A stretch of DNA of 64,000 nucleotides from Candidatus Nanoarchaeia archaeon. Its GTDB lineage: Archaea; Nanobdellota; Nanobdellia; Tiddalikarchaeales; Tiddalikarchaeaceae. The position numbers were made by a program, and so were the translations under genes. The stretch lies in assembly GCA_041652755.1 (NCBI GenBank), contig JBAZGS010000002.1:24516-88515 (forward strand). The letters are read 5' to 3'. Shown here in pieces: positions 1 through 64,000 of this stretch (positions within the stretch are counted from its first letter, which is position 1; each line of letters starts with the position of its first letter). The notes under the pieces are model-generated. The model did no database searches. It saw nothing but the letters and a program-made list of their open reading frames with translations, and was not told the DNA's origin.

Positions 1-91
1 TGAAAGACTTGGAAGAGTTTTGAAAAAAAAACTAATTTATTTTTCTTTATTCGAAAGGTTTAAAATTAAAATAATTTAAGAAAACTATGAA

Positions 92-502
92 ATGCTTGAG
101 TTTTATTTGCTTAATATAACAAAAAATACTAGCCCTTTTTTTATTTACCATAAAGAAGGATTAGTTTCTAGTAAAAAAGTTGATTTCATGCAATGCGAAT
201 TTGAAGGGGTTAATTGCGTGATTAATTCAATAACCGGCTCAAGCTTTAATTCAATAATTCTCGATAATGGCTATTTGATTCAGAAAAAAAGGAATTACTT
301 GAATAAAGGCATTGTTTATGAATTATCATTCATTGAGGGTTATTTTTCAAACAATACTAGTGCGAATGAGCTAAGCAGCGCAAAAAGAAAACTAAGCATG
401 CACATGAAAAAGTTTGATGAAATCTTTAAAGAGTCAATTTTTGAGCTATTAGCTCCTAATGAAAGATTCAAAGAATTCAGGCAATATTTGTTAAATCAAT
501 AA
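92..502 (+). CDS. hypothetical protein
   Basis: Intact 136-aa ORF with no recognisable motif. Confidence 0.3.
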   Translation: MLEFYLLNITKNTSPFFIYHKEGLVSSKKVDFMQCEFEGVNCVINSITGSSFNSIILDNGYLIQKKRNYLNKGIVYELSFIEGYFSNNTSANELSSAKRKLSMHMKKFDEIFKESIFELLAPNERFKEFRQYLLNQ

Positions 503-563
503 AATCTATTTTTTAAAAAGATTTATAAAAAATATTAACTTACACAAATAATAATATTAACTG

Positions 564-1490
564 GTGGGCTTTTTAATGAAATATTCAAACATAGGTTACA
601 ATCCTAAAGAAAATCTATACATTGTTGATGATATTTTAAAAACAAGAGGGCCCCTTAATGTGGGCTTTCAGATAACTCGCAAGTGCAACTTAAAATGCAT
701 TTATTGCTCAGAAGCCTCCAATCTTCCTGATTTAAGCTATGAACAAATAAAAAAAGGCTTGATAAATTTAAGAGATGCCAAAGTTTTGAAGGTTAACATT
801 ACAGGAGGGGAAGCTTTATGCAGAAAAGATTTTGTTGATATTGTTGATTTATCAAAGGATTTAGGTTTTCATGTTGCAATTGATTCAAACGCCACCCTTG
901 TTAGCGATGAAATAGCTGATTCTTTAAGCGGCAAGCTAATTTATTTCGAATCCACAATAGATGGAACTCCAAAGACTCATAACAGAGTCAGGGGAAGATA
1001 TGATGATGTTATTAAAGGCATAAAAAAGATTGCAGAAAGAAAAATTCCACTTTACTTGGCAATGGTTCTTTTGGGAAAATCTTTGGATGATGCAAAGCAT
1101 GTTTTAAAGATGGGCCACGAGCTTGGCGCAAAATATGTGAAATATTTAACTCCAATCCCTAAAGCAAGGGGAAAAGAGTTGCCAGATGAGTATTTAAATA
1201 ATATTTTTTTGGAGGATATTTGGCAAAATGTTTGCGAGTTCAAGGAAAAAGAAGGGCTTAGCCCTTTAATCAGTTTGGCTGATTGGAGTAAAATTGGCAA
1301 GGGCTCAGTAATCCTTGTTAATTCAAATGGAGAGATGGTGGGTTCGCCTTCAATTGGAGAGCCTGGCTGCGTTACTCCTTTGGGAAATATTTTAAAAGAA
1401 TCAGTGGAAAATCTGTGGAAAAATTATCCTTATAAAATTAATCATGTAAACAAATACACTGGCAAGACTATGAGAATCCTTCAGCACTAA
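564..1490 (+). CDS. radical SAM domain protein
   Basis: CNLKCIYC (CxxxCxxC) cluster near the N-terminus and a GGEAL glycine-rich SAM-binding-like motif. Too few C-terminal Cys for a SPASM domain. Confidence 0.6.
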   Translation: MGFLMKYSNIGYNPKENLYIVDDILKTRGPLNVGFQITRKCNLKCIYCSEASNLPDLSYEQIKKGLINLRDAKVLKVNITGGEALCRKDFVDIVDLSKDLGFHVAIDSNATLVSDEIADSLSGKLIYFESTIDGTPKTHNRVRGRYDDVIKGIKKIAERKIPLYLAMVLLGKSLDDAKHVLKMGHELGAKYVKYLTPIPKARGKELPDEYLNNIFLEDIWQNVCEFKEKEGLSPLISLADWSKIGKGSVILVNSNGEMVGSPSIGEPGCVTPLGNILKESVENLWKNYPYKINHVNKYTGKTMRILQH

Positions 1491-1525
1491 ATGTTTTTAT
1501 TAAGGCCTATTGTTAAATTAATCAT

Positions 1526-2218
1526 ATGACTAAGGAGATTTACAAGGTTTACAATGAAGTTTTTGATGCAAGGACTCTTAAAGTGCTTGAAAAGATGAGA
1601 AATGAGAACTATGAAGAGTTAGAAGCATGCATTAGCACTGGAAAGGAAGCTAATGTTTTTAGGGCAACCACTAAGAATGGCTTTGTTGCAATTAAGATTT
1701 TTAGAACTTACACTTCAAGCTTTGATAAAATGACTCCTTATATCTTAGGCGACCCAAGATTTAGCCATGTTAGCAAAAAAAAGCATGAAATAGTTTATTT
1801 ATGGGCAAGAAAAGAGTTTCGGAATTTATCCAAAGCCTTTGAAGCTGGTGTTCGTGTGCCAAAACCTTTGGCTTGCATTCAAAATGTCTTAATAATGGAA
1901 TTCATAGGAGAAAAGGGTATGGCTTCGCCATTACTAAAAGATGTTAATTTAGAAAATCCTCAAAAATATTATAATGAAATAATTGAGGGCATGAAAAAAC
2001 TGTACAAGGCAAACTTAATTCATGCGGATTTGTCAGAATTCAACATCTTAGACTACAAGCATAAGCCAGTTTTCATTGATATGGGGCAAAGCGTTTTAAA
2101 AGAGCATCCTAATTCCATGAATTTTTTGAAAAAAGACTTAGCAAATATTAACAAGTTTTTTGAAAGAAAATGCAAAACAATCACTTTTGAAGGGTTCATG
2201 AAAAAAGTCGAGAAATAA
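1526..2218 (+). CDS. rio1: RIO-type serine/threonine protein kinase (Rio1-like)
   Basis: STGKEANVF ATP-binding loop and LIHADLSEFNIL catalytic loop typical of RIO kinases, with size to match. Sits beside the KH-protein gene as in archaeal ribosome-biogenesis loci. Confidence 0.8.
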   Translation: MTKEIYKVYNEVFDARTLKVLEKMRNENYEELEACISTGKEANVFRATTKNGFVAIKIFRTYTSSFDKMTPYILGDPRFSHVSKKKHEIVYLWARKEFRNLSKAFEAGVRVPKPLACIQNVLIMEFIGEKGMASPLLKDVNLENPQKYYNEIIEGMKKLYKANLIHADLSEFNILDYKHKPVFIDMGQSVLKEHPNSMNFLKKDLANINKFFERKCKTITFEGFMKKVEK

Positions 2219-2221
2219 TCT

Positions 2222-2734
2222 TTATTTCAGCATTTTTTCCATTAATAGTTCATCATAATAGGTGTTGTCAACTTTAAGCTCTTTTTTGCATACACCTATC
2301 TCTTCAAAGCCGTATTTTTTATATAGTCCAGCTGCAGCTTTCTGCACTGAATTAACGCTTAATTTAATCTTTATAATCTCTTTATTCTTTTTTATGTACT
2401 TTAATGCAGCTTCAATTAATTTGTTGCCAATGCCTTTACCCCTGTAGTTTTTATTAACATATACTCCGTAAATGTCTGCAACATGTTTTGTTTTCAGCCA
2501 TTTATTAAAAACTACAACAATAGTTCCTATAATCTTGTCATTATCAAGCGCGAATAAGACATTATTCATCCTTTTTTCCCATTCTTTTATAGGCAATTTT
2601 TCTTCTTCTTCATATGAGCTTCCAAAAGCTATAGGGTCGCTCTTTAAAGCTTCAAGTCTTATAATTTTGTATTCCTTGCATCTTTTTATGTTGAGTTTTT
2701 TTACAACAATCATGAAATAACTGTTATAACTCAA
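2222..2734 (-). CDS. GNAT family N-acetyltransferase
   Basis: NYRGKGIGNKLIEAALKY acetyl-CoA binding motif (R/Q-x-x-G-x-G/A). Confidence 0.7.
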   Translation of the reverse strand: MSYNSYFMIVVKKLNIKRCKEYKIIRLEALKSDPIAFGSSYEEEEKLPIKEWEKRMNNVLFALDNDKIIGTIVVVFNKWLKTKHVADIYGVYVNKNYRGKGIGNKLIEAALKYIKKNKEIIKIKLSVNSVQKAAAGLYKKYGFEEIGVCKKELKVDNTYYDELLMEKMLK

Positions 2735-2818
2735 TTTATTATAAAAGTTATTCTTAAATAATAAGGGCTTGATTGTGATAAAACTTTTAAATCATCCAAA
2801 AATTAATTAATTTTAGAT

Positions 2819-3349
2819 ATGGACAGCACAAAAGATGTAAAGATTCCTGAAGACCGTGTAGGAGTGTTAATTGGAAAGAACGGAAGCGTTAAAAAAGAGA
2901 TAGAGAAAGCATTTAATGCTAAATTAGAAATTAGCTCTGATGGATTAGTGCTCATGACTGGAAAGGATTCGCTAGATTTATACACTTGCGAAAAAGTAGT
3001 TAAAGCAATAGGCAGAGGATTTAACCCTGAAGTTGCGTTACTTTTAAAAAGTGAGGAGTATGATTTTGAGTTAATGAATATTAATGATTATGCAAAAACT
3101 CAAAATGATTTAGATAGGCTAAGGGGCAGGGTTATAGGAAAAGATGGGGCAAGCAGGGATTTGATTGAGAAAAAAACCCAAACTTATATTATTGTTTATG
3201 GAAAAACTGTTGGAATAATAGGGAAATTAGAAATGGTTGGGCTCGCATTTAATGCAGTGGAAATGCTGCTTAAAGGGGCAAGGCACCCAACAGTATTTAA
3301 CTATATTGACAAAGAGTTAAGAAAAAAAGTGAAAGGAGTGGTGTTTTAA
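2819..3349 (+). CDS. KH-domain RNA-binding protein (Dim2/Pno1-like)
   Basis: Two KH GxxG loops (VLIGKNGSVKK, RVIGKDGASRD). Conserved neighbour of the RIO kinase gene. Confidence 0.7.
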   Translation: MDSTKDVKIPEDRVGVLIGKNGSVKKEIEKAFNAKLEISSDGLVLMTGKDSLDLYTCEKVVKAIGRGFNPEVALLLKSEEYDFELMNINDYAKTQNDLDRLRGRVIGKDGASRDLIEKKTQTYIIVYGKTVGIIGKLEMVGLAFNAVEMLLKGARHPTVFNYIDKELRKKVKGVVF

Positions 3350-3353
3350 AAAA

Positions 3354-5024
3354 ATGATTCAAAAAACAGTAGCTGATGATTTGGCTAATAAACATAAAAG
3401 CATTAGTATTGCGGAGTTCTTTGAAAAGAACAGGCACTTATTAGGTTTTGACAGCAAAATTAAAGCAATGCTTACCTGTGTAAAAGAAGCAGTTGATAAC
3501 AGCTTAGATGCTTGCGAAGAAAATGCAAGTGAGTTAAGGCAAAGAAAAAAACCCTTTGAATTGCCTGATATACTTGTCAGGGTTGATTTGATTCAAGGAG
3601 AAGTCTACAAAATAATAGTTGAAGATAATGGCCCGGGAATTCAGGCAGCAATTATTCCAAGAGTATTCGCGAAGTTATTATACGGAAGCAAGTTCCATAG
3701 GTTAAAGCAGGGAAGAGGGCAGCAGGGAATAGGTATAAGTGCTTCAATTCTTTACGGACAGTTAACAACAGGAAAACCAGCAAGGATAATAAGCAGAACT
3801 TCAAAAGATAAACCTGCGCAATTAGTTGAATTATTAATTGACATAAAAAATAATGATGCAAAAATCTTAACCAATGAAGAGTACGCTAAGTTCTCAAAAG
3901 ACACTGGAACAAGGGTTGAAATAACATTAGAAGGACTTTATAGGGGAACTGGTGATAAAAGCATTTTTGAATATTTAAGAAGAACAAGCATAAGCAACCC
4001 TCATGCAAAAATTACCTTCATTGACCCTGAAGGAAAAATGACTATTTTCAAAAGAGCAACAGAATCAATGCCAACTGAGACTAAAGAGATTAAGCCGCAT
4101 CCATGGGGATTAGAATTAGGAGTTTTAACAAGAATGATTGAAGAAACAAAGAAAACTTCAATTCAATCATTTCTTACTGATGAGTTAAGCAAGGTTGGAG
4201 CCCTTAATGCCAAGCAAATACTTGAAAAAATAAAAATTGACCCAAAAAGAAGGCCTGACACTATTAAAACAGAGGAAGCTGTTGAGCTGATTAAGGCTTT
4301 GCAGAAAGCTGACCTTCAAAGGCCGCCAACTGACTGTCTTTCACCAGTTGGCAGAGGCGCTATTGAGAAAAGCCTGAAAGTAGAATACCATCCTGAATAC
4401 ATTGTTGCAACAACTAGGCCTCCAAATGTTTACAGGGGTTATCCTTTCCAGATTGAAGCAGCACTAGCTTATGGAGGAGACATTCCTGAAGGAGGAGCTC
4501 AAGTATTAAGAGTTGCAAACAAGGTTCCATTATTATATGAAGGAGGAGCTTGTGCAATAACTATTTCAGTAAGCGAAATGGATTGGAAAAGGTATGGGAT
4601 TCCAAAAAATAGCGGAAGTTCAGTTCCAAGCGCTCCAATAATAATTTTTGTGCACATATGCAGCGTGTGGGTGCCTTTCACCTCTGAAAGCAAGGCAGCA
4701 GTGGCTAATTATCCAATAATTATTAAAGAGATAAAGTTGGCTTTGCAGGAATGCGCAAGGCAGTTAGGAGTTTTCATCAAAAGAAAAATGAAAATAAAAA
4801 GGGATGCCCAAAGAATTAACACATTCATAAAATATGGAGAGGTTTTGGCAGCTGCTTTGGCAGTTCTTTCAAGAAAAGATGAGAAAGATATGAAAAAAAT
4901 GATGAATGAAGTTTTAGAGAAAAAATATGGGGATGTTATAAAAAAGAAAGAGGAAATAATGAAAGAGGAATCTAAAGTAGTTCCAAAAAAATTAAAAGAA
5001 GAAAAAGAGAGTGATGAAGAATGA
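3354..5024 (+). CDS. top6B: DNA topoisomerase VI subunit B
   Basis: GHKL/Bergerat ATPase motifs (EDNGPGI, GxxGxG-like GQQGIG) and transducer domain. Overlaps the top6A start by 4 nt. Confidence 0.9.
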   Translation: MIQKTVADDLANKHKSISIAEFFEKNRHLLGFDSKIKAMLTCVKEAVDNSLDACEENASELRQRKKPFELPDILVRVDLIQGEVYKIIVEDNGPGIQAAIIPRVFAKLLYGSKFHRLKQGRGQQGIGISASILYGQLTTGKPARIISRTSKDKPAQLVELLIDIKNNDAKILTNEEYAKFSKDTGTRVEITLEGLYRGTGDKSIFEYLRRTSISNPHAKITFIDPEGKMTIFKRATESMPTETKEIKPHPWGLELGVLTRMIEETKKTSIQSFLTDELSKVGALNAKQILEKIKIDPKRRPDTIKTEEAVELIKALQKADLQRPPTDCLSPVGRGAIEKSLKVEYHPEYIVATTRPPNVYRGYPFQIEAALAYGGDIPEGGAQVLRVANKVPLLYEGGACAITISVSEMDWKRYGIPKNSGSSVPSAPIIIFVHICSVWVPFTSESKAAVANYPIIIKEIKLALQECARQLGVFIKRKMKIKRDAQRINTFIKYGEVLAAALAVLSRKDEKDMKKMMNEVLEKKYGDVIKKKEEIMKEESKVVPKKLKEEKESDEE

Positions 5025-6145
5025 AAGATAAGGACCAAGTTAGTTTGAAAATTCAGAAAAACAAGGAATTGACAGAGAAATTAGTTAATATTGGAAACAA
5101 TGTAATAGTGCAATTAAAAGATTTCCAAAATCCCAATGTTAACATTCCAGTAAGAAGCTTAAGCAATGTTTTTTTTGATGAAAAAGCAAGGTCATTAAGA
5201 TTAGGCAATGCAACAAGTGAAAGAAGCTACTTTAATTTATCCCAAGCTAAAAGTTTCATGCAAACAATGCTTGTTGCAAGCAAATTAAGGGAAGTTATTG
5301 AAAGAGGAAGCCAAGTAGGTTTAAGGCAGTTATTCTATTTATCAAAAGGAGGAATACCTGGAACTAAAGAGAACACTTTTGATTTGCAGAAAGAATGCGA
5401 CCCAATAGTTGAAGACATTGAAGGGGTGCTTAAGTGCTTAAGAGAAGAGATGGGAGTAGAGGCTGAGCGTAAAGGAATACTTGCAGGAGAGCTGAAAATA
5501 CTAGACAGCGGTGATGAAATTGACTGCTCAAAACTTGGAAGCAGCGGATATGGTATACCAAGCATTGTTGAAAAAGGAACAGTTGATTTTGTTGAATGCA
5601 AGGCAGAATATATTTTAGTGGTAGAAAAAGGGCAAACATGGAGTACCTTAAACCATGACAAGTTCTGGCAGAAAAACAAATGCTTAGTAATGACTGGAAA
5701 AGGACAGCCGGCAAGAGGGGACAGAAGAATGCTAGCAAGGCTTCATAGGGAGCTAGACTTGCCAGTTTACGTTTTCACAGATATGGATATTTGGGGATAT
5801 TACATCTATTCAGTATACAAGCAGGGAAGCATTAACTTAGCGCATTTCAGCGAGAACGCTGCAGTGCCTGATGCGAAATTTTTAGGATTTAAAATGAGTG
5901 ATGTTGAAAAATATAAGATTCCAAAAGAGCATTTAATCCCTATGAACAAAGGAGACTATAAAAGAATAAATGAAATATCAAATTATGACTGGTTCAAGGG
6001 CAATAAAGAATGGCAGAAAGAATTCAAGGAATTAACAAAATTCTCCAACAAGATTGAGCAGGATGCATTGGTTGGAAAAGGATTAGAATTCATGAGCAAG
6101 ATTTACTTACCTGAAAAAATAAAAACAAGGGACTGGATAGAATAA
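5021..6145 (+). CDS. top6A: DNA topoisomerase VI subunit A (Spo11-like)
   Basis: Spo11/Top6A winged-helix plus Toprim architecture, translationally coupled to top6B. Confidence 0.85.
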   Translation: MKDKDQVSLKIQKNKELTEKLVNIGNNVIVQLKDFQNPNVNIPVRSLSNVFFDEKARSLRLGNATSERSYFNLSQAKSFMQTMLVASKLREVIERGSQVGLRQLFYLSKGGIPGTKENTFDLQKECDPIVEDIEGVLKCLREEMGVEAERKGILAGELKILDSGDEIDCSKLGSSGYGIPSIVEKGTVDFVECKAEYILVVEKGQTWSTLNHDKFWQKNKCLVMTGKGQPARGDRRMLARLHRELDLPVYVFTDMDIWGYYIYSVYKQGSINLAHFSENAAVPDAKFLGFKMSDVEKYKIPKEHLIPMNKGDYKRINEISNYDWFKGNKEWQKEFKELTKFSNKIEQDALVGKGLEFMSKIYLPEKIKTRDWIE

Positions 6146-6319
6146 ACTCCATCCTCTTTTTTATATTTATAATTTTATGCACTTAATCAATGATTAAGGA
6201 TTTCAAAATAGAATTAATTAATTTAAAGTTTATTGAAATATAATTAAACATAATATTTTGTTATTTTTAATTAGTTTTTTACAATAATTATTTAAAAAGA
6301 TTAATTTATTATACTTATT

Positions 6320-6589
6320 ATGGTAATTAATATAAAAGATGTATATAATGATGCAAACAAAAACATAAAAGAGAATATAATAGGTGAATATATAAACACC
6401 CCTACAATTAGGTTAGTTTTAGTTCAAGCAAGGGATTTGGAGAGAATATTGAACCCTAATGAAAGAACTATAAGTTTAAGGCATTGCTTAATTAATAAAT
6501 ATATTATACAACAAAAGAGCAAGTATAAGATAACTCCTGAGGGAGTAAAAGCATTAGGTATAATTGAAGAATATATTAAAAATAGATAA
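6320..6589 (+). CDS. hypothetical protein
   Basis: 89-aa ORF with no recognisable motif. Confidence 0.25.
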   Translation: MVINIKDVYNDANKNIKENIIGEYINTPTIRLVLVQARDLERILNPNERTISLRHCLINKYIIQQKSKYKITPEGVKALGIIEEYIKNR

Positions 6590-6675
6590 TTTTTGATTTA
6601 AATCCTTAAATTTTTTATTAAAAAGATTGTTTAGTAAACTTTAAAAAACAAAAACAATCAAATAAGTATTATCCT

Positions 6676-6748
6676 GCTCCGATAGCTCAGCAGGTAGAGC
6701 GCATGCCTGTTAAGCATGAAGTCGCAGGTTCGAGTCCTGCTCGGAGCG
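6676..6748 (+). tRNA. tRNA-Asn (GTT)
   Basis: Cloverleaf read by eye: acceptor GCTCCGA/TCGGAGC, anticodon stem catgc/gcatg with loop cTGTTAa (U33-GTT-A37), T-arm ggttcgagtcc. Confidence 0.85.
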
Positions 6749-6867
6749 CATTAGTTCTATATTGTTTTTGTTGATTTTTCCCTCAGGGCTTTGCGTAGCA
6801 AAGGGCTGGCTTGGAGCGCATTAGTTCTATATTGTTTTTGTTGATTTTTCCCTCAGGGCTTTGCGTA
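6744..6867 (+). repeat. tandem duplication (about 1.8 copies of a roughly 70-bp unit) spanning the tRNA-Asn 3' end and downstream sequence
   Basis: ggagcgcattagttctatattgtttttgttgatttttccctcagggctttgcgta occurs at 6744-6798 and again at 6814-6868. The second copy is preceded by a degenerate tRNA 3' stem (gggctggcttggagcgca versus gtcctgctcggagcgca). Confidence 0.8.
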
Positions 6868-6922
6868 AAAAAGATGTTTTTTTATAGAAACTTTTAAATA
6901 TACATTTGTTTAATTATTTAAT

Positions 6923-7153
6923 ATGAGCGCTAAAGAAGCCAATAATTCTGGATTAGTAACATTTACTAAGCATGGATATCAATTAGGGATTTTTTCAAGT
7001 GGAGATTTTTTGCTTTATGAAACCAAAATTAACCCTAAAGGCAAAAAAGAATACGTTGTTTCTGACAAAAAAGATCCTTTAGAAATAATGCCTGAAAATG
7101 TGTTTAAAGAGCTTTCAGATGTTTTAAGTAGGTATAATAGTTCTAAAAACTAG
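6923..7153 (+). CDS. hypothetical protein
   Basis: 76-aa ORF. Confidence 0.25.
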   Translation: MSAKEANNSGLVTFTKHGYQLGIFSSGDFLLYETKINPKGKKEYVVSDKKDPLEIMPENVFKELSDVLSRYNSSKN

Positions 7154-7807
7154 CTTTTTTTTAAAAATATTTATAAGATTTTAGTTAATTTTATTTTATA
7201 TGAAAAAAACTGCTAAAAAATTATTAGATTACTTGCAAACCTATAAGTGGGCAGGAATAATCATTGCATTAATTGTAGTGACCTTATTTGTGTTTGGAGC
7301 ATAAAATTTGTGTTGACTGCCAGTTTTTTTAAAAAAAATTATAAAAAAAGAATTAAAAGTAAAGAATTCAGTCTTTAATTTGACTTATAGTCATCTCATA
7401 GATTTTATATGATCCACAGGAGATGGCTATTCCAGTGCTTACAACAATCATTGTTCCCATGTTAATTGTAGCTATCTGGTTCGTAAATATTGAAACTAGC
7501 CACATTGTAAGTATTGAAACAACCATTGTTAATAATGTTATTTTTGCCCCTTCCATGAACAATTCAGAAACATTATCTGAAAAAAGCACTTTAGTTAACT
7601 TATCCTTTCTTGCCATAATAATAAAATAAATATTTATAGCTTATAAACATTTTGAGAAATATTATTGCTTTACTCTTGAAGTTTAATAAGAGTCAAAATA
7701 GCAATTTATGCTTTAAATATTGAGTATTTTTGCATAAACATGCCCTGAATTTTTTAAAAATTAAATAAAAAAAATTAATAGAACTAATTGAATGATTTAA
7801 TAATCAA

Positions 7808-7906
7808 TTATTTCTTTTTTTTAGCAGGTTTTTTTCCCACTTTTTTTTTAGCAGGTTTTTTAGCAACAGGTTTGCTGCCACATCCACCGCATAATCCGCA
7901 ATTCAT
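7808..7906 (-). CDS. tiny basic peptide (32 aa) MNCGLCGGCGSKPVAKKPAKKKVGKKPAKKKK
   Basis: Hand-translated ORF missed by the ORF track. TATA-like tttataa sits about 25 nt upstream, so it is likely leaderless. A paralog lies 220 bp away with conserved 5' and 3' flanks. Confidence 0.45.
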   Translation of the reverse strand: MNCGLCGGCGSKPVAKKPAKKKVGKKPAKKKK

Positions 7907-8025
7907 GATAACTTATAAATCCTGAAAGATTATAAACTTTTTTCAAAATTTGAGTTTATACGTTAAAAAAAATAAAAAAAATTAAATAAAAAAAAAATTA
8001 GTGAATATTGAATTTAGAGATTCAA

Positions 8026-8118
8026 TTATTTCTTTTTTTTAGCAGCTGCTTTTTTCTTTGGTGCAGCTTTTTTCTTTGGTGCAGCTTTTTTTGGTGCTGC
8101 TTTTTTCTTTGGTGCCAT
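8026..8118 (-). CDS. tiny basic peptide (30 aa) MAPKKKAAPKKAAPKKKAAPKKKAAAKKKK
   Basis: Hand-translated. Has the same flanking architecture as the 7808-7906 ORF, with TATA-like tttataag about 25 nt upstream. Confidence 0.45.
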   Translation of the reverse strand: MAPKKKAAPKKAAPKKKAAPKKKAAAKKKK

Positions 8119-8180
8119 GCGTTAAATAAGTAACTGATATCTTATAAATCTTTTTTTTTATGGAGCAAAAAAGTTAATTT

Positions 8181-9434
8181 TTGCAAAATTTTTTACATTT
8201 TTCAGAGAAAAAAATTTATAATGAACTAATAAATAATTTTTTTATGAATAAATATTTTTTAATCCCCATTTTTTTTTTAATTTTTGTTTCAGGCTGCACA
8301 AATTTTAATGAAGGAATGAATAGAAGTGTAGAAAATGTAACTCAAGGAATAATAAATGAAATGAATGAAACTTTATCAAACATTTCTAATCAAATAAATG
8401 AGAGTTTAAATCAAGGATTGAATGATTCAATAAACAATTTTGTTTCAGGATTATTAAATATTACTAATAATGCTTTTTTAAAATCTCCAATTTCAACTTT
8501 TACTTTAGAGGATATAAATTATTTAGGAGTTAATTGCCAAGGCTCTGATTTAGAGATTGCTAATTGTATTAAAGATTGGCAAGAAAATAATATGATTTAT
8601 TTAGGTTTAATAGAAAGTTCAACTAATTATCCTGGTGCTGCAGATGCTATTCATTGGAACTATGCTATTCCAGGAATTTTTCCAACAAAAGAGGTTATAA
8701 GACAGAGAAGTGAAGGTAACAAACCCTATGGAGTTTGTTATGATTATGCAACAATTTATTGCAGTATTGCAGATTATTATGGACTATCTTGCAGGGTTGC
8801 AAATACTATTACTAAGCCTAGCCAAAGGCCCAATAGTGGCATTGAATTTACTACAGGATTAAGATATGAAGAATATGAAAGACTGAAAATCGAACTTGAC
8901 AAGCAAGGATTAGATTATGATTTTATACTAATGAATAAAGTATTAAGAGAAACTCCTGAACATTATTGGTCAGAAGTATTAATTGATGATGAATGGATTG
9001 TTATAGATGGCAGTGGAACTGATTCGCAAACACAATATAAAGATGCTAATGATTGGGAAGTAACTAATTGGACTAAACTTTACCTAGAAAGCAATATTAG
9101 TTATTATTTGGGATTTAAGGATGATTTAAACAACAGAATCAAGGTTTTTAATATTGATGATTATATGTTTTCTGCGCAATACTCTTTGGGATTGCCTGTG
9201 CCTTATTATAGTTCATGCACAAATGTTTGCGGATTTTTTGAAGGAAAGAATCCAATGTGCACATTTGAATGCCCTTTTTTAGCAAGCTTTTTCTCTTGCT
9301 ATGATTCTTGCTCAGGAAAAAAGTTTTACAAAATATGCGACTATGTCTGCAATGATGAAGAAGCAGGTTATGAAGAATGCTACCAGGAATGCAGCGGGGA
9401 AGAATTAGATATTGGTTGCTTTAATGATTGCTGA
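8181..9434 (+). CDS. secreted transglutaminase-like cysteine protease-fold protein with Cys-rich C-terminal tail
   Basis: N-terminal TM/signal with lipobox-like VSGCT. YGVCYDYATIYCS (Cys), HYWSEV (His) and DDEWIVIDGSG (Asp) fit a transglutaminase-like catalytic triad. The last 90 aa carry about 16 Cys. Confidence 0.5.
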   Translation: MQNFLHFSEKKIYNELINNFFMNKYFLIPIFFLIFVSGCTNFNEGMNRSVENVTQGIINEMNETLSNISNQINESLNQGLNDSINNFVSGLLNITNNAFLKSPISTFTLEDINYLGVNCQGSDLEIANCIKDWQENNMIYLGLIESSTNYPGAADAIHWNYAIPGIFPTKEVIRQRSEGNKPYGVCYDYATIYCSIADYYGLSCRVANTITKPSQRPNSGIEFTTGLRYEEYERLKIELDKQGLDYDFILMNKVLRETPEHYWSEVLIDDEWIVIDGSGTDSQTQYKDANDWEVTNWTKLYLESNISYYLGFKDDLNNRIKVFNIDDYMFSAQYSLGLPVPYYSSCTNVCGFFEGKNPMCTFECPFLASFFSCYDSCSGKKFYKICDYVCNDEEAGYEECYQECSGEELDIGCFNDC

Positions 9435-9436
9435 AA

Positions 9437-11485
9437 TTATTTTTTTACAAGTTTTGCTTTCTTAATTAAGTAATCATAATTATCTTTGTCTTTTATGATT
9501 TCAGAGTCCATTATTTTAATTTTTTTAGTAAATAGTGGGCTGTCAAGAACAATGGATTCGTATTCGCCGCCTTCTCCAGCAACATTAATTCCTAACTTAT
9601 TCCTTAAATCAACTAATTCACTGATTTCTTTTTGACTTATTGCTTTGCCTAATAATTTTTCATCTAAACCCATTGCAGCAGTTTTGACTAATATAAATTC
9701 AAAATGGTTCTGCAGCAGCTCTTTAAGTTCTAATTCCTGGTCTTTATGCCAAAGGGGTGAAAAAATTTTCAAGTTAAGCTCTTCGCAAAGCTCGAAAATC
9801 CTGCTTCTCTGGTAATTGCTGAATAATGCGCCAGTGATTATTCCATCCAAACAATACTTATCCCTTGCTTTTTTCAGCAGTTTTTTCAAATCTTTCAATT
9901 CCTCTTCCTTGATTCCAACAGTTTTTCCGAAAATTACAGGAACATTCAATGCAAAAGACTGAAGCTTAATAATTTCTTTATCAGCTTTCTGAAACATGTA
10001 ACTGTAATCTAGCTCATTAATCATTGTTATCAGGCAGGAAATATCATAGTTCTGCCTTTTCATAATAAACATTGCCAAGTTGCTGTCCTTTCCTCCGCTA
10101 TACAATGCACCTAACCTTAGATTAGGAATTTTTCTTATGGATTTAAGAAAATCAGACTTGCCAAGAAACTTTTTGCTTAAAATCTCAAGAATCTTGTCGC
10201 TTTTGCTTCCATACTGGGCAGCTAATTTTTTTTTGTTATAAATAATTTCATTAATCCCCAAATTCTCTGCAACGTTTCTAAGAATGATTTTTTTCTCAGA
10301 GTTATTAATTTTTAACTCAGCAGGTACGCTTAATCCAATATTAATCAAATCATAGTCTAGGAAAGGCAATCTTAATTCAATATTATGAAACATTGTCAAG
10401 CAATCATCCCTGTACAAATCCCTTTCATACAATTGCTTGAGTCCATAAATGCATTCTTCATTTATATTATTTGATTTTTCAAACCTTTTATATCCAGCGA
10501 ATACTTCTTCGCTCCCAAGCCCTGAAAATATAACCTTAACATTGTCTTCCTTTGCCAACTGGCAAGCATAAAAAAAAGGAATGCTAACTCCCACTTTTAC
10601 AGCATTACTGGATTCTATTATTTCGCAAATTTTAGGCAAATCTTTTCTGACATCGTTTTCATCAAAGTACTTGATTTTTAATTTGAATCCATGTAGATTT
10701 GCGGAATTATTTGCAGAAAAAGCGTCCTCGCTTTTCTTGCCCAAGGCTGCTGCAGTATAGCATGTGAATTCAGCACCTAGCATCTTTAATATGTAAGCTA
10801 TAAGTGTTGAATCAATACCTCCTGAGAATAGCACACCTATTTTTACCCCTTCAGGTATCCTTTTTTTAACTGATTCAACCAATGAGTTCTTGATGATTTC
10901 TTGCCAGTCATCTCTTTTGATTTCTTTGATTTTCAAAAAACCCAAGTATTCTAATTTCATTTTCTTAGTTTTTATGTCATAAATTATAATATTTCTGGGG
11001 TTAAGCTCAACAGCATAATCAATTCCCTGAGAAGTCAATGCTTTTTTTTCGCTTGCAAAGCAAAATTTTTTGTCATAAAACCATAACGGCTTTTCACCTA
11101 ACTTATCTCTGAACAAATAAACCTTTTTTTTGCTGATATAGCATGCAGCGTAAACTCCATCAAATTCATCAATCGCTTTCTTGAGTCCAATCTTTTTTAT
11201 GAGCTTAATCATTAAATCAGCGTCGTTCAAAACGCTTAAGTTATATTTTTTTGCCAATTTTAAATAATTATAAATTTCGCAGTTAGCAATTAACACATCA
11301 TTTTTGTAAATTATTGGCTGCTTGACGAATCCAACTACTGAATGCAGCAAATGCCCAATTGAATAATTCTTAGTTGACATTATGCTGAATCCATCAATGC
11401 CCCTGTAGCTGATTATTTTTGCAGCATTTTTCACAAAAATTTCATGGCCTTTAAAAAAGCATCCGAGTATTCCGCACATAATCAT
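9437..11485 (-). CDS. asparagine synthetase (glutamine-hydrolysing)-like protein fused to a C-terminal Dph6/MJ0570-like PP-loop ATP pyrophosphatase domain
   Basis: N-terminal MCGI Ntn-glutaminase start and AsnB PP-loop VLFSGGIDSTLIAY. The C-terminal roughly 220 aa carry a second PP-loop, ALYSGGKDSNLAMF...SYMFQ...LQSFALNVPVIF, matching the diphthine-ammonia ligase (DUF71) pattern. Confidence 0.65.
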   Translation of the reverse strand: MIMCGILGCFFKGHEIFVKNAAKIISYRGIDGFSIMSTKNYSIGHLLHSVVGFVKQPIIYKNDVLIANCEIYNYLKLAKKYNLSVLNDADLMIKLIKKIGLKKAIDEFDGVYAACYISKKKVYLFRDKLGEKPLWFYDKKFCFASEKKALTSQGIDYAVELNPRNIIIYDIKTKKMKLEYLGFLKIKEIKRDDWQEIIKNSLVESVKKRIPEGVKIGVLFSGGIDSTLIAYILKMLGAEFTCYTAAALGKKSEDAFSANNSANLHGFKLKIKYFDENDVRKDLPKICEIIESSNAVKVGVSIPFFYACQLAKEDNVKVIFSGLGSEEVFAGYKRFEKSNNINEECIYGLKQLYERDLYRDDCLTMFHNIELRLPFLDYDLINIGLSVPAELKINNSEKKIILRNVAENLGINEIIYNKKKLAAQYGSKSDKILEILSKKFLGKSDFLKSIRKIPNLRLGALYSGGKDSNLAMFIMKRQNYDISCLITMINELDYSYMFQKADKEIIKLQSFALNVPVIFGKTVGIKEEELKDLKKLLKKARDKYCLDGIITGALFSNYQRSRIFELCEELNLKIFSPLWHKDQELELKELLQNHFEFILVKTAAMGLDEKLLGKAISQKEISELVDLRNKLGINVAGEGGEYESIVLDSPLFTKKIKIMDSEIIKDKDNYDYLIKKAKLVKK

Positions 11486-11537
11486 ATGATAGGATTAATA
11501 ATATTTTAAAATAATCGATTCCTATTTTTACCTTGCA

Positions 11538-12092
11538 ATGGACAGTGAAATTGAAAAAAGGATGCTTGCAAAGCTTAAGGAGAATTTGGAAAAACCAAAA
11601 GAAGATGCTTTCGGAGATGATGACATTGTTGATAATTTAAGGGATGAATTCAAGCAAGAAGGGGGTTCTGTGAACTCTGAAACACCTAATACGTTCAGCA
11701 GCGAAGAATTAGGAGAGGATGAATTAGAAGATGAATTAATTGATGATGATTTCAAGAAGAATGATGAAGATTTTCTTGAAAGCGAAACAATAAATGATGA
11801 ACTATCTAGCTTAGCGGGAGAACAGGGCAATAATGAGCCAAAGCAAGCAACTGAAGAAAACAAAGAAAAACTTGAGCAAAAAACAAGTGATTCTAAAATA
11901 GAACAAGATTCTTTTTCAGTTAAACCTTCAAGCACCAGTATTCAAGCGCCTGCAAGTGAACCTAGCAAGGCTCCACTACCTAACCCTGTTGAGCAAAAGC
12001 CTATAAAAAAAAATTCAAGGGCAGGGTTGCTAATCTTTTTCATAATATTGGTTATAATAATGATTGCAGGAGTCTTTTATTTCATGTCATGA
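11538..12092 (+). CDS. acidic protein with single C-terminal TM anchor
   Basis: D/E-rich low-complexity N-terminal 150 aa and a C-terminal hydrophobic helix LLIFFIILVIIMIAGVFYF. Confidence 0.35.
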   Translation: MDSEIEKRMLAKLKENLEKPKEDAFGDDDIVDNLRDEFKQEGGSVNSETPNTFSSEELGEDELEDELIDDDFKKNDEDFLESETINDELSSLAGEQGNNEPKQATEENKEKLEQKTSDSKIEQDSFSVKPSSTSIQAPASEPSKAPLPNPVEQKPIKKNSRAGLLIFFIILVIIMIAGVFYFMS

Positions 12093-12722
12093 ATTTTTTT
12101 TCTCAAATATTTTTTTAGAAGTCAAATATCCCAAATCAAAGAGCAAAAGAAGCAAGAATATGCTGATGTTTGAATAAACCACTGATAGAACTGCTGCAGT
12201 TATCTCTAATAAAGGCCTTATGCTTAAAAATTTCAGCATAAACCCTTTTATTTTTTTCTTGTCAACAATGTTGTCATTAATCCATTCTTCAGCATAGCAT
12301 ATAATCATGCTTAATATTAGTATTTGCCAATTGCTTATTATTGGCTTAAAGATTATGCTTGAAAAAATTACAAAACTAATGATTGCGCTAAAATGCTCTT
12401 TTGAATCAATCTTTTTTGCAAAAATGACTCCTAAAAGTATGCCTAAGAAAAATTCTGGCAAAAAAATAATCCTTAATAAGTAAGCAAGCAAGGCGCCGTA
12501 AATTATTGACAATGAATACCTTATGTAAGTTTTCAGCTTTAAGCCATGCTCTATGGAGCTGTCTACTATTTTTACAATCAAACCCAAAGCAAACGATAAC
12601 AAGTACCCAATCATTGTTTTTTTTAAGCTTTTACTTTTTAAAAATTGTGCTAAATAAAAATAGTGAATATTGAAAGAATGCCTGCAGTCAGTGAGGCGCT
12701 TATTGAAGAGTCGAGGTACCAT
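12087..12722 (-). CDS. integral membrane protein
   Basis: Several hydrophobic segments. Confidence 0.35.
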   Translation of the reverse strand: MVPRLFNKRLTDCRHSFNIHYFYLAQFLKSKSLKKTMIGYLLSFALGLIVKIVDSSIEHGLKLKTYIRYSLSIIYGALLAYLLRIIFLPEFFLGILLGVIFAKKIDSKEHFSAIISFVIFSSIIFKPIISNWQILILSMIICYAEEWINDNIVDKKKIKGFMLKFLSIRPLLEITAAVLSVVYSNISIFLLLLLFDLGYLTSKKIFEKKNS

Positions 12723-13936
12723 TCTTCTTTAACATATCCTAAAAGCACACCAATAGGGAAAATTATTACAATTCCAACTAGGGCATAATGAATTGTTGAA
12801 AAACTCGCATTAAAAACATCAAATTTAAGAATAGACCATAGCAATGCCTGGATTGCAACGCTTTTGTTTTTGCTATTTTTTATTTTCAAAGCCCTTTGAA
12901 TTATTCCCCTGAAAAAGAATTCAGAACTTATAGTTGTAAGCAGTATTGAAAATATTAGCAGAATCATGTTTGGGGAGTAATTATTTGTTTTCACTAATGA
13001 AGTGAAAAGATTGGAAGTTACTAAGTAATAAAAAAATATTAAAATTCCAATCAATACTCCCATATCTTTTTTAACAGGATTGCCTTTTAAAAGTAAACAA
13101 TCTAGTCCAAGTTTTTTCTTTTTCAGATAAATTACTGAAAAAATGATAAAATATGCTGAAAGAATCAATAAATAATAATCTTTCAAATCAAAGACAAATT
13201 TGTTAATTATGAACAATGAAAAGTATAGAATTAAGTAAAACACTATTCCTATTTTTGACATCTTGTCAGAATAAATGCTTAAGTTTTCATTCCTTTTAAT
13301 GAATCTTTCCTCTCTTTCTTTAAATTTTTCAATTTTTTTTTGCCGCAAAGTCACAAAAATTTTTGAGCCCTTGCTCATTGGAACAAATACCCAAATAATT
13401 TTGTTAATTGTATAAATTATTAGAAAAAACACTATTCCTGCAATTAGTGTCACAAAATCTAGATTAATATTTGAATAAACAATTATTATTGCAAAATAAT
13501 TAATGAAATTAACTGGCAAGGTTGAATTGATTATAAAACTTATTCCTTTAGGGACTAAGTGGAAATAATTAATAATTAATTGAATGATGTTGTATAATAT
13601 TAAAGAATATATAAAGAAAGCCTTGTTTGAAAGAAGTGAATCTTTCTGCCAAAGAACTTGCAAAAGGTTCAATCCTACAAATAAAAGGGCAATGTTATTT
13701 CCAAATGCAGTATTCCATCCTAGCTGCTCGTTTTTGTATCTGCCAAAATAAAAAATCATAAGCAATGTTGCAGCTATTAAAGGGGTGATAATCCATAAAA
13801 TGTTAGGGTAATTGAATGGGGTAAAAACTATTTCAATCAATCTAGGTATTAAAAAATTAAAAATGAAAAGTAATAACTTTTTAGATAATTCTGCATATGA
13901 ATCATTGAGGGAGGATAAAATCCAAGAGTAAACCAT
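12650..13936 (-). CDS. polytopic membrane protein with C-terminal CPBP (CAAX protease/Abi)-like domain
   Basis: C-terminal SSEFFFRG (EExxxR-like motif 1) followed by FSTIHY; at least 10 predicted TM helices. Confidence 0.35.
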   Translation of the reverse strand: MVYSWILSSLNDSYAELSKKLLLFIFNFLIPRLIEIVFTPFNYPNILWIITPLIAATLLMIFYFGRYKNEQLGWNTAFGNNIALLFVGLNLLQVLWQKDSLLSNKAFFIYSLILYNIIQLIINYFHLVPKGISFIINSTLPVNFINYFAIIIVYSNINLDFVTLIAGIVFFLIIYTINKIIWVFVPMSKGSKIFVTLRQKKIEKFKEREERFIKRNENLSIYSDKMSKIGIVFYLILYFSLFIINKFVFDLKDYYLLILSAYFIIFSVIYLKKKKLGLDCLLLKGNPVKKDMGVLIGILIFFYYLVTSNLFTSLVKTNNYSPNMILLIFSILLTTISSEFFFRGIIQRALKIKNSKNKSVAIQALLWSILKFDVFNASFSTIHYALVGIVIIFPIGVLLGYVKEEWYLDSSISASLTAGILSIFTIFI

Positions 13937-13972
13937 TAATAATAATTAATGCCAATAATTTAAAAAAACTAT

Positions 13973-14881
13973 TTATTTATTGCTGCACAATTTTTTCAGC
14001 TCTTCAAATCTTTCATCAATTTCTTGCTGAATCTCTTTAATTAATTCTTTGTTTTCAGGTAGCAATAATTGCTTGAATCTGCCTTGGGTTTTCAAGAACT
14101 CCTCAATAGGCTTTCTTTTGGCAGGTTCATAGTTAAGAGTGTACTTTTTATTATTATATTCATAGATTGGCCAAAAATTAGTTTCAACTGCTAATTTAGC
14201 TATTTGGATTGACTGGTCAGTCTTTGAACCCCAGCCTAAAGGGCATGGGCTGAGAACTATTAATACGCTAGGGCCTTTGGTGTTGAATGCTTTCTCTGCC
14301 TTCATTGCCAAGTCCATGAAATTATTAGGGCTTGCTGTTGCAACATAGTTTATGTTATGTGCTATTGCTATCTTTGCCAAATCTTTCCTGAACTCAGGCT
14401 TGCCTCCAGGGGTAGTGGTAGTGTAAGCTCCTTTTGGAGTTGCGCTGCTTCTCTGTATTCCAGTATTCATGTAAGCCTCATTGTCATAGCAAACGTATAA
14501 GAAATCTTCCTTCCTTTCCAGTGCGCCGCTTAATGACTGAAGCCCTATATCATAAGTTCCTCCATCTCCTCCGAACACCACGAATTTAACATCTTCTTTT
14601 ATTTTGCCGCTTTTTTTCATTGCTTTATAAGCCCTGCTTACTCCTGTCATTGTTGCTGAAGCGTTCTCAAAAGCATTATGAATAAAAGGAGTATTCCAGC
14701 TGGTGAATGGATAAATAGTGCTTGTTACTTCCAAGCAGCCTGTTGCAGCTCCAACAACCACTGGATTTTTAGTTGCTGCAAGTATTGTCCTTACAATCAA
14801 GGGAAATCCGCAGCCAGCGCAGCTTCTGTGTCCGCTTACAAACCTTTCAGGTGCATTGACCAAATCTTTTATTGTAATCAT
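13973..14881 (-). CDS. porB: pyruvate:ferredoxin oxidoreductase beta subunit (TPP-binding)
   Basis: CxGCG start and a GDG-x-N TPP-binding region. Last gene of the porGDAB cluster, overlapping porA by 4 nt. Confidence 0.85.
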   Translation of the reverse strand: MITIKDLVNAPERFVSGHRSCAGCGFPLIVRTILAATKNPVVVGAATGCLEVTSTIYPFTSWNTPFIHNAFENASATMTGVSRAYKAMKKSGKIKEDVKFVVFGGDGGTYDIGLQSLSGALERKEDFLYVCYDNEAYMNTGIQRSSATPKGAYTTTTPGGKPEFRKDLAKIAIAHNINYVATASPNNFMDLAMKAEKAFNTKGPSVLIVLSPCPLGWGSKTDQSIQIAKLAVETNFWPIYEYNNKKYTLNYEPAKRKPIEEFLKTQGRFKQLLLPENKELIKEIQQEIDERFEELKKLCSNK

Positions 14882-16020
14882 TTTGAATTAACAAACCTCA
14901 TTTGCTTTTTATTATTAACCATGTTCATGAATAATTCCATAACATTCTCTTTAAATATTTCCCTTCCCCCTAATCCATAAATAGCGCTTTCAACTTTTTT
15001 ATTTTTCATAGTGCAAAGTATTTCTGAATAAAGTGGCGCATTAGCTCCGAAGCTTTCACTTCTATCTAAAACAGTGATGCTTTTGGCATTAAACAAAGGT
15101 TTCATTATTTCACTATAAGGGAAAGGCCTAAACATCCTGATTTTAAGCAATCCTGCTTTTATGCCTTTAGTTCTTAATTCGTCAACAGAGTCTTTTATGA
15201 GTCCGCAAACACTGTTAAGAGCAACTATTACATAATCAGCATCTGATGCTTTATAATTTTCAACAGGTTCATATAATCTTTTGCTTAAGTTATAGTATTC
15301 TTGAGAAATCTTTTTATATTCTGCTAAGACCTTATCCATTTCTAAGCTTAACTGTTTTTTAGTTTCAAAGTAAGAATCTGTAAGCTCCAAAGGGCCCATT
15401 GATACGCATTTTTTGAAATCAAGCAAATAATACTTTGGCTTGAATGTTTTTATAAATTTCTTAACCTCCATGTCTTTCAAAACTTCCATGTTCTGGAAGC
15501 AATGGCTGCAAATGAATCCATCCTGCATAACCATTAAAGGAATGCTCATTTTTTCAGCAAGCTTTAATCCTATTATTGTTTGGTCATAGACTTCCTGGGA
15601 ATTTTCGCTGTATAGCTGAATCCATCCGCTGTCTCGGCAAGCCATGCTGTCCGAATGGTCGCAATGAATATTTATTGGTCCGCTTAATGCCCTGTTAACT
15701 ATGTTAAGAATTATTGGAAGCCTTTGCCCGCTTGCAACACCTAAGATTTCAAACATGTAAGCTAGGCCTGCACTGCTTGTTGCGCTCATAGCCCTAGCTC
15801 CAGCACTGCTAGCTCCAACCAATGCGCTTAAAGCGCTGTGTTCACTTTCAACTAAGACGAATTCAGTGGTAACTTTTTTGTCTTTAACATAAATTGCGTA
15901 CTCTTTCATGATATCAGTCTGAGGGGTAATAGGGAAAGCGCTAACAACTTCAGGATTAATCTGTTTCATTGCATAGCTTGCGGATTGGGCTCCGGTTAAT
16001 TCAATTTTCATAAATCGCAC
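14878..16020 (-). CDS. porA: pyruvate:ferredoxin oxidoreductase alpha subunit
   Basis: PFOR alpha-domain pattern; sits between porD and porB with overlapping stop and start. Confidence 0.85.
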   Translation of the reverse strand: MRFMKIELTGAQSASYAMKQINPEVVSAFPITPQTDIMKEYAIYVKDKKVTTEFVLVESEHSALSALVGASSAGARAMSATSSAGLAYMFEILGVASGQRLPIILNIVNRALSGPINIHCDHSDSMACRDSGWIQLYSENSQEVYDQTIIGLKLAEKMSIPLMVMQDGFICSHCFQNMEVLKDMEVKKFIKTFKPKYYLLDFKKCVSMGPLELTDSYFETKKQLSLEMDKVLAEYKKISQEYYNLSKRLYEPVENYKASDADYVIVALNSVCGLIKDSVDELRTKGIKAGLLKIRMFRPFPYSEIMKPLFNAKSITVLDRSESFGANAPLYSEILCTMKNKKVESAIYGLGGREIFKENVMELFMNMVNNKKQMRFVNSK

Positions 16021-16298
16021 TCCTCCAATTTTTTCATTTCAATTGCTTTAAATGGGCATTGTGTTGCGCATATTCCGCAGCCTTTGCAATAATTTAAATC
16101 AGCATCCTGAACCTTTCCATTCTTTACTTTTATGCAATTTTCAGGGCAAAAAACTGCGCATAATAAGCAGTTAGTGCATTTTTTTTGGTCCCTTATTGGC
16201 TTAAAGCTCTTCCAATCCCCAGTTTTATATTCTAAGCTGCTAGCTTTCTTGTCAATAACTCCGCCTGTAGGCATTTCTGAGCTTTTTAATTTTTTCAT
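16008..16298 (-). CDS. porD: pyruvate:ferredoxin oxidoreductase delta subunit (2x[4Fe-4S] ferredoxin)
   Basis: CTNCLLCAVFCP and CKGCGICATQCP cluster motifs. Confidence 0.85.
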   Translation of the reverse strand: MKKLKSSEMPTGGVIDKKASSLEYKTGDWKSFKPIRDQKKCTNCLLCAVFCPENCIKVKNGKVQDADLNYCKGCGICATQCPFKAIEMKKLEECDL

Positions 16299-16846
16299 AA
16301 ATTAACACCTTTATAACATTCTTTAATTGCTTTAATATTTGATTCAACAACTTTTTCTTTTCCAGCGCTTTCAAAAAATTGCTTAATGATTTTATTAACT
16401 GATTCAATCTTAATTGAGTTTTCAAATTTTAATAATGAGCCAATCATTGGAATGCTAGGCTTATCTAAACCTATAGATTCTAATGAAATCTTTGAAGCAT
16501 CAATAACTGCTATTTTGTTTTTTAATTTATATTTATCAACATATTTTTGCGGCATGCAAGTGTCATTAATGACTAAAACAGCGTTTTTTAAATCAAGGCT
16601 TAAAACAAGATTTATCAAAGTTTTGTCAATTAAAACCACAAAATCAGGCTTAAGTATTGGAGAAAAATCCCTGATTGGCTTATTGTCAATTTTAACATAA
16701 GATTTTACAGGAGCTCCCATTCTTTCAGGCCCGTATTCTGGGAATTCTTGAATCATTAATCCTTGAAGTGCAGCTGATTTTGCTAAAACATTTGCAGCGC
16801 TTTTTGCACCTTGCCCTGCCCTTGCTATGAATATAAAATTTTTCAC
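16295..16846 (-). CDS. porG: pyruvate:ferredoxin oxidoreductase gamma subunit
   Basis: First gene of the porGDAB operon; matches the gamma-subunit family by size and sequence. Confidence 0.8.
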   Translation of the reverse strand: MKNFIFIARAGQGAKSAANVLAKSAALQGLMIQEFPEYGPERMGAPVKSYVKIDNKPIRDFSPILKPDFVVLIDKTLINLVLSLDLKNAVLVINDTCMPQKYVDKYKLKNKIAVIDASKISLESIGLDKPSIPMIGSLLKFENSIKIESVNKIIKQFFESAGKEKVVESNIKAIKECYKGVNL

Positions 16847-17094
16847 AAATAATAATATTTAATGAAATCTTTTAAATGTTTTTAAATAATGAGAGATTAT
16901 CTACATAGTATGTTTAATTTATTTTGTAAAAAGAAAAAATTGGAAAAAAAACCTGGCAAGAAATATTGGATTGCAGCAATTTTTTTTGCAATAATAGCTC
17001 CAGCAGTATTGATTTCAAAGCTTAATAGCAGAAAAAAGAAGCTATAATGATTAAGCCAATTTTTTTTTTAAGTTTCTAAAATTATTTTTTTTCC

Positions 17095-17364
17095 TTACAA
17101 GTCTTCCTCAGCAATAAGTATGTAGTCGCCGACTGCTATTACTGCATTGAATGGAATCCTTATATCTCCTTCTTTTGTCTTTTCTAAATCAAAGTTTAGT
17201 GCATAAGAAGTTGGATCTTTTACAACGAAAGATATTAATTCTCCGCTGCCAGTATCAAATATTAAGTCACTAGTTTTTCCAAAGGTTTTGCCACTTCTTG
17301 AAACTACTGTTTTATTCATCAAATTTTTTGTTGGAACTTTTTCATCTATGCTTTTGTTTGGCAT
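17095..17364 (-). CDS. PRC-barrel domain protein
   Basis: 89-aa protein with a PRC-barrel-like pattern (GK.FG...D...D...GE...F.V). Confidence 0.4.
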   Translation of the reverse strand: MPNKSIDEKVPTKNLMNKTVVSRSGKTFGKTSDLIFDTGSGELISFVVKDPTSYALNFDLEKTKEGDIRIPFNAVIAVGDYILIAEEDL

Positions 17365-17457
17365 GTTTAATAATCACCTACTAGTAAAAATTAATAATGT
17401 CATTCTTTTAAAATCTTTTCTCTTTTTTAAAAAAAGAGGTTTTTAATGGGTGCTTAT

Positions 17458-18135
17458 TCAATATGCTTTAAATACGTTCTCCCAAGAAATGAACACTAAA
17501 ATAAAGACTGCTAGTAAGAATAACAAAGAGAGTATAAGGTTTATTTTAAAAATTGCCAGGAATGAAAAAATCATTGAGCAAACAAGTATTCCAATCCATA
17601 AAAACCTGTTCCACCACAAAATGTTGCTTCCTTCAAATTTTGCAAAAGGAATAAGCGAAAAAAGCAGGAGTAAGATATTTATATCCATCATTTTTTGAAA
17701 AAATAAAGGGCTTACGTTGAATAATAATAGTGAAGCAATTATTAATAGGGTGCTGGGCAGTATTCCGCTTAATGAAATCCATCCTTTTTCGCTAATAGTT
17801 ATGTTTGAGTAAGATTTTCCAAGGCGCTTAATCTGCTTTTGGCTTGGTGTGATGAATCCCAGCATTGGAAAAACAATTGAGCCAAAAGACATAAGTGACA
17901 ATACTAGGCTTATTATGAAGAAATTGTAGCTAAATGAGTAATTGGCATCCAAATCATATTTTTTTGCAACAAATTTTTCAGCAATTATCTTTAAAGTTGT
18001 TGAAACTCCATAAATCACAACATAAACTAAAATGTTTTTAAAATCAAAAAGAGCTGAAAGAAGGCTTAATCCTATAATTGAGATTATTAAATCCCTTGTT
18101 TCTTCTTTTTTGAATTCCATATATTTTATTTGCAT
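17458..18135 (-). CDS. integral membrane protein
   Basis: 6-7 hydrophobic helices. Confidence 0.35.
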   Translation of the reverse strand: MQIKYMEFKKEETRDLIISIIGLSLLSALFDFKNILVYVVIYGVSTTLKIIAEKFVAKKYDLDANYSFSYNFFIISLVLSLMSFGSIVFPMLGFITPSQKQIKRLGKSYSNITISEKGWISLSGILPSTLLIIASLLLFNVSPLFFQKMMDINILLLLFSLIPFAKFEGSNILWWNRFLWIGILVCSMIFSFLAIFKINLILSLLFLLAVFILVFISWENVFKAY

Positions 18136-18217
18136 TGATTATTAAAAAACTAAATTATTTACTATATTGTAAATAATTAGTTATAGTTTTATAAAAAACT
18201 CCATCATAAAATAATCA

Positions 18218-18880
18218 ATGATATCAGTTGCAGTAGTTGGCGCACAAACAAGCGGCAATTTAGGGGCAATCTCTAGAATAATGGCAAACTTTGGGCTAAA
18301 AGAGCTTTATTTAGTGAATCCAAAATGCGAAGTAATCACTGATGAATCCAAGGCCAGGGCAATGCGCTCAATAAAACTCTTAGAGAAAGCCAAAATAATA
18401 AAAAATTTAAGTGAAATAAAAGCAGACTATTTAATAGCTACAAGCGCCAAATTAGGCAGCTCAAGCAATATTCACAGATTATACTTGACTCCAAAAGACT
18501 TAGCAAAAAACATTGACAGTAAACTTAATTACTGTATAATAATAGGCAGGGAAGACATTGGCTTACTAAATGAAGAAATCAAAGAGTGCAGCATCTTAGT
18601 CCATATTCCAACAAGCAAAGAGTACAAAGCAATGAACATCAGCCATGCGTTAGCAGTAATCTTATATGAGCTTTTCAGCCAAGAAAGCAATATAGAAAAA
18701 CTGGCAAACAAAAGAGAATTAAAAGCAGTAATTTTAAGGCTTGATGAGCTCAAAAGAGGAATTAAAAACTATGATAACTTCAAAGAAGTATTCATAAACA
18801 TAATCAACCGCGCATTTGTCAGAAAAAAGGAAGCAAGGGCTCTTGCAGGATTGTTTAAAAAAATCAAAGAAAAACAATAA
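18218..18880 (+). CDS. SpoU/TrmH-family RNA 2'-O-methyltransferase
   Basis: VAVVGAQTSGNLGAISRIMANFG N-terminal SPOUT motif and the C-terminal IPT..NISHALAVILYE motif. Confidence 0.7.
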   Translation: MISVAVVGAQTSGNLGAISRIMANFGLKELYLVNPKCEVITDESKARAMRSIKLLEKAKIIKNLSEIKADYLIATSAKLGSSSNIHRLYLTPKDLAKNIDSKLNYCIIIGREDIGLLNEEIKECSILVHIPTSKEYKAMNISHALAVILYELFSQESNIEKLANKRELKAVILRLDELKRGIKNYDNFKEVFINIINRAFVRKKEARALAGLFKKIKEKQ

Positions 18881-18919
18881 TTAAAACTTTTTTAAAGAGA
18901 TTTATTCCTATTATTAATC

Positions 18920-19621
18920 ATGGAAGCATGCATAAAAGCTAAAGAAATAGCTAAATACTTTAAATTAAATTCAGCAGAGGATTTGATTAATAGGATGCCT
19001 GAGTTAATCATTCATGATTTTGATAGTGCGGGTAATAGGAGAAAAGATTCTTTAACATATATTATTAAGCCAAGCTCAACCATTAATTATATCTATTCAA
19101 AGCTTCCAAAAAACGCTTCAGAACTTTATACTCCAGCAGTTCTTACCTGCCTTCAGCAAGCAAGATTCGCAGCAGACATGATTAATTATTGCCTAAAAGA
19201 AGAGTCAGATTCTCCAGCAAAAGTAGTTGAAGGATATTTCATTAATATTAAGAAAATGAATTGGTCAAAAAAAGGAGAATTCATAAAAGAGAACGGAAAA
19301 ATTTTAAGAGGTGGCCATGAAATGGTATTATTTAAAGAAAAATTAATGGATTCTTCTAATAATTCTGAAAAAATATATGGAAGAGAAATAATTAGTCCTT
19401 TAAGCATTCCTTACAAAATAACTGAGTCAAGAGGATTTTATGAAGATAAAGGAGCATATGTTAATTTAATTGGAAAAAATAATGAAGTGTTTGAGCATGA
19501 TGTTGATAAGGATTGGGAAAAATGGGGACATTTGTCAAACCAGGACTTAGAAAAAGCAATTGAATCAGCCAACTTGGCTGAAGAGAAAGAATTCTTGTCA
19601 AAAATAAAACCAAAAAAATAA
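18920..19621 (+). CDS. hypothetical protein
   Basis: 233-aa ORF with no recognised motif. Confidence 0.3.
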   Translation: MEACIKAKEIAKYFKLNSAEDLINRMPELIIHDFDSAGNRRKDSLTYIIKPSSTINYIYSKLPKNASELYTPAVLTCLQQARFAADMINYCLKEESDSPAKVVEGYFINIKKMNWSKKGEFIKENGKILRGGHEMVLFKEKLMDSSNNSEKIYGREIISPLSIPYKITESRGFYEDKGAYVNLIGKNNEVFEHDVDKDWEKWGHLSNQDLEKAIESANLAEEKEFLSKIKPKK

Positions 19622-19623
19622 TT

Positions 19624-20517
19624 TTATTGAGTTCCAGTTAAAGCATTCTTAACCTGAGCTATAAGGCTAGGCACATCAGCGTCTTTCAAAGAGCCTTTGC
19701 TTAATCCAGCTCCGACAGTTCCAACAATTTTCATGAACTCTGCTGGAAAGATTATTTTGCTTCCAGGCCCTTCACCCATTGATTTTAAAGCCTCAATGTA
19801 TAAATACATCATTGCTTTGTCATCAAAATTCTTTGCCCCTTCACCCAATGCTTTCATCACCAATTTTTTGGCCTCAGCCTTGAATCTGGTGGCTTGCAAA
19901 TCATTGGAAGCAATCTCTTTAGATTGCATAGCAATAGCAATTTCCATTGGAGGAATAACTTCCTTTAGCTGAATCATATTAACATCAATTCCCCATTTCA
20001 AAACATCATTCTTTATAGCATCAATTAATATATCATTGAGGCTGGAAAGATTGGAAAAAACTTCCCTCATGTTCAGCTTTCCAATAACATTCCTTGTTTG
20101 GCTAATAATCAAATTCTGAATGCCTTTGGTGTAATTGTCAATCTTAAGAATTGCTTTTTCAGCATCAACAATTCTGTAATAAAACATGCCATTAATATTC
20201 AGCCTTAAATCATCCAAAGTGTAAGCTTCATCAATGTTTAGCTCAATCATCCTTGTTCTAGCGTCAATTCTTGAGAATTCTTTTTCAAAAAATGGAATAA
20301 CAACGCTCCATCCTGGACCAGCAACCCTGCTGAATTTTCCCATCCTGAAAATGATTCCCCTTTCAAACTCGTCATATTTTTTTATGAAAAAAATGTAAAA
20401 AATCATGAAAACAACTATGAAAATGAACAGGTAAAAAGTCCAAGTTTGAAAGTAAAACAATAAAGCAAAGCCAACAATAATTAATAAGGCTATAAATAAG
20501 TCTTCTCTCATAATCAA
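19624..20517 (-). CDS. SPFH/band-7 (stomatin/prohibitin-like) membrane protein
   Basis: N-terminal TM followed by ERGIIFRMGKF...PGWSVVIPFF, the band-7 signature. Confidence 0.75.
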   Translation of the reverse strand: MIMREDLFIALLIIVGFALLFYFQTWTFYLFIFIVVFMIFYIFFIKKYDEFERGIIFRMGKFSRVAGPGWSVVIPFFEKEFSRIDARTRMIELNIDEAYTLDDLRLNINGMFYYRIVDAEKAILKIDNYTKGIQNLIISQTRNVIGKLNMREVFSNLSSLNDILIDAIKNDVLKWGIDVNMIQLKEVIPPMEIAIAMQSKEIASNDLQATRFKAEAKKLVMKALGEGAKNFDDKAMMYLYIEALKSMGEGPGSKIIFPAEFMKIVGTVGAGLSKGSLKDADVPSLIAQVKNALTGTQ

Positions 20518-20554
20518 TAAAATAATAAATTAGTAGTTTTATACTTTACTATCA

Positions 20555-21289
20555 ATGAAATTTGACATTCACTGCCATTTGACAAGCAAAGAATATGAAT
20601 CCATTAAAGGAGCAATAGATGAGTGCGAAAGAAACAATATAATCCTAATAACTAACGGTTTAGACTATTCAGACAATGAAAAAGTGCTTGAATTATCTAA
20701 AAATTACAAAAACGTTTACCCTTCACTAGGTATGCATCCAACAAATGATTTTGACAATAGAGTAATAAGCCAAATAATCAAAAACAAAAATGAAATAGTG
20801 GCAATTGGAGAGGTTGGTTTGGATTATAAAAATGGCATTAGCAAAGCCCAATCAGTTAATTTTAAAAAATTAATAAAATTATCCCAAGAATTAAATAAGC
20901 CTTTAATAGTTCATTCAAGAAGCGCTGAAAAAGAAGTGATAAATGAGCTAAAAACTTTGAAAGTTCCAGTAATCCTTCACTGTTTCACTGGTAAAAAAAA
21001 ACTTCTAAAAGATGCAATGCTTAACCCCAATATTTATTTTTCAATTCCTGCAAGCATAAAATACTCTGAGCAATTCCAAGCTTTGGCAAAAGAAGTGCCG
21101 ATTAATAGGTTATTATGCGAAACTGACAGCCCTTATTTATGGAAAAGCGGACTAAACACTCCAATTAATGTCATTAATTCTTATGAAATGATTGCCAAAA
21201 TAAAAGGCTTAAAGTTAAGCGATTGCGAAAAAACTATACAAAGCACTGTAAAAAAAGTTTTCAAAATCACAGAATTTAAAAATAATTAA
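20555..21289 (+). CDS. TatD-family metal-dependent hydrolase
   Basis: FDIHCHL N-terminal motif, His/Glu/Asp metal ligands (GEVGLD, VHSR, HCF, ETDSPY). Confidence 0.8.
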   Translation: MKFDIHCHLTSKEYESIKGAIDECERNNIILITNGLDYSDNEKVLELSKNYKNVYPSLGMHPTNDFDNRVISQIIKNKNEIVAIGEVGLDYKNGISKAQSVNFKKLIKLSQELNKPLIVHSRSAEKEVINELKTLKVPVILHCFTGKKKLLKDAMLNPNIYFSIPASIKYSEQFQALAKEVPINRLLCETDSPYLWKSGLNTPINVINSYEMIAKIKGLKLSDCEKTIQSTVKKVFKITEFKNN

Positions 21290-21304
21290 CTTATCAATAA
21301 GCTC

Positions 21305-22681
21305 ATGCAAAAAAGCTTATTTTCAATATTACTAATTCTTGCAATAATCCCTATTGCATGCTCTGGAATTGAAATTAAAACAAGTGCCATAATCAATCAG
21401 GTAAAGCCAGGGGAGATTGTTTCTTACAACTTATTAATAAATAATACTGACATGTGGAATAAAACAGCAACAATATTCTTGCTAACAGACAAGCTTTATG
21501 CAATAGAGCCAACTTACTTTTTAATACTTCCAGGCAACACTCAAACAATAGCCAAAATAAACATTATTGTTCCAAACAATTTAGCTGCCCAAAGGTATTA
21601 TGAGGATGTTTTCATAAAATTCAGCGACTTCACAGAAGTAACACAAAGAATAAGCTATGATGTAAGAGGTCCTGAATTATACTTAAAGCTTGATTCCATG
21701 GAAATTGAGCAAGACATTGACCCCTTGAATGATTTTAACATCAATTTAACAATTGAAAATAATTATTTTGAAAAAGCAAAAACTGCTCTTTTGCAAATAA
21801 ATGTTTATGATGATAGCGACAATTCAGTCTATTACACTTCAAAGCAGATTGATTTACTGGAAGGCATTAATAGCTACAATCTCTCCCTTAATATTGGCGA
21901 AGAATTAACCACTCCTTATCTGAAAATAAACGTTTCAATGAAATGGTTTGAGCTTGATTTAGGGACAATAAGCGGAATAGCAACCCTTCAAGAGCCTTCA
22001 GGAGAAATTGAAATCGTAAAGCAGTCGAACAAAATAATAATCACTAATTCTAAAGAAACAGTAATTCCAGCTTTCAGCCAAGAACAGCAAATAAACATTT
22101 TAGAATCGTTATTGATTAAATCAGCAACAGTTCCATACTCACTAACAGCATCTTCAATAATCTATGAGGTTCCCTCTTTGAATCCAGGAGAAAGCATAAC
22201 ATTAAGCTATGAAATAGACTACTTGCTTCCATTATTAGTCCTGCTATTTCTAATAATATTGACTTATTTCTCTTTAACCAAATCTATTAAGGTCAAAAAA
22301 GAATTAAAAGACATTAAAATAAGCCATAACTCCCTTAGTTTCAAAATAGTGCTGAAAATAACCAATGTTTCAAGCAAAAAATTCAGCCATTTAAAAATCC
22401 TGGAACATTTGCCATCAATAATCTCTGACATTCACAGCTTTGGCACAGTGCATGGAGACATAAAAATAATCAACAAGCAAAAATTCATCCAATGGGAAGT
22501 TAAGAATTTAAAGCCAAAAGAAGAGGTTGAATTCAGCTACAAAGCCAACACTAAAATAGGGTTCTTAGGGGATTTAACACTTGACAATAGCAGGGTTGAA
22601 ATACTAAATGATGAGGGCAAAATTGACAAAAAACTCAACACTCAAACAATAGTGCTTTCAATAAACCAAAAAAATAAATGA
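21305..22681 (+). CDS. cell-surface protein (signal peptide, C-terminal TM)
   Basis: N-terminal hydrophobic signal and a LLPLLVLLFLIILTYF TM segment near residue 300. Confidence 0.35.
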   Translation: MQKSLFSILLILAIIPIACSGIEIKTSAIINQVKPGEIVSYNLLINNTDMWNKTATIFLLTDKLYAIEPTYFLILPGNTQTIAKINIIVPNNLAAQRYYEDVFIKFSDFTEVTQRISYDVRGPELYLKLDSMEIEQDIDPLNDFNINLTIENNYFEKAKTALLQINVYDDSDNSVYYTSKQIDLLEGINSYNLSLNIGEELTTPYLKINVSMKWFELDLGTISGIATLQEPSGEIEIVKQSNKIIITNSKETVIPAFSQEQQINILESLLIKSATVPYSLTASSIIYEVPSLNPGESITLSYEIDYLLPLLVLLFLIILTYFSLTKSIKVKKELKDIKISHNSLSFKIVLKITNVSSKKFSHLKILEHLPSIISDIHSFGTVHGDIKIINKQKFIQWEVKNLKPKEEVEFSYKANTKIGFLGDLTLDNSRVEILNDEGKIDKKLNTQTIVLSINQKNK

Positions 22682-23013
22682 ACCAAAAAGGTTATAAAGA
22701 ATTGTTTTTTTATTTTTCTCCTATGTTAGATAAATATTTCAGCACATTCAATGTTTTATGCTCTGAAGATAAAGAGACAATTTCCAAGGAAAAATTCCAG
22801 CAACTTTTAAAAATAAGATTAAACAGAACCCACAGCACTACTGATTTAGAAACAGTCATCATAAAGACTCGCGAGCAATTCTTAAGCTCAGTCAATGATG
22901 AAATGTACATTGGCGATTTATTCCAGGAGATCTATAACCCTAACAAGCAGTCATTGGATTCTAAAAAAGACTATGTCTATAGCGAATTCCATAATTACTT
23001 CTTAACAGAATAA
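22678..23013 (+). CDS. hypothetical protein
   Basis: 111-aa ORF overlapping the upstream stop. Confidence 0.3.
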   Translation: MNQKGYKELFFYFSPMLDKYFSTFNVLCSEDKETISKEKFQQLLKIRLNRTHSTTDLETVIIKTREQFLSSVNDEMYIGDLFQEIYNPNKQSLDSKKDYVYSEFHNYFLTE

Positions 23014-23073
23014 GATTTAATACTGCCAAGTGATAAAGTTTAAAAATACTATATTAGCTAATATATTATTAAT

Positions 23074-23145
23074 GCTCTGGTAGTCTAGTGGTTAGGACAT
23101 CAGCCTGTCACGCCGATAACCTGGGTTCGAATCCCAGCCAGGGCG
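23074..23145 (+). tRNA. tRNA-Asp (GTC)
   Basis: Acceptor GCTCTGG/CCAGGGC with one G-U pair, anticodon loop cTGTCAc, T-arm ctgggttcgaatcccag. Its 3' end is the attachment core of the adjacent element. Confidence 0.85.
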
Positions 23146-23197
23146 GGAATTCCATAGGTATCACTTAAGGTATGAACTAAAAAGAACAAATACTTAG

Positions 23198-24397
23198 GTG
23201 ATATACATGGATGAATTAGACATACATGACAGAAGAAAAAGATATGAAAAAACTGTCAAAAATATAGAAAAAGACAAAAATTTAACAACAAAAAATAAAG
23301 AATTTCTATTAAAATTAAAAGATGACTTATTTGCATTCGGCCTAAGTCTTGATAGGGTATTATTTTATCTGCATAGACTTAAAAGAATGGGCAAATGGCT
23401 TAACATGGATTTTGATAAAGCAACAATTGATGATCTAAAAAGATTAATTGTTGAACATGTTGAGAATGGAAGAGTTCCATCAACAGGAAAATCTTACACA
23501 GAAAATACTAAGAGAGATTTCAAACGATCCTTAAAGAGTTTTTACAAATGGATAGCAGAAATTCCATGGACAGAAATGAATTATCCAGACAAAGTCAAAT
23601 GGATTAACATAGGATTAAAACAATGCAAAGCAAGACTTCCGGATGACTTACTCTCAAAAGAAGATATAAACAAAATGATTGCTCATTCAGGAAATTTAAG
23701 AGACAAAGCAATGATTTCAACACTTTATGAAGGAGGTTTTAGAATAGGAGAATTATTAAATATTAAACTTAGGGATTTAAGCTTCACAGAATATGGAGTA
23801 AAAGTTATTGTTTCAGGAAAAACAGGAATGAGAACAGACTTATTAATAAATTCAACACAACTGCTTGCAACATGGATAGAAAATCATCCACTAAGAGACA
23901 AAAGAGACAGTTATTTATGGATTACTATGTCAACAAACAACAAAGGCAAAGGAATGAAATATGGAGGAGTAGCCAAGAGATTTAAAGAGATTGCAAAATT
24001 ATCAGAAATACAGAAAGATGTTAATCCTCATAACTTTCGACACAGCAGAGCATCAGAGTTAGCAAATAAATTAACAGAAGCTCAAATGTGCAACTATTTT
24101 GGATGGAGATTAGGCAGTAAAATGCCAGCAATCTATGTTCATCTCTCAGGAAGAGACATTGACGATGCCATTTTGAAGATGCATGGCTTAAAAAAGCATG
24201 AAGAAGAGCTGGAATTCACAGAAATCAAATGCCCAAGATGTAATCAAAAAAACAACTCAGCAAGCAAATACTGCTCATACTGTGGACTACTCGTTGATGA
24301 AAAAGAGGCCATAACAATGGTAAAAGTAGGAAATGACATGATACCTTACTCAGCAATCCAAGAAATGATAAAAGCAGAGATACAAAGAATGAAATAA
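23198..24397 (+). CDS. int: tyrosine recombinase/integrase
   Basis: Catalytic signature R...HNFRHS...Y (IYVHLS) and a C-terminal Zn ribbon CPRCN...CSYC. Confidence 0.85.
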   Translation: MIYMDELDIHDRRKRYEKTVKNIEKDKNLTTKNKEFLLKLKDDLFAFGLSLDRVLFYLHRLKRMGKWLNMDFDKATIDDLKRLIVEHVENGRVPSTGKSYTENTKRDFKRSLKSFYKWIAEIPWTEMNYPDKVKWINIGLKQCKARLPDDLLSKEDINKMIAHSGNLRDKAMISTLYEGGFRIGELLNIKLRDLSFTEYGVKVIVSGKTGMRTDLLINSTQLLATWIENHPLRDKRDSYLWITMSTNNKGKGMKYGGVAKRFKEIAKLSEIQKDVNPHNFRHSRASELANKLTEAQMCNYFGWRLGSKMPAIYVHLSGRDIDDAILKMHGLKKHEEELEFTEIKCPRCNQKNNSASKYCSYCGLLVDEKEAITMVKVGNDMIPYSAIQEMIKAEIQRMK

Positions 24398-24404
24398 TTT
24401 AATT

Positions 24405-25637
24405 TTATTCTAATGAATCAAATCTTATTTTTTCATATTTTTCTATTATTATATCTAATAATTCCTCAGGTGAATTAATATTGTCTAATTCTTTTTTTAA
24501 TATTTCAATAATTGAAATATTAACATGATGAAATGCTTTAATTTTAGTTAATTTACATATTTTTCCAAGATCCCCAGTTGTTCCTTCAACAGAAAATATA
24601 ATTCCAAATTTACAATTATGAAAAATTAATTTAGTTAAAAAATGATTTAATTGGCTAGAATTAACTTTTTCAGTTGTATTTTTGCATTCGCATAAAACAT
24701 ATTCTCCAAATAAATTTTTAAATGGATAAATTAGATTATTTCTAAAAGCTATATCTATTTGATACTCTTTTAATATATTATCACTAGGTCCGACATTTAT
24801 ATTTTTAATAACATTTATTTGATCCAAAGTACTTAATAAATAAGTACAACAATCTTCAAATCTTAATCCTTTTTCATTATTATCTTTTGAATTTTTAATC
24901 CAATTAGAAAAAATATTCAATAAATTTTTATTAAAACTATTTAAAAAACTAAATTTATTTTTTTCTTTTGAATAAAAATAAATAAAACTTTCTGGAAAAT
25001 AAATAAAATCTTTTAAACTATCATAATTTTTCCTAACAAATGAAACAATTTCATCTAATTTTTCTTGAGAAAAAAATTCTGTTTTAAGAACTAAATATGC
25101 TTTTCCCATATAACAAGTGGATATTTTTTTTTCTATTTCACTAACAATATCTTCAATAAATGCAAATAAAGTGTATTGTTTCAATTTTTCAACATTATTC
25201 TTTTTTCTATAAATCCAACCTAATTGATGTAATATAAGTCCTTTATGAATTCTTTCTTTCTTTTCTAATTCATAATCATTTAAAAATTTATAAATATCTT
25301 TATATGCATATTCTGCTAATAATAAAAATTCTGCTGATTTAAATTCATTATATAACATAAAATAAAAGTATCCAATAGTATTTGAAAGAATTAATATTTC
25401 TTTAGTCTCTTTTATTTCCTTTAATAAAGCAATAAAAGAATGAAAATAATCATAAGAATTATTTGCTTTTGCACAAGTTTCAATTAGTCTTTTCCCCTCA
25501 ACTGAATAATCTTTTGTAATTTCATTTAATTCTTTATCTAACTTATCTTTTAATCCTTGAGGAATAATTCCTTCATAATTATTTTTTTCAATAACATATT
25601 TCATCAATAATTTTGCTATTCCAAATTCATCAACCAT
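24405..25637 (-). CDS. Mrr-like PD-(D/E)xK nuclease domain protein with uncharacterised alpha-helical N-terminal region
   Basis: C-terminal RFEDCC ... QIDIAF ... GEYVLCECK ... FGIIFSVEG fits the Mrr_cat E/D/ExK core. The N-terminal roughly 270 aa have no recognised motif. Confidence 0.45.
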   Translation of the reverse strand: MVDEFGIAKLLMKYVIEKNNYEGIIPQGLKDKLDKELNEITKDYSVEGKRLIETCAKANNSYDYFHSFIALLKEIKETKEILILSNTIGYFYFMLYNEFKSAEFLLLAEYAYKDIYKFLNDYELEKKERIHKGLILHQLGWIYRKKNNVEKLKQYTLFAFIEDIVSEIEKKISTCYMGKAYLVLKTEFFSQEKLDEIVSFVRKNYDSLKDFIYFPESFIYFYSKEKNKFSFLNSFNKNLLNIFSNWIKNSKDNNEKGLRFEDCCTYLLSTLDQINVIKNINVGPSDNILKEYQIDIAFRNNLIYPFKNLFGEYVLCECKNTTEKVNSSQLNHFLTKLIFHNCKFGIIFSVEGTTGDLGKICKLTKIKAFHHVNISIIEILKKELDNINSPEELLDIIIEKYEKIRFDSLE

Positions 25638-25729
25638 TAAAATTTAAATAATTTTTAACTATAAAAATATACCTTATTTAATAAAATTTCATAGACTGAA
25701 AAATATATTATTTTATTGATGTTTTTTCT

Positions 25730-26263
25730 TTAATAATCATTTTTTTTTACAAAAGAATCAAACATAATTAAATCAATATTAATATCTTTAAAGAATAAAT
25801 CAAAAAAATAATTAGCTTCTTTTTTTATTTCTTTATTACCTATTTTTGTAAAAAGCCATAAATATTTTGGAAAAGCATCAAATAAATATTTTAATCCTTC
25901 TTCATAAGGTAATCCATCTCTAGTTTTATATTTTAAATAAAAAACTTTATCTGATTCCTTTTTCTCAATTATTTTTTTTAAAAAAATTTCTGCAATAGGT
26001 ATTAATTTATCCCATTTTTTTATAATATTTAGTTTAATACATTTGCTTATAAATCCATTATAATTTATTTCATAAGTTATTGGTTTTCCATCATTTTTCT
26101 TAATTAATCCTTTTTTAGTCAAAATTCTTAATTCTTTATTAATATTATCTATATCTCTATTTCTTATTTTTTTTAATTCTAATGCAGATAAAGGTTTATG
26201 AATTAATTCAATAAAATCATTAAAATATTCTTTACTTCTATAAGGATATTTTACTTCTTCCAT
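25730..26263 (-). CDS. winged-helix domain protein
   Basis: LSALELKKIRNRDIDNINKELRILTKKGLIKK...ITYEIN is a wHTH pattern. Lies upstream of, and co-oriented with, the Mrr-like gene. Confidence 0.35.
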   Translation of the reverse strand: MEEVKYPYRSKEYFNDFIELIHKPLSALELKKIRNRDIDNINKELRILTKKGLIKKNDGKPITYEINYNGFISKCIKLNIIKKWDKLIPIAEIFLKKIIEKKESDKVFYLKYKTRDGLPYEEGLKYLFDAFPKYLWLFTKIGNKEIKKEANYFFDLFFKDINIDLIMFDSFVKKNDY

Positions 26264-26316
26264 AGGTAATTTTATACCCCAAAATAATATATAAAAATGT
26301 TGATTTTTGATTATTT

Positions 26317-26475
26317 ATGACAATTATTACAAAGAATATTTGTTTAGATGAAGATTTATTTAATAAATCAAAACAAATATGTAAAAGTACAGGACGAACA
26401 TTTTCTGGATTCGTGAGATTCCTTATTGAGAGGGAAATGGAAAAAGATGAAGGGAGTGGGAATAATGGAAATTAA
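26317..26475 (+). CDS. ribbon-helix-helix (CopG-like) protein, 52 aa
   Basis: Hand-translated MTIITKNICLDEDLFNKSKQICKSTGRTFSGFVRFLIEREMEK, with the RHH pattern of beta-strand, then helix, GR, then helix. Confidence 0.4.
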   Translation: MTIITKNICLDEDLFNKSKQICKSTGRTFSGFVRFLIEREMEKDEGSGNNGN

Positions 26476-26573
26476 ATCTTCTTTTAAAAACTGGTCTGAT
26501 TTAATGGATTTTGTTAAGTTAGAAGCCAAAGAGCAATTAATTAAACAAATTAAGAAAAAAGAGGTTAAATCTA

Positions 26574-26792
26574 ATGATGACAAAGGCACAAATTGATTTT
26601 GAATCTTGTAATTTTAGGGATGAATTAATCCTTTTTTTAATTAAACAAATGAATTGTGCAAGTCTTGAAACTTTAACTATTGTATCAGGGATTACTAAAG
26701 AAAAATTAACCAAAGTAATAAAAAGATTACAACAAAGAAAATTAATCAAAATTGCTACAACAATTAGAACAAATTATTATGGGGTGGTATAA
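26574..26792 (+). CDS. winged-helix DNA-binding protein
   Basis: ASLETLTIVSGITKEKLTKVIKRLQQRKLIKI is an HTH plus wing pattern. Confidence 0.4.
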   Translation: MMTKAQIDFESCNFRDELILFLIKQMNCASLETLTIVSGITKEKLTKVIKRLQQRKLIKIATTIRTNYYGVV

Positions 26793-27311
26793 ATGAATGA
26801 ATCAGATGAATTAATAAATAAAAAATTAGATTTAATTTTACAAAAAGTAATCAATATAGAAGAAAAACAAAGTTTGCGCATTAATGATACTAAAAAACAA
26901 CAATGTGAATTAATTAAAGAAAAACTTGAAGAAAATTCGGTTATTTCAAGTAATGGAATAAGTGATTTATTTAATTTTACTTATGCAGAGTATACTTATA
27001 GGTTAATTAAAACGTTTTCTAAACTTTATCCTAAAATATGTAAACTTATAAATGGAAAAAAAGGAAAAAATCCAAATATTATCCTAAATAAAAAGTCAAA
27101 TATATACTTAGCACTTAATTATCTTTATTCCAATTGTCCAAAAATTAATGATTACTTTAGTTTAAAGACTATTGAAATGCAATTCAATTTTAAATCTAAT
27201 GATTTAACTGTGTTTAAAGAAATCTTATTTCATTATCTTATTGATGAATGGAAATGTGGAGAAGATAATCATATAATTGTGCGTAAAAAAATAATAAGTG
27301 AAGTGTTTTAA
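26793..27311 (+). CDS. hypothetical protein
   Basis: 172-aa ORF with a start overlapping the upstream stop (taaATG). Confidence 0.3.
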   Translation: MNESDELINKKLDLILQKVINIEEKQSLRINDTKKQQCELIKEKLEENSVISSNGISDLFNFTYAEYTYRLIKTFSKLYPKICKLINGKKGKNPNIILNKKSNIYLALNYLYSNCPKINDYFSLKTIEMQFNFKSNDLTVFKEILFHYLIDEWKCGEDNHIIVRKKIISEVF

Positions 27312-27550
27312 TAAATATTATTAACAAAAGAGTTACAAATTATATTTTTTTTTTAATGCTCCCAATTATTAATAATAAATATTAACAGTATTGTTGTTTA
27401 TTTATTGTATTTTATTATTATATTATATATAATATATTTGTAACTTAATTGTTATAATATTAGTTTAACATAAACAAACAAAATTTAATTAAATTTATTA
27501 AAAAAATGCTGCTAAAATAGAAAGAAACGACAGACAAAAATCCAGTATAA

Positions 27551-27645
27551 GCAAGAGAGTAAGCAAGAGAAAATTAATAATCATAGCTCGAGGCATAGCC
27601 CGAGAAATTGTCCATAGCGAGAGCCATAGCATGAGAAAATGATTT
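27551..27645. repeat. cluster of short direct repeats (2x gcaagaga; 4x CATAGC-N-GAG units) in a 387-bp AT-rich intergenic region
   Basis: gcaagaga at 27551 and 27563. catagc at 27582, 27594, 27613 and 27625, each followed by (c/t)cgag or gagag. Confidence 0.5.
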
Positions 27646-27698
27646 TTTTTTTATCAAATATATTTGAGAAATAATATATTAAATAATCATATGCAACA

Positions 27699-28172
27699 TT
27701 ATTTATAATATCTTAATTTTATATTATAAGTTATTGTATTTGGAATTTCAAATAACAAATCTATATCTTCTGATTCTAAAGGTTGTAAATAATCTGAAAA
27801 TACATCTGAATAGCCGTTTAATACATATTTTGAGTAATCATTTTGACTAATCCAGTCATTATTTATACAATCATATATATTTCCATGATCATCTAATAAC
27901 TTAAATTTATCTGAGTTAATATATTTTGAGGTTTTTCCTATATTTTTTATAGTAATTTCAACAATCGCAACATTTTGTTTTATACTATTAGAATAATATT
28001 TATTTAATACTGTTCCTGTGGGTGAAGCTGTTGAAGATTCTAAACGAATGGATAAATTATTTAATTCTTGTGTTTCTAAAGGAGAAATATCAATATATTT
28101 TTTTGAATCCGAATCTGATACTAATCCAATTAAAATTATAATTACAACTATCCAAAAAATACTAATTTTCAT
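27699..28172 (-). CDS. secreted/membrane-anchored protein (DUF4352-like fold suspected)
   Basis: N-terminal TM/signal MKISIFWIVVIIILIGLVS, then a beta-rich domain. Confidence 0.3.
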   Translation of the reverse strand: MKISIFWIVVIIILIGLVSDSDSKKYIDISPLETQELNNLSIRLESSTASPTGTVLNKYYSNSIKQNVAIVEITIKNIGKTSKYINSDKFKLLDDHGNIYDCINNDWISQNDYSKYVLNGYSDVFSDYLQPLESEDIDLLFEIPNTITYNIKLRYYK

Positions 28173-28238
28173 TATTTTAACGCCTCTTTAACGTATTCTT
28201 AACCTATTCAAATAAAAACAACACGTTTTAAAAACGTT

Positions 28239-28490
28239 ATGGATTGGTTAAAATTAGGTAAAGTTAAAGGAAGTAAAAATAAGAAAATAATAATTAATGC
28301 TTTAAACAAGCCAAAAACACCAACAGAACTATCCCAAGAGCTAAAAATAGCAAGATCAACATGCAGTAGCACACTTTTAGAACTTGAAACAATGCAATTA
28401 GTTAAATGCTTAACCCCAGAACTAAAACTAGGAAGATTATACCAACTAACAGAAGAAGGAGAAGAAATAAAGAAAGAAATTAAATTATAA
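28239..28490 (+). CDS. winged-helix transcriptional regulator (ArsR/MarR-like)
   Basis: TPTELSQELKIARSTCSSTLLELETMQLVK. Sits directly upstream of the three-gene operon. Confidence 0.45.
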   Translation: MDWLKLGKVKGSKNKKIIINALNKPKTPTELSQELKIARSTCSSTLLELETMQLVKCLTPELKLGRLYQLTEEGEEIKKEIKL

Positions 28491-28532
28491 TGTTAACCTT
28501 TTAAACTTATAACTTTTAATATTATACTAAAC

Positions 28533-29639
28533 ATGTTATCTAAAAAAAATAAAAAATTGAATCCTCAAAAAAAAGGAAAAAAAGGTGAAAATAATTCAAT
28601 TAAAGCTTTAAAAGTATTATTTGAACAATTTTCTAGAATTAGTTCAATAAGAAAATATGAATCTGGTTTTCAGGGAGGAAAAGATATTAAAACATTTGCT
28701 TTTTTCAAAAAAAATAATTTTTTAGGTATTGTTGGAGATAAAAATTTAAAATGGTTTTTTGAAGTTAAACATTATGAAAGTAAATTAAATCCAGAAAAAG
28801 TTGTTTATAAAATTCATCAAGTTAAAGCTTCTAATTTAGAAATTGATTGTTTTTGTTTATTTTCTCCTAAAGAAGATATTCATGGTATATTGGAAGATAG
28901 TTTATCAGAAAAAAAAGTGTTAGATAATCCTGAATATCCATTTAAAATTGTATTATGGACTCCCTCTCAAAATATTAAAAGTAAATTATCTTGTTTTCCT
29001 GAAGTATATAAGGAAATTTATGATGAAGAAAGTAATATTTCAGATGATGATAAAAAAGAAATATTAAATAATTGGATCGAAGAAATTTATAAACAAACAG
29101 AAGAAGGAAAAAAAATACGTGAAGATTTTGTTACTAAATTTAAAGGAATAAATCCTATTTGGATTCCTGAAAGTATAAATTATGCACAAAATATAATTAT
29201 TGATGATGAAGGTCAAAAAACATTTTCTGAAAAACAATCAATATTAGAACAAAAACTTCGTATGGGAGGTATAAATGAATACCAAGATATTCTTAAAGCA
29301 AAAAGAAATAGAATATTAAGTGAAGGAATAAGAAGAAAATATAAAAAATCGGATGAAATTATTTTTATGGAATTGACCTCTATTAAATATGAATTAGAAA
29401 ATTTTTGTCTTGATTTAGAAAAAAATATTTTAGAAAAAGAATCAACTAATGAAGCAAGATTATTTTTAATAGAATTTTTTAATAAACTTGAAGAATTTAA
29501 ACAAAAATGTAAAAACAAAGAAATAATAGAAAAATTACCTAATTATTACTTTGATGGACAAATGTATGAAATAACTTCAGAATGCTTATTAAGTTTATCA
29601 AAAAAATGGTTAAAAGAAATAAAAGGTATATTAAAATGA
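28533..29639 (+). CDS. PD-(D/E)xK nuclease-domain protein (LmuA/DdmA-like candidate effector)
   Basis: N-terminal KALKVLFEQF ... GIVGD ... FFEVKHY, the E / D / ExK arrangement. The stop overlaps the next gene's ATG (ATGA). Confidence 0.45.
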   Translation: MLSKKNKKLNPQKKGKKGENNSIKALKVLFEQFSRISSIRKYESGFQGGKDIKTFAFFKKNNFLGIVGDKNLKWFFEVKHYESKLNPEKVVYKIHQVKASNLEIDCFCLFSPKEDIHGILEDSLSEKKVLDNPEYPFKIVLWTPSQNIKSKLSCFPEVYKEIYDEESNISDDDKKEILNNWIEEIYKQTEEGKKIREDFVTKFKGINPIWIPESINYAQNIIIDDEGQKTFSEKQSILEQKLRMGGINEYQDILKAKRNRILSEGIRRKYKKSDEIIFMELTSIKYELENFCLDLEKNILEKESTNEARLFLIEFFNKLEEFKQKCKNKEIIEKLPNYYFDGQMYEITSECLLSLSKKWLKEIKGILK

Positions 29640-30127
29640 AAGAAATTGATAATACTAAATTTTTAGAACTTGCTCAAATGATTTTATTATTAGGAAATTC
29701 ACAAAAAAATATAATTTATGAAAAACATAAATTCATGACTTTTTTATTTTTTATTAAAAATCCACTTTATTTAGGTAAATTATGTGAAAAAATACATCCG
29801 GAATTCTCAAAAAATATTCATTTAAATCATACTGAAGAATATAACTTATTATATGATATTGAAAGAATAAGTGTTTGGAATAGTAAAAATGATTTAAACA
29901 TTGCATATCTATTAGGTAAAGGATTAGTGAATGTTGAATTAACTGATAAAGGATATTCTTTTTCTTTAACCTTAGAGGGGTTAAAATTATTTAAATCATT
30001 AAAAAATGATAAATCTATGCAAATAGAAAATATTAGATCTAAAATTATAAACAATATTTTTAAAAAAGAATCTTTTAATGAAATAAAAGGTATAATAATT
30101 GATAATTTTAAGGAGTTAAATCTATGA
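29636..30127 (+). CDS. small alpha-helical protein (LmuC/DdmB-like position), 163 aa from the coupled ATG
   Basis: ATGA overlaps at both ends (29636-29639 and 30124-30127). No motif recognised. The ORF track's earlier start at 29582 is probably not used. Confidence 0.35.
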   Translation: MKEIDNTKFLELAQMILLLGNSQKNIIYEKHKFMTFLFFIKNPLYLGKLCEKIHPEFSKNIHLNHTEEYNLLYDIERISVWNSKNDLNIAYLLGKGLVNVELTDKGYSFSLTLEGLKLFKSLKNDKSMQIENIRSKIINNIFKKESFNEIKGIIIDNFKELNL

Positions 30128-32052
30128 ATAAAAATCCTTATATTCAAATAAAAAGATTAAAAGTGGAAGGTTTACATAAATTTGATAAATCTTTTAAAAA
30201 AGGTTTACATATTTTAGTTGGTAATAATAACTCTTGTGGAAAAAGTTTGTTTATTAAATTAATTGATTTTGCTTTAGGTGATGATGGTAATGATTTAAAG
30301 GAGTATGGTATTTTAAAAGATTGTTCTTTTTTTTATGCAGAATTAGAGGTAAATAATGAAACTTTAACAATAAAAAGAAATTTATATATTATTGATTCAA
30401 CAATTGAATTATTTTATAATAAAACTATTCAAGAAATATTAACTTCATCAATTATACCAGAATCTATATCTTACTCTGATTATCAAAAATTATTATTTAA
30501 AAAATTAACAAATTTTGATTATATTCCTACTATTAGTTCAAAAGGTAAAAAAGTTAGTATAGGTTTTCCTCATTTTTCAAATCTTTTTTATTTAAATCAA
30601 GGAGTAGCAGCAGGCCAATTATTTAGGTATAGTGATATTTATTTTCCAAATTATTTGAAAAAAAAAGTATTAAGTCTTTTCTTGAATACAAATGAAATAA
30701 AAAAATCATCTGATGAAATTGAATTAGGTAATTTAAAAGAACAAGTTAAAAATTCTATTGACCAATTAAATACAAAAAGATCTTTTTTTAATTCAAAATT
30801 TAATATAGATAATTATTTTGCTGAAATTGAAAATAAAAATAATATATTAAAAGAAATTGACACTTTAAAAGATAATTTAAATAATATAAATCAAGAGGCT
30901 TTAATTCAAATTGATTTACCTGTTCAAGAAAAAGATACTTTATATTTTTTAAAGAAAAGATTAGAGGAAATAAATAATTTAATATTTAATTGTAATACTA
31001 ATATTAAACAAACAACTAAGATATTAAATGATTATTCAGAAGAAATTTCTAAAACTGAAAAAAATATAACTTCATTTAATTTAATGAAAAAATTTGATAT
31101 ATCTATTTGTCCTGAATGCAATAAAAAAATAATTAAACAACTTAATAATAATTGTCCATTATGTAAAGAAAAATTAGATGAGGAAAAATCATTAAATAAT
31201 TATTTTGATAATAATATGAAATATTTAAGTTATTTAAAAGGTGCACTAAAAGATTCTGTTGATGTTATAAATAATGATAAAGAAAATGTAAATAAATTAA
31301 TAAAAGAAAGAGAAGAATTAATTAATGAAATAAATATTAAAGAAAAAAAATTAAATGATTTTATTAAAACAAATAAATTACCTATTTTAGATAAAATTTC
31401 TGAATTAAGTTATGAAATTTCAAAAAGAGAAGAAAAATTGAATTTTATAAATAAAAATATTGAAATATTAGAATCTTTCAAACATGAAGACGAAAGAATT
31501 GAAGATTTAAAAAACAAAATTAAAATTTTAAACAATAAAATTAAAGAGATAGAATCCGATTTAATTAATAAAAGTAGAGAAGAAAAGTTATTATCTATTT
31601 TAAATAATAATTTTAATTCTTTTTTTAATAATATTAATTATCCTTCATTTGAAAAAGCAAATTTGAATGAAAATTTTGATATAACTATTACTAACAATAG
31701 AGATGGTATCCAAAATTTAAATAAAATTACTTCCTCAAGTAATAGAATAATAATAAGATTAGGTTTATTTTATTCATTATTAAAAACTTCTTTAGAAAAT
31801 GATAATATAAATTATCCAAAGTTAATTTATTTAGATTCACCTAGAGATCAAGAATTAACTTGGGAGAGATTTAGTAATTCATTATTGTCTTTTAAAAGAT
31901 TATTAGACAATTCTGACGTTGAAGGTCAAGTATTTATTACTGTAGTAGAAGATGCTAAAAATGTTTTTGAAGGAGAATATGAATCTCTAAATGATAATGT
32001 ATTTATGAGAATTGAAGATAAATCTAATTTAAGATTATTAAGAAAAAATTAA
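30124..32052 (+). CDS. SMC/Rad50-like coiled-coil ABC ATPase (LmuB/DdmC-like)
   Basis: N-terminal LHILVGNNNSCGKSLFIKLIDFALG (Walker A in Rad50/RecF-type context), a roughly 400-aa N/K/E-rich predicted coiled coil, a central CPECN-x12-CPLCK knuckle and C-terminal KLIYLDSPRDQEL Walker B/D-loop. aaggag RBS lies 8 nt upstream. Confidence 0.55.
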   Translation: MNKNPYIQIKRLKVEGLHKFDKSFKKGLHILVGNNNSCGKSLFIKLIDFALGDDGNDLKEYGILKDCSFFYAELEVNNETLTIKRNLYIIDSTIELFYNKTIQEILTSSIIPESISYSDYQKLLFKKLTNFDYIPTISSKGKKVSIGFPHFSNLFYLNQGVAAGQLFRYSDIYFPNYLKKKVLSLFLNTNEIKKSSDEIELGNLKEQVKNSIDQLNTKRSFFNSKFNIDNYFAEIENKNNILKEIDTLKDNLNNINQEALIQIDLPVQEKDTLYFLKKRLEEINNLIFNCNTNIKQTTKILNDYSEEISKTEKNITSFNLMKKFDISICPECNKKIIKQLNNNCPLCKEKLDEEKSLNNYFDNNMKYLSYLKGALKDSVDVINNDKENVNKLIKEREELINEINIKEKKLNDFIKTNKLPILDKISELSYEISKREEKLNFINKNIEILESFKHEDERIEDLKNKIKILNNKIKEIESDLINKSREEKLLSILNNNFNSFFNNINYPSFEKANLNENFDITITNNRDGIQNLNKITSSSNRIIIRLGLFYSLLKTSLENDNINYPKLIYLDSPRDQELTWERFSNSLLSFKRLLDNSDVEGQVFITVVEDAKNVFEGEYESLNDNVFMRIEDKSNLRLLRKN

Positions 32053-32070
32053 TTTATTTTTAAAAGACGT

Positions 32071-32712
32071 TTATTTCCAATAAATTATACAAAATAAAAT
32101 TGATAAAATTAAAACAAAAATACTTATTTTTATCTTATTTTTAAATCTAAATTTTTTATTCTTTCCAAAAGTTATAAATGAAATAGATTTTAAGTAAAAA
32201 TAATTAATTAATATAGACATACTCATAAAAATTGAAATACTTCCTAATGAACTACTAATTTCTTTTGAAACAAAAAATAAAGTATAAATTGTATTTATCA
32301 ATGAAAAAATTAATACTAAAATTTCTATAAAAAATATAAAATTTAACCAATTTCCTAAATAAAATTCTTTTTTTGACTTATTGATTTCTCTTTGAATTAT
32401 ATAAGGAAAAAAAGTATATATAATAAGCGCAATTATTCCATATCCAAAACTAGTTATTAATTCTCCTGGTGGGGGATTATTAAATAATATAAAATTTATA
32501 ATATTTATACTAAATAGGAGTGGAACTATAAGACAAAATAAAGCTAAGAATATTAAGAGTAAGTTTCCAGATTCTTTTAAATTTTTAATTGTAACATATT
32601 TACCTTTCTTAAAAAATAGAATATACATAAAATAAGTATAAATTGCCAGAAATAAAAATATGTTAGTGTTGGGTAAAAAATTTAAAATTATTGATATAAT
32701 ATCTATACTCAT
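32071..32712 (-). CDS. polytopic membrane protein
   Basis: 6-7 TM segments; convergent with the operon and inside the element. Confidence 0.35.
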   Translation of the reverse strand: MSIDIISIILNFLPNTNIFLFLAIYTYFMYILFFKKGKYVTIKNLKESGNLLLIFLALFCLIVPLLFSINIINFILFNNPPPGELITSFGYGIIALIIYTFFPYIIQREINKSKKEFYLGNWLNFIFFIEILVLIFSLINTIYTLFFVSKEISSSLGSISIFMSMSILINYFYLKSISFITFGKNKKFRFKNKIKISIFVLILSILFCIIYWK

Positions 32713-32872
32713 ATTTGATTTAATTCACCTTTGACTAAAAAATATTTGTATTTTTTATGTATATTTTAAATATAATACTTATTAAGTAATTTTTTAAATC
32801 ATGTGCTCATTGTTTATATTAAGTTTAATGCTTAAGTAATACCCTAGAACCCAAATCCCAGCCAGGGCGCAC

Positions 32873-33715
32873 TTATTCTTTTTGTTTCCAATGATTGATT
32901 GCCTCAATATTGGTTCTGTAATAGTCTATTATTATGCCTTTTTTGAGCTCTTCATTACAGTCAATAAGCTTTTTCTGCTCAAAAGATGGTTCTAAGGTTC
33001 CAGTGTTTATGAAAATTCTCCTGTTAATCTCCCTATCTTTCCTGCCAAATCTCTTATATTTAAACACGTTGTCAAAGTAATCTTTTTCATCAGTGGTTTT
33101 TACGTAATACTTATTTTTGTTATCCATATTTAGCACCATCTCTTCGTCAAATAATTTTCCAATGAACATTAATTTATGAGTCCAATTCTGTGTTGGCAGT
33201 ATTGAAAGAAGCTCATTTCCTCTTTTTTTGCTGCTTTTGTCTGAATCATCATGAAATGAATTCGGCACAAATTCGTTATAAACGCTTTCTCCAGATAGGA
33301 GCACTTTTTTAAGCTTGGCATCTGAAGCGTTCAATGAGTCATAGATTGTCCTGAGCATGCACCAGTCAAGTTTTCCTCCTGTGAATATGAAAGAATCTTC
33401 ATGCTTAATCGAATCTTTTACTTCTTTTGGCAATACTCCTGAAATTGAGAACTCAAGATTGTAATTTTTCAGTTCCCTAAACTTTTTATTGCCTGTTATG
33501 ACATTTTCTTGCCCAAATTTTGTCAGGTCTTTGCTGTAAACATCGTTTATGCTGCCGTTTTTTTCCCTATAAACATCATAGATTAATCCGTCTTTGCAGC
33601 AGTCGCTCAGCTCAACAGTGCGACTAATTGGCAATTCATTTCCTAAATTTATCGGTCCCCAACCATTTCCCTCAACGTAATTCTTGTTGTAATGGGTTAT
33701 GAACATCACAGTCAT
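32873..33715 (-). CDS. hypothetical protein
   Basis: 280-aa ORF abutting attR on the chromosomal side. Confidence 0.3.
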   Translation of the reverse strand: MTVMFITHYNKNYVEGNGWGPINLGNELPISRTVELSDCCKDGLIYDVYREKNGSINDVYSKDLTKFGQENVITGNKKFRELKNYNLEFSISGVLPKEVKDSIKHEDSFIFTGGKLDWCMLRTIYDSLNASDAKLKKVLLSGESVYNEFVPNSFHDDSDKSSKKRGNELLSILPTQNWTHKLMFIGKLFDEEMVLNMDNKNKYYVKTTDEKDYFDNVFKYKRFGRKDREINRRIFINTGTLEPSFEQKKLIDCNEELKKGIIIDYYRTNIEAINHWKQKE

Positions 33716-34041
33716 AAAAATACAATTGAAACAATTCTATTTAAATAATTAATTACTTCCTTAAAAAAAAACTGATTAATTGAAGGATTAAAAAAAATCA
33801 TTTCTTCTGTCAATTATTTTAAAATTTTCACTTTCAATCATTTTAATTACTTATTATTAACTTATGGGCTTATAAAAATATTATTTTGAACTTACTAACT
33901 ATTGTTTTTTTATATAATCCTGAACTTTTGATTTAATATTCAACTAAAACAGTTTTTTCTTTTTGTCACTGAAAAGTTAACCTTATATTTTAAAAAATAG
34001 TGGGGAATATGAAAAATCATGAATGAGGTGTTTTTGAAAAA

Positions 34042-35460
34042 ATGAGTGAAGTATTAATGCAAAACGCATTTAAATCTTATGAAGCAATAGCTAAACAGGC
34101 ATTAGAAAATAATTATGTCCTTAAAGGATGTTTTTTTCCAGAGCTTGGAGAGTTTTACAGAGGCAAAGTTGCTGACAATCACATGAAAGGAAACAAGTTG
34201 TACAGCTTTAGGACTGACAGGATTTCCGCATTTGATTACGTGCTAAAAAGGCAGCAAATTCCTTTCAAAGGAGCAGCGCAAATAGGAATGACTTATCATG
34301 CCTTGAAAAAGACAAATGTTCCGCATGCAATGATTGACAGGCCAGACCCTAATGTTTTAGTCTATAAAGAATGCAAACCTTTTCCAGTGGAAGCAATTGT
34401 TAGGGGCTATTTAACCGGCAGTTTCTTTAAAAATTATTATTCAAAAGGCAAGCCTAATCCTTGGAATTTAAAGGTTCCTAATGGGCTAAAAGAGTTTGAT
34501 GCATTTCCAGAGCCATTATTTACTCCAACAACAAAGGAGGATTCGGGGCATGATTTGGATATTCCTGAAAATGAAATAATTGAAAAAGGATATGCCACAA
34601 AAGAGCAGCTTAAGCAGGTCAAAGAGTACAGCTTCCAGCTTTTTAAGGAAGGCACAGAAACTGCTGCAGCGCAGAATTTTATACTAGTTGACACTAAGTA
34701 TGAGTTCGGAATCGATGAAAATGGAAACGTTGTAGTAATTGATGAAATCCACACACTTGATTCGTCAAGATTCTGGTACAAAAAAGACTATGATGAGAAT
34801 GTAGCAAAAGGAAAATCTCCCTACTCATGGTCTAAGCAGGTTGACAGGGACATCTTCTCATCAAAAGGGGATGTTGAATCATTCGGCTGCCTGCCAAGAT
34901 TAACCTTGGATGAAATAATCAAGACTTCAGTGATTTACATGCAGATGCATAAAGGAATAACAGGGCAAGACTTAATTTATAACCCAGCCAAAAATCAAAG
35001 CATTGAGGAAAGAATCCTTGAAAACATGGTATCAAAAGGCTATGCCAAAGGAGGATGCGCAATAATTATGGCTGCAAGCAAAATTGACCAGCCTCATTAC
35101 AGCAAAATCGCTGATGAACTGACAAATTTGAATGTTCCATGCTTTATTTCAGAGCCTCTTTCAGCGCATAAAGAAACGCAAAAAGTGCTTGATAAAGTTG
35201 AGCTATACAATACAAGTGTTGAGCCAATAGTATACATCAATGTTGCAGGAGGAAGCAACGGGTTAGGTCCTATAATTTCAGGAAAGATAGCGAAAGACAA
35301 GAAATCTTTCACCAATATTGCATGCCCAGTGTTTGCTGACAAGTCAACAATGCAAATGGATGCATGGTCAAGCTTGAACATGCCTTCAGACATAGCAATG
35401 CCTGTAATATTGCGCCCAAGAAATGCAGCGCTTGAAGCAAAAAATCAGCTGAAATTATAA
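34042..35460 (+). CDS. purCE: bifunctional SAICAR synthetase (PurC) / AIR carboxylase (PurE) fusion (PAICS-like)
   Basis: N-terminal FYRGKV...TDRISAFD (SAICAR synthetase). C-terminal IIMAASKID...SAHK...VAGGSNGLGPIISG...PV...MP pattern of PurE. Confidence 0.7.
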   Translation: MSEVLMQNAFKSYEAIAKQALENNYVLKGCFFPELGEFYRGKVADNHMKGNKLYSFRTDRISAFDYVLKRQQIPFKGAAQIGMTYHALKKTNVPHAMIDRPDPNVLVYKECKPFPVEAIVRGYLTGSFFKNYYSKGKPNPWNLKVPNGLKEFDAFPEPLFTPTTKEDSGHDLDIPENEIIEKGYATKEQLKQVKEYSFQLFKEGTETAAAQNFILVDTKYEFGIDENGNVVVIDEIHTLDSSRFWYKKDYDENVAKGKSPYSWSKQVDRDIFSSKGDVESFGCLPRLTLDEIIKTSVIYMQMHKGITGQDLIYNPAKNQSIEERILENMVSKGYAKGGCAIIMAASKIDQPHYSKIADELTNLNVPCFISEPLSAHKETQKVLDKVELYNTSVEPIVYINVAGGSNGLGPIISGKIAKDKKSFTNIACPVFADKSTMQMDAWSSLNMPSDIAMPVILRPRNAALEAKNQLKL

Positions 35461-35476
35461 AAATTAAAATATTAAC

Positions 35477-35506
35477 TTTTTTTTTTTTTTTTATTTTTTT
35501 TTTTTT
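35477..35506 (+). terminator. long oligo-T tract
   Basis: About 28 T in 30 nt immediately after the purCE stop. Archaeal terminators are oligo-T. Confidence 0.5.
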
Positions 35507-35618
35507 AAAAATTAGGGCCTAATAATCAGTGGTTTATATAAAAAAATGTTTTCATAGTAATCTCTAATAAGTAACAACATAATTCTTTTATATATGCAGC
35601 GAATTTCTCTTTTTTTAT

Positions 35619-36974
35619 ATGGGAAACATTGATTTTGGTTATGGTTCAAAAGAATCCGGAAACGTTGAAGAGACCACAAAGAAAAGCATTAACGGAGTTA
35701 AAGGTTTATACTTGTTTGATAGGAATGCTCTTGGCACTTTTTTCGGGTTTGATGCCAAAAGTTGCGATTTAGACTTTTATGCCAGCACTCTCGGAAGCAA
35801 AGGCCAGCAATTTTATGAAAATGGAGATATGGAAGGTTTTGCAACAAAAACCTATGACAATCATTTCGGACAAGCTCATAATTATGCAGATATTACTGTA
35901 GCTGCCAACCATTTAATGATTCATGAGGACAATAATCCTTTCAGGGACAGGTTTGTCGAGCAATTAAGAGTGCTTGGCCAAAAATATAACCTTGCTATTG
36001 CTGGAGGAGAAACCGCAATAATGTATACTTTGCTTGGAATGTATGCCAGCTTAACCTCAATAGGAATTAATACTTCTGGAACTCAAACGGATTTAGAAAA
36101 CACTGTTTTGACAACTCATGATGATGGGGCTGGAACAAAACCTGTAACCATTGCAAGAGCTTATGGGCTAAAGCACACTAGCTCAATATATGATGCTGGC
36201 GCAATGAATTTTAATGACATACTTTGTGCTGCTCTTTGCCTGCCAAGGGAATGGTTTGTTGTAAATACTTTAATTGTCGGAAAAAATTATGAAACTGTCT
36301 ACCCTTTGTACAAGAATGATTTACAAAAGCTCTGCACAGAGTTAGGCATGAACCTTAAGGTCAATAACCATGTCATAATGCCCAACTTCAAGGGAATTGA
36401 GTATGATATGAATGTTAGCGCTTTGTTTGATAAGCATAAACTTCGCAAATTTAATGTTCAGGAGGGCCAAAAATTAATAGGGCTTGGCGCCACAGGCTTA
36501 GGGAGCAATGGTTATACTGGTGCAGTAAGCTTTGCAGATAATAACCTAAAAGATGAACAAAGGGCTGAGTTTGATAAAAAGCTTTCAAAACCAACACCAA
36601 TATTCATTGATGCATTTAAAGCTGTTGAAGATATTCCTATCCAATGGGCATCCCATGTCACTGGAGGCGCTTTCACCAAACTAACTAAAATAATACCAAA
36701 TAATTTTGCAGTTTATATTAACAGGAATCATTCTTTAAAACCCCAATCTGAATTTTATCAGCTGAAAACTCAAGCAACAAACCAAAGAATGTATAGTTAT
36801 TTTAATTGCGGAATACAAGGAATACTTGGAGTTAAGCCGGAGCACGCTGATGAAGTAATCCAAAGAATAAGCAAAACGAATATTAAAGCAGATGAAATAG
36901 GCTATGTTAAAAAAGGAAAAGGGCAAATCCAAATAGAGTCAATGTTTGATAATGAACTAGTGACCTTTGAATAA
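35619..36974 (+). CDS. PurM-family (AIR synthetase-related) protein
   Basis: LAIAGGETAIM (PurM GGETAEM motif) and the upstream ADITVAANHL region. The N-terminal roughly 100 aa are divergent. Confidence 0.55.
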   Translation: MGNIDFGYGSKESGNVEETTKKSINGVKGLYLFDRNALGTFFGFDAKSCDLDFYASTLGSKGQQFYENGDMEGFATKTYDNHFGQAHNYADITVAANHLMIHEDNNPFRDRFVEQLRVLGQKYNLAIAGGETAIMYTLLGMYASLTSIGINTSGTQTDLENTVLTTHDDGAGTKPVTIARAYGLKHTSSIYDAGAMNFNDILCAALCLPREWFVVNTLIVGKNYETVYPLYKNDLQKLCTELGMNLKVNNHVIMPNFKGIEYDMNVSALFDKHKLRKFNVQEGQKLIGLGATGLGSNGYTGAVSFADNNLKDEQRAEFDKKLSKPTPIFIDAFKAVEDIPIQWASHVTGGAFTKLTKIIPNNFAVYINRNHSLKPQSEFYQLKTQATNQRMYSYFNCGIQGILGVKPEHADEVIQRISKTNIKADEIGYVKKGKGQIQIESMFDNELVTFE

Positions 36975-37002
36975 ACTATTTTTTTTCCCTCAAAAAAATT
37001 TA

Positions 37003-37587
37003 TTAATTTTCTTCTTTGAGTATTTTTTCAATCGAGTCTGTTATTAAATTTATTGCTTCTTTTTTGTACTTAATGCTTTTTGTGCAAACAGCACCTAGTG
37101 TTGACAAATCAATGTAATTAGGATTATATTCAGGCTCTTGGGCTATTATTTCATCGGTTTTTTCTTTTATTATATTAAATAATTTTTCCCCGTAATTATT
37201 CTTTACTAAACCAATATTTCCATCATTTAAGCCGTGCATTAATGAGTTTTTAAAATAAGTGCTTTGCTCAAGTATTGACATTAATCCTTCCTCTGCAATA
37301 TTCTTATTAGAGATTTTAATTGCTGTCAAATCGCAAGAATACTTGTCAGCAGGGTAGCCTGCAGTTTTTAATCCTAAAGCAATTAAATATTGTTGGTTAT
37401 TAAAAGTGCATAAACTCGCATTTTCATAAATCATTTCTCCTGTTCGGGTTCTATGCCAGTCGCTATCATCAGCTATTTCTGCATAAACTTTTTCGGAAAA
37501 ATTAATTTTTTCATGCTTGTTTTTTTTGATTAATGAATTATATATTCCTTGAAATAATTCATTGACTGTAATTCCTTTATTAGTCAT
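37003..37587 (-). CDS. hypothetical protein
   Basis: 194-aa ORF. Confidence 0.3.
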   Translation of the reverse strand: MTNKGITVNELFQGIYNSLIKKNKHEKINFSEKVYAEIADDSDWHRTRTGEMIYENASLCTFNNQQYLIALGLKTAGYPADKYSCDLTAIKISNKNIAEEGLMSILEQSTYFKNSLMHGLNDGNIGLVKNNYGEKLFNIIKEKTDEIIAQEPEYNPNYIDLSTLGAVCTKSIKYKKEAINLITDSIEKILKEEN

Positions 37588-37755
37588 TCTAAAAATGGAA
37601 AACTATTCTATTTATAAACATTGCCATTAAAAAAAGTGTTAATTAATTTGGTTTAAAATGAATTTTTATTTTAATATTCAGCAAGAGCATCTTATTTTCT
37701 TATAAATGAGAATATAATAACATTTTAATATTTAAGGGTAATAATAATTTAATTA

Positions 37756-39114
37756 ATGAAACATTTTAAATCAATAGTTATGTTATTAATTATTTTAATT
37801 ATTTCTCCAGCTTTTTCTTTGGAGGTTCAAAAATATTCTTTTTTTGACAAGTTTATTGATGGATTCAGGTTATTTTTCTCCTCAAGTGAGGCTAAAGTTG
37901 ATTTGCTTTTAGAAATAAAGGAAAAAGAGATTAATTCAGCAATAGCGAGTTATGCTGAAGGGAATTTAAATGAAGCAAACAAAAGCTTAACTAGTGCAAC
38001 ACTAAATCTTGAAAGAATAGTAGGGCTCACAACTTTGAACAATACTGAAAAGATTTCATCAAGCATAGCAAATACTGTTAGCCAATTAAGTGCATTAAAT
38101 ATTTCCAAAGCCTTTAATGATTATATTGTTGATGAGCAGGCAGCTAAAGCCTCAGCGCAGATTATGGAAAAAACTTATGAATATTGCAAAAAATTAGCAT
38201 ATAGCAATCATGATTCTTTTATTAATGATGACTTATGCAATCCTTTAACTGCCTCTCCAAAAATTAAGGCAGAATTGGAAACCTTAAGGCAGGAGTATAA
38301 TGATTCAATGGATGAAATCTTTATGCTTATCCAAAATTGCATTGAGACTCCTTTAAGCTGCTCATGCGAAAGCGTAGATGATTCTGCCATAAAAAACAAA
38401 TGCGAAGATACAGTTGCACTGGCAATAAAATGCGAATACAACAATGATGAATCTTCATGCACTTTAATTGATTCCATCTTCCCCAAATTAATTACTTATG
38501 AAAATGTGAGCCATGCAATTAATTTTGGATTGAATAACACATTGGTTCCAAGCAAATGCTACAATGAAACTGATAATGAAGAATGCCAAATTTATTGGGC
38601 TATGCCAAGCATTAAGGATTCAATACCTAGCTGCTACAATAATGAAGGTAAGTTCATGGATTCATGCGGAAAAATTTTCACAATTGTTTCAAACAATGGA
38701 TTAATAAATTATATAATAGAAACCGAGATTAACCAAAAAATACAGGAATTACTCAACAGCTCATTAAACAACACTGTTGACATTAATATGACAATTAATC
38801 AGACAATGCAGGAAATAATAGCCCTTAACAGCAGCATTTCATCAAGAATATTTGCAGAAGGAACCCTTGATACAGGAAATTCTACAACTATAATCAATAA
38901 TACTATTATTCAAGGTAATGCAACTAACGATGTTAATACTGTTGTAATTGTTGGCAATTGTAGTGGTAATGCAACTAATGATGTTAATACTGTTGTAATT
39001 GTTGGCAATGGTAGTGGTAATGCAACTAATGATGTTAATACTGTTGTAATTGTTGGCAATAGTGGCGGTAATTTGACTCAGGGTAATAGCACAGTAATAC
39101 TTGAAGACGAATAA
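37756..39114 (+). CDS. secreted Cys-containing protein with C-terminal 17-aa tandem repeats
   Basis: Signal peptide, then three in-frame copies of GNATNDVNTVVIVGN(C/G/S)SG encoded by the 51-nt repeat. Confidence 0.45.
   Translation: MKHFKSIVMLLIILIISPAFSLEVQKYSFFDKFIDGFRLFFSSSEAKVDLLLEIKEKEINSAIASYAEGNLNEANKSLTSATLNLERIVGLTTLNNTEKISSSIANTVSQLSALNISKAFNDYIVDEQAAKASAQIMEKTYEYCKKLAYSNHDSFINDDLCNPLTASPKIKAELETLRQEYNDSMDEIFMLIQNCIETPLSCSCESVDDSAIKNKCEDTVALAIKCEYNNDESSCTLIDSIFPKLITYENVSHAINFGLNNTLVPSKCYNETDNEECQIYWAMPSIKDSIPSCYNNEGKFMDSCGKIFTIVSNNGLINYIIETEINQKIQELLNSSLNNTVDINMTINQTMQEIIALNSSISSRIFAEGTLDTGNSTTIINNTIIQGNATNDVNTVVIVGNCSGNATNDVNTVVIVGNGSGNATNDVNTVVIVGNSGGNLTQGNSTVILEDE
38914..39066 (+). 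repeat. 51-nt tandem repeat x3 (near-identical) within a CDS
   Basis: ggtaatgcaactaa(c/t)gatgttaatactgttgtaattgttggcaat... repeated at 38914, 38965 and 39016. Confidence 0.85.
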
Positions 39115-40702
39115 AAAATTTTATAAGAGATTTATTATATTTATTATTATGCAAAATAAAGAAGCAGAATCATTCATCAAAACCCATTATGCTAAGCTAA
39201 TTCCTTTAAATACTGCTTTAGAGTTGTCTTATTTTAATGCAATAACCACTGGAAAAAAAGAGTATTATAATGAGTATGAAAACTTGTCAATAGAATTAAA
39301 CAAATTATATAATTCAAAAGAAGATTTTGCGTTTGTGAAAAAATTAAAATCCAAAAAGTTAAATGGCAGGTTATTAAAAAGGCAGATTGATTTGATTTAC
39401 AACTCTTTTCTTAGCGCTCAAGGGGATATTAATCTTATTAAAAAAATTATTGGCTTAAGCGCGAAGATTGAGAAAAGTTTCAACACTTTCAGGGCAAGCA
39501 TTGACGGAAAAGAATTCACCCAAAATGAAATTAACGACATCTTAAAAAAAAGCACTGATTCAGAAGAATTAGAAAAAGCTTGGATGGCAAGCAAGGAGCA
39601 AGGAGCAATAGTTGAGAAAGATATAATAAATTTAGTGAAATTAAGAAATGAGCTGGCACAATCTTTAGGATTCAGCAATTATTACGAATTCTCAATGCAT
39701 TTAAGCGAGCAGGATATGCAAGAGATAAAGAAAATATTTGATGACTTATCAGACCTTACAGAAAATCCGTTTAAAGAGCTGAAAAAACAAGTGGATGATT
39801 GCTTGAAAAAAATGTTTAATGTTATTGAATTGTTTCCTTGGCATTACAAGGACCCTTTTTTTCAAGAAGGCCCTGAAATTTACAAACTTAACCTTGATAA
39901 ATATTACAGCAGTATTGATGTTATAGATGCTGCAGAGAACTTTTATAAAAGCATTGGGCTAGAAGTGTCAGATATTTTGAAAAGAAGCGACCTTTATGAG
40001 AAGCCCGGAAAATTCCAGCATGCTTGCTGCACTCATATTGATAGGAATGGGGATATAAGAATAGTTGAGAACGCGAAAAATAATGAAAAATGGATGACAA
40101 CAACGCTTCACGAATTAGGCCATGCTGTTTATGAAAAATTCATTGACAAAAATCTTCCATTCATGCTAAAGCAAGCATCGCACATTTTTACAACCGAAGC
40201 AATAGCTCAGTTTTTTGGCAAAATGGACAGCTCTTTTGATTTTTTACAAAACTATGGTGGCATAAATACTGAGGAGTTAGTGTCAATAACTAAAGACTTG
40301 AAAAGCATGGTGCGCTTGAATTCCTTAGTTTTTGCAAGATGGTCACTTGTTATGTTTAATTTCGAAAAATCTCTTTATGAGAATCCAAACCAGGACTTAA
40401 ACAAGTTATGGTATGACTTGGTGAAAAAATACCAGCTAATAAATTTTTACAGGGACAAGCCTGATTGGGCTTCAAAAACTCATTTAGCAACAGCTCCAGC
40501 ATATTATCATAATTATTTGCTTGGAGAGTTATTAGCCTCGCAGCTAAGGCATTATTTAAAAAATAATCCTAAGTTATCATTGGAGCAGTATTTTAAGGAA
40601 AAAATTTTCAGCCCCGGAAGAAAATATAAATGGGATGAATTAATCAAAAAAGCAACAGGTGAGCCTTTGAATCCTATATACTTCACCCAAGAGTACTGCT
40701 AA
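39101..40702 (+). CDS. M32-family carboxypeptidase (carboxypeptidase Taq-like)
   Basis: HELGHAVYE (M32 HExxH variant HEAGHALYE) and the GDIRIVEN DxRxT-like motif. Confidence 0.65.
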   Translation: MKTNKKFYKRFIIFIIMQNKEAESFIKTHYAKLIPLNTALELSYFNAITTGKKEYYNEYENLSIELNKLYNSKEDFAFVKKLKSKKLNGRLLKRQIDLIYNSFLSAQGDINLIKKIIGLSAKIEKSFNTFRASIDGKEFTQNEINDILKKSTDSEELEKAWMASKEQGAIVEKDIINLVKLRNELAQSLGFSNYYEFSMHLSEQDMQEIKKIFDDLSDLTENPFKELKKQVDDCLKKMFNVIELFPWHYKDPFFQEGPEIYKLNLDKYYSSIDVIDAAENFYKSIGLEVSDILKRSDLYEKPGKFQHACCTHIDRNGDIRIVENAKNNEKWMTTTLHELGHAVYEKFIDKNLPFMLKQASHIFTTEAIAQFFGKMDSSFDFLQNYGGINTEELVSITKDLKSMVRLNSLVFARWSLVMFNFEKSLYENPNQDLNKLWYDLVKKYQLINFYRDKPDWASKTHLATAPAYYHNYLLGELLASQLRHYLKNNPKLSLEQYFKEKIFSPGRKYKWDELIKKATGEPLNPIYFTQEYC

Positions 40703-40725
40703 AAAATCGCTTTTTTATTTATTAT

Positions 40726-41355
40726 TCAATTTTTTTTGTAGATTTTTATTGACATTATAAACATCCATAATAAGGGTGCTCCTATTTTTATTCTCTGAAG
40801 CAATCCTAAGCATTGTGAAAATAAAGTAATATGCATTAATATTCCTGAAATTATTGAAACAATTCCTAAACTTACAGAAGCATATGCCCATTTTTTTCCA
40901 TAAGTCTTATTTTTAGCTAAGCTTGGTGCTAAAAATATTGGTGCAATAGGCATGAATATTGAAAAACTATTAGTGGTGATTGTGTGAAGTTGTCCAGTGA
41001 AGGTTATGTTAATGCATTTTTCATCGCAAGGGAATATCCCGGTTAAAAACTTGAAAAAGCCACCTATTAGCAAAAAAATGTATGAATTATTTTTTTCAAA
41101 CTCTTTTTTTAAACATATTGAAAAAATAATTGTTAATAAAGCAAAAATCATGAATCCAAGGTTTAAAATAATGCTAAAAGGTGAGGCTGAACTGCCTAAT
41201 TCGCTAATATGCTGCCTTAAAGGGCTATAATCAGTCCATAGTCCTCCCAGAATTGTCACTAATAAAAAATAAAATACTGGCGCAATACTTCCCGTAAGAG
41301 TTAATATTTTCTTCATTAAGTATACAACATTAAGGTTTCTAAAAAGCTTTTCCAT
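40726..41355 (-). CDS. integral membrane protein
   Basis: 6 hydrophobic helices. Confidence 0.3.
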   Translation of the reverse strand: MEKLFRNLNVVYLMKKILTLTGSIAPVFYFLLVTILGGLWTDYSPLRQHISELGSSASPFSIILNLGFMIFALLTIIFSICLKKEFEKNNSYIFLLIGGFFKFLTGIFPCDEKCINITFTGQLHTITTNSFSIFMPIAPIFLAPSLAKNKTYGKKWAYASVSLGIVSIISGILMHITLFSQCLGLLQRIKIGAPLLWMFIMSIKIYKKN

Positions 41356-41370
41356 TTCTTTTTATAATAG

Positions 41371-41856
41371 TTATAAAAATATTTTTTCTAATTCTGACAC
41401 AATAATGGTTTTTTCATACAATGCTTGGATATTTTTTATCCATGAAGCCAATTCTCCTTTGTCAAGCACAAACACTTGTTTTTTGTAGTCTTTTACTGCA
41501 GTTATTATTTCTCCAAGAGTTCCTATTCCTCCAGGCAATGCAACTATTATGTCAGAATCCTTTATCATGCACTCATTTCTTGTAGTGTAAGTCCCAGCAG
41601 TTTCTATTGTTTCATCAGGAAAAGGGCCTATTTTTTCATCCACTTTTTTCATCTCTTCTTCTGAAGGAAAATATGCAGTGTATTTTTTTCCATTGTTTAG
41701 TCTATAAGAATTAACAACCCATTTTGATACTCCAATTCCTCCTCCGCTGATTAATGAGTGATTATTTTTTGCAAGCAGTTCCCCTAAGCTTTCAGCTTCA
41801 GTTTTGTAAGCAGCCGCTTTTTTTTCATCCCAGTACCCAATGATTAAAACATTCAT
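41371..41856 (-). CDS. LOG-family (TIGR00730) Rossmann-fold nucleotide-binding protein
   Basis: LISGGGIGVSKWV and VALPGGIGTLGE motifs. Confidence 0.6.
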   Translation of the reverse strand: MNVLIIGYWDEKKAAAYKTEAESLGELLAKNNHSLISGGGIGVSKWVVNSYRLNNGKKYTAYFPSEEEMKKVDEKIGPFPDETIETAGTYTTRNECMIKDSDIIVALPGGIGTLGEIITAVKDYKKQVFVLDKGELASWIKNIQALYEKTIIVSELEKIFL

Positions 41857-41952
41857 AGTCCATTAGGAATAAGTAATAACTATTTAAATTTTTATTTTTT
41901 ACTTCTTAGTTGTTACACTATTTTAAAAATAAGCAGTTTTTTTAAAATTATC

Positions 41953-43872
41953 ATGCTTATGGGGAGTTTGGACAAATTATTATTCAAAGATAAGGAGATT
42001 TTATTGTCAAACGGCGCGGGCATTCTTAACTGGTTAGGCTATGCAGATGTAGGATTTGATGAGTTTGTAACTAAAAGCATTGGATTAAACGGGCCTGAAG
42101 AGTTATATGAAGCTGTAAGGTATGAAATTGAAAAATATTCAGCTAAAAAGCATAAACTTTCATATGTTGAAGAAAGAGAAATAATAGATAAAGTTTATAA
42201 TTCTTATAAAGAATCTCATCCAAAAGAATGGGAGAATTATTGGAATGGGCTTATGAAAAGGAGCGGATGGAATCCTCCAGTAATGGTTCATGGCAAATTT
42301 GAAGATAAAGAATATTTTGTTAACAGGATGGGTCTTCCAAATCCAGGAGTGAATGAATTAATTAAAAGAATACAAAAATATGAAGGAAAAACTCCAATCA
42401 TTGTTTCAATCTTTGGCCAAAATGATAAAGAATTAGAAAGACTCATTGAATTATTTGAAAGCAATGAAAACATTTCAAATAAAATTAAAGGCTATGAAAT
42501 CAACAAGTCATGCCCTAACACTGCCAAAGGTGAATCAGTTATGGATAAAGAGAAGGAGTCTTTGCTTGATTCAATTAAAACTTTAAGAAATAAAACTAAT
42601 AAAAAATTGTATTTGAAGTTAAGTCCTTTAGTTGATGTTTCAAAGTTCATTGTTGATTTTGAAGCAGCAGGGATTGATGCTTTAACTCTTAGCAACACTG
42701 TTCCTGCAGCAGTTTTTAATAAATATTCTGGCAAGAAAATAATTGAGGGAGGCTTGTCAGGTGAATTATTATTTGAGCACACATTGCACACTATTTACAA
42801 AGCAAGGCAAACAGGCTCAAATCTTAAGATTAATATGAGTGGAGGATTAAATAACATATTTCAAGTTTATCAATCTATACTTTTAGGAGCTGATACTTTG
42901 CAATTAGGCAGCGTTTTTGCAGGCAAAACAAAAGAACAAATTATTACATATATTTCAGGTTTAAGAAACCAGCTTAATATATTGTTAAACACTATTCCTT
43001 TAGATGAAAAATTCAAGCTTATTCCATCAGAGCCTTCATGGTTTGATGAAGTCTTAGAAAATGGCAAATTAAGACTTGAAAATGATGAACATAAAGAGTA
43101 CACTATTAAACAAGTTGTAAAAGAATCAATTGACACTTATACATTGTTTTTTGACAAAAAAATAAAGCACATTCCAGGCCAGTATTTGGCAGTGATGCTA
43201 TGGGATGAAAAAGATAATCCAATGATGAGGCCATACACTTTATCAGGGGACAACAGCATAACAGTAAGGATAAGGGGAGAGATGAGCAAGAGACTTGCAG
43301 GGTTAAGCAAAGGCGATAAAGTTTACATGAGCGAAGCAAGAGGCAATGGTTACAATTTAGGTTTATTAAAAAATAAGAAAGTATTAGTGATTGGGGGTGG
43401 ATGTGGCATTGCATCACTAACTGATTTGGTTGAAAATGTTAATGCTGATTTTGACTTCATTGCAGCTTATAAGTCAAGGGATGAAGTTTTGATGAATATG
43501 GCTGAAAGGATTACAAAAAAAAATGTAAAAAGTTACTCTGAACAAATCTCTGACAAATTGCAAGTGTCAAGGATTAAGTTCATAAACCATGATTACATTG
43601 TTACTTGCGGACCCCAAGCAATGATGCAAGCAATAGTTAATGAAGCAGTTAAGCAAGGCGCTGATGATAATAATATTATTGAGAATATTGAGCGTTACAT
43701 GAAATGCATGGGATTAGGATTATGCGCTTCTTGCGACACAGGAGATAGTAAAGATGATGATAGGGTTTGCGTTAAAGGCACAGTATTTACAGGCAAGCAA
43801 GCCAAAGGTTTTGGCGAAAGGGACAAGAGCGGCGCAATAATTAATGAAAAAAAAAGTGATAACTTATGTTAA
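41953..43872 (+). CDS. pyrDK: dihydroorotate dehydrogenase (class 1B-type catalytic domain) fused to PyrK-like FAD/NAD/[2Fe-2S] electron-transfer domain
   Basis: FVTKSIGLNG, RMGLPNPGV, YEINKSCPNT, KLSP and LSNT are DHOD motifs. The C-terminal RPYTLSG (FAD), GGGCGIAS (NAD) and CMGLGLCASCD...C ([2Fe-2S]) give the PyrK pattern. Confidence 0.7.
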   Translation: MLMGSLDKLLFKDKEILLSNGAGILNWLGYADVGFDEFVTKSIGLNGPEELYEAVRYEIEKYSAKKHKLSYVEEREIIDKVYNSYKESHPKEWENYWNGLMKRSGWNPPVMVHGKFEDKEYFVNRMGLPNPGVNELIKRIQKYEGKTPIIVSIFGQNDKELERLIELFESNENISNKIKGYEINKSCPNTAKGESVMDKEKESLLDSIKTLRNKTNKKLYLKLSPLVDVSKFIVDFEAAGIDALTLSNTVPAAVFNKYSGKKIIEGGLSGELLFEHTLHTIYKARQTGSNLKINMSGGLNNIFQVYQSILLGADTLQLGSVFAGKTKEQIITYISGLRNQLNILLNTIPLDEKFKLIPSEPSWFDEVLENGKLRLENDEHKEYTIKQVVKESIDTYTLFFDKKIKHIPGQYLAVMLWDEKDNPMMRPYTLSGDNSITVRIRGEMSKRLAGLSKGDKVYMSEARGNGYNLGLLKNKKVLVIGGGCGIASLTDLVENVNADFDFIAAYKSRDEVLMNMAERITKKNVKSYSEQISDKLQVSRIKFINHDYIVTCGPQAMMQAIVNEAVKQGADDNNIIENIERYMKCMGLGLCASCDTGDSKDDDRVCVKGTVFTGKQAKGFGERDKSGAIINEKKSDNLC

Positions 43873-43983
43873 TCAAAGGAAATGTTTTGAAAAGCAAGAA
43901 ATAAATACGGAAGAGATTCTGTTAAATGCGAAACAGCATGCCATTACCTATTTTTTAACAATCAAGACTTTGCAGAAAAAGGA

Positions 43984-44412
43984 GTGCTGTTAAAATGCAA
44001 TCCAAGCGTTAAAACTGAAGATGACAGGTTAGAGTTAAATTTCGGGCTAACTAATGGTGAGATTGATTACTTAGTCTCTGACCATGCGCCTCACACAGAA
44101 ATTGACAAATTAGAAAAATATTACTCAGGCCTTCCTTCATATAATGTCGGAATCTATGGCTGGCTGATTAAACAATCAATCCTTAACCCTAAAGGATTAT
44201 CCAACCTTGTCAAGGCTGCAAGCTTGGCTCTTAAGCCTGAATGGGAGATAAAGCCAGGAAACAAAGCCAACATGATAATAATTAACATGGACGGAAGAGA
44301 AGTGAAAGCAGAAAATCAGGAAACAAAAGCCAAAAATTTAAGCCCCTACAATGGCGAATTTCTTCCATACTTATCTGGTTATATTAAGGAAAACTTGGCA
44401 GTATTTTTTTAA
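43984..44412 (+). pseudogene. dihydroorotase (pyrC) C-terminal fragment
   Basis: SDHAPH amidohydrolase motif with only about 140 aa of the C-terminal region. No N-terminal metal-binding HxH region is present upstream in any frame. Confidence 0.5.
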
Positions 44413-44498
44413 ATTAATTACTGTGCAGCAGCTGCTACAACAAGGTTTATTAACAGAATATTTTTCATACAATACTTAATTGAGGTGTTTAGTAACAG

Positions 44499-45458
44499 AT
44501 GAAAATTTTAATGGCAACAGGAAAAAACGGCAAGCTTGATGATTTAGGTGTTAATGCCTTAGAAGCTTATTTACTTAAAGAGCAGAGGATAAAAAACAAT
44601 GAAGAACAAGGATTTAATCCTTTCACTCCAATTTATGAGGCTGATATGAAATTCGAGCCAATAAAAATTGATGCAGCTTCAAATAATTATAACTCCAAAG
44701 TTGAAGAAGTATATGGCTCGCTTATTGATTCAGGAAAATTCGTGCCAGGAGTTTATGGCGATTTCTTCAAGTTTGTTGAAACAAATGAAGGGTTATTCCT
44801 TACTGAACTTGGAAACAAATCTTATAATAAGCCAAATGAAGCCACTGACTTAGGCTTGACATTACTTTCAAAAGACAATCAAGTTTACTCAGTATTCATC
44901 AAAAGAAAAAACGAGCCAGGAAAAGGCAGGGCTGCTTTTGCAGGAGGATTCTGCGATAAAAAATCAGGATATGTTGATTCACCCTTGTTTACTGCAATCA
45001 AAGAAGCAAGCGAAGAGTTCAACTTCAGCTGCAGTGATGATATTGAAAAGTACAGAAATGACTATAACACGAAACAAATAGAATTAAATGTTTTAATAGG
45101 AGAAAAACGCTTTAAAGGGTTATTAGAATATTGCGGAACTTTCAAAACAAGCAATGAATTAATGAAAAACGGCGGAGAAAGAATAAGCGAAAAAAGCGCT
45201 AAAGTAAGGGTTGACAAAACTCATTTGTATATCCTGACTGTCAAGACTGATATGAGTTCTAAAGAGTTAGAGAAAGCATTAAAATCCACTTACAAAGCAG
45301 GCGATGATGCGGCAAAAGTAATAATAGAAAACCTCACAAATTATGCGCTAAGCAATGACTCCAAAGGATTAAATGACAAATTAAAATGCGGAATATTGCA
45401 CCACAAAGATTTAGTCGCAAATTTAGTAAGCAAAGCTTCTTTACTCTTTTTCAAATGA
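44499..45458 (+). CDS. Nudix-like hydrolase domain protein (degenerate Nudix box)
   Basis: AGGFCDKKSGYVDSPLFTAIKEASEEF resembles Gx5Ex7REUxEExGU with K in place of R. Confidence 0.35.
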   Translation: MKILMATGKNGKLDDLGVNALEAYLLKEQRIKNNEEQGFNPFTPIYEADMKFEPIKIDAASNNYNSKVEEVYGSLIDSGKFVPGVYGDFFKFVETNEGLFLTELGNKSYNKPNEATDLGLTLLSKDNQVYSVFIKRKNEPGKGRAAFAGGFCDKKSGYVDSPLFTAIKEASEEFNFSCSDDIEKYRNDYNTKQIELNVLIGEKRFKGLLEYCGTFKTSNELMKNGGERISEKSAKVRVDKTHLYILTVKTDMSSKELEKALKSTYKAGDDAAKVIIENLTNYALSNDSKGLNDKLKCGILHHKDLVANLVSKASLLFFK

Positions 45459-45471
45459 GTTTGACGGACGA

Positions 45472-45837
45472 GTGGTTGGAACAAGCAACAAGGATGAAAT
45501 AGAAATAGGATACTTTACAAAAGGAGGGGATGGATTGGTTGATTTTGAGCCAATAGGTGACTTAGTTAAAGGTGAAGTTTATGGCTTGGCAAGATTAGCA
45601 GTAGCTGAAGGATTTCTTCCTAATTGCGTTTTAGAAATTGCTCCAAGCGCAGGATTATGGGAAAATCAAACTGATGAAGGAGAACTAGGCATGAGTTATG
45701 AAAAAATTGACAGAATGGTAAGGGGGCTAGAGCCATACAATGAAAAAATGCAGAACATGCATGACAATACAGAGAACAAAAGGGAAATGCCTCCAGTTTT
45801 CAAAGTGAATATTGAAGATTACTTGATTAAGGATTAA
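45472..45837 (+). pseudogene. NH3-dependent NAD+ synthetase (nadE) C-terminal fragment
   Basis: GTSNKDEIEIGYFTKGGDG...DLVKGEVYGLAR...PSAGLWENQTDE matches the NadE C-terminal half. The PP-loop SGGxDS N-terminal half is absent. Confidence 0.55.
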
Positions 45838-45878
45838 GAAAACTTATTTAAATCATTGATTATGATTTATTAATAAGC

Positions 45879-46373
45879 ATGAAAAACATTGTTTCATTTT
45901 CACTTTTTTTAATTGTCTTATTATCAGGATGCACAACTAATTATAATTATGAACAAGATGAGCCTGCAATGCCAATTAATGATTATTTTGGGCAGGAAGT
46001 ATTAAGTTACGCTTACAAAGTTGTTAATTCAACCTTTGATTGCTTAAATGGCTCGTGCCCTAATGCTGAGATTAGCAGTAATGGTGTGACAGTTGACTGC
46101 ACTTTTTGCGCAGCCAACAATACTGGAATAATTGGTGACAAATTAAGGGTTAGGATGGGTGTAAGTGGATTTTCTGATTTAGCAGGCAAATGCGCTTTAA
46201 ATGTTGTTAAAAATGAAATAAATGGTTTATTTGATATTATTTCAATGAATGAAACAACAATTATTGCAAAAGTAATTAGAACTGGCAATGTTAAACATTC
46301 AGGAGTCAACTGCACTGATTCTTATGAATACAATTATGAAAATGTTGAGAACTGGATTTTTAATAATGAATAA
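45879..46373 (+). CDS. lipoprotein (signal peptide plus LSGCT lipobox), Cys-containing
   Basis: N-terminal FSLFLIVLLSGCT. Confidence 0.4.
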   Translation: MKNIVSFSLFLIVLLSGCTTNYNYEQDEPAMPINDYFGQEVLSYAYKVVNSTFDCLNGSCPNAEISSNGVTVDCTFCAANNTGIIGDKLRVRMGVSGFSDLAGKCALNVVKNEINGLFDIISMNETTIIAKVIRTGNVKHSGVNCTDSYEYNYENVENWIFNNE

Positions 46374-46399
46374 TAAAAAAAATTAGAAAATAAATGGCT

Positions 46400-46600
46400 T
46401 TATTTTTTCTTTTTCTTCCCTAAAGTGTTAATTTTAAGGAGGTCATAAATAAAGCAATAACCATCTGCTGCTGTTACAAGCAATAAAGCGGCTAATAAGT
46501 AAATCCATACACTGTAAATGTATCCAAGTGCTATGGCTGCTAATCCTAATATTGCTCTAATGATTCTGTCAATTTTGCCTTCATTGTTTTTGAAATCCAT
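46400..46600 (-). CDS. small membrane protein (DUF2892/YgaP-like)
   Basis: RIIRAILGLAAIALG motif and two TM helices. Confidence 0.35.
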   Translation of the reverse strand: MDFKNNEGKIDRIIRAILGLAAIALGYIYSVWIYLLAALLLVTAADGYCFIYDLLKINTLGKKKKK

Positions 46601-46865
46601 GAAAACATTATATTCTGCTTTATTATAAATCTATCAATTAAAATGTTAATACAACTATTATTCCTATGCATGCAGCAATTATTGCATTAATTTTTTGCAT
46701 GTTGCTTCCGAAAATTGCAGTTTTTTCCAATATTCCAAAAGTAATAGCAAATCCTAAAATGAATTTAACAAAAACATCTAAAATTCCTATGCTATTAATT
46801 AATTCAATTGCTTGGCTAGTAACAGTCTCTGCCATGATAATATAATAATGTGATTATTTTTAATC

Positions 46866-47738
46866 TTAATTGATTTTAACTTTTTTCATAAAATTCCTTT
46901 CTTGCTTTTTAATTGTTTGAGGTTTTATTTCATATTTTTTTGCGAGTGAAATGTACTCATCAAATAAATCATACTTGCTTTTTTGCTTTAACAATTTGCC
47001 ATTTTTTAAGTACTCATTAATTCTTGAAAAAATGAAAGGATTGCCCATCGCAGCCCTTCCAATCATCAAGTAATCGCATCCTGTTTCGGTAAGCATTTTT
47101 TTTGCAGAAAATTCGTCAACTACGTCGCCATTTCCAACAACTGGAATATTAACAGCTTGCTTTATTTCTTTAATAGCATTTAAGTCAGCTAATCCGCCAA
47201 ATCCTTGTTTTTGGTATCTTGCATGAACTGTTAACATGTCAGCTCCTGAGGCTTCAATGATTTTAGCGGTCTTAACATAATCAGCCAATTTAGAAGTAAT
47301 CCCTAACCTGATTTTTGCGCTAATAGGCAAATCAGTTGAGGCTCTCATTGCGCTCACTATTTCTCCAATTTTTGTAGGCCTTTTAAGCAAAGCAGCTCCA
47401 GCTCCCTGCCTTACAATTTTTTCACAAGAGCATCCGAAGTTGAAATCAAACATGTCAGGATTAATTTCATTAGGGTAATCATGCTCTAATATTTTTATTG
47501 ATTCCTTTATTAGCTCAGTTTTTGTGCCGAACAATTGAACACCAACAGGCTTTTCATCATTCAAGGTTCTTGCAAGCCTAATAACTGATTTATTGCCCCT
47601 AGTGACTGCATTTACACTAATCATTTCAGTGAACTGCATTGCTGAACCGTACTTGTGGCACATTAATCTGAAAGCAGGGTCGCTTACAACTTCCATTGGA
47701 GCAAAAAATAATTTAGACTTAAAAATTGGAAGTTTCAT
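46866..47738 (-). CDS. dus: tRNA-dihydrouridine synthase
   Basis: FFAPMEVVSDPAFRLMC and the TIM-barrel FMN motifs. Confidence 0.8.
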   Translation of the reverse strand: MKLPIFKSKLFFAPMEVVSDPAFRLMCHKYGSAMQFTEMISVNAVTRGNKSVIRLARTLNDEKPVGVQLFGTKTELIKESIKILEHDYPNEINPDMFDFNFGCSCEKIVRQGAGAALLKRPTKIGEIVSAMRASTDLPISAKIRLGITSKLADYVKTAKIIEASGADMLTVHARYQKQGFGGLADLNAIKEIKQAVNIPVVGNGDVVDEFSAKKMLTETGCDYLMIGRAAMGNPFIFSRINEYLKNGKLLKQKSKYDLFDEYISLAKKYEIKPQTIKKQERNFMKKVKIN

Positions 47739-48600
47739 ATTTAATCATATTTTTTTGCTATTTTTAACCTTTTTTTAATTATTAAATAACATTTTTAAAT
47801 AGTTTTATTTATTTTTTATTTTATGATATATTCAGTAGTTAAGGATGATTCTTTAGAAACAGTTTTTAACATAGTTTTAGGGAAAAAAAATATTGGATTC
47901 ATCTCAAGGTTTGAGCCGTATTCCAAGGAATATTCAAAAATTTTGAATGGTCGAGCTTGCGTAGGGTGGTATATTCAAATTTTTAAAAAGTACCAAAGGA
48001 AAGGACATTGCCTTAATGTCATAAAGCAAATGATTGAAAGCACTGATTGCGAATACTTCGTGATTTCAAAGCCTTTAGATCAAGAGTTATGGAGTGATTT
48101 ATGTGAAAAAATCAAGCAAGAACACCTAATTGAAGATTATTACATTAAGCAAGTAATGAAAAGAGATGTTTGTGAAATACAGGAAGATTTAATTATTAAA
48201 AAATGAATAATCATTTTTTTTTCAGCACAGATTCTAATTTATTCTCGAAAATTTCAAATTTTTTTTCGATTTTCTCGAATCTTTTTTCAATGCTTTCAAA
48301 CTTGTTGACAAGTTTAACCATATCTTCTTTTATCTCTTTTCTAATGACAAAATAGTAAAATATTATGAAAAAAGAGATTATTCCAAGCTCTATTACTATG
48401 TTGCTGTCAAGAATTTGCCCTAATATTGCCAGAGTTACAAGCAAGGCTATTATCAAAGAAGGGGTAATTTTTGAATTCATTATATTAAGACTTGTTTTCC
48501 TTTTTTTAAATTGTTTTCCTTTTTTATAATAATTAAAATTTTTTAATAATTTTATTTAATTTAAACAATTATTTAAATCTTAACAGATTAATTTTATTCT

Positions 48601-49353
48601 ATGAATCCTGGGCGTTTATTACTAATATTATCTGTTATATTAATTGCCGGATGCTCTTCTCAATCTCCAACTTCATGCCCAAGCAGCTGCGATGACAGCC
48701 TTTCTTGCACAACTGATTACTGCTCAAATGAAACTAATTTTGTATGCATTCATAACATGACTTACTTGGAACCATTATTTGAAGACAATATGAGCAATGA
48801 TTTAAGTAATTGGAATGATGTTTATAACAGCAATGCATGGAATGTAAGTGAGGGTGTTTTGAAAACTGATTATGTTAGCATTCAAAACTCTATTCCACCA
48901 TACTTGTTTGCTTCAGGAATTAATGCTTTCAAAGGAGATTATGCAATAAGCGGAAAGTTCAAGATAGAAGATGGAGTGTTTGTAATAATCCTAAGATTAA
49001 ATGATTTCAAAGGGTATTCTTTATGGCTAATGGAAAACATGGCATTATTAATGAAGGTTAATTCCACAACTCCAGGAACTCCCCCAACAATCCTTTCAAT
49101 GGCTCAAACTCCAATCACTAAAGATGTGTGGCTTAATTTTAAAGCAATAGCTGTTGATGATAAGTTCTTGGTGTATCTTGAAGACAGGAAAGTAATAGAT
49201 GTAATTGATAATGATGAACTATTGTCAAGCGGAAATTTCGGCTTCACAATGTCAAGCCAGGCTTTTGACATTGTCTATGACAGAGCTGCAGTAGAAATTG
49301 ATGATGTAAGGATTTATGAAGTGAATGAATCAAATTATTTATGCATTCCCTAA
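48601..49353 (+). CDS. Cys-rich lipoprotein with possible concanavalin-like beta-sandwich domain
   Basis: Signal plus IAGCSS lipobox; the domain call is weak. Confidence 0.3.
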   Translation: MNPGRLLLILSVILIAGCSSQSPTSCPSSCDDSLSCTTDYCSNETNFVCIHNMTYLEPLFEDNMSNDLSNWNDVYNSNAWNVSEGVLKTDYVSIQNSIPPYLFASGINAFKGDYAISGKFKIEDGVFVIILRLNDFKGYSLWLMENMALLMKVNSTTPGTPPTILSMAQTPITKDVWLNFKAIAVDDKFLVYLEDRKVIDVIDNDELLSSGNFGFTMSSQAFDIVYDRAAVEIDDVRIYEVNESNYLCIP

Positions 49354-49384
49354 TAAAAGCTTTATAATTTCTTAATATTTTACT

Positions 49385-50065
49385 ATGGTTATGAAAATAT
49401 ACTGCCTGATTTTTGTTGGAATTATTGTAATCATAGTTTTAGGATTAAATAATATTAATTATTTCTCTATTAATGAGCCGAAAGGTGAGGGTTATTATAT
49501 TGGAAATCTGCACACCCACACTATTGCAAGTGATGGAGAAAATGACTACAATCAAGTTATAAAAGAGGCTGTAAGATTAGGTTTTGATTTCATTGCAATA
49601 ACTGACCATGACACAATAAGTCCCACATTATCTTTGCTTTGCCCTTTAGACAAAAGAATTTTATGCATAATAGGGGAAGAGGTTTCAACATTACAAGGCC
49701 ATGTTTTAGCTTTAGGCATAACTAAAGTTATTGAAAAAGGCTTAAGCGCTAATGAAACAATAAGATTAATTCATGAGCAGAAGGGTTTGGCAATAGCTGC
49801 TCATCCTGGAATTAATCTTGGCGTAACCCAAGACTTATTAAGCATTCTTGATTTTGATGCAGTTGAATGCAACAGCGCATTAAGGCCTGAAGACCAGCCA
49901 ATGGGTTGCAACAATCCATATGTCAAAGTTTATGATTCCGATGCTCATAGTTTAGAAATGCTTTCAACAAGCGCTAATAACTGCAGTTTGTCAACTCTTA
50001 GTTGGCAAGCAATTAAAGAAAGCATCAAATCAGGCAATTGCCAACTGTTTTCGCCAAGAATATAA
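49385..50065 (+). CDS. PHP-domain phosphoesterase
   Basis: GNLHTHTIASDG ... AITDHD ... AAHPG metal-binding motifs. Confidence 0.7.
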   Translation: MVMKIYCLIFVGIIVIIVLGLNNINYFSINEPKGEGYYIGNLHTHTIASDGENDYNQVIKEAVRLGFDFIAITDHDTISPTLSLLCPLDKRILCIIGEEVSTLQGHVLALGITKVIEKGLSANETIRLIHEQKGLAIAAHPGINLGVTQDLLSILDFDAVECNSALRPEDQPMGCNNPYVKVYDSDAHSLEMLSTSANNCSLSTLSWQAIKESIKSGNCQLFSPRI

Positions 50066-50475
50066 ACCTTTGCTGCTTAAGCGTTCATATGAAATTTATT
50101 GAATATTTCACTAAAGCAAAGACTTATTTCATAATCTTAATCTCAATTACTGTTTTGCAATCATTGGCACTATTGTTTGCAATCTATCCTAAGTTCTCAA
50201 TTGACCCTATAGGCATAATTAAACTTTTAATTGCAATCTATGCGGGATTTAAGCTAAAAATAGGCTTTAAGCACTCAGCAATACTTGGAGCTTTAATGTT
50301 TTTGTCAATAATTTGGTACGTGCCAATAGCTTTGCCAGGAATAGTGTTCATTTCAGGAAATTTTATAATATTTTTGACATTCACAATAACTGCAGTAATT
50401 AATTTAGTAATCTATGCCTTGGCAGCAATGCTTGGGAATTTGCTGGCAAGAATAAAAAAATCAGGCAAGAAATAA
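50038..50475 (+). CDS. small membrane protein
   Basis: 4 hydrophobic helices. Confidence 0.3.
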   Translation: MPTVFAKNINLCCLSVHMKFIEYFTKAKTYFIILISITVLQSLALLFAIYPKFSIDPIGIIKLLIAIYAGFKLKIGFKHSAILGALMFLSIIWYVPIALPGIVFISGNFIIFLTFTITAVINLVIYALAAMLGNLLARIKKSGKK

Positions 50476-50520
50476 AGAATTTAGCAAATTTTATAAAATT
50501 AGCCAAGCAGTGTTATTATT

Positions 50521-50799
50521 ATGAGAGAAACAGTTGATGTTTATATTAATAAGCAGAACTCTCCTAAAAAAGAGATACTTACAGAATTAAGAAGGCTGAT
50601 AAAAAATAAATATCCAGGAGTTAAAGAAGAGATGCTGATGGGTGCTGTAAGGTTCGGCGACAATAAGTGTTATATAATCAGCTTGGCTGACCGCGTTAAT
50701 CTAGGAATATTGTCTTTTGATGGTAAAAAAACAATGAAAACAAAGGAGATAAAGGCATTAAAAGACATTAATGAAGCAGAGATTACTAGGTTAATCTGA
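50521..50799 (+). CDS. hypothetical protein (DUF1801-like?)
   Basis: Weak pattern only. Confidence 0.25.
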   Translation: MRETVDVYINKQNSPKKEILTELRRLIKNKYPGVKEEMLMGAVRFGDNKCYIISLADRVNLGILSFDGKKTMKTKEIKALKDINEAEITRLI

Positions 50800-50889
50800 A
50801 AAAATATTTTTTTTTTATAGAATAATTCCTGATTTTTATTAACTTTAAAAAAGCATAACTTATTAAAATCATTAAGGAGTAATATTTTT

Positions 50890-51843
50890 TTGATGATTAT
50901 TGAACTCGGCATAATGCTTGCTAGTATGATTTTTTTAGCAATATCCAGTGATAAAGCAGTTGATTATGCTATTAAGATTTCAAAATATTTAGGAATAACG
51001 GGTTTATCTGCGGGTTTTATAATACTTTCAGTTTCAACATCTTTGCCTGAATTATTTGTTTCAATACATTCATCTTTAGTGAAAGAAATTGGCCTGTCTT
51101 TAGGAAATGTGCTCGGCTCAAACATTGCTAATGTTACAATAATTTTGGGCTTGGCTTTTTTCATAAGTGGCAGGCGTTTTATAAAATTTAATAAAAGAGT
51201 TTTTCAAGGACTTTTAAGCTTCTTGTTTGTTGCATCAATTATTCCATTATTCATACTTCAAACAGGTGATTTAAGCTTTTTAATGGGGGTTATTTTGATA
51301 ATACTTTTCATTTTCTTCGCAGTCAAGACCCCTAAAAAAATAGAGGGAATTCAGGATATGGAAAAAGCAAAAAAAAGCGAAAAAGCGATTACAGTCATAA
51401 AATTCATAATATCATTAATAATTGTTTTATTTTCTTCAAAATTACTTGTTGATAATAGTATAATTGTTGCAACAATTTTAGGAATTCCTTCTTCAATCAT
51501 AGGGGCTACAATCATAGGTTTTGGAACAAGCTTGCCAGAGCTTTCAACAACTATTCAGGCTTTCAAGAAAAAATTATATGATGTAGGTATTGGAAACATT
51601 ATTGGCAGCTGCATCACTAACTTAACTCTCATTTTAGGTGTATCTTCATTATTAAGCACAGTGCCTATCAACATTTTGTCTTTTTCAACATTAATATTTT
51701 TCTCAATACTTTCAATGATTATAACCTGGTATTTTGTAAGCACTGACAGAAAAATTGACAGAAAAGAGGCAGCAATATTAATAGGGATTTATGCAGTGTT
51801 CCTGCTTCAAGAGTTAGGCATTATTACATTTTTGTTCAAATAA
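50890..51843 (+). CDS. Ca2+/cation antiporter (CaCA family)
   Basis: Two alpha-repeats, GNVLGSNIANVTIILG and GNIIGSCITNLTLILG. Confidence 0.75.
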   Translation: MMIIELGIMLASMIFLAISSDKAVDYAIKISKYLGITGLSAGFIILSVSTSLPELFVSIHSSLVKEIGLSLGNVLGSNIANVTIILGLAFFISGRRFIKFNKRVFQGLLSFLFVASIIPLFILQTGDLSFLMGVILIILFIFFAVKTPKKIEGIQDMEKAKKSEKAITVIKFIISLIIVLFSSKLLVDNSIIVATILGIPSSIIGATIIGFGTSLPELSTTIQAFKKKLYDVGIGNIIGSCITNLTLILGVSSLLSTVPINILSFSTLIFFSILSMIITWYFVSTDRKIDRKEAAILIGIYAVFLLQELGIITFLFK

Positions 51844-51893
51844 TATTTTTTTCCCAAATCTTTAAAAATATTCATAATCATTATTTTATAGCT

Positions 51894-53591
51894 ATGAATA
51901 AGCTTGTCTTAATCTTAAGTTTATTATTATTAATTGGAATAGCAAGCGCTGTAGAGTACGGCCCAACAGGAGCAGTTGGTGCGCCTGATACTTCAGAGAT
52001 GGGAATTCCAGCAGAAGCTGCAGCCAGAGCTAATCAGATACCCAAAGTTATACCTCAGGAAATCATTGATGCCGGAGCTGAAACTGAGTATTTAGCTGTT
52101 AGCTGCGCAATGGCAAAGTATAATATGCAGAAGTTTGTTGACGGAGCCGATGCTGTGAAAGCAATATGGGATGAAGTGGCTATAAGCTTAAGCTCGGAAG
52201 GAATAACTTTAGACACCAGCATGCTATTATCTATTAAAGAAGGTGTTTTAAGCAGGGTTGATGCGTTATGCTCTGCAACACCTCAAACTTATGGACAAGC
52301 AATTCAGGGCATTATTGACTATTCATTAGGAGCTAACGGACTCGAGCAGCAGCTTAAAAGCATGGGCTCTGAATTAGAGAATACTATTAGGACTAAAATG
52401 GATGAATACACTGCACAAGGCGAAGCTTTACAGGCACAGATTGATGCTTTGACTGGAGGCAAGAGTCCTGAGGAGATTCAGGCAATAGTTTCTCAAATAC
52501 AGGCAAAGAGCACAGAGTATCAGGGAATTACTGCCAATCCCATGGCTATGCAAGATCCAGCCACTTCAGCAAGAGCAGCAGCATTATTGAGTGAAATACA
52601 AACTTTGCAAGCCTCAATTGGCGGAGCAACCCAAGAAGGCCAGGATGAAGGAATAGCTTTAGGCGAGCAAGCTCAGGCATTCGGTGATAAAGCTCAAGTT
52701 TTAGGCACAAAAATTGAAACTATTTTTGGTGGAATAAATGAAAGGATGAAGCAAGCGTTTCAAGGCAATGATTATTCAGCTCAAAAATCAGAAGTTAACG
52801 AGGCGTATTATGCATTATTTTTGAAAGTATTCAATGCTAAAATTATTGATGTTAATGCAAAGAAAGCTGAAATCTCTGCTTACTACATAGATACGAGCAT
52901 GTTTGATGAAGTCACTGAATGGGCTGCGCAGAAAAAGGAAGAAGCCAAATCAGTTTTTGTTGAAACAGCAACAGAGGAGGATATACAAGAATTCATTGAA
53001 TTAATCAACCTTGAAAGCGCTGAGATGGAGATAAGAATTAATAGTGCAATTGAAGGATTAATAAGGGAAAAATATGTTGAAAGCCTTGATGAATTAAGAA
53101 GCAATGCCCAGGCAGGAATAGATGCAGCAAATAATGGAGGCTTAGACACAACTGAATTAGAAGCTTTAACTGCAGAGATAGAAACTTTAAGGAATGAAGC
53201 AATAGCTTTAGATAATGCTGGCAATGATTCTTTGGCTTTTGAAAAAATAGGCCAAGCCCAAGCAGTTGTTGTATTAGTTCAGGAAGAATACGCAAAGCTT
53301 CAAGCTGAAGGTGAAGGAGTTCAGATTCAGGCTCAGGCAGTAATTGCAGCAATTAACTCAGAGAAAGATAAAGTGTTGGCTTTAAAAGAAGCAGCGCAAA
53401 GCTTAAGCCTTGATACTAGTTTGCTTGAAAGCTTAGAAGCTGAATTATATTCTTTAGAAGCTCAAGCGCAGGAGTTATTGGATGCAGGTCAGAATGCTCA
53501 GGCATTATTATTAGTCCAAGAGACTAAGGATAAATTTGAAACCTTAAAATCTGAATATTCTAGATTATTAGCTGAGGTGATATTAAAGTGA
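51894..53591 (+). CDS. secreted Ala/Gln/Glu-rich coiled-coil protein
   Basis: Signal peptide and a long low-complexity helical sequence. Confidence 0.35.
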   Translation: MNKLVLILSLLLLIGIASAVEYGPTGAVGAPDTSEMGIPAEAAARANQIPKVIPQEIIDAGAETEYLAVSCAMAKYNMQKFVDGADAVKAIWDEVAISLSSEGITLDTSMLLSIKEGVLSRVDALCSATPQTYGQAIQGIIDYSLGANGLEQQLKSMGSELENTIRTKMDEYTAQGEALQAQIDALTGGKSPEEIQAIVSQIQAKSTEYQGITANPMAMQDPATSARAAALLSEIQTLQASIGGATQEGQDEGIALGEQAQAFGDKAQVLGTKIETIFGGINERMKQAFQGNDYSAQKSEVNEAYYALFLKVFNAKIIDVNAKKAEISAYYIDTSMFDEVTEWAAQKKEEAKSVFVETATEEDIQEFIELINLESAEMEIRINSAIEGLIREKYVESLDELRSNAQAGIDAANNGGLDTTELEALTAEIETLRNEAIALDNAGNDSLAFEKIGQAQAVVVLVQEEYAKLQAEGEGVQIQAQAVIAAINSEKDKVLALKEAAQSLSLDTSLLESLEAELYSLEAQAQELLDAGQNAQALLLVQETKDKFETLKSEYSRLLAEVILK

Positions 53592-53815
53592 AAAAAATAA
53601 TGTCGTTAATTTTTATAATAATCCTACTTTCTGGCTGCACACAATCAAGCAATGCTGATTTAAGCAAATTGCAGGAGTTAGGGGATTTGCCTAATATTAA
53701 TATTAATGGCATGGAAGAATTAGGAAGCCTGCCACCAACCAATGTTTCAATAGATTTAGGTTCAGGAATACCTAGCAGTAATCCTTTTCCTAGCGAGCCA
53801 GCAATAGAATAAAAT

Positions 53816-54889
53816 TTAAGGCTGTTCAGGAGTATTTGGTAGCAGCCCAATCTTTTTAACCCACCACCAAGAAACAAAAGTGGCAACTACTGTAATGAAA
53901 ACTAATAATGTTAAATACCATCCAGTGTCTGCAGGTGTGAACAAGAAAATATTGGTCTGCGACAATATTGTGGCTATAGTGTTAGGCACTAATAATGCTG
54001 TTCCAATAACTGTCAAAATTCCCATTATGTAAGTCATTCTATTATTAATCACTTGCAATTGATTATTGTAAATTGACTGAAGAACTGCGAGCCCTGAAGC
54101 CAAAACATTGGATAAGTCCTCAGCAAGAGCTATTTGGGTGTGCACTTTTTCCAATTGAACAGTTATTCCTTCAAGTATTTTAGGATTATTAGATAATACT
54201 TCAGCATCGCCGTAATCAAGAGATGAAAGCACGCTGGTTGTTGACCATAAGCCTGATAAGTATTTTACAAGCGCATGCTTCATGTGATAAATTTTGACTC
54301 CCAATATTTTTCTGGATGCAGAATTGTCAATTAATTCGCGGCTTATTTTATCACTAGAATCTTCTATTTCAGAAACTTGCTCAAAATTAAACCTGTTATT
54401 CTTTGCGATTATTCTAATAAGCAATAATGTAGGCAAGTCTTCCTTCTTCGCTTTTTTTATTATAGACTCAGCATAAGCATATAATTGCTTTAAATGAAGA
54501 GATTTGGTTGATTGTATTGACACTATCAAATCTTTTTTAATAAGTATCATTAAAGGGTCAATTTTTACATCAAAATTATTCACATCAATTACTGGAAGGA
54601 TTAATCCCATCTCTGAATTCAAGTCTTCATACTTGCTTGTAGTGTGATCATGTTTATCTTTTGATAGTTTTATTAGATTATTCACCAAAGTTTCTGAAAA
54701 TCCTAATTTATTTGCTATTTCCAAGGCTTCTTTTGTGAAATCATTTGCGGAATGATCAACCCATGAGAAAGATGCATGCTTTATTAATGGCATAAGCTCG
54801 TCAAAATTGTTTGTTTGCTTGCTGTTTGTGGTATTTTTCAAAAGGCTTGCGCAAAAACTTAAATAAGTAGTTTGTTCTTCGTTTGCCAT
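53816..54889 (-). CDS. CorA-like divalent cation transporter (GMN motif not conserved)
   Basis: C-terminal two TMs, MTYIMGILTVIGTALLVPNTIATI then LSQTNIF where YGMNF is expected. Confidence 0.4.
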   Translation of the reverse strand: MANEEQTTYLSFCASLLKNTTNSKQTNNFDELMPLIKHASFSWVDHSANDFTKEALEIANKLGFSETLVNNLIKLSKDKHDHTTSKYEDLNSEMGLILPVIDVNNFDVKIDPLMILIKKDLIVSIQSTKSLHLKQLYAYAESIIKKAKKEDLPTLLLIRIIAKNNRFNFEQVSEIEDSSDKISRELIDNSASRKILGVKIYHMKHALVKYLSGLWSTTSVLSSLDYGDAEVLSNNPKILEGITVQLEKVHTQIALAEDLSNVLASGLAVLQSIYNNQLQVINNRMTYIMGILTVIGTALLVPNTIATILSQTNIFLFTPADTGWYLTLLVFITVVATFVSWWWVKKIGLLPNTPEQP

Positions 54890-54994
54890 AAATATTAAAA
54901 GTTAAAGAAACATTTTAAACTTTTCTTTACAAAAATAAAATAAAAAAATCAACTAAAATAATGCTTTTAAATTATTGCCAATTAATAATTAATT

Positions 54995-56611
54995 ATGAAA
55001 AAAACAATATTTTTATTGGCATTATTATTTTTTTCAAAGATTTATGCTTTTGACATTAGCCAAATAAGCCATTATGATTTTGATACCTTTATTTGCAGCG
55101 AGCACGTTGATTCAGAATATGTAGCTGATTGCGAAAAAACAAAGAGCTTTATATCAAACTGTTACTCTAATCCTAATAATTGCGACTGCTCCTATTTTAC
55201 TGAAACGGATGCAATAACTGAATGCCAAAAATGGGTTGACCAAGGAATAAAATTAATGAGCCAAAAATCCGAAGAGTGCATGAATGACTTAACTGCTTGT
55301 TCATGTGCTGACTTGCCTCATCCAAGATTAGTTGATGTTTGCGAGAATGAAAAAGCAAAATTTGTAGGAAAATTAAAGGCTTTGGAGCAATCATGCTTTG
55401 ATACTCCAGAAACTTGCGACTGCTCAATTTTACAAAAGCCAGAATACGTTTCTAAATGCAATGAAGAATTAGCCAAAGGTGCAGAAATTAAAGCTGTATG
55501 TGAATCAAACATTTCTTCATGCGACTGCTCAAGCATCACTAACTTGGTCGCCAAGCAAAAATGCGAAGAAGCCAAGAACTATTATGCTGAATACGAATCC
55601 ATTTTTAGGCAAAACTGCGAAACCAATTTTGATGAATGCGACTGCACAAAAATACCCAATTTGAACGGCCAAAATCAATGCGAAGCTGCTAAAAAACAAG
55701 CAGTAACTCAAGCTGAGGGTCAAGTGTACTTAATGCTTTACGACTGCTTCAAGGATATTAACTCATGTGATTGCACAAAATTAGAAAAAAAAGGTTACAT
55801 TGATTACTGCGAAGAAACTAAAAGTTACGGCTTTGCTTGCATGCAAACTGGGGGAATGGGTTGCGAAGAACTGGATAATATTGTTTTTTATCCTCCAGGC
55901 TTGCCAAAATTTTTGCAGCCTTATTTTGCTCAAACATTTAAGGGCTTCATTGATGCTGAGAAATTGAAAGGAATGGCAGCTTCAGCTGATATTGCAAGGA
56001 CTTGCGTAATAGACCCAGAGAATTGCGACTGCTCAACTATTCCAATCTATGCAAGAGAGTTTTGCTTGGACAAAAAAGAGATGCAGCTAAACTGCATTAA
56101 TGGCAACATTACTGCTTGCGAGATATTAGACCAGACAATAGATGTTGTTCCATTAACTGCCCCGAAATTTGTCAGGGATTTCTTAGACCCAATACTTAGG
56201 CCTTTGGTATTGCTGCAAAAAGAGCAGATAAAAGGAAAATATGCAGAGAGAGTTAAGGATCAGATGCTTGCTTGCATTAATGATGAAACTTCATGCAATT
56301 GTGAAAGCGTTCCTTTGCAATATCAAGAGTTTTGCAGTAACAAGATTAATTTGGTTAAAGAATGCAGGCTAAAGAATTATGAGTCATGCTTCAGATTAAT
56401 GGATGAGTCCAATATTCCAGAGGATATTCCAGGATTTATCAGAATCTTTGTTGAAGGTTCTGTAAATAGCCAGGTTAACCAGAGAATGAATGAAGTATTC
56501 CAAGAAATCAAGCCTGATGTTTGCGAAGGAATGAATGTTAATCAATGCAGAAAGTATTATAATGATAATTGCAAAGGATTAACTGCCAATGAGTGCTTAG
56601 CTAATAGATAA
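54995..56611 (+). CDS. secreted protein built of about 9 Cys-motif repeats (C-D/N-C-S/T ... x12-14 ... C)
   Basis: Signal peptide, then repeated NNCDCSY...EC, TACSCAD...VC, ETCDCSI...KC, SSCDCSS...KC, DECDCTK...QC, NSCDCTK...YC, ENCDCST...FC and TSCNCES...FC. Confidence 0.5.
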   Translation: MKKTIFLLALLFFSKIYAFDISQISHYDFDTFICSEHVDSEYVADCEKTKSFISNCYSNPNNCDCSYFTETDAITECQKWVDQGIKLMSQKSEECMNDLTACSCADLPHPRLVDVCENEKAKFVGKLKALEQSCFDTPETCDCSILQKPEYVSKCNEELAKGAEIKAVCESNISSCDCSSITNLVAKQKCEEAKNYYAEYESIFRQNCETNFDECDCTKIPNLNGQNQCEAAKKQAVTQAEGQVYLMLYDCFKDINSCDCTKLEKKGYIDYCEETKSYGFACMQTGGMGCEELDNIVFYPPGLPKFLQPYFAQTFKGFIDAEKLKGMAASADIARTCVIDPENCDCSTIPIYAREFCLDKKEMQLNCINGNITACEILDQTIDVVPLTAPKFVRDFLDPILRPLVLLQKEQIKGKYAERVKDQMLACINDETSCNCESVPLQYQEFCSNKINLVKECRLKNYESCFRLMDESNIPEDIPGFIRIFVEGSVNSQVNQRMNEVFQEIKPDVCEGMNVNQCRKYYNDNCKGLTANECLANR

Positions 56612-56834
56612 TTAATAAAAAACAGCATTTTTTAATTAAATTGGCACCAAATGCCTTCATAATGCATTTTGAATAAATATATTTATAAACTTTTTTGAAT
56701 TTTGGCAAGGTTTAAATACTCTTCTTTGTTATTAATGATTTATCCTATGATGATAAAAAACACTAGTTTAATTTCATATAAAAGGATAGATCTAAATTAT
56801 TCTCAAAAAAAATATTTGAGGGAGGATTGAGAAG

Positions 56835-56897
56835 ATGAATACAAAGAAACCAGAAGCTCCAAAATCAAAGAAACCAGCAGCACCAAAAAATGAATGA
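56835..56897 (+). CDS. tiny basic peptide (20 aa) MNTKKPEAPKSKKPAAPKNE
   Basis: Hand-translated; ggagg lies 9 nt upstream. Confidence 0.35.
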   Translation: MNTKKPEAPKSKKPAAPKNE

Positions 56898-56922
56898 TTA
56901 TAATTCATTTTTTTGAAAATTA

Positions 56923-56950
56923 AATAAAGAATAGGGCCCTATTCTTTATT
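56923..56950. terminator. perfect 28-nt palindrome aataaagaatagggccctattctttatt between convergent genes
   Basis: The sequence equals its own reverse complement. Confidence 0.45.
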
Positions 56951-56984
56951 TGATAATTTTTTTGTTTATTTTTTAAAAAATGAA

Positions 56985-57368
56985 TTATTTCCTGCTATAA
57001 AATGCTTTTTTTGCTGGTTGAAACTTTTTCTCGCTCATTTTATTAGTTAAATTAGGCTTAATTGTCTCTTTAATTTCAGTAATCTCGCTCTTTCTGCTGT
57101 TTGTTAACTTCATTACATTGTTAAAAACTGTTAGCCTAGCATTAGTTATTTCATATGTTTTGCCTTTTTTAACTAAACCAATAAAATCATCCCATAAATT
57201 AAGCAAAATAGATGCAGAATCATCAGCAATCAAGAAATCCATTGTTTTATGCTCTGAGCCGTCCTGAAAACTAACAGCTCTTATGTCATAAATGTCAATA
57301 ACAATAAAATGAATAGTCACTCCCCAAACTCTTGGGTCAAGTTTTTCAATCTTAGTAATCTTTATCAT
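56985..57368 (-). CDS. SSB/RPA-like OB-fold single-stranded DNA-binding protein
   Basis: The DGSEHKTMDFLIADDSASILLNLWDD...KGKTYEITNARLTVFNNVMKL pattern resembles the crenarchaeal-type SSB OB-fold. Confidence 0.5.
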   Translation of the reverse strand: MIKITKIEKLDPRVWGVTIHFIVIDIYDIRAVSFQDGSEHKTMDFLIADDSASILLNLWDDFIGLVKKGKTYEITNARLTVFNNVMKLTNSRKSEITEIKETIKPNLTNKMSEKKFQPAKKAFYSRK

Positions 57369-57470
57369 TAAAATAAATACTAGAACTGAATGTTTTATAA
57401 GGATTTTTAAAAAATATTAAAAAAAAATAAAATAAATAATATTTGAATTATTGAATATAAAGATTAAACT

Positions 57471-57749
57471 TTATTCTTCGTCTTCTGAATCTTCTTCGAT
57501 TTCTTCTGTTTCTTCTTCAACTTTTGCTTTTGGCTTAACTGAGCCTGGATTTTCTTTATTTTTCATGTAGCATTCTCTACAATATACAGGTAATCCTTCT
57601 TTTGGCTTAAATGGCACTTCTGCATCTTTTCCGCAAGCTGAGCACTTTACTTTGTGCATTTCTCTTGGTCCGCCGAAGCTTCTATTTCCACCTGAAAATC
57701 CTCTATTTCCACCTGAAAAGCTATTTCTTTCTCTTCCTTGATAAGGCAT
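57471..57749 (-). CDS. zinc-ribbon protein with RGG-like N-terminus and acidic C-terminus
   Basis: CSACG ... CRECY and an N-terminal GGNRGFSGGNRSFGG. Confidence 0.4.
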   Translation of the reverse strand: MPYQGRERNSFSGGNRGFSGGNRSFGGPREMHKVKCSACGKDAEVPFKPKEGLPVYCRECYMKNKENPGSVKPKAKVEEETEEIEEDSEDEE

Positions 57750-57877
57750 AATCTTTTTCCCTCCGTTTATGAAAAAATACCAGTTTATTGTTTATAAAAC
57801 TTGGCTATTTGATAAAACACTGAAAAATCATCAAAAATTGATAATATTTTAAAATCCTTAGCAGTTTTAAATTAAAT

Positions 57878-59287
57878 ATGCCTTTAATGATTTATAATTC
57901 TTTAAGCAAAAAAATTGAAGAATTCAAGCCCCTGAAAGGAAAAAAAGTGGGATTTTATGTTTGCGGACCAACAGTTAATAACTACACTCACATAGGGCAT
58001 GCAAGAACTTACATTACTTGGGATTTAGTTTCAAGATATTTAACCTTTTTAGATTATGAAGTAAAACTTGTTTCAAATATCACAGATATAGCAATTGATG
58101 ATAAAATATTAAAAGAGCTAAAAAAAACCGGCAAAAGTTTCTTTGAATTAACAACCCATAACATGATAGCTTACTATGAAGACAGGAAAAAAATAGGGCT
58201 AAAGGAGCCTGATGTGAACTGCTTAGCAACCCAGCATGTTATTGAAATGATAGATTTAATTCAAAAATTGTTAGATAAAGGCTATGCTTACAAAGCAGAG
58301 GATGGCATTTATTTTGATATTTCAAAATTCAAAGACTATGGGAAACTATCAGGAATAAAGCCAAAAGAATTAAAGGAAGGGGCAAGCAACCGCGTCAAAG
58401 CTGATGAGTATGATAAGGAGTCAGCAGCGGATTTTGTGCTCTGGAAAAACAAGAAAGGGGATGAACCTTATTGGTACAGTCCTTTTGGAATAGGAAGGCC
58501 AGGATGGCACATTGAATGCTCAGCAATGAGCATGAAATACCTGGGGGAAACTTTTGACATTCACAGCGGAGGGGAAGACAACATGTTTCCTCATCATGAA
58601 AATGAAATAGCTCAAAGCGAAGCAGCAACAGGAAAGCTTTTTGCAAAATACTGGCTTCATTCAAAGCATGTTTTAATGAATGGTGAAAAAATGAGCAAAA
58701 GCAAAGGAAATTTCATAACCATAAGGAATGCTGTTGAACTTTATGGAGCCTTAAAATTAAGATTTTTTTTCCTAAATACTCATTACAGAAAAACTATTGA
58801 TTTCACAGAAAAAGAGCTTAAAAACACTAATGTGAAGCTTGAAAAAATCATTTCCGCGTATGAATTTTTAAAAGCAGCAAAAGGCAGCAATGATTCAAAA
58901 GAATTAATCAAAAAATTAACAGAATTTAAGTCAAATTTAACAGCAGCATTGAATGATGACTTCAACACTTCGCTTGCAATAACTTATTGGATGGCAATGT
59001 GTAAAGAGATTCAATCAGTTAAGGAGTTGTCAAAGAATTCATCAAAAACAATACTTGATTATTTTGACAAAATTTCAAGATTGTTCTTTGGAGACTTAGA
59101 AATTATAAAAGAGAATAGAATAAATGACAAGCTCTCTAGTGCATTAATAGACTCCTTAGTGTCTTTAAGGAATGATGCAAGGGCTGAAAAAAATTTCAAG
59201 CTAAGCGATGATATAAGGCAAGAGCTTGAGAAGAACGAAATATTAGTTAAGGACTCAAAAGATTCAACAGTTTGGGAATTTAAATAA
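57878..59287 (+). CDS. cysS: cysteinyl-tRNA synthetase
   Basis: [20 protein letters not shown] (HIGH) and KMSKSKGN (KMSKS). Confidence 0.9.
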
Positions 59288-59335
59288 TTATTAATCTCCG
59301 CAACTATTATATTAACCTGATTTATATTTGCTTCA

Positions 59336-59884
59336 ATGGTTAATGCTCTAAAATTAATAAAAAAGTATTACAACAAAGATTCTGTTAATTATAAAATCCT
59401 AATTAAGCATGCAAAGCAAGTAACTCTAAAAGCCTTAGAGATTGCATCAAGAGTTCCAGAATTGCATCCAGATATTGAATTCATTAAAAATGGTTGTATG
59501 CTTCATGATATAGGGATATTCATGATTCATGCACCTGAAATAGGGTGCTTTGGCAATGAGCCGTATATTAAGCATGGAGTGCTTGGCAAGGAGTTGCTAG
59601 AAAAAGAAGGATTGAATACGCTTGCCTTAGTCTGCGAAAGGCATACGGGAGTTGGCATAACCAAAGAGGAAATCATTAAAAATAAGCTGCCCCTGCCAAA
59701 AAGAGATTTAGCTCCCCTGTCAATTGAAGAGGAAATAATCTCCTTTGCTGACTTGTTTTTCTCAAAAAACCCAAAATCAATAAACCATGAATTCACCTTG
59801 CAGGAAATAATAGAAAGGCAAAAAAAGCACGGCAAAGAAAAAATAGCTAAATTAAACGAATGGATTAAGAAATTCAAGTATTAA
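59336..59884 (+). CDS. HD-domain phosphohydrolase
   Basis: MLHDIG and ERH motifs. Confidence 0.6.
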   Translation: MVNALKLIKKYYNKDSVNYKILIKHAKQVTLKALEIASRVPELHPDIEFIKNGCMLHDIGIFMIHAPEIGCFGNEPYIKHGVLGKELLEKEGLNTLALVCERHTGVGITKEEIIKNKLPLPKRDLAPLSIEEEIISFADLFFSKNPKSINHEFTLQEIIERQKKHGKEKIAKLNEWIKKFKY

Positions 59885-60579
59885 TGAATACTCTTATAAA
59901 AAATAAGGCATTTAAGGATAAAATGAATACATTGTTCGTTTTTGATTTTCATGGAGTCCTAGAAAAAGGCACAGAGAAAGCAGTGACAATGGTCTCTAAC
60001 ATAGCTCTTGAAAGGTTAGGTTATGATTTCAAAATAAGCCATGAAGAAATCATGAAACATTACGGGCATAAATGGCATGATATTTTTTTACAAACAGTTC
60101 CAAAAATCTCTTATGATGAGGCTTACTCCTTGTATAAAGAATGCTTAATTGTTGATGAACTTTTTCCTAACCTAATTCTTGAAAACACTAAGCAAAATGA
60201 TAATGCAAAGAAAGCCATTGAAACTATTATAAAAAACAAGGATGAATATATCTTAATATCAAACACCAATCCTAACGCGCTTAAAACCTTTGTAAAGGCA
60301 GCTGAATTAGAAAATTATTTTAATGAAAATAATTCTTTCGCAGTCAACCAGCATGACAATGGTGTGAGCCTTACAAAAGAAAACGTTCTAAGAAACTATC
60401 TCAATGGAAAATCTTACGAAAAAATAATAATAATAGGCGATTCCCCAGGGGATATTGAGCTAAAAAAAGTAAGTCCTCATAACTCCGTGACTTTTTTATA
60501 CACTCACCCAGGCATTAACTTCAGGGATTGCGAAGCTGACCATAAAATCAGGGATTTAATGGAAATTTTTTTAAACTAA
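59884..60579 (+). CDS. HAD-superfamily hydrolase-like protein
   Basis: FVFDFHGVL (motif I-like) and IIIIGDSPGD (motif IV-like). Confidence 0.4.
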   Translation: MNTLIKNKAFKDKMNTLFVFDFHGVLEKGTEKAVTMVSNIALERLGYDFKISHEEIMKHYGHKWHDIFLQTVPKISYDEAYSLYKECLIVDELFPNLILENTKQNDNAKKAIETIIKNKDEYILISNTNPNALKTFVKAAELENYFNENNSFAVNQHDNGVSLTKENVLRNYLNGKSYEKIIIIGDSPGDIELKKVSPHNSVTFLYTHPGINFRDCEADHKIRDLMEIFLN

Positions 60580-60791
60580 AAATTTTGAATTACAAGCCAG
60601 ATGATTAAGACAAAAAATATTTATTTAAGCCATGGTTACACAAGCAGATATAATCTTATTTTGATAGATGAATGCGTTTGCCCTATTATAGCACATTTAT
60701 GAAGGCTTTGCAAGAGATTTCTTTTGGCTACTTTTCAAAATCAAAAGAAACCAAAGAAATCATAACCTGCAGTTCGAAATTAGCATGATGC

Positions 60792-61322
60792 TTATTTTAA
60801 TAGCAAGATAGCTATTTTTTTTGCGAACTCTTTTGAAGCTGATGGCCCATTAGCTGTAATGATTTTTCCGTCAACAACGCAGCTTTGGCCTACATATTCC
60901 GCTCCTTCCTTAACAATGTCACCAACCATTGATCTTGATACAGTTGCTTTTTTACCTTTAAGTATTCCAGAATTAGCAAGTATTACTGGAGCAATGCAGA
61001 TAGCTGCAACAACTTTCCCCTGAGCATAGAATTGTTTTGCAAGACTGAGTATAGCAGAGTCATTAAAATACTGGCTTATACCCATTCCTCCAATAAAAAT
61101 TATTGAATCATAATTCTCTACTCTTGCATCACTGACCAACATGTCAGGCATTATAGTCTTTTTAAGCATTCCAGTGCATTCAGTCATTTCACTTGAGGCA
61201 ACAATAGTTTTTATCTTATAATTCTCAAGCTCAGATTTTGTTATAAATAATTCCTCATCCCTGAAATTTTTATTAGCAACTATTATCAACGCATTCATGG
61301 CATAAGCAATGAAGTATTTCAT
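60792..61322 (-). CDS. DJ-1/PfpI family protein
   Basis: VAAICIAPVILANSG nucleophile-elbow Cys motif. Confidence 0.75.
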   Translation of the reverse strand: MKYFIAYAMNALIIVANKNFRDEELFITKSELENYKIKTIVASSEMTECTGMLKKTIMPDMLVSDARVENYDSIIFIGGMGISQYFNDSAILSLAKQFYAQGKVVAAICIAPVILANSGILKGKKATVSRSMVGDIVKEGAEYVGQSCVVDGKIITANGPSASKEFAKKIAILLLK

Positions 61323-61484
61323 TAAAAATTTTTTGAGTTATTACTTTTTTTTATTTTTTTTGCCTTGTTGTTTTTAAACCTTTTTTTATGTTTTCTTTAA
61401 AAAAAAAAGTTTTTAAATGCTTGTATTCAATATTAGTATAACATTTTGTTAAATGTTTAAAACTCGTGAGGAGGAAGTGTGGCG

Positions 61485-61571
61485 ATGGCACCTGTAAAAA
61501 AAGGAGCAAAGAAACCTGCTGCTAAAAAAGTAGCAAAGAAATCAAAAGCACCAGCAAAGAAAAAAAAATAA
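61485..61571 (+). CDS. tiny basic peptide (28 aa) MAPVKKGAKKPAAKKVAKKSKAPAKKKK
   Basis: Hand-translated; gaggagg RBS lies 6-12 nt upstream. Confidence 0.4.
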   Translation: MAPVKKGAKKPAAKKVAKKSKAPAKKKK

Positions 61572-61591
61572 TTAAACAAGAGGTTTGAATA

Positions 61592-61732
61592 ATGAACAAC
61601 TACAATTTTAAAGCAAATGACGATGACGAAGACTTCGACGATGACGAAGACTTAGATGATGAAGACTCTGATGATGAAGATTTTGATGATGAAGACTCAT
61701 CAGAAGATGAAGACTCAAGCGAGGATTATTAA
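61592..61732 (+). CDS. tiny ultra-acidic peptide (46 aa; 32 D/E)
   Basis: Hand-translated MNNYNFKANDDDEDFDDDEDLDDEDSDDEDFDDEDSSEDEDSSEDY; sits 20 nt downstream of the basic peptide ORF. Confidence 0.35.
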   Translation: MNNYNFKANDDDEDFDDDEDLDDEDSDDEDFDDEDSSEDEDSSEDY

Positions 61733-61803
61733 TATTCGTCATTAACTTTTAATTAATTTTATTTTTTTATTTAATTTTTTTAAAAAAATTTAGGTAATAC
61801 GTT

Positions 61804-61968
61804 ATGAAATGTGACATATGCAAAAAAGCAATGAAAGGATTGACAAAATGCGTTGAATGCGGTTCAATGTTTTGCGTTAATTGCGGAGAACAAAAAAGAG
61901 AAAGATGCAGTATTTGCATGCAATTCGAAGACGATTTTGATAACCAAGACAGCTCTTCAGATGATTAA
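61804..61968 (+). CDS. small double zinc-ribbon protein (4x CxxC, 54 aa)
   Basis: Hand-translated MKCDICKKAMKGLTKCVECGSMFCVNCGEQKRERCSICMQFEDDFDNQDSSSDD. Confidence 0.4.
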   Translation: MKCDICKKAMKGLTKCVECGSMFCVNCGEQKRERCSICMQFEDDFDNQDSSSDD

Positions 61969-62019
61969 ACTAATTCTTTTATATTAATTTTTTTAAATAA
62001 GCAAGGAATACCATAATCC

Positions 62020-63117
62020 ATGTTTTCAATTAATAAATGCAGCTCATACGAATACTCTGAAGTAAAAAAATCACTGGATATTTGCCTAAACAAATTAGGA
62101 GGGCTCAATAAATTTATCAAAAAAGAGGATACAGTATTAATAAAGCCGAATCTTTTAATGCCTGCTGACCCTTCGCTTGCAATAACAACTCATCCCATAA
62201 TAGTAAAAATATTGCTGAAAAAGCTTAAAAACATAGGATGCAAAGTGATAATTGCGGATTCCTCCTCAGGTTATTATACCTATGAATGCATGATGAAGGT
62301 GTACAAAGAATGCGGGTACTCAAATTTTAAAGAAATAAACACAGATTTTTCAAGCAAAGAATATTCTAATGCTAAGGGCTTCATAAAAAAATATGACTTA
62401 ATCTCAGCTTTTTTCAAAGCTGACAAAATTATCAATGTCTGCAAGGTAAAAACCCATATGTTTACAACCATGACTTGCGCCACAAAGAACTTGTTCGGAT
62501 TAATTGCAGGGAAAAATAAGACTTATTTTCATTCAAGATTTAAGACTGTTGATGATTTTTCTAAAATGCTTGTGGACTTAGCTCTAGTTGCAAATCCCTG
62601 CATAAATATTGCTGATGGAATACTTGGCATGGAGGGAGAGGGTCCAAGCAGGGGAAAAATAAAGAAACTAGGATTAATTGCAGCAAGCACGAATTGCTTT
62701 GAACTGGACTATAACCTTTCAAAAATAATCAGCATTGATTACAAAAAAATTCCATATTTAAACATTGCAAAAACTAAAGGGTTATTTAAGGAAAACAATA
62801 ATGATTATTTGGAATTTAAAACCCCTTTCAAGATGCCTAATTCAGAGTTAATTTCAAGGCTTTTTAGGCTAATACCTTCAAGATTAAGGAGTATGTATAC
62901 TGATTTTTTTGTAAAAAAACCCTTCATTAAAGATAACTGCATAGGCTGCGGGTTATGCGTGAAATCATGCCCTGTAAAAGCCATTTCATTGAAAAAAGGA
63001 AAAGCCCATATTGATTATTCTAAATGCATTAGGTGCTATTGCTGCCATGAAATATGCAGGCATAATGCAATAGAACTTAGGAAAGGGAAGGTTATGAACA
63101 ACTTTTTAAAACAATGA
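62020..63117 (+). CDS. DUF362 domain protein fused to 2x[4Fe-4S] ferredoxin domain
   Basis: C-terminal CIGCGLCVKSCP and CIRCYCCHEICR. The N-terminal roughly 280 aa give a DUF362-like pattern. Confidence 0.6.
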   Translation: MFSINKCSSYEYSEVKKSLDICLNKLGGLNKFIKKEDTVLIKPNLLMPADPSLAITTHPIIVKILLKKLKNIGCKVIIADSSSGYYTYECMMKVYKECGYSNFKEINTDFSSKEYSNAKGFIKKYDLISAFFKADKIINVCKVKTHMFTTMTCATKNLFGLIAGKNKTYFHSRFKTVDDFSKMLVDLALVANPCINIADGILGMEGEGPSRGKIKKLGLIAASTNCFELDYNLSKIISIDYKKIPYLNIAKTKGLFKENNNDYLEFKTPFKMPNSELISRLFRLIPSRLRSMYTDFFVKKPFIKDNCIGCGLCVKSCPVKAISLKKGKAHIDYSKCIRCYCCHEICRHNAIELRKGKVMNNFLKQ

Positions 63118-63133
63118 TTTTTTAATTAATACC

Positions 63134-63547
63134 ATGGTTGAAGAAAAAAAGCTTGAAAACGATGAAGAAAAGCTTGAAGTTGAAGAAGATTTAAATGAAG
63201 AAGAAGAGTCAAAAATGGCTTTTGCCAATGCAGAAATAGTAAGGCTAATTAAGAAAAATTTGCCTGAAGGAAGAATGATAAAGAAAAGGGTAAAAGTCGG
63301 AATGAACAAGTTTTTGGAAGAGATGGCAACAGAAGTATGCAAAAAGCTTGCGAACGAGCCATATTCTTACATAGAAATAGACATGCTTGAAAGAGCAATA
63401 GAGCCCTATAAAAATATTAAAAGTTTAGAAGTTGAAAAGAACAGAATCATTGCAAATCTTAACAAAATCAAAGCTGATTGCGACGTAATGGTTGATGATA
63501 TTAACAGAAAATTTTCAATGTTTGAATCTGAAGAAAAAGAATACTAA
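63134..63547 (+). CDS. histone-fold protein with acidic N-terminal tail
   Basis: AEIVRLIKKNLPEGRMIKKRVKVGMNKFLEEMATEVCKKLANEPYSYIEIDMLERAI aligns by eye with HMf / NF-YB-like histone folds (I.RIIK, LEEM, KLA, I...D.E.A). Confidence 0.5.
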   Translation: MVEEKKLENDEEKLEVEEDLNEEEESKMAFANAEIVRLIKKNLPEGRMIKKRVKVGMNKFLEEMATEVCKKLANEPYSYIEIDMLERAIEPYKNIKSLEVEKNRIIANLNKIKADCDVMVDDINRKFSMFESEEKEY

Positions 63548-63624
63548 TTTTTTTATTTTTTATCTAATTAACTACTAATTAGTTAATACTTCTTTTTTTA
63601 AATAATCAAGTTTTCCTTTTTTTT

Positions 63625-64000
63625 ATGAAAGCATTAATGTGCCTAAATTCGCAATTAAGCCCTGAATTCTTAGAACAGCTTAAGCTAACATCAGGAGAAC
63701 TTCCAAAAAGCCAATATAATGAATTATCAGATAATTTGAAAAACCAATCCTTAGAGTATGGTGCAAAATTTGCAAATGTTTGCTATAGTGAAAAAGAATT
63801 TTTAGAGATTTATAATGAATCAAAAGAAGAGACTTTGAAAAGGCAAAATAGGACTTTAGGTTCAGGGCATCACAGTGTATATGAACCTTCATATTTTACA
63901 TTTGAGTTAACTGATATTCCCAAATCTTTAGTGATGATTTTAAACAACCAAGCAGTATATGTAACAAGCGAAAAATCAGCAAGGTATACCCAAATGAGTG
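63625..64000 (+). CDS. ThyX-like (flavin-dependent thymidylate synthase family) protein, 5' partial at window end; RHR motif replaced
   Basis: GHHSVYEPSYFTFEL...VYVTSEKSARY parallels ThyX GHESvlEH..FTFh...RHRx7SxRY, but NNQ sits where RHR is expected. The ORF runs off the window. Confidence 0.4.
   Translation, partial: MKALMCLNSQLSPEFLEQLKLTSGELPKSQYNELSDNLKNQSLEYGAKFANVCYSEKEFLEIYNESKEETLKRQNRTLGSGHHSVYEPSYFTFELTDIPKSLVMILNNQAVYVTSEKSARYTQMS

Follow-up and report, generated by a model that had tools for sequence, protein, structure and literature searches.

The nearest nuclease kin of the protein described here are the Mrr Type IV restriction endonucleases (PF04471; structural relative AF1548, PDB 1y88). 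Classical Mrr carries an N-terminal winged-helix DNA reader (Mrr_N), and in Mrr and the MspJI/AspBHI family it is generally the N-terminal domain that reads DNA or its modification, while in FokI, R.BspD6I and the Type ISP enzymes (LlaBIII) cleavage is carried out by a module joined through a tether to others that serve DNA recognition, methyl transfer or translocation. Shedu nucleases belong to the DUF4263 family, not to Mrr_cat, and Avs proteins are longer than 1000 aa. Anti-phage STAND proteins combine an Mrr-type nuclease effector with TPR repeats (PMC9122126). Only such STAND-containing architectures were found in the literature, with no description of a TPR-Mrr fusion that lacks an NTPase. 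We describe such a fusion here, encoded within a 64,000-nucleotide stretch of a Candidatus Nanoarchaeia genome (the whole stretch analysed, hereafter "the window"), whose features are as follows.

24405..25637, minus strand: TPR-Mrr gene, an ORF of 410 aa (stop codon included in the span)
25458..25637, minus strand: N-terminal stretch of ~60 residues, helical in a low-confidence prediction and poorly conserved (pLDDT 44-58; alignment A2 gappy here)
24891..25457, minus strand: TPR-like alpha-helical solenoid, residues ~61-249 (from PDB profile matches and the predicted model)
24408..24890, minus strand: C-terminal Mrr_cat-type PD-(D/E)xK nuclease domain, residues ~250-410, including the C-terminal helix
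24855..24857, minus strand: codon of E261, active-site glutamate on helix alpha1, as in Mrr-type enzymes
24753..24755, minus strand: codon of D295, catalytic aspartate of core strand 2
24681..24689, minus strand: codons of E317-C318-K319 (gaa-tgc-aaa), forming the catalytic ExK motif of core strand 3

The protein has the same two building blocks as the Avs/AVAST and NLR-like STAND proteins, an Mrr-type effector and TPR, but it has no NTPase or oligomerisation module (by Pfam and PADLOC, with residues 1-270 helical), its domain order is reversed relative to Avs, with the TPR N-terminal and the nuclease C-terminal, it is much smaller (~400 aa), and it is matched by no PADLOC Avs or NLR model. 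Compared with classical Mrr, the N-terminus is a solenoid of ~200 residues with an HKG/IED/PE signature rather than a winged helix, and the window protein itself lies below Pfam detection, while in contrast to FokI, R.BspD6I and LlaBIII its only other domain is TPR-like. It resembles Shedu (SduA), which we compare from general knowledge, in being one polypeptide with a C-terminal PD-(D/E)xK nuclease behind a non-catalytic, likely regulatory N-terminal domain, and in being located in defence islands, but the TPR domain is unrelated and there is no PADLOC Shedu match.

The 410-aa ORF and a co-oriented 177-aa ORF (25730..26263) lie exactly where a preliminary description of this DNA had placed them. 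In the NCBI annotation only the last 317 codons of the former are included, labelled as a hypothetical protein, while a protein from a Candidatus Nanoarchaeia MAG (P0001) is 100% identical to the 410-aa product. Since members of the family are 370-420 aa long and their alignment to the window protein begins at about residue 50-110, the long start is favoured. The copy in the window is strongly AT-rich and has diverged far, with at most 39% identity to any relative, and no match to it was obtained in Pfam, NCBIfam or PADLOC even at E<=1. Interferon-gamma appeared when PDB sequences were searched by single-protein phmmer with the 410-aa protein, and was rejected, as the matches from that search were spurious only.

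As no profile matches the window protein directly, its membership in Mrr_cat is assigned by transitive homology. Its C-terminus matches a 176-aa protein (BLASTP E 6e-11) that itself scores 32.6 bits on Mrr_cat against a cut-off of 21 bits, and PF04471 is matched by 54 of 74 homologues (best E 6.4e-11). AlphaFold yielded a useless model from the single sequence (pLDDT 39) and a confident one only when supplied with an MSA of 74 sequences (pLDDT 85, pTM 0.83), in which the nuclease domain has a restriction-endonuclease-like alpha/beta fold. The window protein retains an intact catalytic tetrad, E261, D295, E317 and K319, whose conservation reaches 99-100% across the 146-151 representatives that could be aligned at these positions: E261 is a glutamate in 144/146, D295 an aspartate in 149/149 (invariant in A2), E317 is conserved in 151/151 and K319 in 150/151. 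The motifs that had been picked out from the sequence by eye (FE261D, QID295IAF, LCE317CK319 and G345IIFSVEG) are genuine and fall on the most conserved columns of the family, and the conserved C-terminal helix bears a further motif, KYExxRFD. The C-terminus is thus, as first proposed, an Mrr-type PD-(D/E)xK nuclease, with the fold predicted at high confidence and the tetrad strongly conserved, and we infer that the protein would cleave DNA. The divergence of the window copy might nevertheless reflect a loss of function, although all of its catalytic residues are intact.

The first 270 residues had been said to match nothing recognisable, which holds for Pfam, but the region is a TPR-like solenoid. 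A profile search of the PDB gave matches to consensus TPR proteins, and the N-terminal domain has the marks of the TPR superfamily, namely tandem antiparallel helix-turn-helix repeats and similarity to TPR profiles or structures; in the AF2 model residues 1-270 are helical throughout and lack a P-loop and a beta-sheet core. Within the solenoid the family signature comprises H131-K132-G133, E162-D163 and P215-E216. The suggestion of a sensor domain fused to the nuclease therefore survives in part: the N-terminal domain looks non-catalytic and could be a sensor, but it is not truly unrecognised, being TPR-like. The conserved HKG/IED/PE residues could instead belong to an interface within the molecule and not to a sensor site.

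One may ask whether the protein is simply a solitary Type IV-like, DNA-directed restriction enzyme whose helical N-terminal domain reads DNA or a modification and needs no protein trigger, by analogy with the N-terminal readers of its nuclease kin. We regard this as unlikely, since the N-terminal domain is TPR-like and contains no winged helix, SRA, PUA or other known modified-DNA reader, since no DNA-binding domain was detected with Pfam in any of 74 family members, and since several homologues sit inside m6A-type restriction-modification (R-M) operons, an awkward fit to methyl-dependent cleavage.

The family is far larger than rapid searches indicate: a word-indexed search under-reports it, giving 2 matches (3 with a profile), as opposed to 448 representatives at E<=1e-3 by exhaustive phmmer. 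Among the top 152 representatives, 117 have both the TPR-like and the nuclease module; the Mrr subfamily module also occurs alone, fused to HsdM in cyanobacteria (loci L049 and L074) and fused to a STAND/AAA_35 NTPase (L041). In curated phage and plasmid collections only relatives of the C-terminal module were present, and viral contigs yielded 5 relatives, 1 of them near full-length. Current defence catalogues miss the family: the window protein has no match in PADLOC v2, NCBIfam lacks a model, and so does Pfam for the N-terminal domain; a PADLOC candidate model was matched, weakly, by only 4 of 74 relatives. Loci were retrieved with a tighter sub-alignment (A3); because its search pattern is located in the nuclease core, most of the proteins retrieved had the C-terminal module only.

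About 13 of the loci were informative, and in these guilt by association points to a defence role. Two homologues lie within Type I loci, one arranged as HsdR-[homologue]-SEC-C-HsdS-HsdM and the other as PDC-S18-HsdR-HsdM-[homologue]-HsdS with 4-bp gene overlaps, and a third lies in a Type III locus, MTase-Res-[homologue], with overlapping stop and start codons. Others adjoin Gabija (GajA-GajB-DEDDh-[homologue]), or an MvaI/BcnI REase together with an HNH protein, while further relatives are found by tRNA-Arg and integrases, one with a tmRNA gene directly upstream. Neighbours were housekeeping or uninformative in 3-4 of these 13 or so loci (LeuA/ADH in L011; TIM/RidA on one side in L089; also L010 and L016), but a core-genome setting, which would have argued against the anti-mobile-element proposal, was not seen, as the contexts of the relatives are patchy, non-syntenic and of island type. 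The TPR-Mrr family is thus large, uncharacterised, horizontally mobile and recurrent in R-M and defence loci.

The three independent homologues within R-M operons, with reading frames that overlap or nearly abut, and the Rosetta-stone-type link provided by the HsdM fusions, raise the alternative that these proteins are accessory nucleases or adaptors that dock through their TPR onto R-M complexes (HsdM/HsdR or Mod/Res) and extend or back up restriction. However, operons of Type I R-M systems are known to harbour unrelated defence genes, such as prrC, at high frequency, and embedding is for that reason no proof of physical partnership; moreover, no homologue of HsdR, HsdM, HsdS, Mod or Res is encoded in the 64-kb window, and the other homologues adjoin Gabija, integrases or housekeeping genes. 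As an account of the window protein we consider such docking very unlikely.

In the window itself, the gene resides on a mobile island inserted at a tRNA gene:

23073..23146, plus strand: tRNA-Asp(GTC), the integration target (ARAGORN)
23130-23145, plus strand: attL, the 3' end of tRNA-Asp (repeat search)
23198..24397, plus strand: tyrosine integrase of 399 aa whose C-terminal part is a zinc ribbon
28239-28490: gene of an 83-aa protein, homologous to the winged-helix (wHTH) protein of locus L089
28533..32052, plus strand: Lamassu-like system, a separate module of the same island (PADLOC)
32854..32869, plus strand: attR, where 16 nt of the tRNA-Asp 3' end recur exactly (AATCCCAGCCAGGGCG), bounding an island of ~9.7 kb

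All the hallmarks of a tRNA-integrative element are present, namely a tyrosine integrase by a tRNA gene, a distal boundary at which the tRNA 3' end is directly repeated, and an atypical composition: the 16-nt repeat has 2 matches in the window against 0.00 expected (100 shuffles), and GC content is ~20% within the island and ~32% outside. The integrase that had been noted beside the nuclease is real (PF00589, E 1.7e-21), and the two genes are convergent, with stop codons 7 bp apart. The Lamassu-like genes encode an LmuA candidate (368 aa), LmuC (181 aa) and LmuB (642 aa), for which PADLOC gave 1.9e-45 for LmuB, 4.2e-10 for LmuC and no match for the LmuA candidate. Like the Mrr-type LmuA of some such systems, TPR-Mrr is an Mrr-type nuclease on an island with LmuB and LmuC, but it is encoded on the other strand, ~2.9 kb away from the operon (25637 to 28533), whose LmuA position is already occupied by a gene (28533-29639). 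Furthermore, no PADLOC LmuA model matches TPR-Mrr at E<=1, and family members mostly occur without Lamassu. For its position, its strand and the missing LmuA match we reject it as the LmuA effector of this system. The anti-mobile-element layout of the preliminary description is borne out, the gene being on an integrase-bearing island with Lamassu, while a function in defence or abortive infection is what gene context suggests.

A location directly beside the integrase, inside an att-bounded element, is also what one would expect if the gene served the element, through addiction or stabilisation, exclusion of competitors or processing of element DNA, or if it were decaying, non-functional cargo; relatives by integrases or at tRNA/tmRNA sites and the high divergence of the window copy agree with this. 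Yet many relatives lie outside recognisable elements, the window copy retains the catalytic and N-terminal motifs that are strongly conserved family-wide, and to exclude competing elements amounts in practice to defence. We give these readings very little credence indeed.

Taken together, we consider it fairly probable that TPR-Mrr is a standalone anti-mobile-element nuclease, composed of a TPR solenoid and Mrr_cat and carried as cargo of the 9.7-kb element. Under this reading, a single polypeptide would have its TPR-like solenoid rigidly packed on the C-terminal Mrr_cat-type nuclease with its E-D-ExK active site, and would be carried by the element inserted at tRNA-Asp, beside Lamassu. The TPR domain may serve as a recognition, docking or autoinhibitory module. 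Its ligand would be a partner protein of the invader or of the host, or, with lower probability, some feature of a nucleic acid, and binding would allow the Mrr domain to cleave DNA in a Mg2+-dependent manner. A bolder generalisation, which we put forward only tentatively and think rather unlikely, is that TPR-Mrr proteins are minimal, NTPase-free pattern-recognition nucleases, in which the TPR solenoid of ~200 residues would bind an invader protein directly or plug into R-M complexes (HsdM) and allosterically unleash a FokI/Mrr-like cleavage domain, with HKG/IED/PE as the ligand or switch site; they might then be a stripped-down counterpart of Avs/NLR immunity that mobile elements have dispersed among Bacteria, CPR and DPANN Archaea.

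If a defence role holds, these proteins would constitute a compact (~400 aa), widespread single-gene family of immune nucleases missed by defence catalogues, and would show that a restriction-type nuclease can be paired with TPR-based recognition in proteins that have no STAND ATPase. The sparse picture of DPANN defence islands would also be extended: genomes of this group are tiny, yet the 9.7-kb element is devoted largely to Lamassu and the TPR-Mrr nuclease. The homologues repeatedly embedded in R-M operons of Type I and Type III and the HsdM-Mrr fusions, in turn, suggest a directly testable hypothesis of cooperation between R-M systems and accessory nucleases.

The remaining question is the part played by the gene immediately upstream:

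25638..25729, no strand: AT-rich spacer of 92 bp between the two genes (sequence)
25730..26263, minus strand: orphan protein of 177 aa, its N-terminal part giving a weak signal of a TrmB/ArsR-like winged helix at residues ~20-65 (Pfam TrmB)

The preliminary description took the two genes to form a module; in such a module the winged-helix protein would be an obligate partner of the nuclease, as repressor, antitoxin or sensor. They are indeed adjacent, co-oriented and 92 bp apart, but the winged helix is weakly supported, as the TrmB match at residues 20-65 (E 3.4e-4) scores 20.8 bits, below the cut-off of 25.6 bits. HTH genes do occur beside relatives: in L099 a small XRE-HTH gene lies 60 bp upstream, and in L089, the closest relative, an 88-aa wHTH gene adjoins. 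The latter, however, is convergent and resembles the 83-aa island protein (28239-28490; E 9e-20) rather than the 177-aa protein (E 0.08, not similar); the L089 locus does not continue into a Lamassu gene. Most relatives have no HTH neighbour, and the loci around relatives reveal no conserved partner of any kind. The 177-aa protein matched only itself in 5.8 billion clusters, by a word-indexed search that is not very sensitive to remote homologues, had no PDB sequence match and has no homologue in any of the 99 loci fetched around family relatives, where the pairing, when checked, was not conserved; the two-gene module is accordingly not upheld, and we consider it highly improbable. The protein is probably an element-specific regulator instead of a conserved partner, and at most a local transcriptional regulator of the element. 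A scan for sigma-70 promoters and terminators, a bacterial-type model inappropriate for an archaeon, gave fewer sites than in shuffled sequences. The spacer could hold a separate promoter: TATA-like tracts are located ~25-30 nt upstream of the ATG, and it is possible, judging from these letters, that they belong to an independent archaeal promoter of the leaderless type.

The two genes of the preliminary description, a 410-aa protein with a putative Mrr nuclease domain and a 177-aa winged-helix protein taken as its partner in a defence or abortive-infection module, are found in the window sequence exactly where they had been placed, co-oriented and separated by an AT-rich spacer of 92 bp. The source is a MAG of Candidatus Nanoarchaeia (DPANN). 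The last 16 nt of a tRNA-Asp gene close to the pair (AATCCCAGCCAGGGCG, 23130-23145) are repeated exactly at 32854-32869, which makes two matches in the window where shuffles predict 0.00, and GC content is about 20% between the two repeats compared with about 32% in the flanks. Since the tRNA is accompanied by an integrase, by exact 16-nt repeats and by a drop in GC, we regard the stretch as an integrated element of about 9.7 kb, with these features:

23073-32869, complete integrative element, about 9.7 kb (tRNA, integrase, att repeats, GC)
23073-23146, tRNA-Asp(GTC) (tRNA gene call)
23198-24397, tyrosine integrase directly after tRNA-Asp (PF00589, E 1.7e-21)
24405..25637, minus strand, 410-aa protein, here TPR-Mrr (ORF scan)
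25730..26263, minus strand, 177-aa protein (ORF scan)
within 26317-27311, plus strand, 52-aa CopG/RHH_5 protein (E 7.6e-6)
within 26317-27311, plus strand, 72-aa MarR/Sulfolobus-pRN-like wHTH protein (E 2.6e-4 / 1.8e-3)
within 26317-27311, plus strand, 172-aa orphan
27699-28172, minus strand, DUF4352 protein of 157 aa, hydrophobic segment at its N-terminus
28239-28490, plus strand, 83-aa HxlR/ArsR-like wHTH protein, just 5' of the Lamassu genes
28533-32052, plus strand, Lamassu-like LmuA?/LmuC/LmuB operon (PADLOC)
32071-32712, minus strand, multi-pass membrane protein of 213 aa, strongly hydrophobic, at the attR end

The TPR-Mrr gene resides on this mobile island, convergent with the integrase. 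The cargo of the ~9.7 kb consists largely of defence genes and small regulators, and none of it was recognisable as a replication or virion gene. The integrase is intact and carries a C-terminal zinc ribbon. The three genes at 26317-27311, which diverge from the 177-aa gene, look like the regulatory cassette of a plasmid, a likeness that suggests an integrative plasmid as the origin of the island. Judging from its sequence the DUF4352 protein is probably secreted or surface-anchored, and together with the 213-aa membrane protein it could serve as a surface or exclusion factor. In the Lamassu operon, PADLOC recognised LmuB (642 aa, 1.9e-45) and LmuC (181 aa, 4.2e-10), and the 368-aa gene ahead of them in the LmuA position, which has no Pfam or PADLOC match, may encode a novel LmuA effector. 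TPR-Mrr itself was rejected as LmuA on position, strand and lack of a model match. That a DPANN archaeon carries Lamassu on an islet integrated at a tRNA gene deserves attention in its own right.

The window protein matched nothing in Pfam, NCBIfam or PADLOC, even at E<=1, and a word-indexed homology search with it returned a single distant relative. An exhaustive HMMER search brought the family to 448 cluster representatives at E<=1e-3 (65 of them at E<=1e-10), most being 370-420 aa long and aligned to query residues ~105-408. Among the top 150 representatives, the predicted catalytic tetrad is essentially fixed: E261 is kept in 144/146, D295 in 149/149, E317 in 151/151 and K319 in 150/151. 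In A2, an alignment of 74 family sequences, D295, E317 and G345 are invariant, and conservation reaches 90% or more at E261, K319, K132, G133, E162, D163 and P215. Pfam Mrr_cat (PF04471) is matched by 54 of the 74 A2 members (best E 6.4e-11), and the last 161 residues of the window protein match (E 6e-11) a 176-aa stand-alone protein whose own Mrr_cat score of 32.6 bits exceeds the 21-bit cut-off. Single-sequence AlphaFold gave no usable model (pLDDT 39); with A2 as the MSA, pLDDT was 85 and pTM 0.83, residues 100-410 being mostly above 90. Foldseek was concordant with weaker statistics (AspBHI, EcoT38I, Rpb5, CdiA-CT), its viral matches being "restriction endonuclease" and "Mrr-like" proteins, and likenesses of the nuclease domain also include Can2, Card1, HindIII, EcoT38I, AspBHI and NucS. 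The Mrr_cat matches of homologs, the conserved tetrad, the confident model and Foldseek together speak against a C-terminus lacking the PD-(D/E)xK fold, so that the Mrr-type C-terminus proposed earlier stands; transitive homology, motif and predicted fold place the catalytic domain in the Mrr_cat family.

A predicted TPR-like domain packs against this intact, strongly conserved active site. Neither a P-loop nor a beta-sheet core was found in the N-terminal domain, and therefore it conceals no STAND or AAA NTPase. Its family signature, covered by no Pfam model, comprises H131 (76/110 representatives), K132 (93/110), G133 (90/110), E162 (95/118), D163 (112/118), P215 (111/124) and E216 (106/125); these residues may line either a groove for a ligand or the face that contacts the nuclease. 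The NCBI entry for the gene (WC393_01225, hypothetical protein, 317 aa) begins at Met94, 93 codons 3' of the first ATG, omitting window positions 25359-25637 (minus strand). Because family members have 370-420 aa, with 65-115 residues preceding the conserved HKG motif, we favour the long reading frame; part of the TPR domain is probably missing from the deposited version.

The architecture follows a familiar sensor-effector logic. Classical Mrr has an Mrr_N winged helix, which TPR-Mrr does not possess, and this identity was rejected, as were an Avs or NLR-like protein (no NTPase) and Shedu (a different nuclease family, no PADLOC match). Mrr_cat-STAND-TPR proteins have been described (PMC9122126); our literature search yielded no paper on a TPR-Mrr fusion without an NTPase. 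NCBIfam has no model for the family, and PADLOC v2 coverage is marginal, with PDC-S02 weakly matched by 4/74 members. It is plausible that TPR-Mrr represents an experimentally unstudied family of single-gene defence nucleases.

Full-length relatives occur in Candidatus Daviesbacteria (CPR), Gammaproteobacteria, Actinomycetes, Anaerolineae, Polyangiaceae and Gemmatimonadaceae, a patchy spread without synteny. Five relatives were found in 2.9 million viral contigs, just one near full-length, and curated phage and plasmid collections matched the C-terminal module only. Gene orders around relatives, with TPR-Mrr standing for the family member, are:

L001, L002: HsdR-TPR-Mrr-SEC-C-HsdS-HsdM
L090: PDC-S18-HsdR-HsdM-TPR-Mrr-HsdS, with 4-bp overlaps
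L017, 816-8801, Polyangiaceae MAG: operon of Type III-like MTase (1016 aa, PADLOC Type III 2.6e-157), ResIII/S24, TPR-Mrr, stop/start overlapping
L091: GajA (3.3e-41), GajB (4.2e-74), DEDDh exonuclease, TPR-Mrr
L009: MvaI/BcnI REase, HNH protein, TPR-Mrr, unannotated 155-aa ORF, DUF5677
L096: tRNA-Arg, PKD protein, TPR-Mrr, integrases
L019: tmRNA gene immediately 5' of TPR-Mrr
L099: small XRE-HTH gene 5' of TPR-Mrr
L011, L089, L010, L016: housekeeping or uninformative neighbours

Thus about half of the informative loci adjoin recognised defence systems, and several more lie at island hotspots; the linkage to R-M and Gabija loci is recurrent. In the 1220-aa protein of L017, a ResIII helicase is joined with a LexA-like (S24) peptidase domain, an uncommon fusion.

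The Mrr module of the same subfamily recurs in HsdM fusions, a STAND/AAA_35 fusion and the stand-alone ~176-aa protein, in the manner of a portable effector module. In cyanobacteria (L049 6513-8498, L074 6477-8501) it forms the C-terminus of HsdM (HsdM_N + N6_Mtase), by sequence a Type I methyltransferase subunit with its own nuclease; in an Acidobacteriota MAG (L041 6864-8474) it is fused to an AAA_35/nSTAND2 NTPase (536 aa in all) without obvious repeats. At L018 (7068-8507), L021 (7054-8519) and ~25 more genome loci in many bacteria, including Acinetobacter, Flavobacteriia and Bacillus, the stand-alone ~176-aa Mrr_cat protein is directly preceded by one of ~300 aa whose C-terminus shows a weak likeness to Mrr (in one case there is also a weak nucleoside 2-deoxyribosyltransferase-like match). 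This tandem pair appears uncharacterised, and its layout is reminiscent of heterodimeric BspD6I-type nucleases.

We favour an autonomous defence or anti-MGE nuclease, in which the TPR domain would gate DNA cleavage by recognising a protein that belongs to the invader or to the host R-M machinery. A rival reading of TPR-Mrr is an accessory nuclease of R-M complexes, as relatives embedded in R-M operons and the HsdM-Mrr fusions would suggest, but the 64-kb window as a whole contains no homolog of Type I or Type III R-M genes. Another is a Type IV-like enzyme, directed at DNA or its modifications, whose helical domain reads DNA, and a further one is a gene that is selfish to the element or decaying. 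The family is large, compact and uncatalogued, found repeatedly inside R-M operons and here on a DPANN defence islet.

While a sensor-nuclease in a defence/MGE context is supported, the winged-helix partnership, and with it a nuclease dependent on the wHTH protein, is not. The 177-aa protein has a weak TrmB-like winged helix (residues 20-65, E 3.4e-4, under the Pfam cut-off), no relative among PDB sequences, itself as sole match in a word-indexed search of 5.8 billion clusters, and no homolog among the ORFs of the 99 loci retrieved with relatives of TPR-Mrr. Next to the closest of these relatives (P0004, 39% identity) lies a convergent 88-aa wHTH gene whose product is not homologous to the 177-aa protein (E 0.08), but matches the 83-aa wHTH protein at 28239-28490 (38% identity, E 9e-20). 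Because the supposed partner is an orphan and the relative's wHTH matches another island gene, a two-gene module is not supported, and the reading that suits the 177-aa protein best is a regulator specific to this element. The 83-aa protein's homolog lies on an unrelated metagenomic contig (L089 5059-5325, minus strand), and this small wHTH regulator may move together with these defence genes in low-GC genomes of DPANN-like type.

Follow-up and report, generated by a model that had tools for sequence, protein, structure and literature searches.

A PurC-PurE fusion of a widespread prokaryotic family in the conserved chromosomal backbone of a Nanoarchaeia archaeon

Why does an archaeon carry SAICAR synthetase (PurC) and AIR carboxylase (PurE) on one polypeptide, in the domain order of the animal enzyme PAICS? 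In reviews, PurC fused to a class II PurE is presented as a eukaryotic, chiefly animal, arrangement, and prokaryotes are said to have PurK, PurE and PurC separately (PMC10912719, PMC3261824). The question is raised by purCE (34042..35460, forward strand), which lies in a 64,000-nucleotide stretch of DNA from a Candidatus Nanoarchaeia archaeon; this whole stretch was analysed and is called the window below. A sequence-only reading had regarded the fusion as an oddity for an archaeon and possibly as a eukaryote-like module acquired horizontally. Our results point elsewhere. With a probability of roughly 80%, purCE encodes a bifunctional purine-biosynthesis enzyme of a prokaryotic PurC-PurE(II) family whose fusion is independent of PAICS, and it is a gene of the chromosomal backbone.

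The gene is one uninterrupted open reading frame of 472 amino acids with an ATG start and without internal stop, in which PurC precedes PurE. Both domains are recognized by Pfam: SAICAR_synt (PF01259) at aa 38-274 (E 1.5e-57, 195.5 bits against a cut-off of 20) and AIRC (PF00731) at aa 341-468 (E 3.1e-14, 53.2 bits against a cut-off of 30, spanning profile positions 3-125 of 148). The in-frame fusion of a long-form PurC to PurE in PAICS order, as initially read from the letters, is therefore real. All parts lie on the forward strand: the PurC catalytic core of the long-form type occupies 34153..34863 (aa 38-274), the helical C-terminal extension of long-form PurC together with the inter-domain connector 34864..35055 (aa 275-338), and the class II PurE domain 35056..35457 (aa 339-472). 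A whole-chain AlphaFold2 model is confident over both domains and the junction (pLDDT 92.2, pTM 0.90). Its best full-length structural matches, obtained with Foldseek, are human and insect PAICS.

The N-terminal domain contains the PurC motifs FYRGKV (aa 38-43) and TDRISAFD (aa 58-65) and has the PurC fold. The solved structures matching it best are yeast Ade1 and Mycobacterium abscessus PurC, with TM scores of 0.80-0.83 and an rmsd of 2.6-3.2 Å (Foldseek). Among the family-invariant residues are G41, K42, D59, S62, F64, E117, R121, T161, P162, D217, K219, E221, D234, E235 and D240-R243. Free-standing archaeal and bacterial PurCs of 310-325 amino acids score 215-235 bits against the N-terminal part of the product. 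Against PRK12607, the NCBIfam equivalog for long-form purC, the product reaches 289.1 bits and stays under the cut-off of 371. It thus reads as a divergent PurC member, and automatic naming at the equivalog level would fail.

The region between the domains is modelled with two helices (289-307 and 321-331). The second of these contains R324, N328 and L329, each conserved in at least 90% of 87 fused proteins, which argues that the PurC-PurE junction is a kept part of the protein rather than an accidental read-through. An orthologue, P0001, is encoded on an independent 138-kb JGI contig; it also has 472 amino acids, is 92% identical to the window protein and lies in the same gene order. Furthermore, both domains are present in 88 of the best 120 homologues.

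The C-terminal domain carries the class II signature of PurE. Its P-loop, S346-K-I-D349 (35077..35088, forward strand), aligns with S274-T-S-D277 of human PAICS; S346 and D349 do not vary in a set of 22 fusions and are conserved to at least 90% in one of 87. The 40s loop, S374-A-H376-K377 (35161..35172, forward strand), shows the universal catalytic His and, next to it, the Lys typical of class II (class I has S-A-H-R), and among the 87 fusions S374 and A375 are invariant whereas H376 and K377 are at least 90% conserved. The 70s loop, A402-G-G404-S-N-G-L408 (35245..35265, forward strand), displays the class II S-N-G-L signature as part of the motif SNGLGP. Compared with class II A-G-R-S-N-G/A-L it has Gly404 at the position of human Arg331. 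Class I PurE reads A-G-G-A-A-H-L here, and Gly404 resembles it at this single position only. Comparisons with solved structures agree. A phmmer search with the PurE sequence (E up to 0.01) matched class II structures only (4ja0, 3rg8, 5c5d, 2h31), and Foldseek aligned the modelled domain to the class II PurE of Treponema denticola over 131 columns (rmsd 1.7 Å, 35% identity, E 1e-7), against 21-26% identity and E 6e-5 or weaker for class I PurEs. The sequence-only reading had asked for the PurE class and had made its claim depend on a PurE fold; the class is II and the fold is indeed that of PurE. On motifs and model together, the domain is predicted to be of the direct AIR carboxylase type, and no match to PurK or ATP-grasp was seen among the scanned open reading frames of the window.

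The domain is nevertheless not a standard one. It scores 42.5 bits against TIGR01162 (NCBIfam purE), under the cut-off of 149.6. Of the 18 residues used to model the active site of human AIRc, 13 are identical, including Ser301, His303, Lys304, Asp277 and Ser332-Leu335 (roles of the active-site residues, including those of His303 and Lys304 of human PAICS, are taken from PMC9376930). The other five differ, and at two of these positions the PAICS side chain contacts phosphate: Ser276 is replaced by Ile, and Arg331, which in human PAICS touches the substrate phosphate (PMC9376930), by Gly. Only the window protein, P0001 and a small number of other proteins have a substitution for the 70s-loop Arg (M, L, W, K, F, G). 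The domain also stops ~30 residues short of free-standing PurE and PAICS, without the complete C-terminal helices of the solved octamers: alignments stop at residue 125 of 159 (3rg8) and 388 of 425 (PAICS), five residues before the window protein ends. After the 70s loop the tail has 68-71 residues against 88-99, a short form common to many other fusions. In addition, the window protein has a 5-residue insertion after this loop (KIAKDKKSF).

The fusion turns out to be anything but an archaeal oddity. At least five DPANN-type archaeal lineages have it, as do many bacterial phyla; among the GTDB matches listed are Bipolaricaulota, Cloacimonadota, Peribacteria, Chlorobiota, Opitutales, Anaerolineae, Atribacteria and Deltaproteobacteria. 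This genome scan gives examples rather than a census, and the window genome and its closest relatives are absent from the matches listed. A word-indexed homologue search with the PurE domain only returned 3 proteins, and an exhaustive representative search was used instead. Longer variants also exist (PurN-PurC-PurE, and PurC-GATase-PurE in P0003). Bacterial purCE genes are embedded in complete pur operons, and their neighbours include no separate purC, purE or purK. The order is IMPDH-purM-purL-purQ-purH-purCE-purD-purN-purF-guaA in L091, whose protein, P0009, shares the short PurE tail of the window protein, and purL-purQ-purH-purCE-purB-purD-purN-purF in L092. Archaeal relatives are found beside later steps of the pathway, as purO-purCE-purB (L083/L084) or as purCE-purB in Ca. 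Tiddalikarchaeum (L002). Public labels for the prokaryotic fusions are 'phosphoribosylaminoimidazolesuccinocarboxamide synthase' or, wrongly, 'fusion protein PurCD'. Prokaryotic PurC-PurE fusions are absent from the papers searched and from the two reviews (PMC10912719, PMC3261824), although an earlier description elsewhere is possible.

The relation to PAICS was addressed with a tree for each domain, as the sequence-only reading had proposed (neighbour-joining on Kimura distances with bootstraps, not maximum likelihood). In both trees the window protein falls with other archaeal fusions. For PurC it joins P0001 and the Ca. Tiddalikarchaeum protein P0002 at 93%. Here the metazoan PAICS-type sequences, among them a sponge, a frog and a UniRef entry labelled as bifunctional PAICS, form a clade of their own at 100%, outside the clade that unites all prokaryotic long-form PurC (72%). 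The bit scores show the same pattern: metazoan PAICS-type PurC domains reach 17-32 bits against the window PurC, prokaryotic fusions 100-270 bits. The PurE tree is less decisive. It again joins the window protein to P0001 and P0002 (68%, or 74% with P0274, P0124 and P0018 added) and places PAICS-type sequences apart from it with a support of about 50%, but deep nodes have bootstraps of 5% or less. Because these nodes are so poorly supported, class II PurE in PAICS and in the prokaryotic fusions may go back to a common origin. The order PurC-then-PurE in one polypeptide is common to both, whereas orthology with metazoan PAICS does not extend to both domains. Since the PurC domain is of a different type, the prokaryotic fusion most likely arose independently of that of animals.

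On both sides of a window-specific stretch (23146-33904) the window is collinear with a relative, L001, at ~90% nucleotide identity. The start of purCE lies 137 bp within this conserved backbone, just outside an element integrated at tRNA-Asp; the attachment-site repeat of the element was found by a mismatch-tolerant search with the tRNA 3' end and was not seen in a general repeat search. With 38%, the G+C content of purCE is slightly above that of other core genes (33-36%). The gene is therefore part of the conserved chromosomal backbone and not cargo of the element. An origin as mobile-element cargo was also rejected on the phage and plasmid collections, which gave PurC-length matches only and no fused PurC-PurE, together with the conserved gene order. 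Several putative expression signals can be read around the gene: an A/T-rich TATA-like stretch upstream (~33981-33999), a presumed Shine-Dalgarno-like GAGGTG (34025..34030, forward strand) 11 nt upstream of the ATG, and a T16-A-T13 tract (35477..35506, forward strand) 17 nt past the stop. Oligo-T tracts end transcription in archaea, and this one is probably such a terminator, so that purCE and the PurM-like gene behind it may form separate transcripts.

As noted from the sequence, a PurM-family gene follows and no other pur gene accompanies purCE in the window. The latter was found with Pfam scans on 47 of the 60 open reading frames of at least 120 aa, complemented by the Pfam labels of L001 orthologues for part of the rest. 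Genes for topoisomerase VI A and B, for a RIO kinase and for a diphthamide synthase are present in the window and mark the organism as an archaeon. The ~10 kb downstream of the window contain thyX and the RNA polymerase operon. Across these ~74 kb none of purF, purD, purN, purT, purL, purQ, purB, purH, purP and purO was found.

The PurM-like gene (35619..36974, forward strand) encodes an atypical paralogue of 451 aa, composed of a PurM body (aa ~157-442) and a conserved N-terminal extension of ~150 aa. AIRS_C passes its threshold (E 5e-12, 46.6 bits against 23.1), whereas the AIRS N-domain does not (19.8 against 24), nor does TIGR00878 (97 bits, cut-off 236). Solved PurM structures align to aa 157-441. 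A profile built from 63 canonical PurMs matches the paralogue twice, with aa 97-140 corresponding to the GGETA segment and aa 156-442 to the rest: the canonical GGETA position reads VNNHV, and the motif is located within the N-terminal extension instead. The DGAGTK and NDI motifs are kept, but where solved PurM has the His of the conserved GLHSNGY motif the paralogue has Gly (GLGSNGY), so that the set of conserved active-site residues is incomplete. The Asp and His residues of these motifs presumably equate with Asp65, Asp94 and His190 of the E. coli sequence. All three of the latter are reported to be 100% conserved in archaeal PurM (PMC3261824). An NCBI protein encoded in a MAG, 'AIR synthase-related protein [Ca. 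Nanoarchaeia archaeon]', matches the paralogue with 100% identity and likewise points to an archaeon as the source. The AlphaFold2 model of the paralogue is good at aa 160-451 and poor in the N-terminal extension (pLDDT 30-80). Relatives of the long paralogue do not adjoin purCE, which makes the pairing specific to the lineage of the window.

Taken together, the two domains would carry out consecutive steps. The class II PurE domain is predicted to convert AIR and CO2 to CAIR directly, without ATP or PurK, and the long-form PurC domain would then combine CAIR with aspartate and ATP to give SAICAR. By analogy with PAICS, the fusion may let the ATP-driven second step pull the first one forward and may stop CAIR from escaping. 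AIR may be provided by the adjoining PurM paralogue; however, as this protein is without the conserved His and the canonical GGETA, a local AIR source is uncertain. One could go further and regard PurCE and the paralogue as a minimal FGAM/AIR-to-SAICAR module in a host-dependent cell without the upper pathway, using an imidazole-ribotide intermediate of the host. The paralogue would then represent a new architecture of the PurM superfamily, the GGETA lost from the main body being supplied by a partial extra N-domain. We consider this extended scenario rather unlikely.

Several other explanations have to be weighed against a bifunctional enzyme of prokaryotic descent. An assembly or sequencing frameshift joining two adjacent genes was considered since purC and purE are usually separate genes. 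Nothing was found in its favour; the independent orthologue of equal length excludes it, and with the frequency of fused homologues, the conserved junction helix and a model that is confident across the junction its chance is practically nil. Acquisition of a PAICS-like module from a eukaryote would account for the domain order and for the best full-length Foldseek matches. It could also draw on the 70s loop AGRSNGLGPV of archaeal P0002 and P0018, which human and insect PAICS share letter for letter, and on a protist transcriptome sequence (P0172, Selenidium, EukProt) that falls in a 92% PurC clade with archaeal P0274, P0124 and P0256. Yet the PurC domain is of the long form and separate from the PAICS-type clade, the nearest relatives belong to DPANN archaea and to uncultured bacteria, the gene has an ordinary G+C content in a collinear backbone, and the modelled domain arrangement is different (see below). 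Consequently, we regard a eukaryotic origin as very improbable, and the horizontal eukaryote-like module proposed at the outset is not supported.

Doubt about function is somewhat better founded. The PurE domain might be non-catalytic (serving in oligomerisation or as a scaffold) or act on another substrate, with PurC alone active. The missing C-terminal residues, the two replacements at phosphate-contacting positions and the weak profile scores all fit such a loss. The catalytic His, SAHK, S-N-G-L and the Ser and Asp of the P-loop are all retained, however, and the Arg position varies in other family members (M, L, W, K, F). Moreover, the short tail recurs in P0009, whose neighbours in a complete bacterial pur operon include no further purE. 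Between the window protein and P0001 the PurE domain is 97% identical against 92% for the whole protein, which fits purifying selection. An inactive domain is thus quite unlikely. A truncated pathway concerns the context rather than the enzyme and is compatible with a bifunctional PurCE: a host-dependent archaeon might scavenge AIR, its riboside or FGAM and process it to SAICAR and onward. In its favour, the scans of ~74 kb gave none of the upper or other pur genes, purCE is grouped on other DPANN contigs with later steps alone (purB and purO, for example), and the local PurM paralogue is atypical. The genome of Ca. Tiddalikarchaeum, which bears purCE-purB, has been described as without de novo purine enzymes (PMC8561730). 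On the other hand, archaeal pur genes are often scattered, so that absence from 74 kb says little, and neither a transporter nor a kinase acting on these intermediates was found. We hold a truncated pathway to be possible, though we would not expect it.

The window protein itself is one more member of the prokaryotic PurC-PurE family and as such a modest result. Its family matters more: a PAICS-like architecture spans many uncultured bacterial phyla and several DPANN lineages, on a different PurC subtype, which looks like convergent fusion of consecutive pathway steps. For annotation it means that PurE function is overlooked in fusion-bearing genomes, and the purine capacity of DPANN archaea may be underestimated. 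Ca. Tiddalikarchaeum, with its purCE-purB pair, is a case in point.

Compared with known enzymes, the protein resembles metazoan PAICS (PDB 2h31, 6yb8, 4ja0) in having an N-terminal PurC and a C-terminal class II PurE on one chain, in matching SAHK and S-N-G-L-G-P motifs and in its predicted activities. It differs in the PurC domain (~310 aa, the long form of the yeast Ade1/actinobacterial type, against ~260 aa), in its early end and its Gly for Arg331, and in overall identity (22-23%). The full-length superposition of the model has an rmsd of ~21 Å, indicating that the modelled domain arrangement is not that of PAICS. The closest structural match of the C-terminal domain, T. denticola PurE (PDB 3rg8, 3rgg), has the same class II motifs but is free-standing, counts 159 aa and has complete C-terminal helices, whereas the window domain ends about 34 residues earlier. 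Yeast Ade1 (PDB 1a48/1obg) and M. abscessus PurC (PDB 6yvq) are the best sequence and structure matches of the N-terminal 330 residues; as free-standing long-form SAICAR synthetases they have no PurE domain. The greatest likeness is to uncharacterised prokaryotic fusions such as P0009 (L091), P0030 (Calditrichota genome, L092) and P0002 (Ca. Tiddalikarchaeum), with which the window protein shares the architecture, the long-form PurC, the class II PurE, the conserved junction helix and 35-48% identity over 92-100% of the length. It differs from these in the insertion after the 70s loop and the Gly for the usual Arg and, in comparison to the bacterial members, in a location outside any pur operon.

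The purCE gene (34042-35460, + strand) is one 472-aa open reading frame without internal stop, in which Pfam detects SAICAR_synt (aa 38-274, E = 1.5e-57) followed by AIRC, the PurE domain (aa 341-468, E = 3.1e-14), both above the curated thresholds. The in-frame PurC-PurE fusion in PAICS order, claimed by the sequence-only reading, is therefore confirmed. An assembly frameshift joining two genes can be ruled out: the nearest orthologue, P0001, is 92% identical and equally 472 aa long, and was found, with matching neighbours, on a 138-kb JGI contig (L001) that is independent of the window. Moreover, both domains are present in 88 of the 120 best homologues, R324, N328 and L329 of the inter-domain helix are at least 90% conserved among 87 fused proteins, and the AlphaFold2 model of the full chain is confident (pLDDT 92.2, pTM 0.90). 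The purC half scores 289 against NCBIfam long-form purC PRK12607 (equivalog cut-off 371) and the purE half 42.5 against TIGR01162 (cut-off 149.6), which makes the protein a divergent member of both families.

Foldseek comparisons of the separate parts place the N-terminal part with the long-form PurC of M. abscessus and yeast (TM 0.80-0.83, rmsd 2.6-3.2 Å). The C-terminal part adopts the PurE fold, superposing on class II PurE of Treponema denticola with an rmsd of 1.7 Å (35% identity, 131 columns), whereas class I PurEs match more poorly (21-26% identity). The class question raised earlier is likewise settled by the class II motifs S374-A-H-K377 and A402-G-G-S-N-G-L408, and by the solved structures matched by the domain sequence (4ja0, 3rg8, 5c5d and 2h31), which are all class II. 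Mapping the 18 residues used for modelling the human AIRc active site (PMC9376930) shows 13 to be identical, including the catalytic His, Ser301, Lys304, Asp277 and Ser332-Leu335 (human numbering). At the other five, Met272 and Gly273 are each replaced by Ala, Thr275 by Lys, Ser276 by Ile and Arg331 by Gly. The Arg331 replacement is unusual; the position also varies in a few other members of the fusion family.

Searched exhaustively with the PurE domain, a set of 1.84 billion representative proteins yielded 261 matches, and local phmmer typed the architecture of 147 of the best 150. Among these 147 are 37 PurC-PurE proteins, 22 with an extra N-terminal domain before PurC-PurE, 13 PAICS-type, 66 free-standing PurE and 9 combining PurE with other domains. 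The extra domain is a PurN-type formyltransferase in all three proteins scanned with Pfam. These prokaryotic PurN-PurC-PurE fusions (P0131, P0143, P0157) measure about 630-690 aa and form many clusters; another prokaryotic protein, P0003 (745 aa), is arranged as PurC-GATase(PurQ-like)-PurE. Among the matches listed, full-length fusions occur in GTDB species genomes under labels that include Bipolaricaulota, Cloacimonadota, Peribacteria, Chlorobiota, Opitutales, Anaerolineae, Atribacteria and Deltaproteobacteria. Archaeal carriers, recognised by source name or gene context, are the window protein and P0001 (Nanoarchaeia), P0002 (Ca. Tiddalikarchaeum anstoanum), P0274 (Nanoarchaeota), P0124 (adjoining RFC subunits) and P0256 (adjoining class I LysRS, PTH2 and ribosomal protein S3Ae). 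Public labels of the prokaryotic fusions read plain 'SAICAR synthase' or, incorrectly, 'fusion protein PurCD'. All in all, purCE adds a new and somewhat divergent member to a prokaryotic PurC-PurE(II) family that is widespread yet under-annotated.

In bacteria the fusion stands in for separate purC and purE within complete pur operons, with the orders IMPDH-purM-purL-purQ-purH-purCE-purD-purN-purF-guaA (L091) and purL-purQ-purH-purCE-purB-purD-purN-purF (L092). In DPANN archaea it adjoins later pathway steps: purO-purCE-purB (L083, 9207-12900) and purCE-purB in Ca. Tiddalikarchaeum (L002, 9674-12566). Together these bacterial operons and DPANN neighbours provide strong contextual evidence for the predicted role of the family in AIR to CAIR to SAICAR conversion. 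Ca. Tiddalikarchaeum has been described as without de novo purine enzymes (PMC8561730); given its purCE-purB pair, metabolic reconstructions seem to have missed the fused gene. As stated earlier for the window, no further pur genes were found there (Pfam on 47 of 60 ORFs of at least 120 aa, plus L001 orthologue labels), nor in the next ~10 kb.

The downstream gene, correctly assigned to the PurM family at the outset, is PurM-related by Pfam and NCBIfam (35619-36974, + strand). PurM structures align with aa 157-441 of its product, and a profile of 63 canonical PurM sequences matches twice, at aa 97-140 (the GGETA-motif segment) and aa 156-442 (the rest). The GGETA motif thus lies in a conserved N-terminal extension of ~150 aa, and the main body has VNNHV at the canonical GGETA position. 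A Gly aligns to the His of the GLHSNGY motif conserved in solved PurM; DGAGTK and NDI are retained. We take these three motifs to hold His190, Asp65 and Asp94 of E. coli PurM. A survey of archaeal purine genes reports these residues to be 100% conserved in archaeal PurM (PMC3261824). Just four or five long forms were found, 48-51% identical and apparently all from similar archaea; the others adjoin an OMP-decarboxylase-family or a nucleoside/AMP-phosphorylase-type gene rather than purCE. The model is good at aa 160-451 and poor in the extension. The arrangement of this protein may be new to the PurM superfamily.

Topoisomerase VI A and B, RIO kinase and diphthamide synthase, together with 100% identity of the PurM-like protein to an NCBI protein of a 'Candidatus Nanoarchaeia archaeon' MAG, show that the window is archaeal; an RNA polymerase operon follows just downstream and encodes a split Rpb2 and an Rpb5-type subunit. 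Nucleotide identity to L001 is about 90% over 19000-23145, ending at tRNA-Asp (23073-23146), and again from 33905 across purCE and the PurM-like gene. The 10.7 kb in between (23146-33904) are window-specific, and L001 carries different small genes there. This stretch has 21.5% G+C, starts with a tyrosine-recombinase integrase with C-terminal zinc ribbon (23198-24397) and imperfectly repeats the tRNA 3' end at 32853-32870 (AAATCCCAGCCAGGGCGC). Consequently, the stretch is an element integrated at tRNA-Asp. A TrmB-like regulator (25730-26263) and a protein of 642 aa containing CxxC pairs (30124-32052) are among its cargo, and Pfam gives no match for most of its ORFs. Since purCE starts 137 bp within the conserved backbone, it is not cargo of the element. 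At 38%, its G+C content compares with 33-36% in other core genes, and no fused copy was found in phage and plasmid collections. The ATG is preceded, at a distance of 11 nt, by a GAGGTG motif, and the T16-A-T13 tract after the stop codon suggests separate transcription of purCE and the PurM-like gene.

Other loci deserve mention. Relative to L001, 36974-37714 is a 741-bp insertion with a 194-aa ORF (37003-37587, - strand; 28.7% G+C, no Pfam match), and about 70 bp at 37660-37728 are 76% identical to the sequence that precedes purCE in L001. A 639-aa protein with dihydroorotate-dehydrogenase-like and DHODB-type Fe-S domains (41953-43872, + strand) adjoins a SLOG/LOG-family gene (41371-41856, - strand); both are kept near purCE in L001, so this may be a nucleotide-metabolism neighbourhood. 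In the 682-aa ORF at 9437-11485 (- strand), a module of AsnB-like glutamine amidotransferase and asparagine synthase is fused to a diphthamide-synthase domain (Diphthami_syn_2); the product could be a glutamine-dependent diphthine amidation enzyme. The match of a 121-aa ORF (45472-45837, + strand) to the NAD synthase profile is confined to positions 125-220 of 242, and Pfam finds nothing in the 319-aa ORF that immediately precedes it (44499-45458); here nadE may be split, frameshifted or highly divergent.

The origin of the fusion was addressed with bootstrapped neighbour-joining trees of PurC (256 columns, 184 sequences) and PurE (130 columns, 157 sequences). In PurC, the window protein clusters with P0001 and P0002 at 93%, within an all-fused group including the other archaeal proteins (39%); in PurE these three cluster at 68% (74% with P0274, P0124 and P0018). 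All prokaryotic long-form PurC, fused and free, fall in one 72% clade, outside which lies the PAICS-type clade (100%); among its members are a sponge sequence, a frog sequence and a UniRef entry with the annotation bifunctional PAICS. The domain phylogenies thus separate PurC from the PAICS type and also set PAICS-type PurE apart, but leave the deep PurE branching at bootstraps of 5% or less. The two domains agree with each other and indicate that the fusion has been passed on as one unit in a DPANN-rich group of prokaryotes. A horizontally acquired eukaryote-like module, which the sequence-only reading had raised as a possibility, is not supported; against it speak the PurC tree, the low scores (17-32 bits) of PAICS-type PurC domains against the PurC part of the window protein, and the position of purCE in conserved backbone. 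One eukaryotic entry, P0172 (EukProt, transcriptome of the gregarine Selenidium pygospionis), is a long-form PurC-PurE fusion that shares a 92% PurC clade with the archaeal proteins P0274, P0124 and P0256; this could reflect contamination or a prokaryote-type fusion in a protist lineage.

Judged from these trees, the window fusion is most likely not derived from animal PAICS, and the likeness of the prokaryotic family to PAICS looks like convergence. The survey of archaeal purine genes calls fused PurCE 'common in eukaryotes' and, in its available text, reports none for archaea (PMC3261824); PAICS is likewise treated as a eukaryotic enzyme in a 2024 review (PMC10912719). Foldseek ranks human and insect PAICS top for the full-length model, though at an rmsd of about 21 Å, so that the modelled domain arrangement is unlike that of PAICS. 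Also unusual is that the window PurE ends about 30 residues earlier than free-standing PurE and PAICS; this short tail (68-71 residues beyond the 70s loop) is common to many other fusions, including P0009 of a complete bacterial pur operon.
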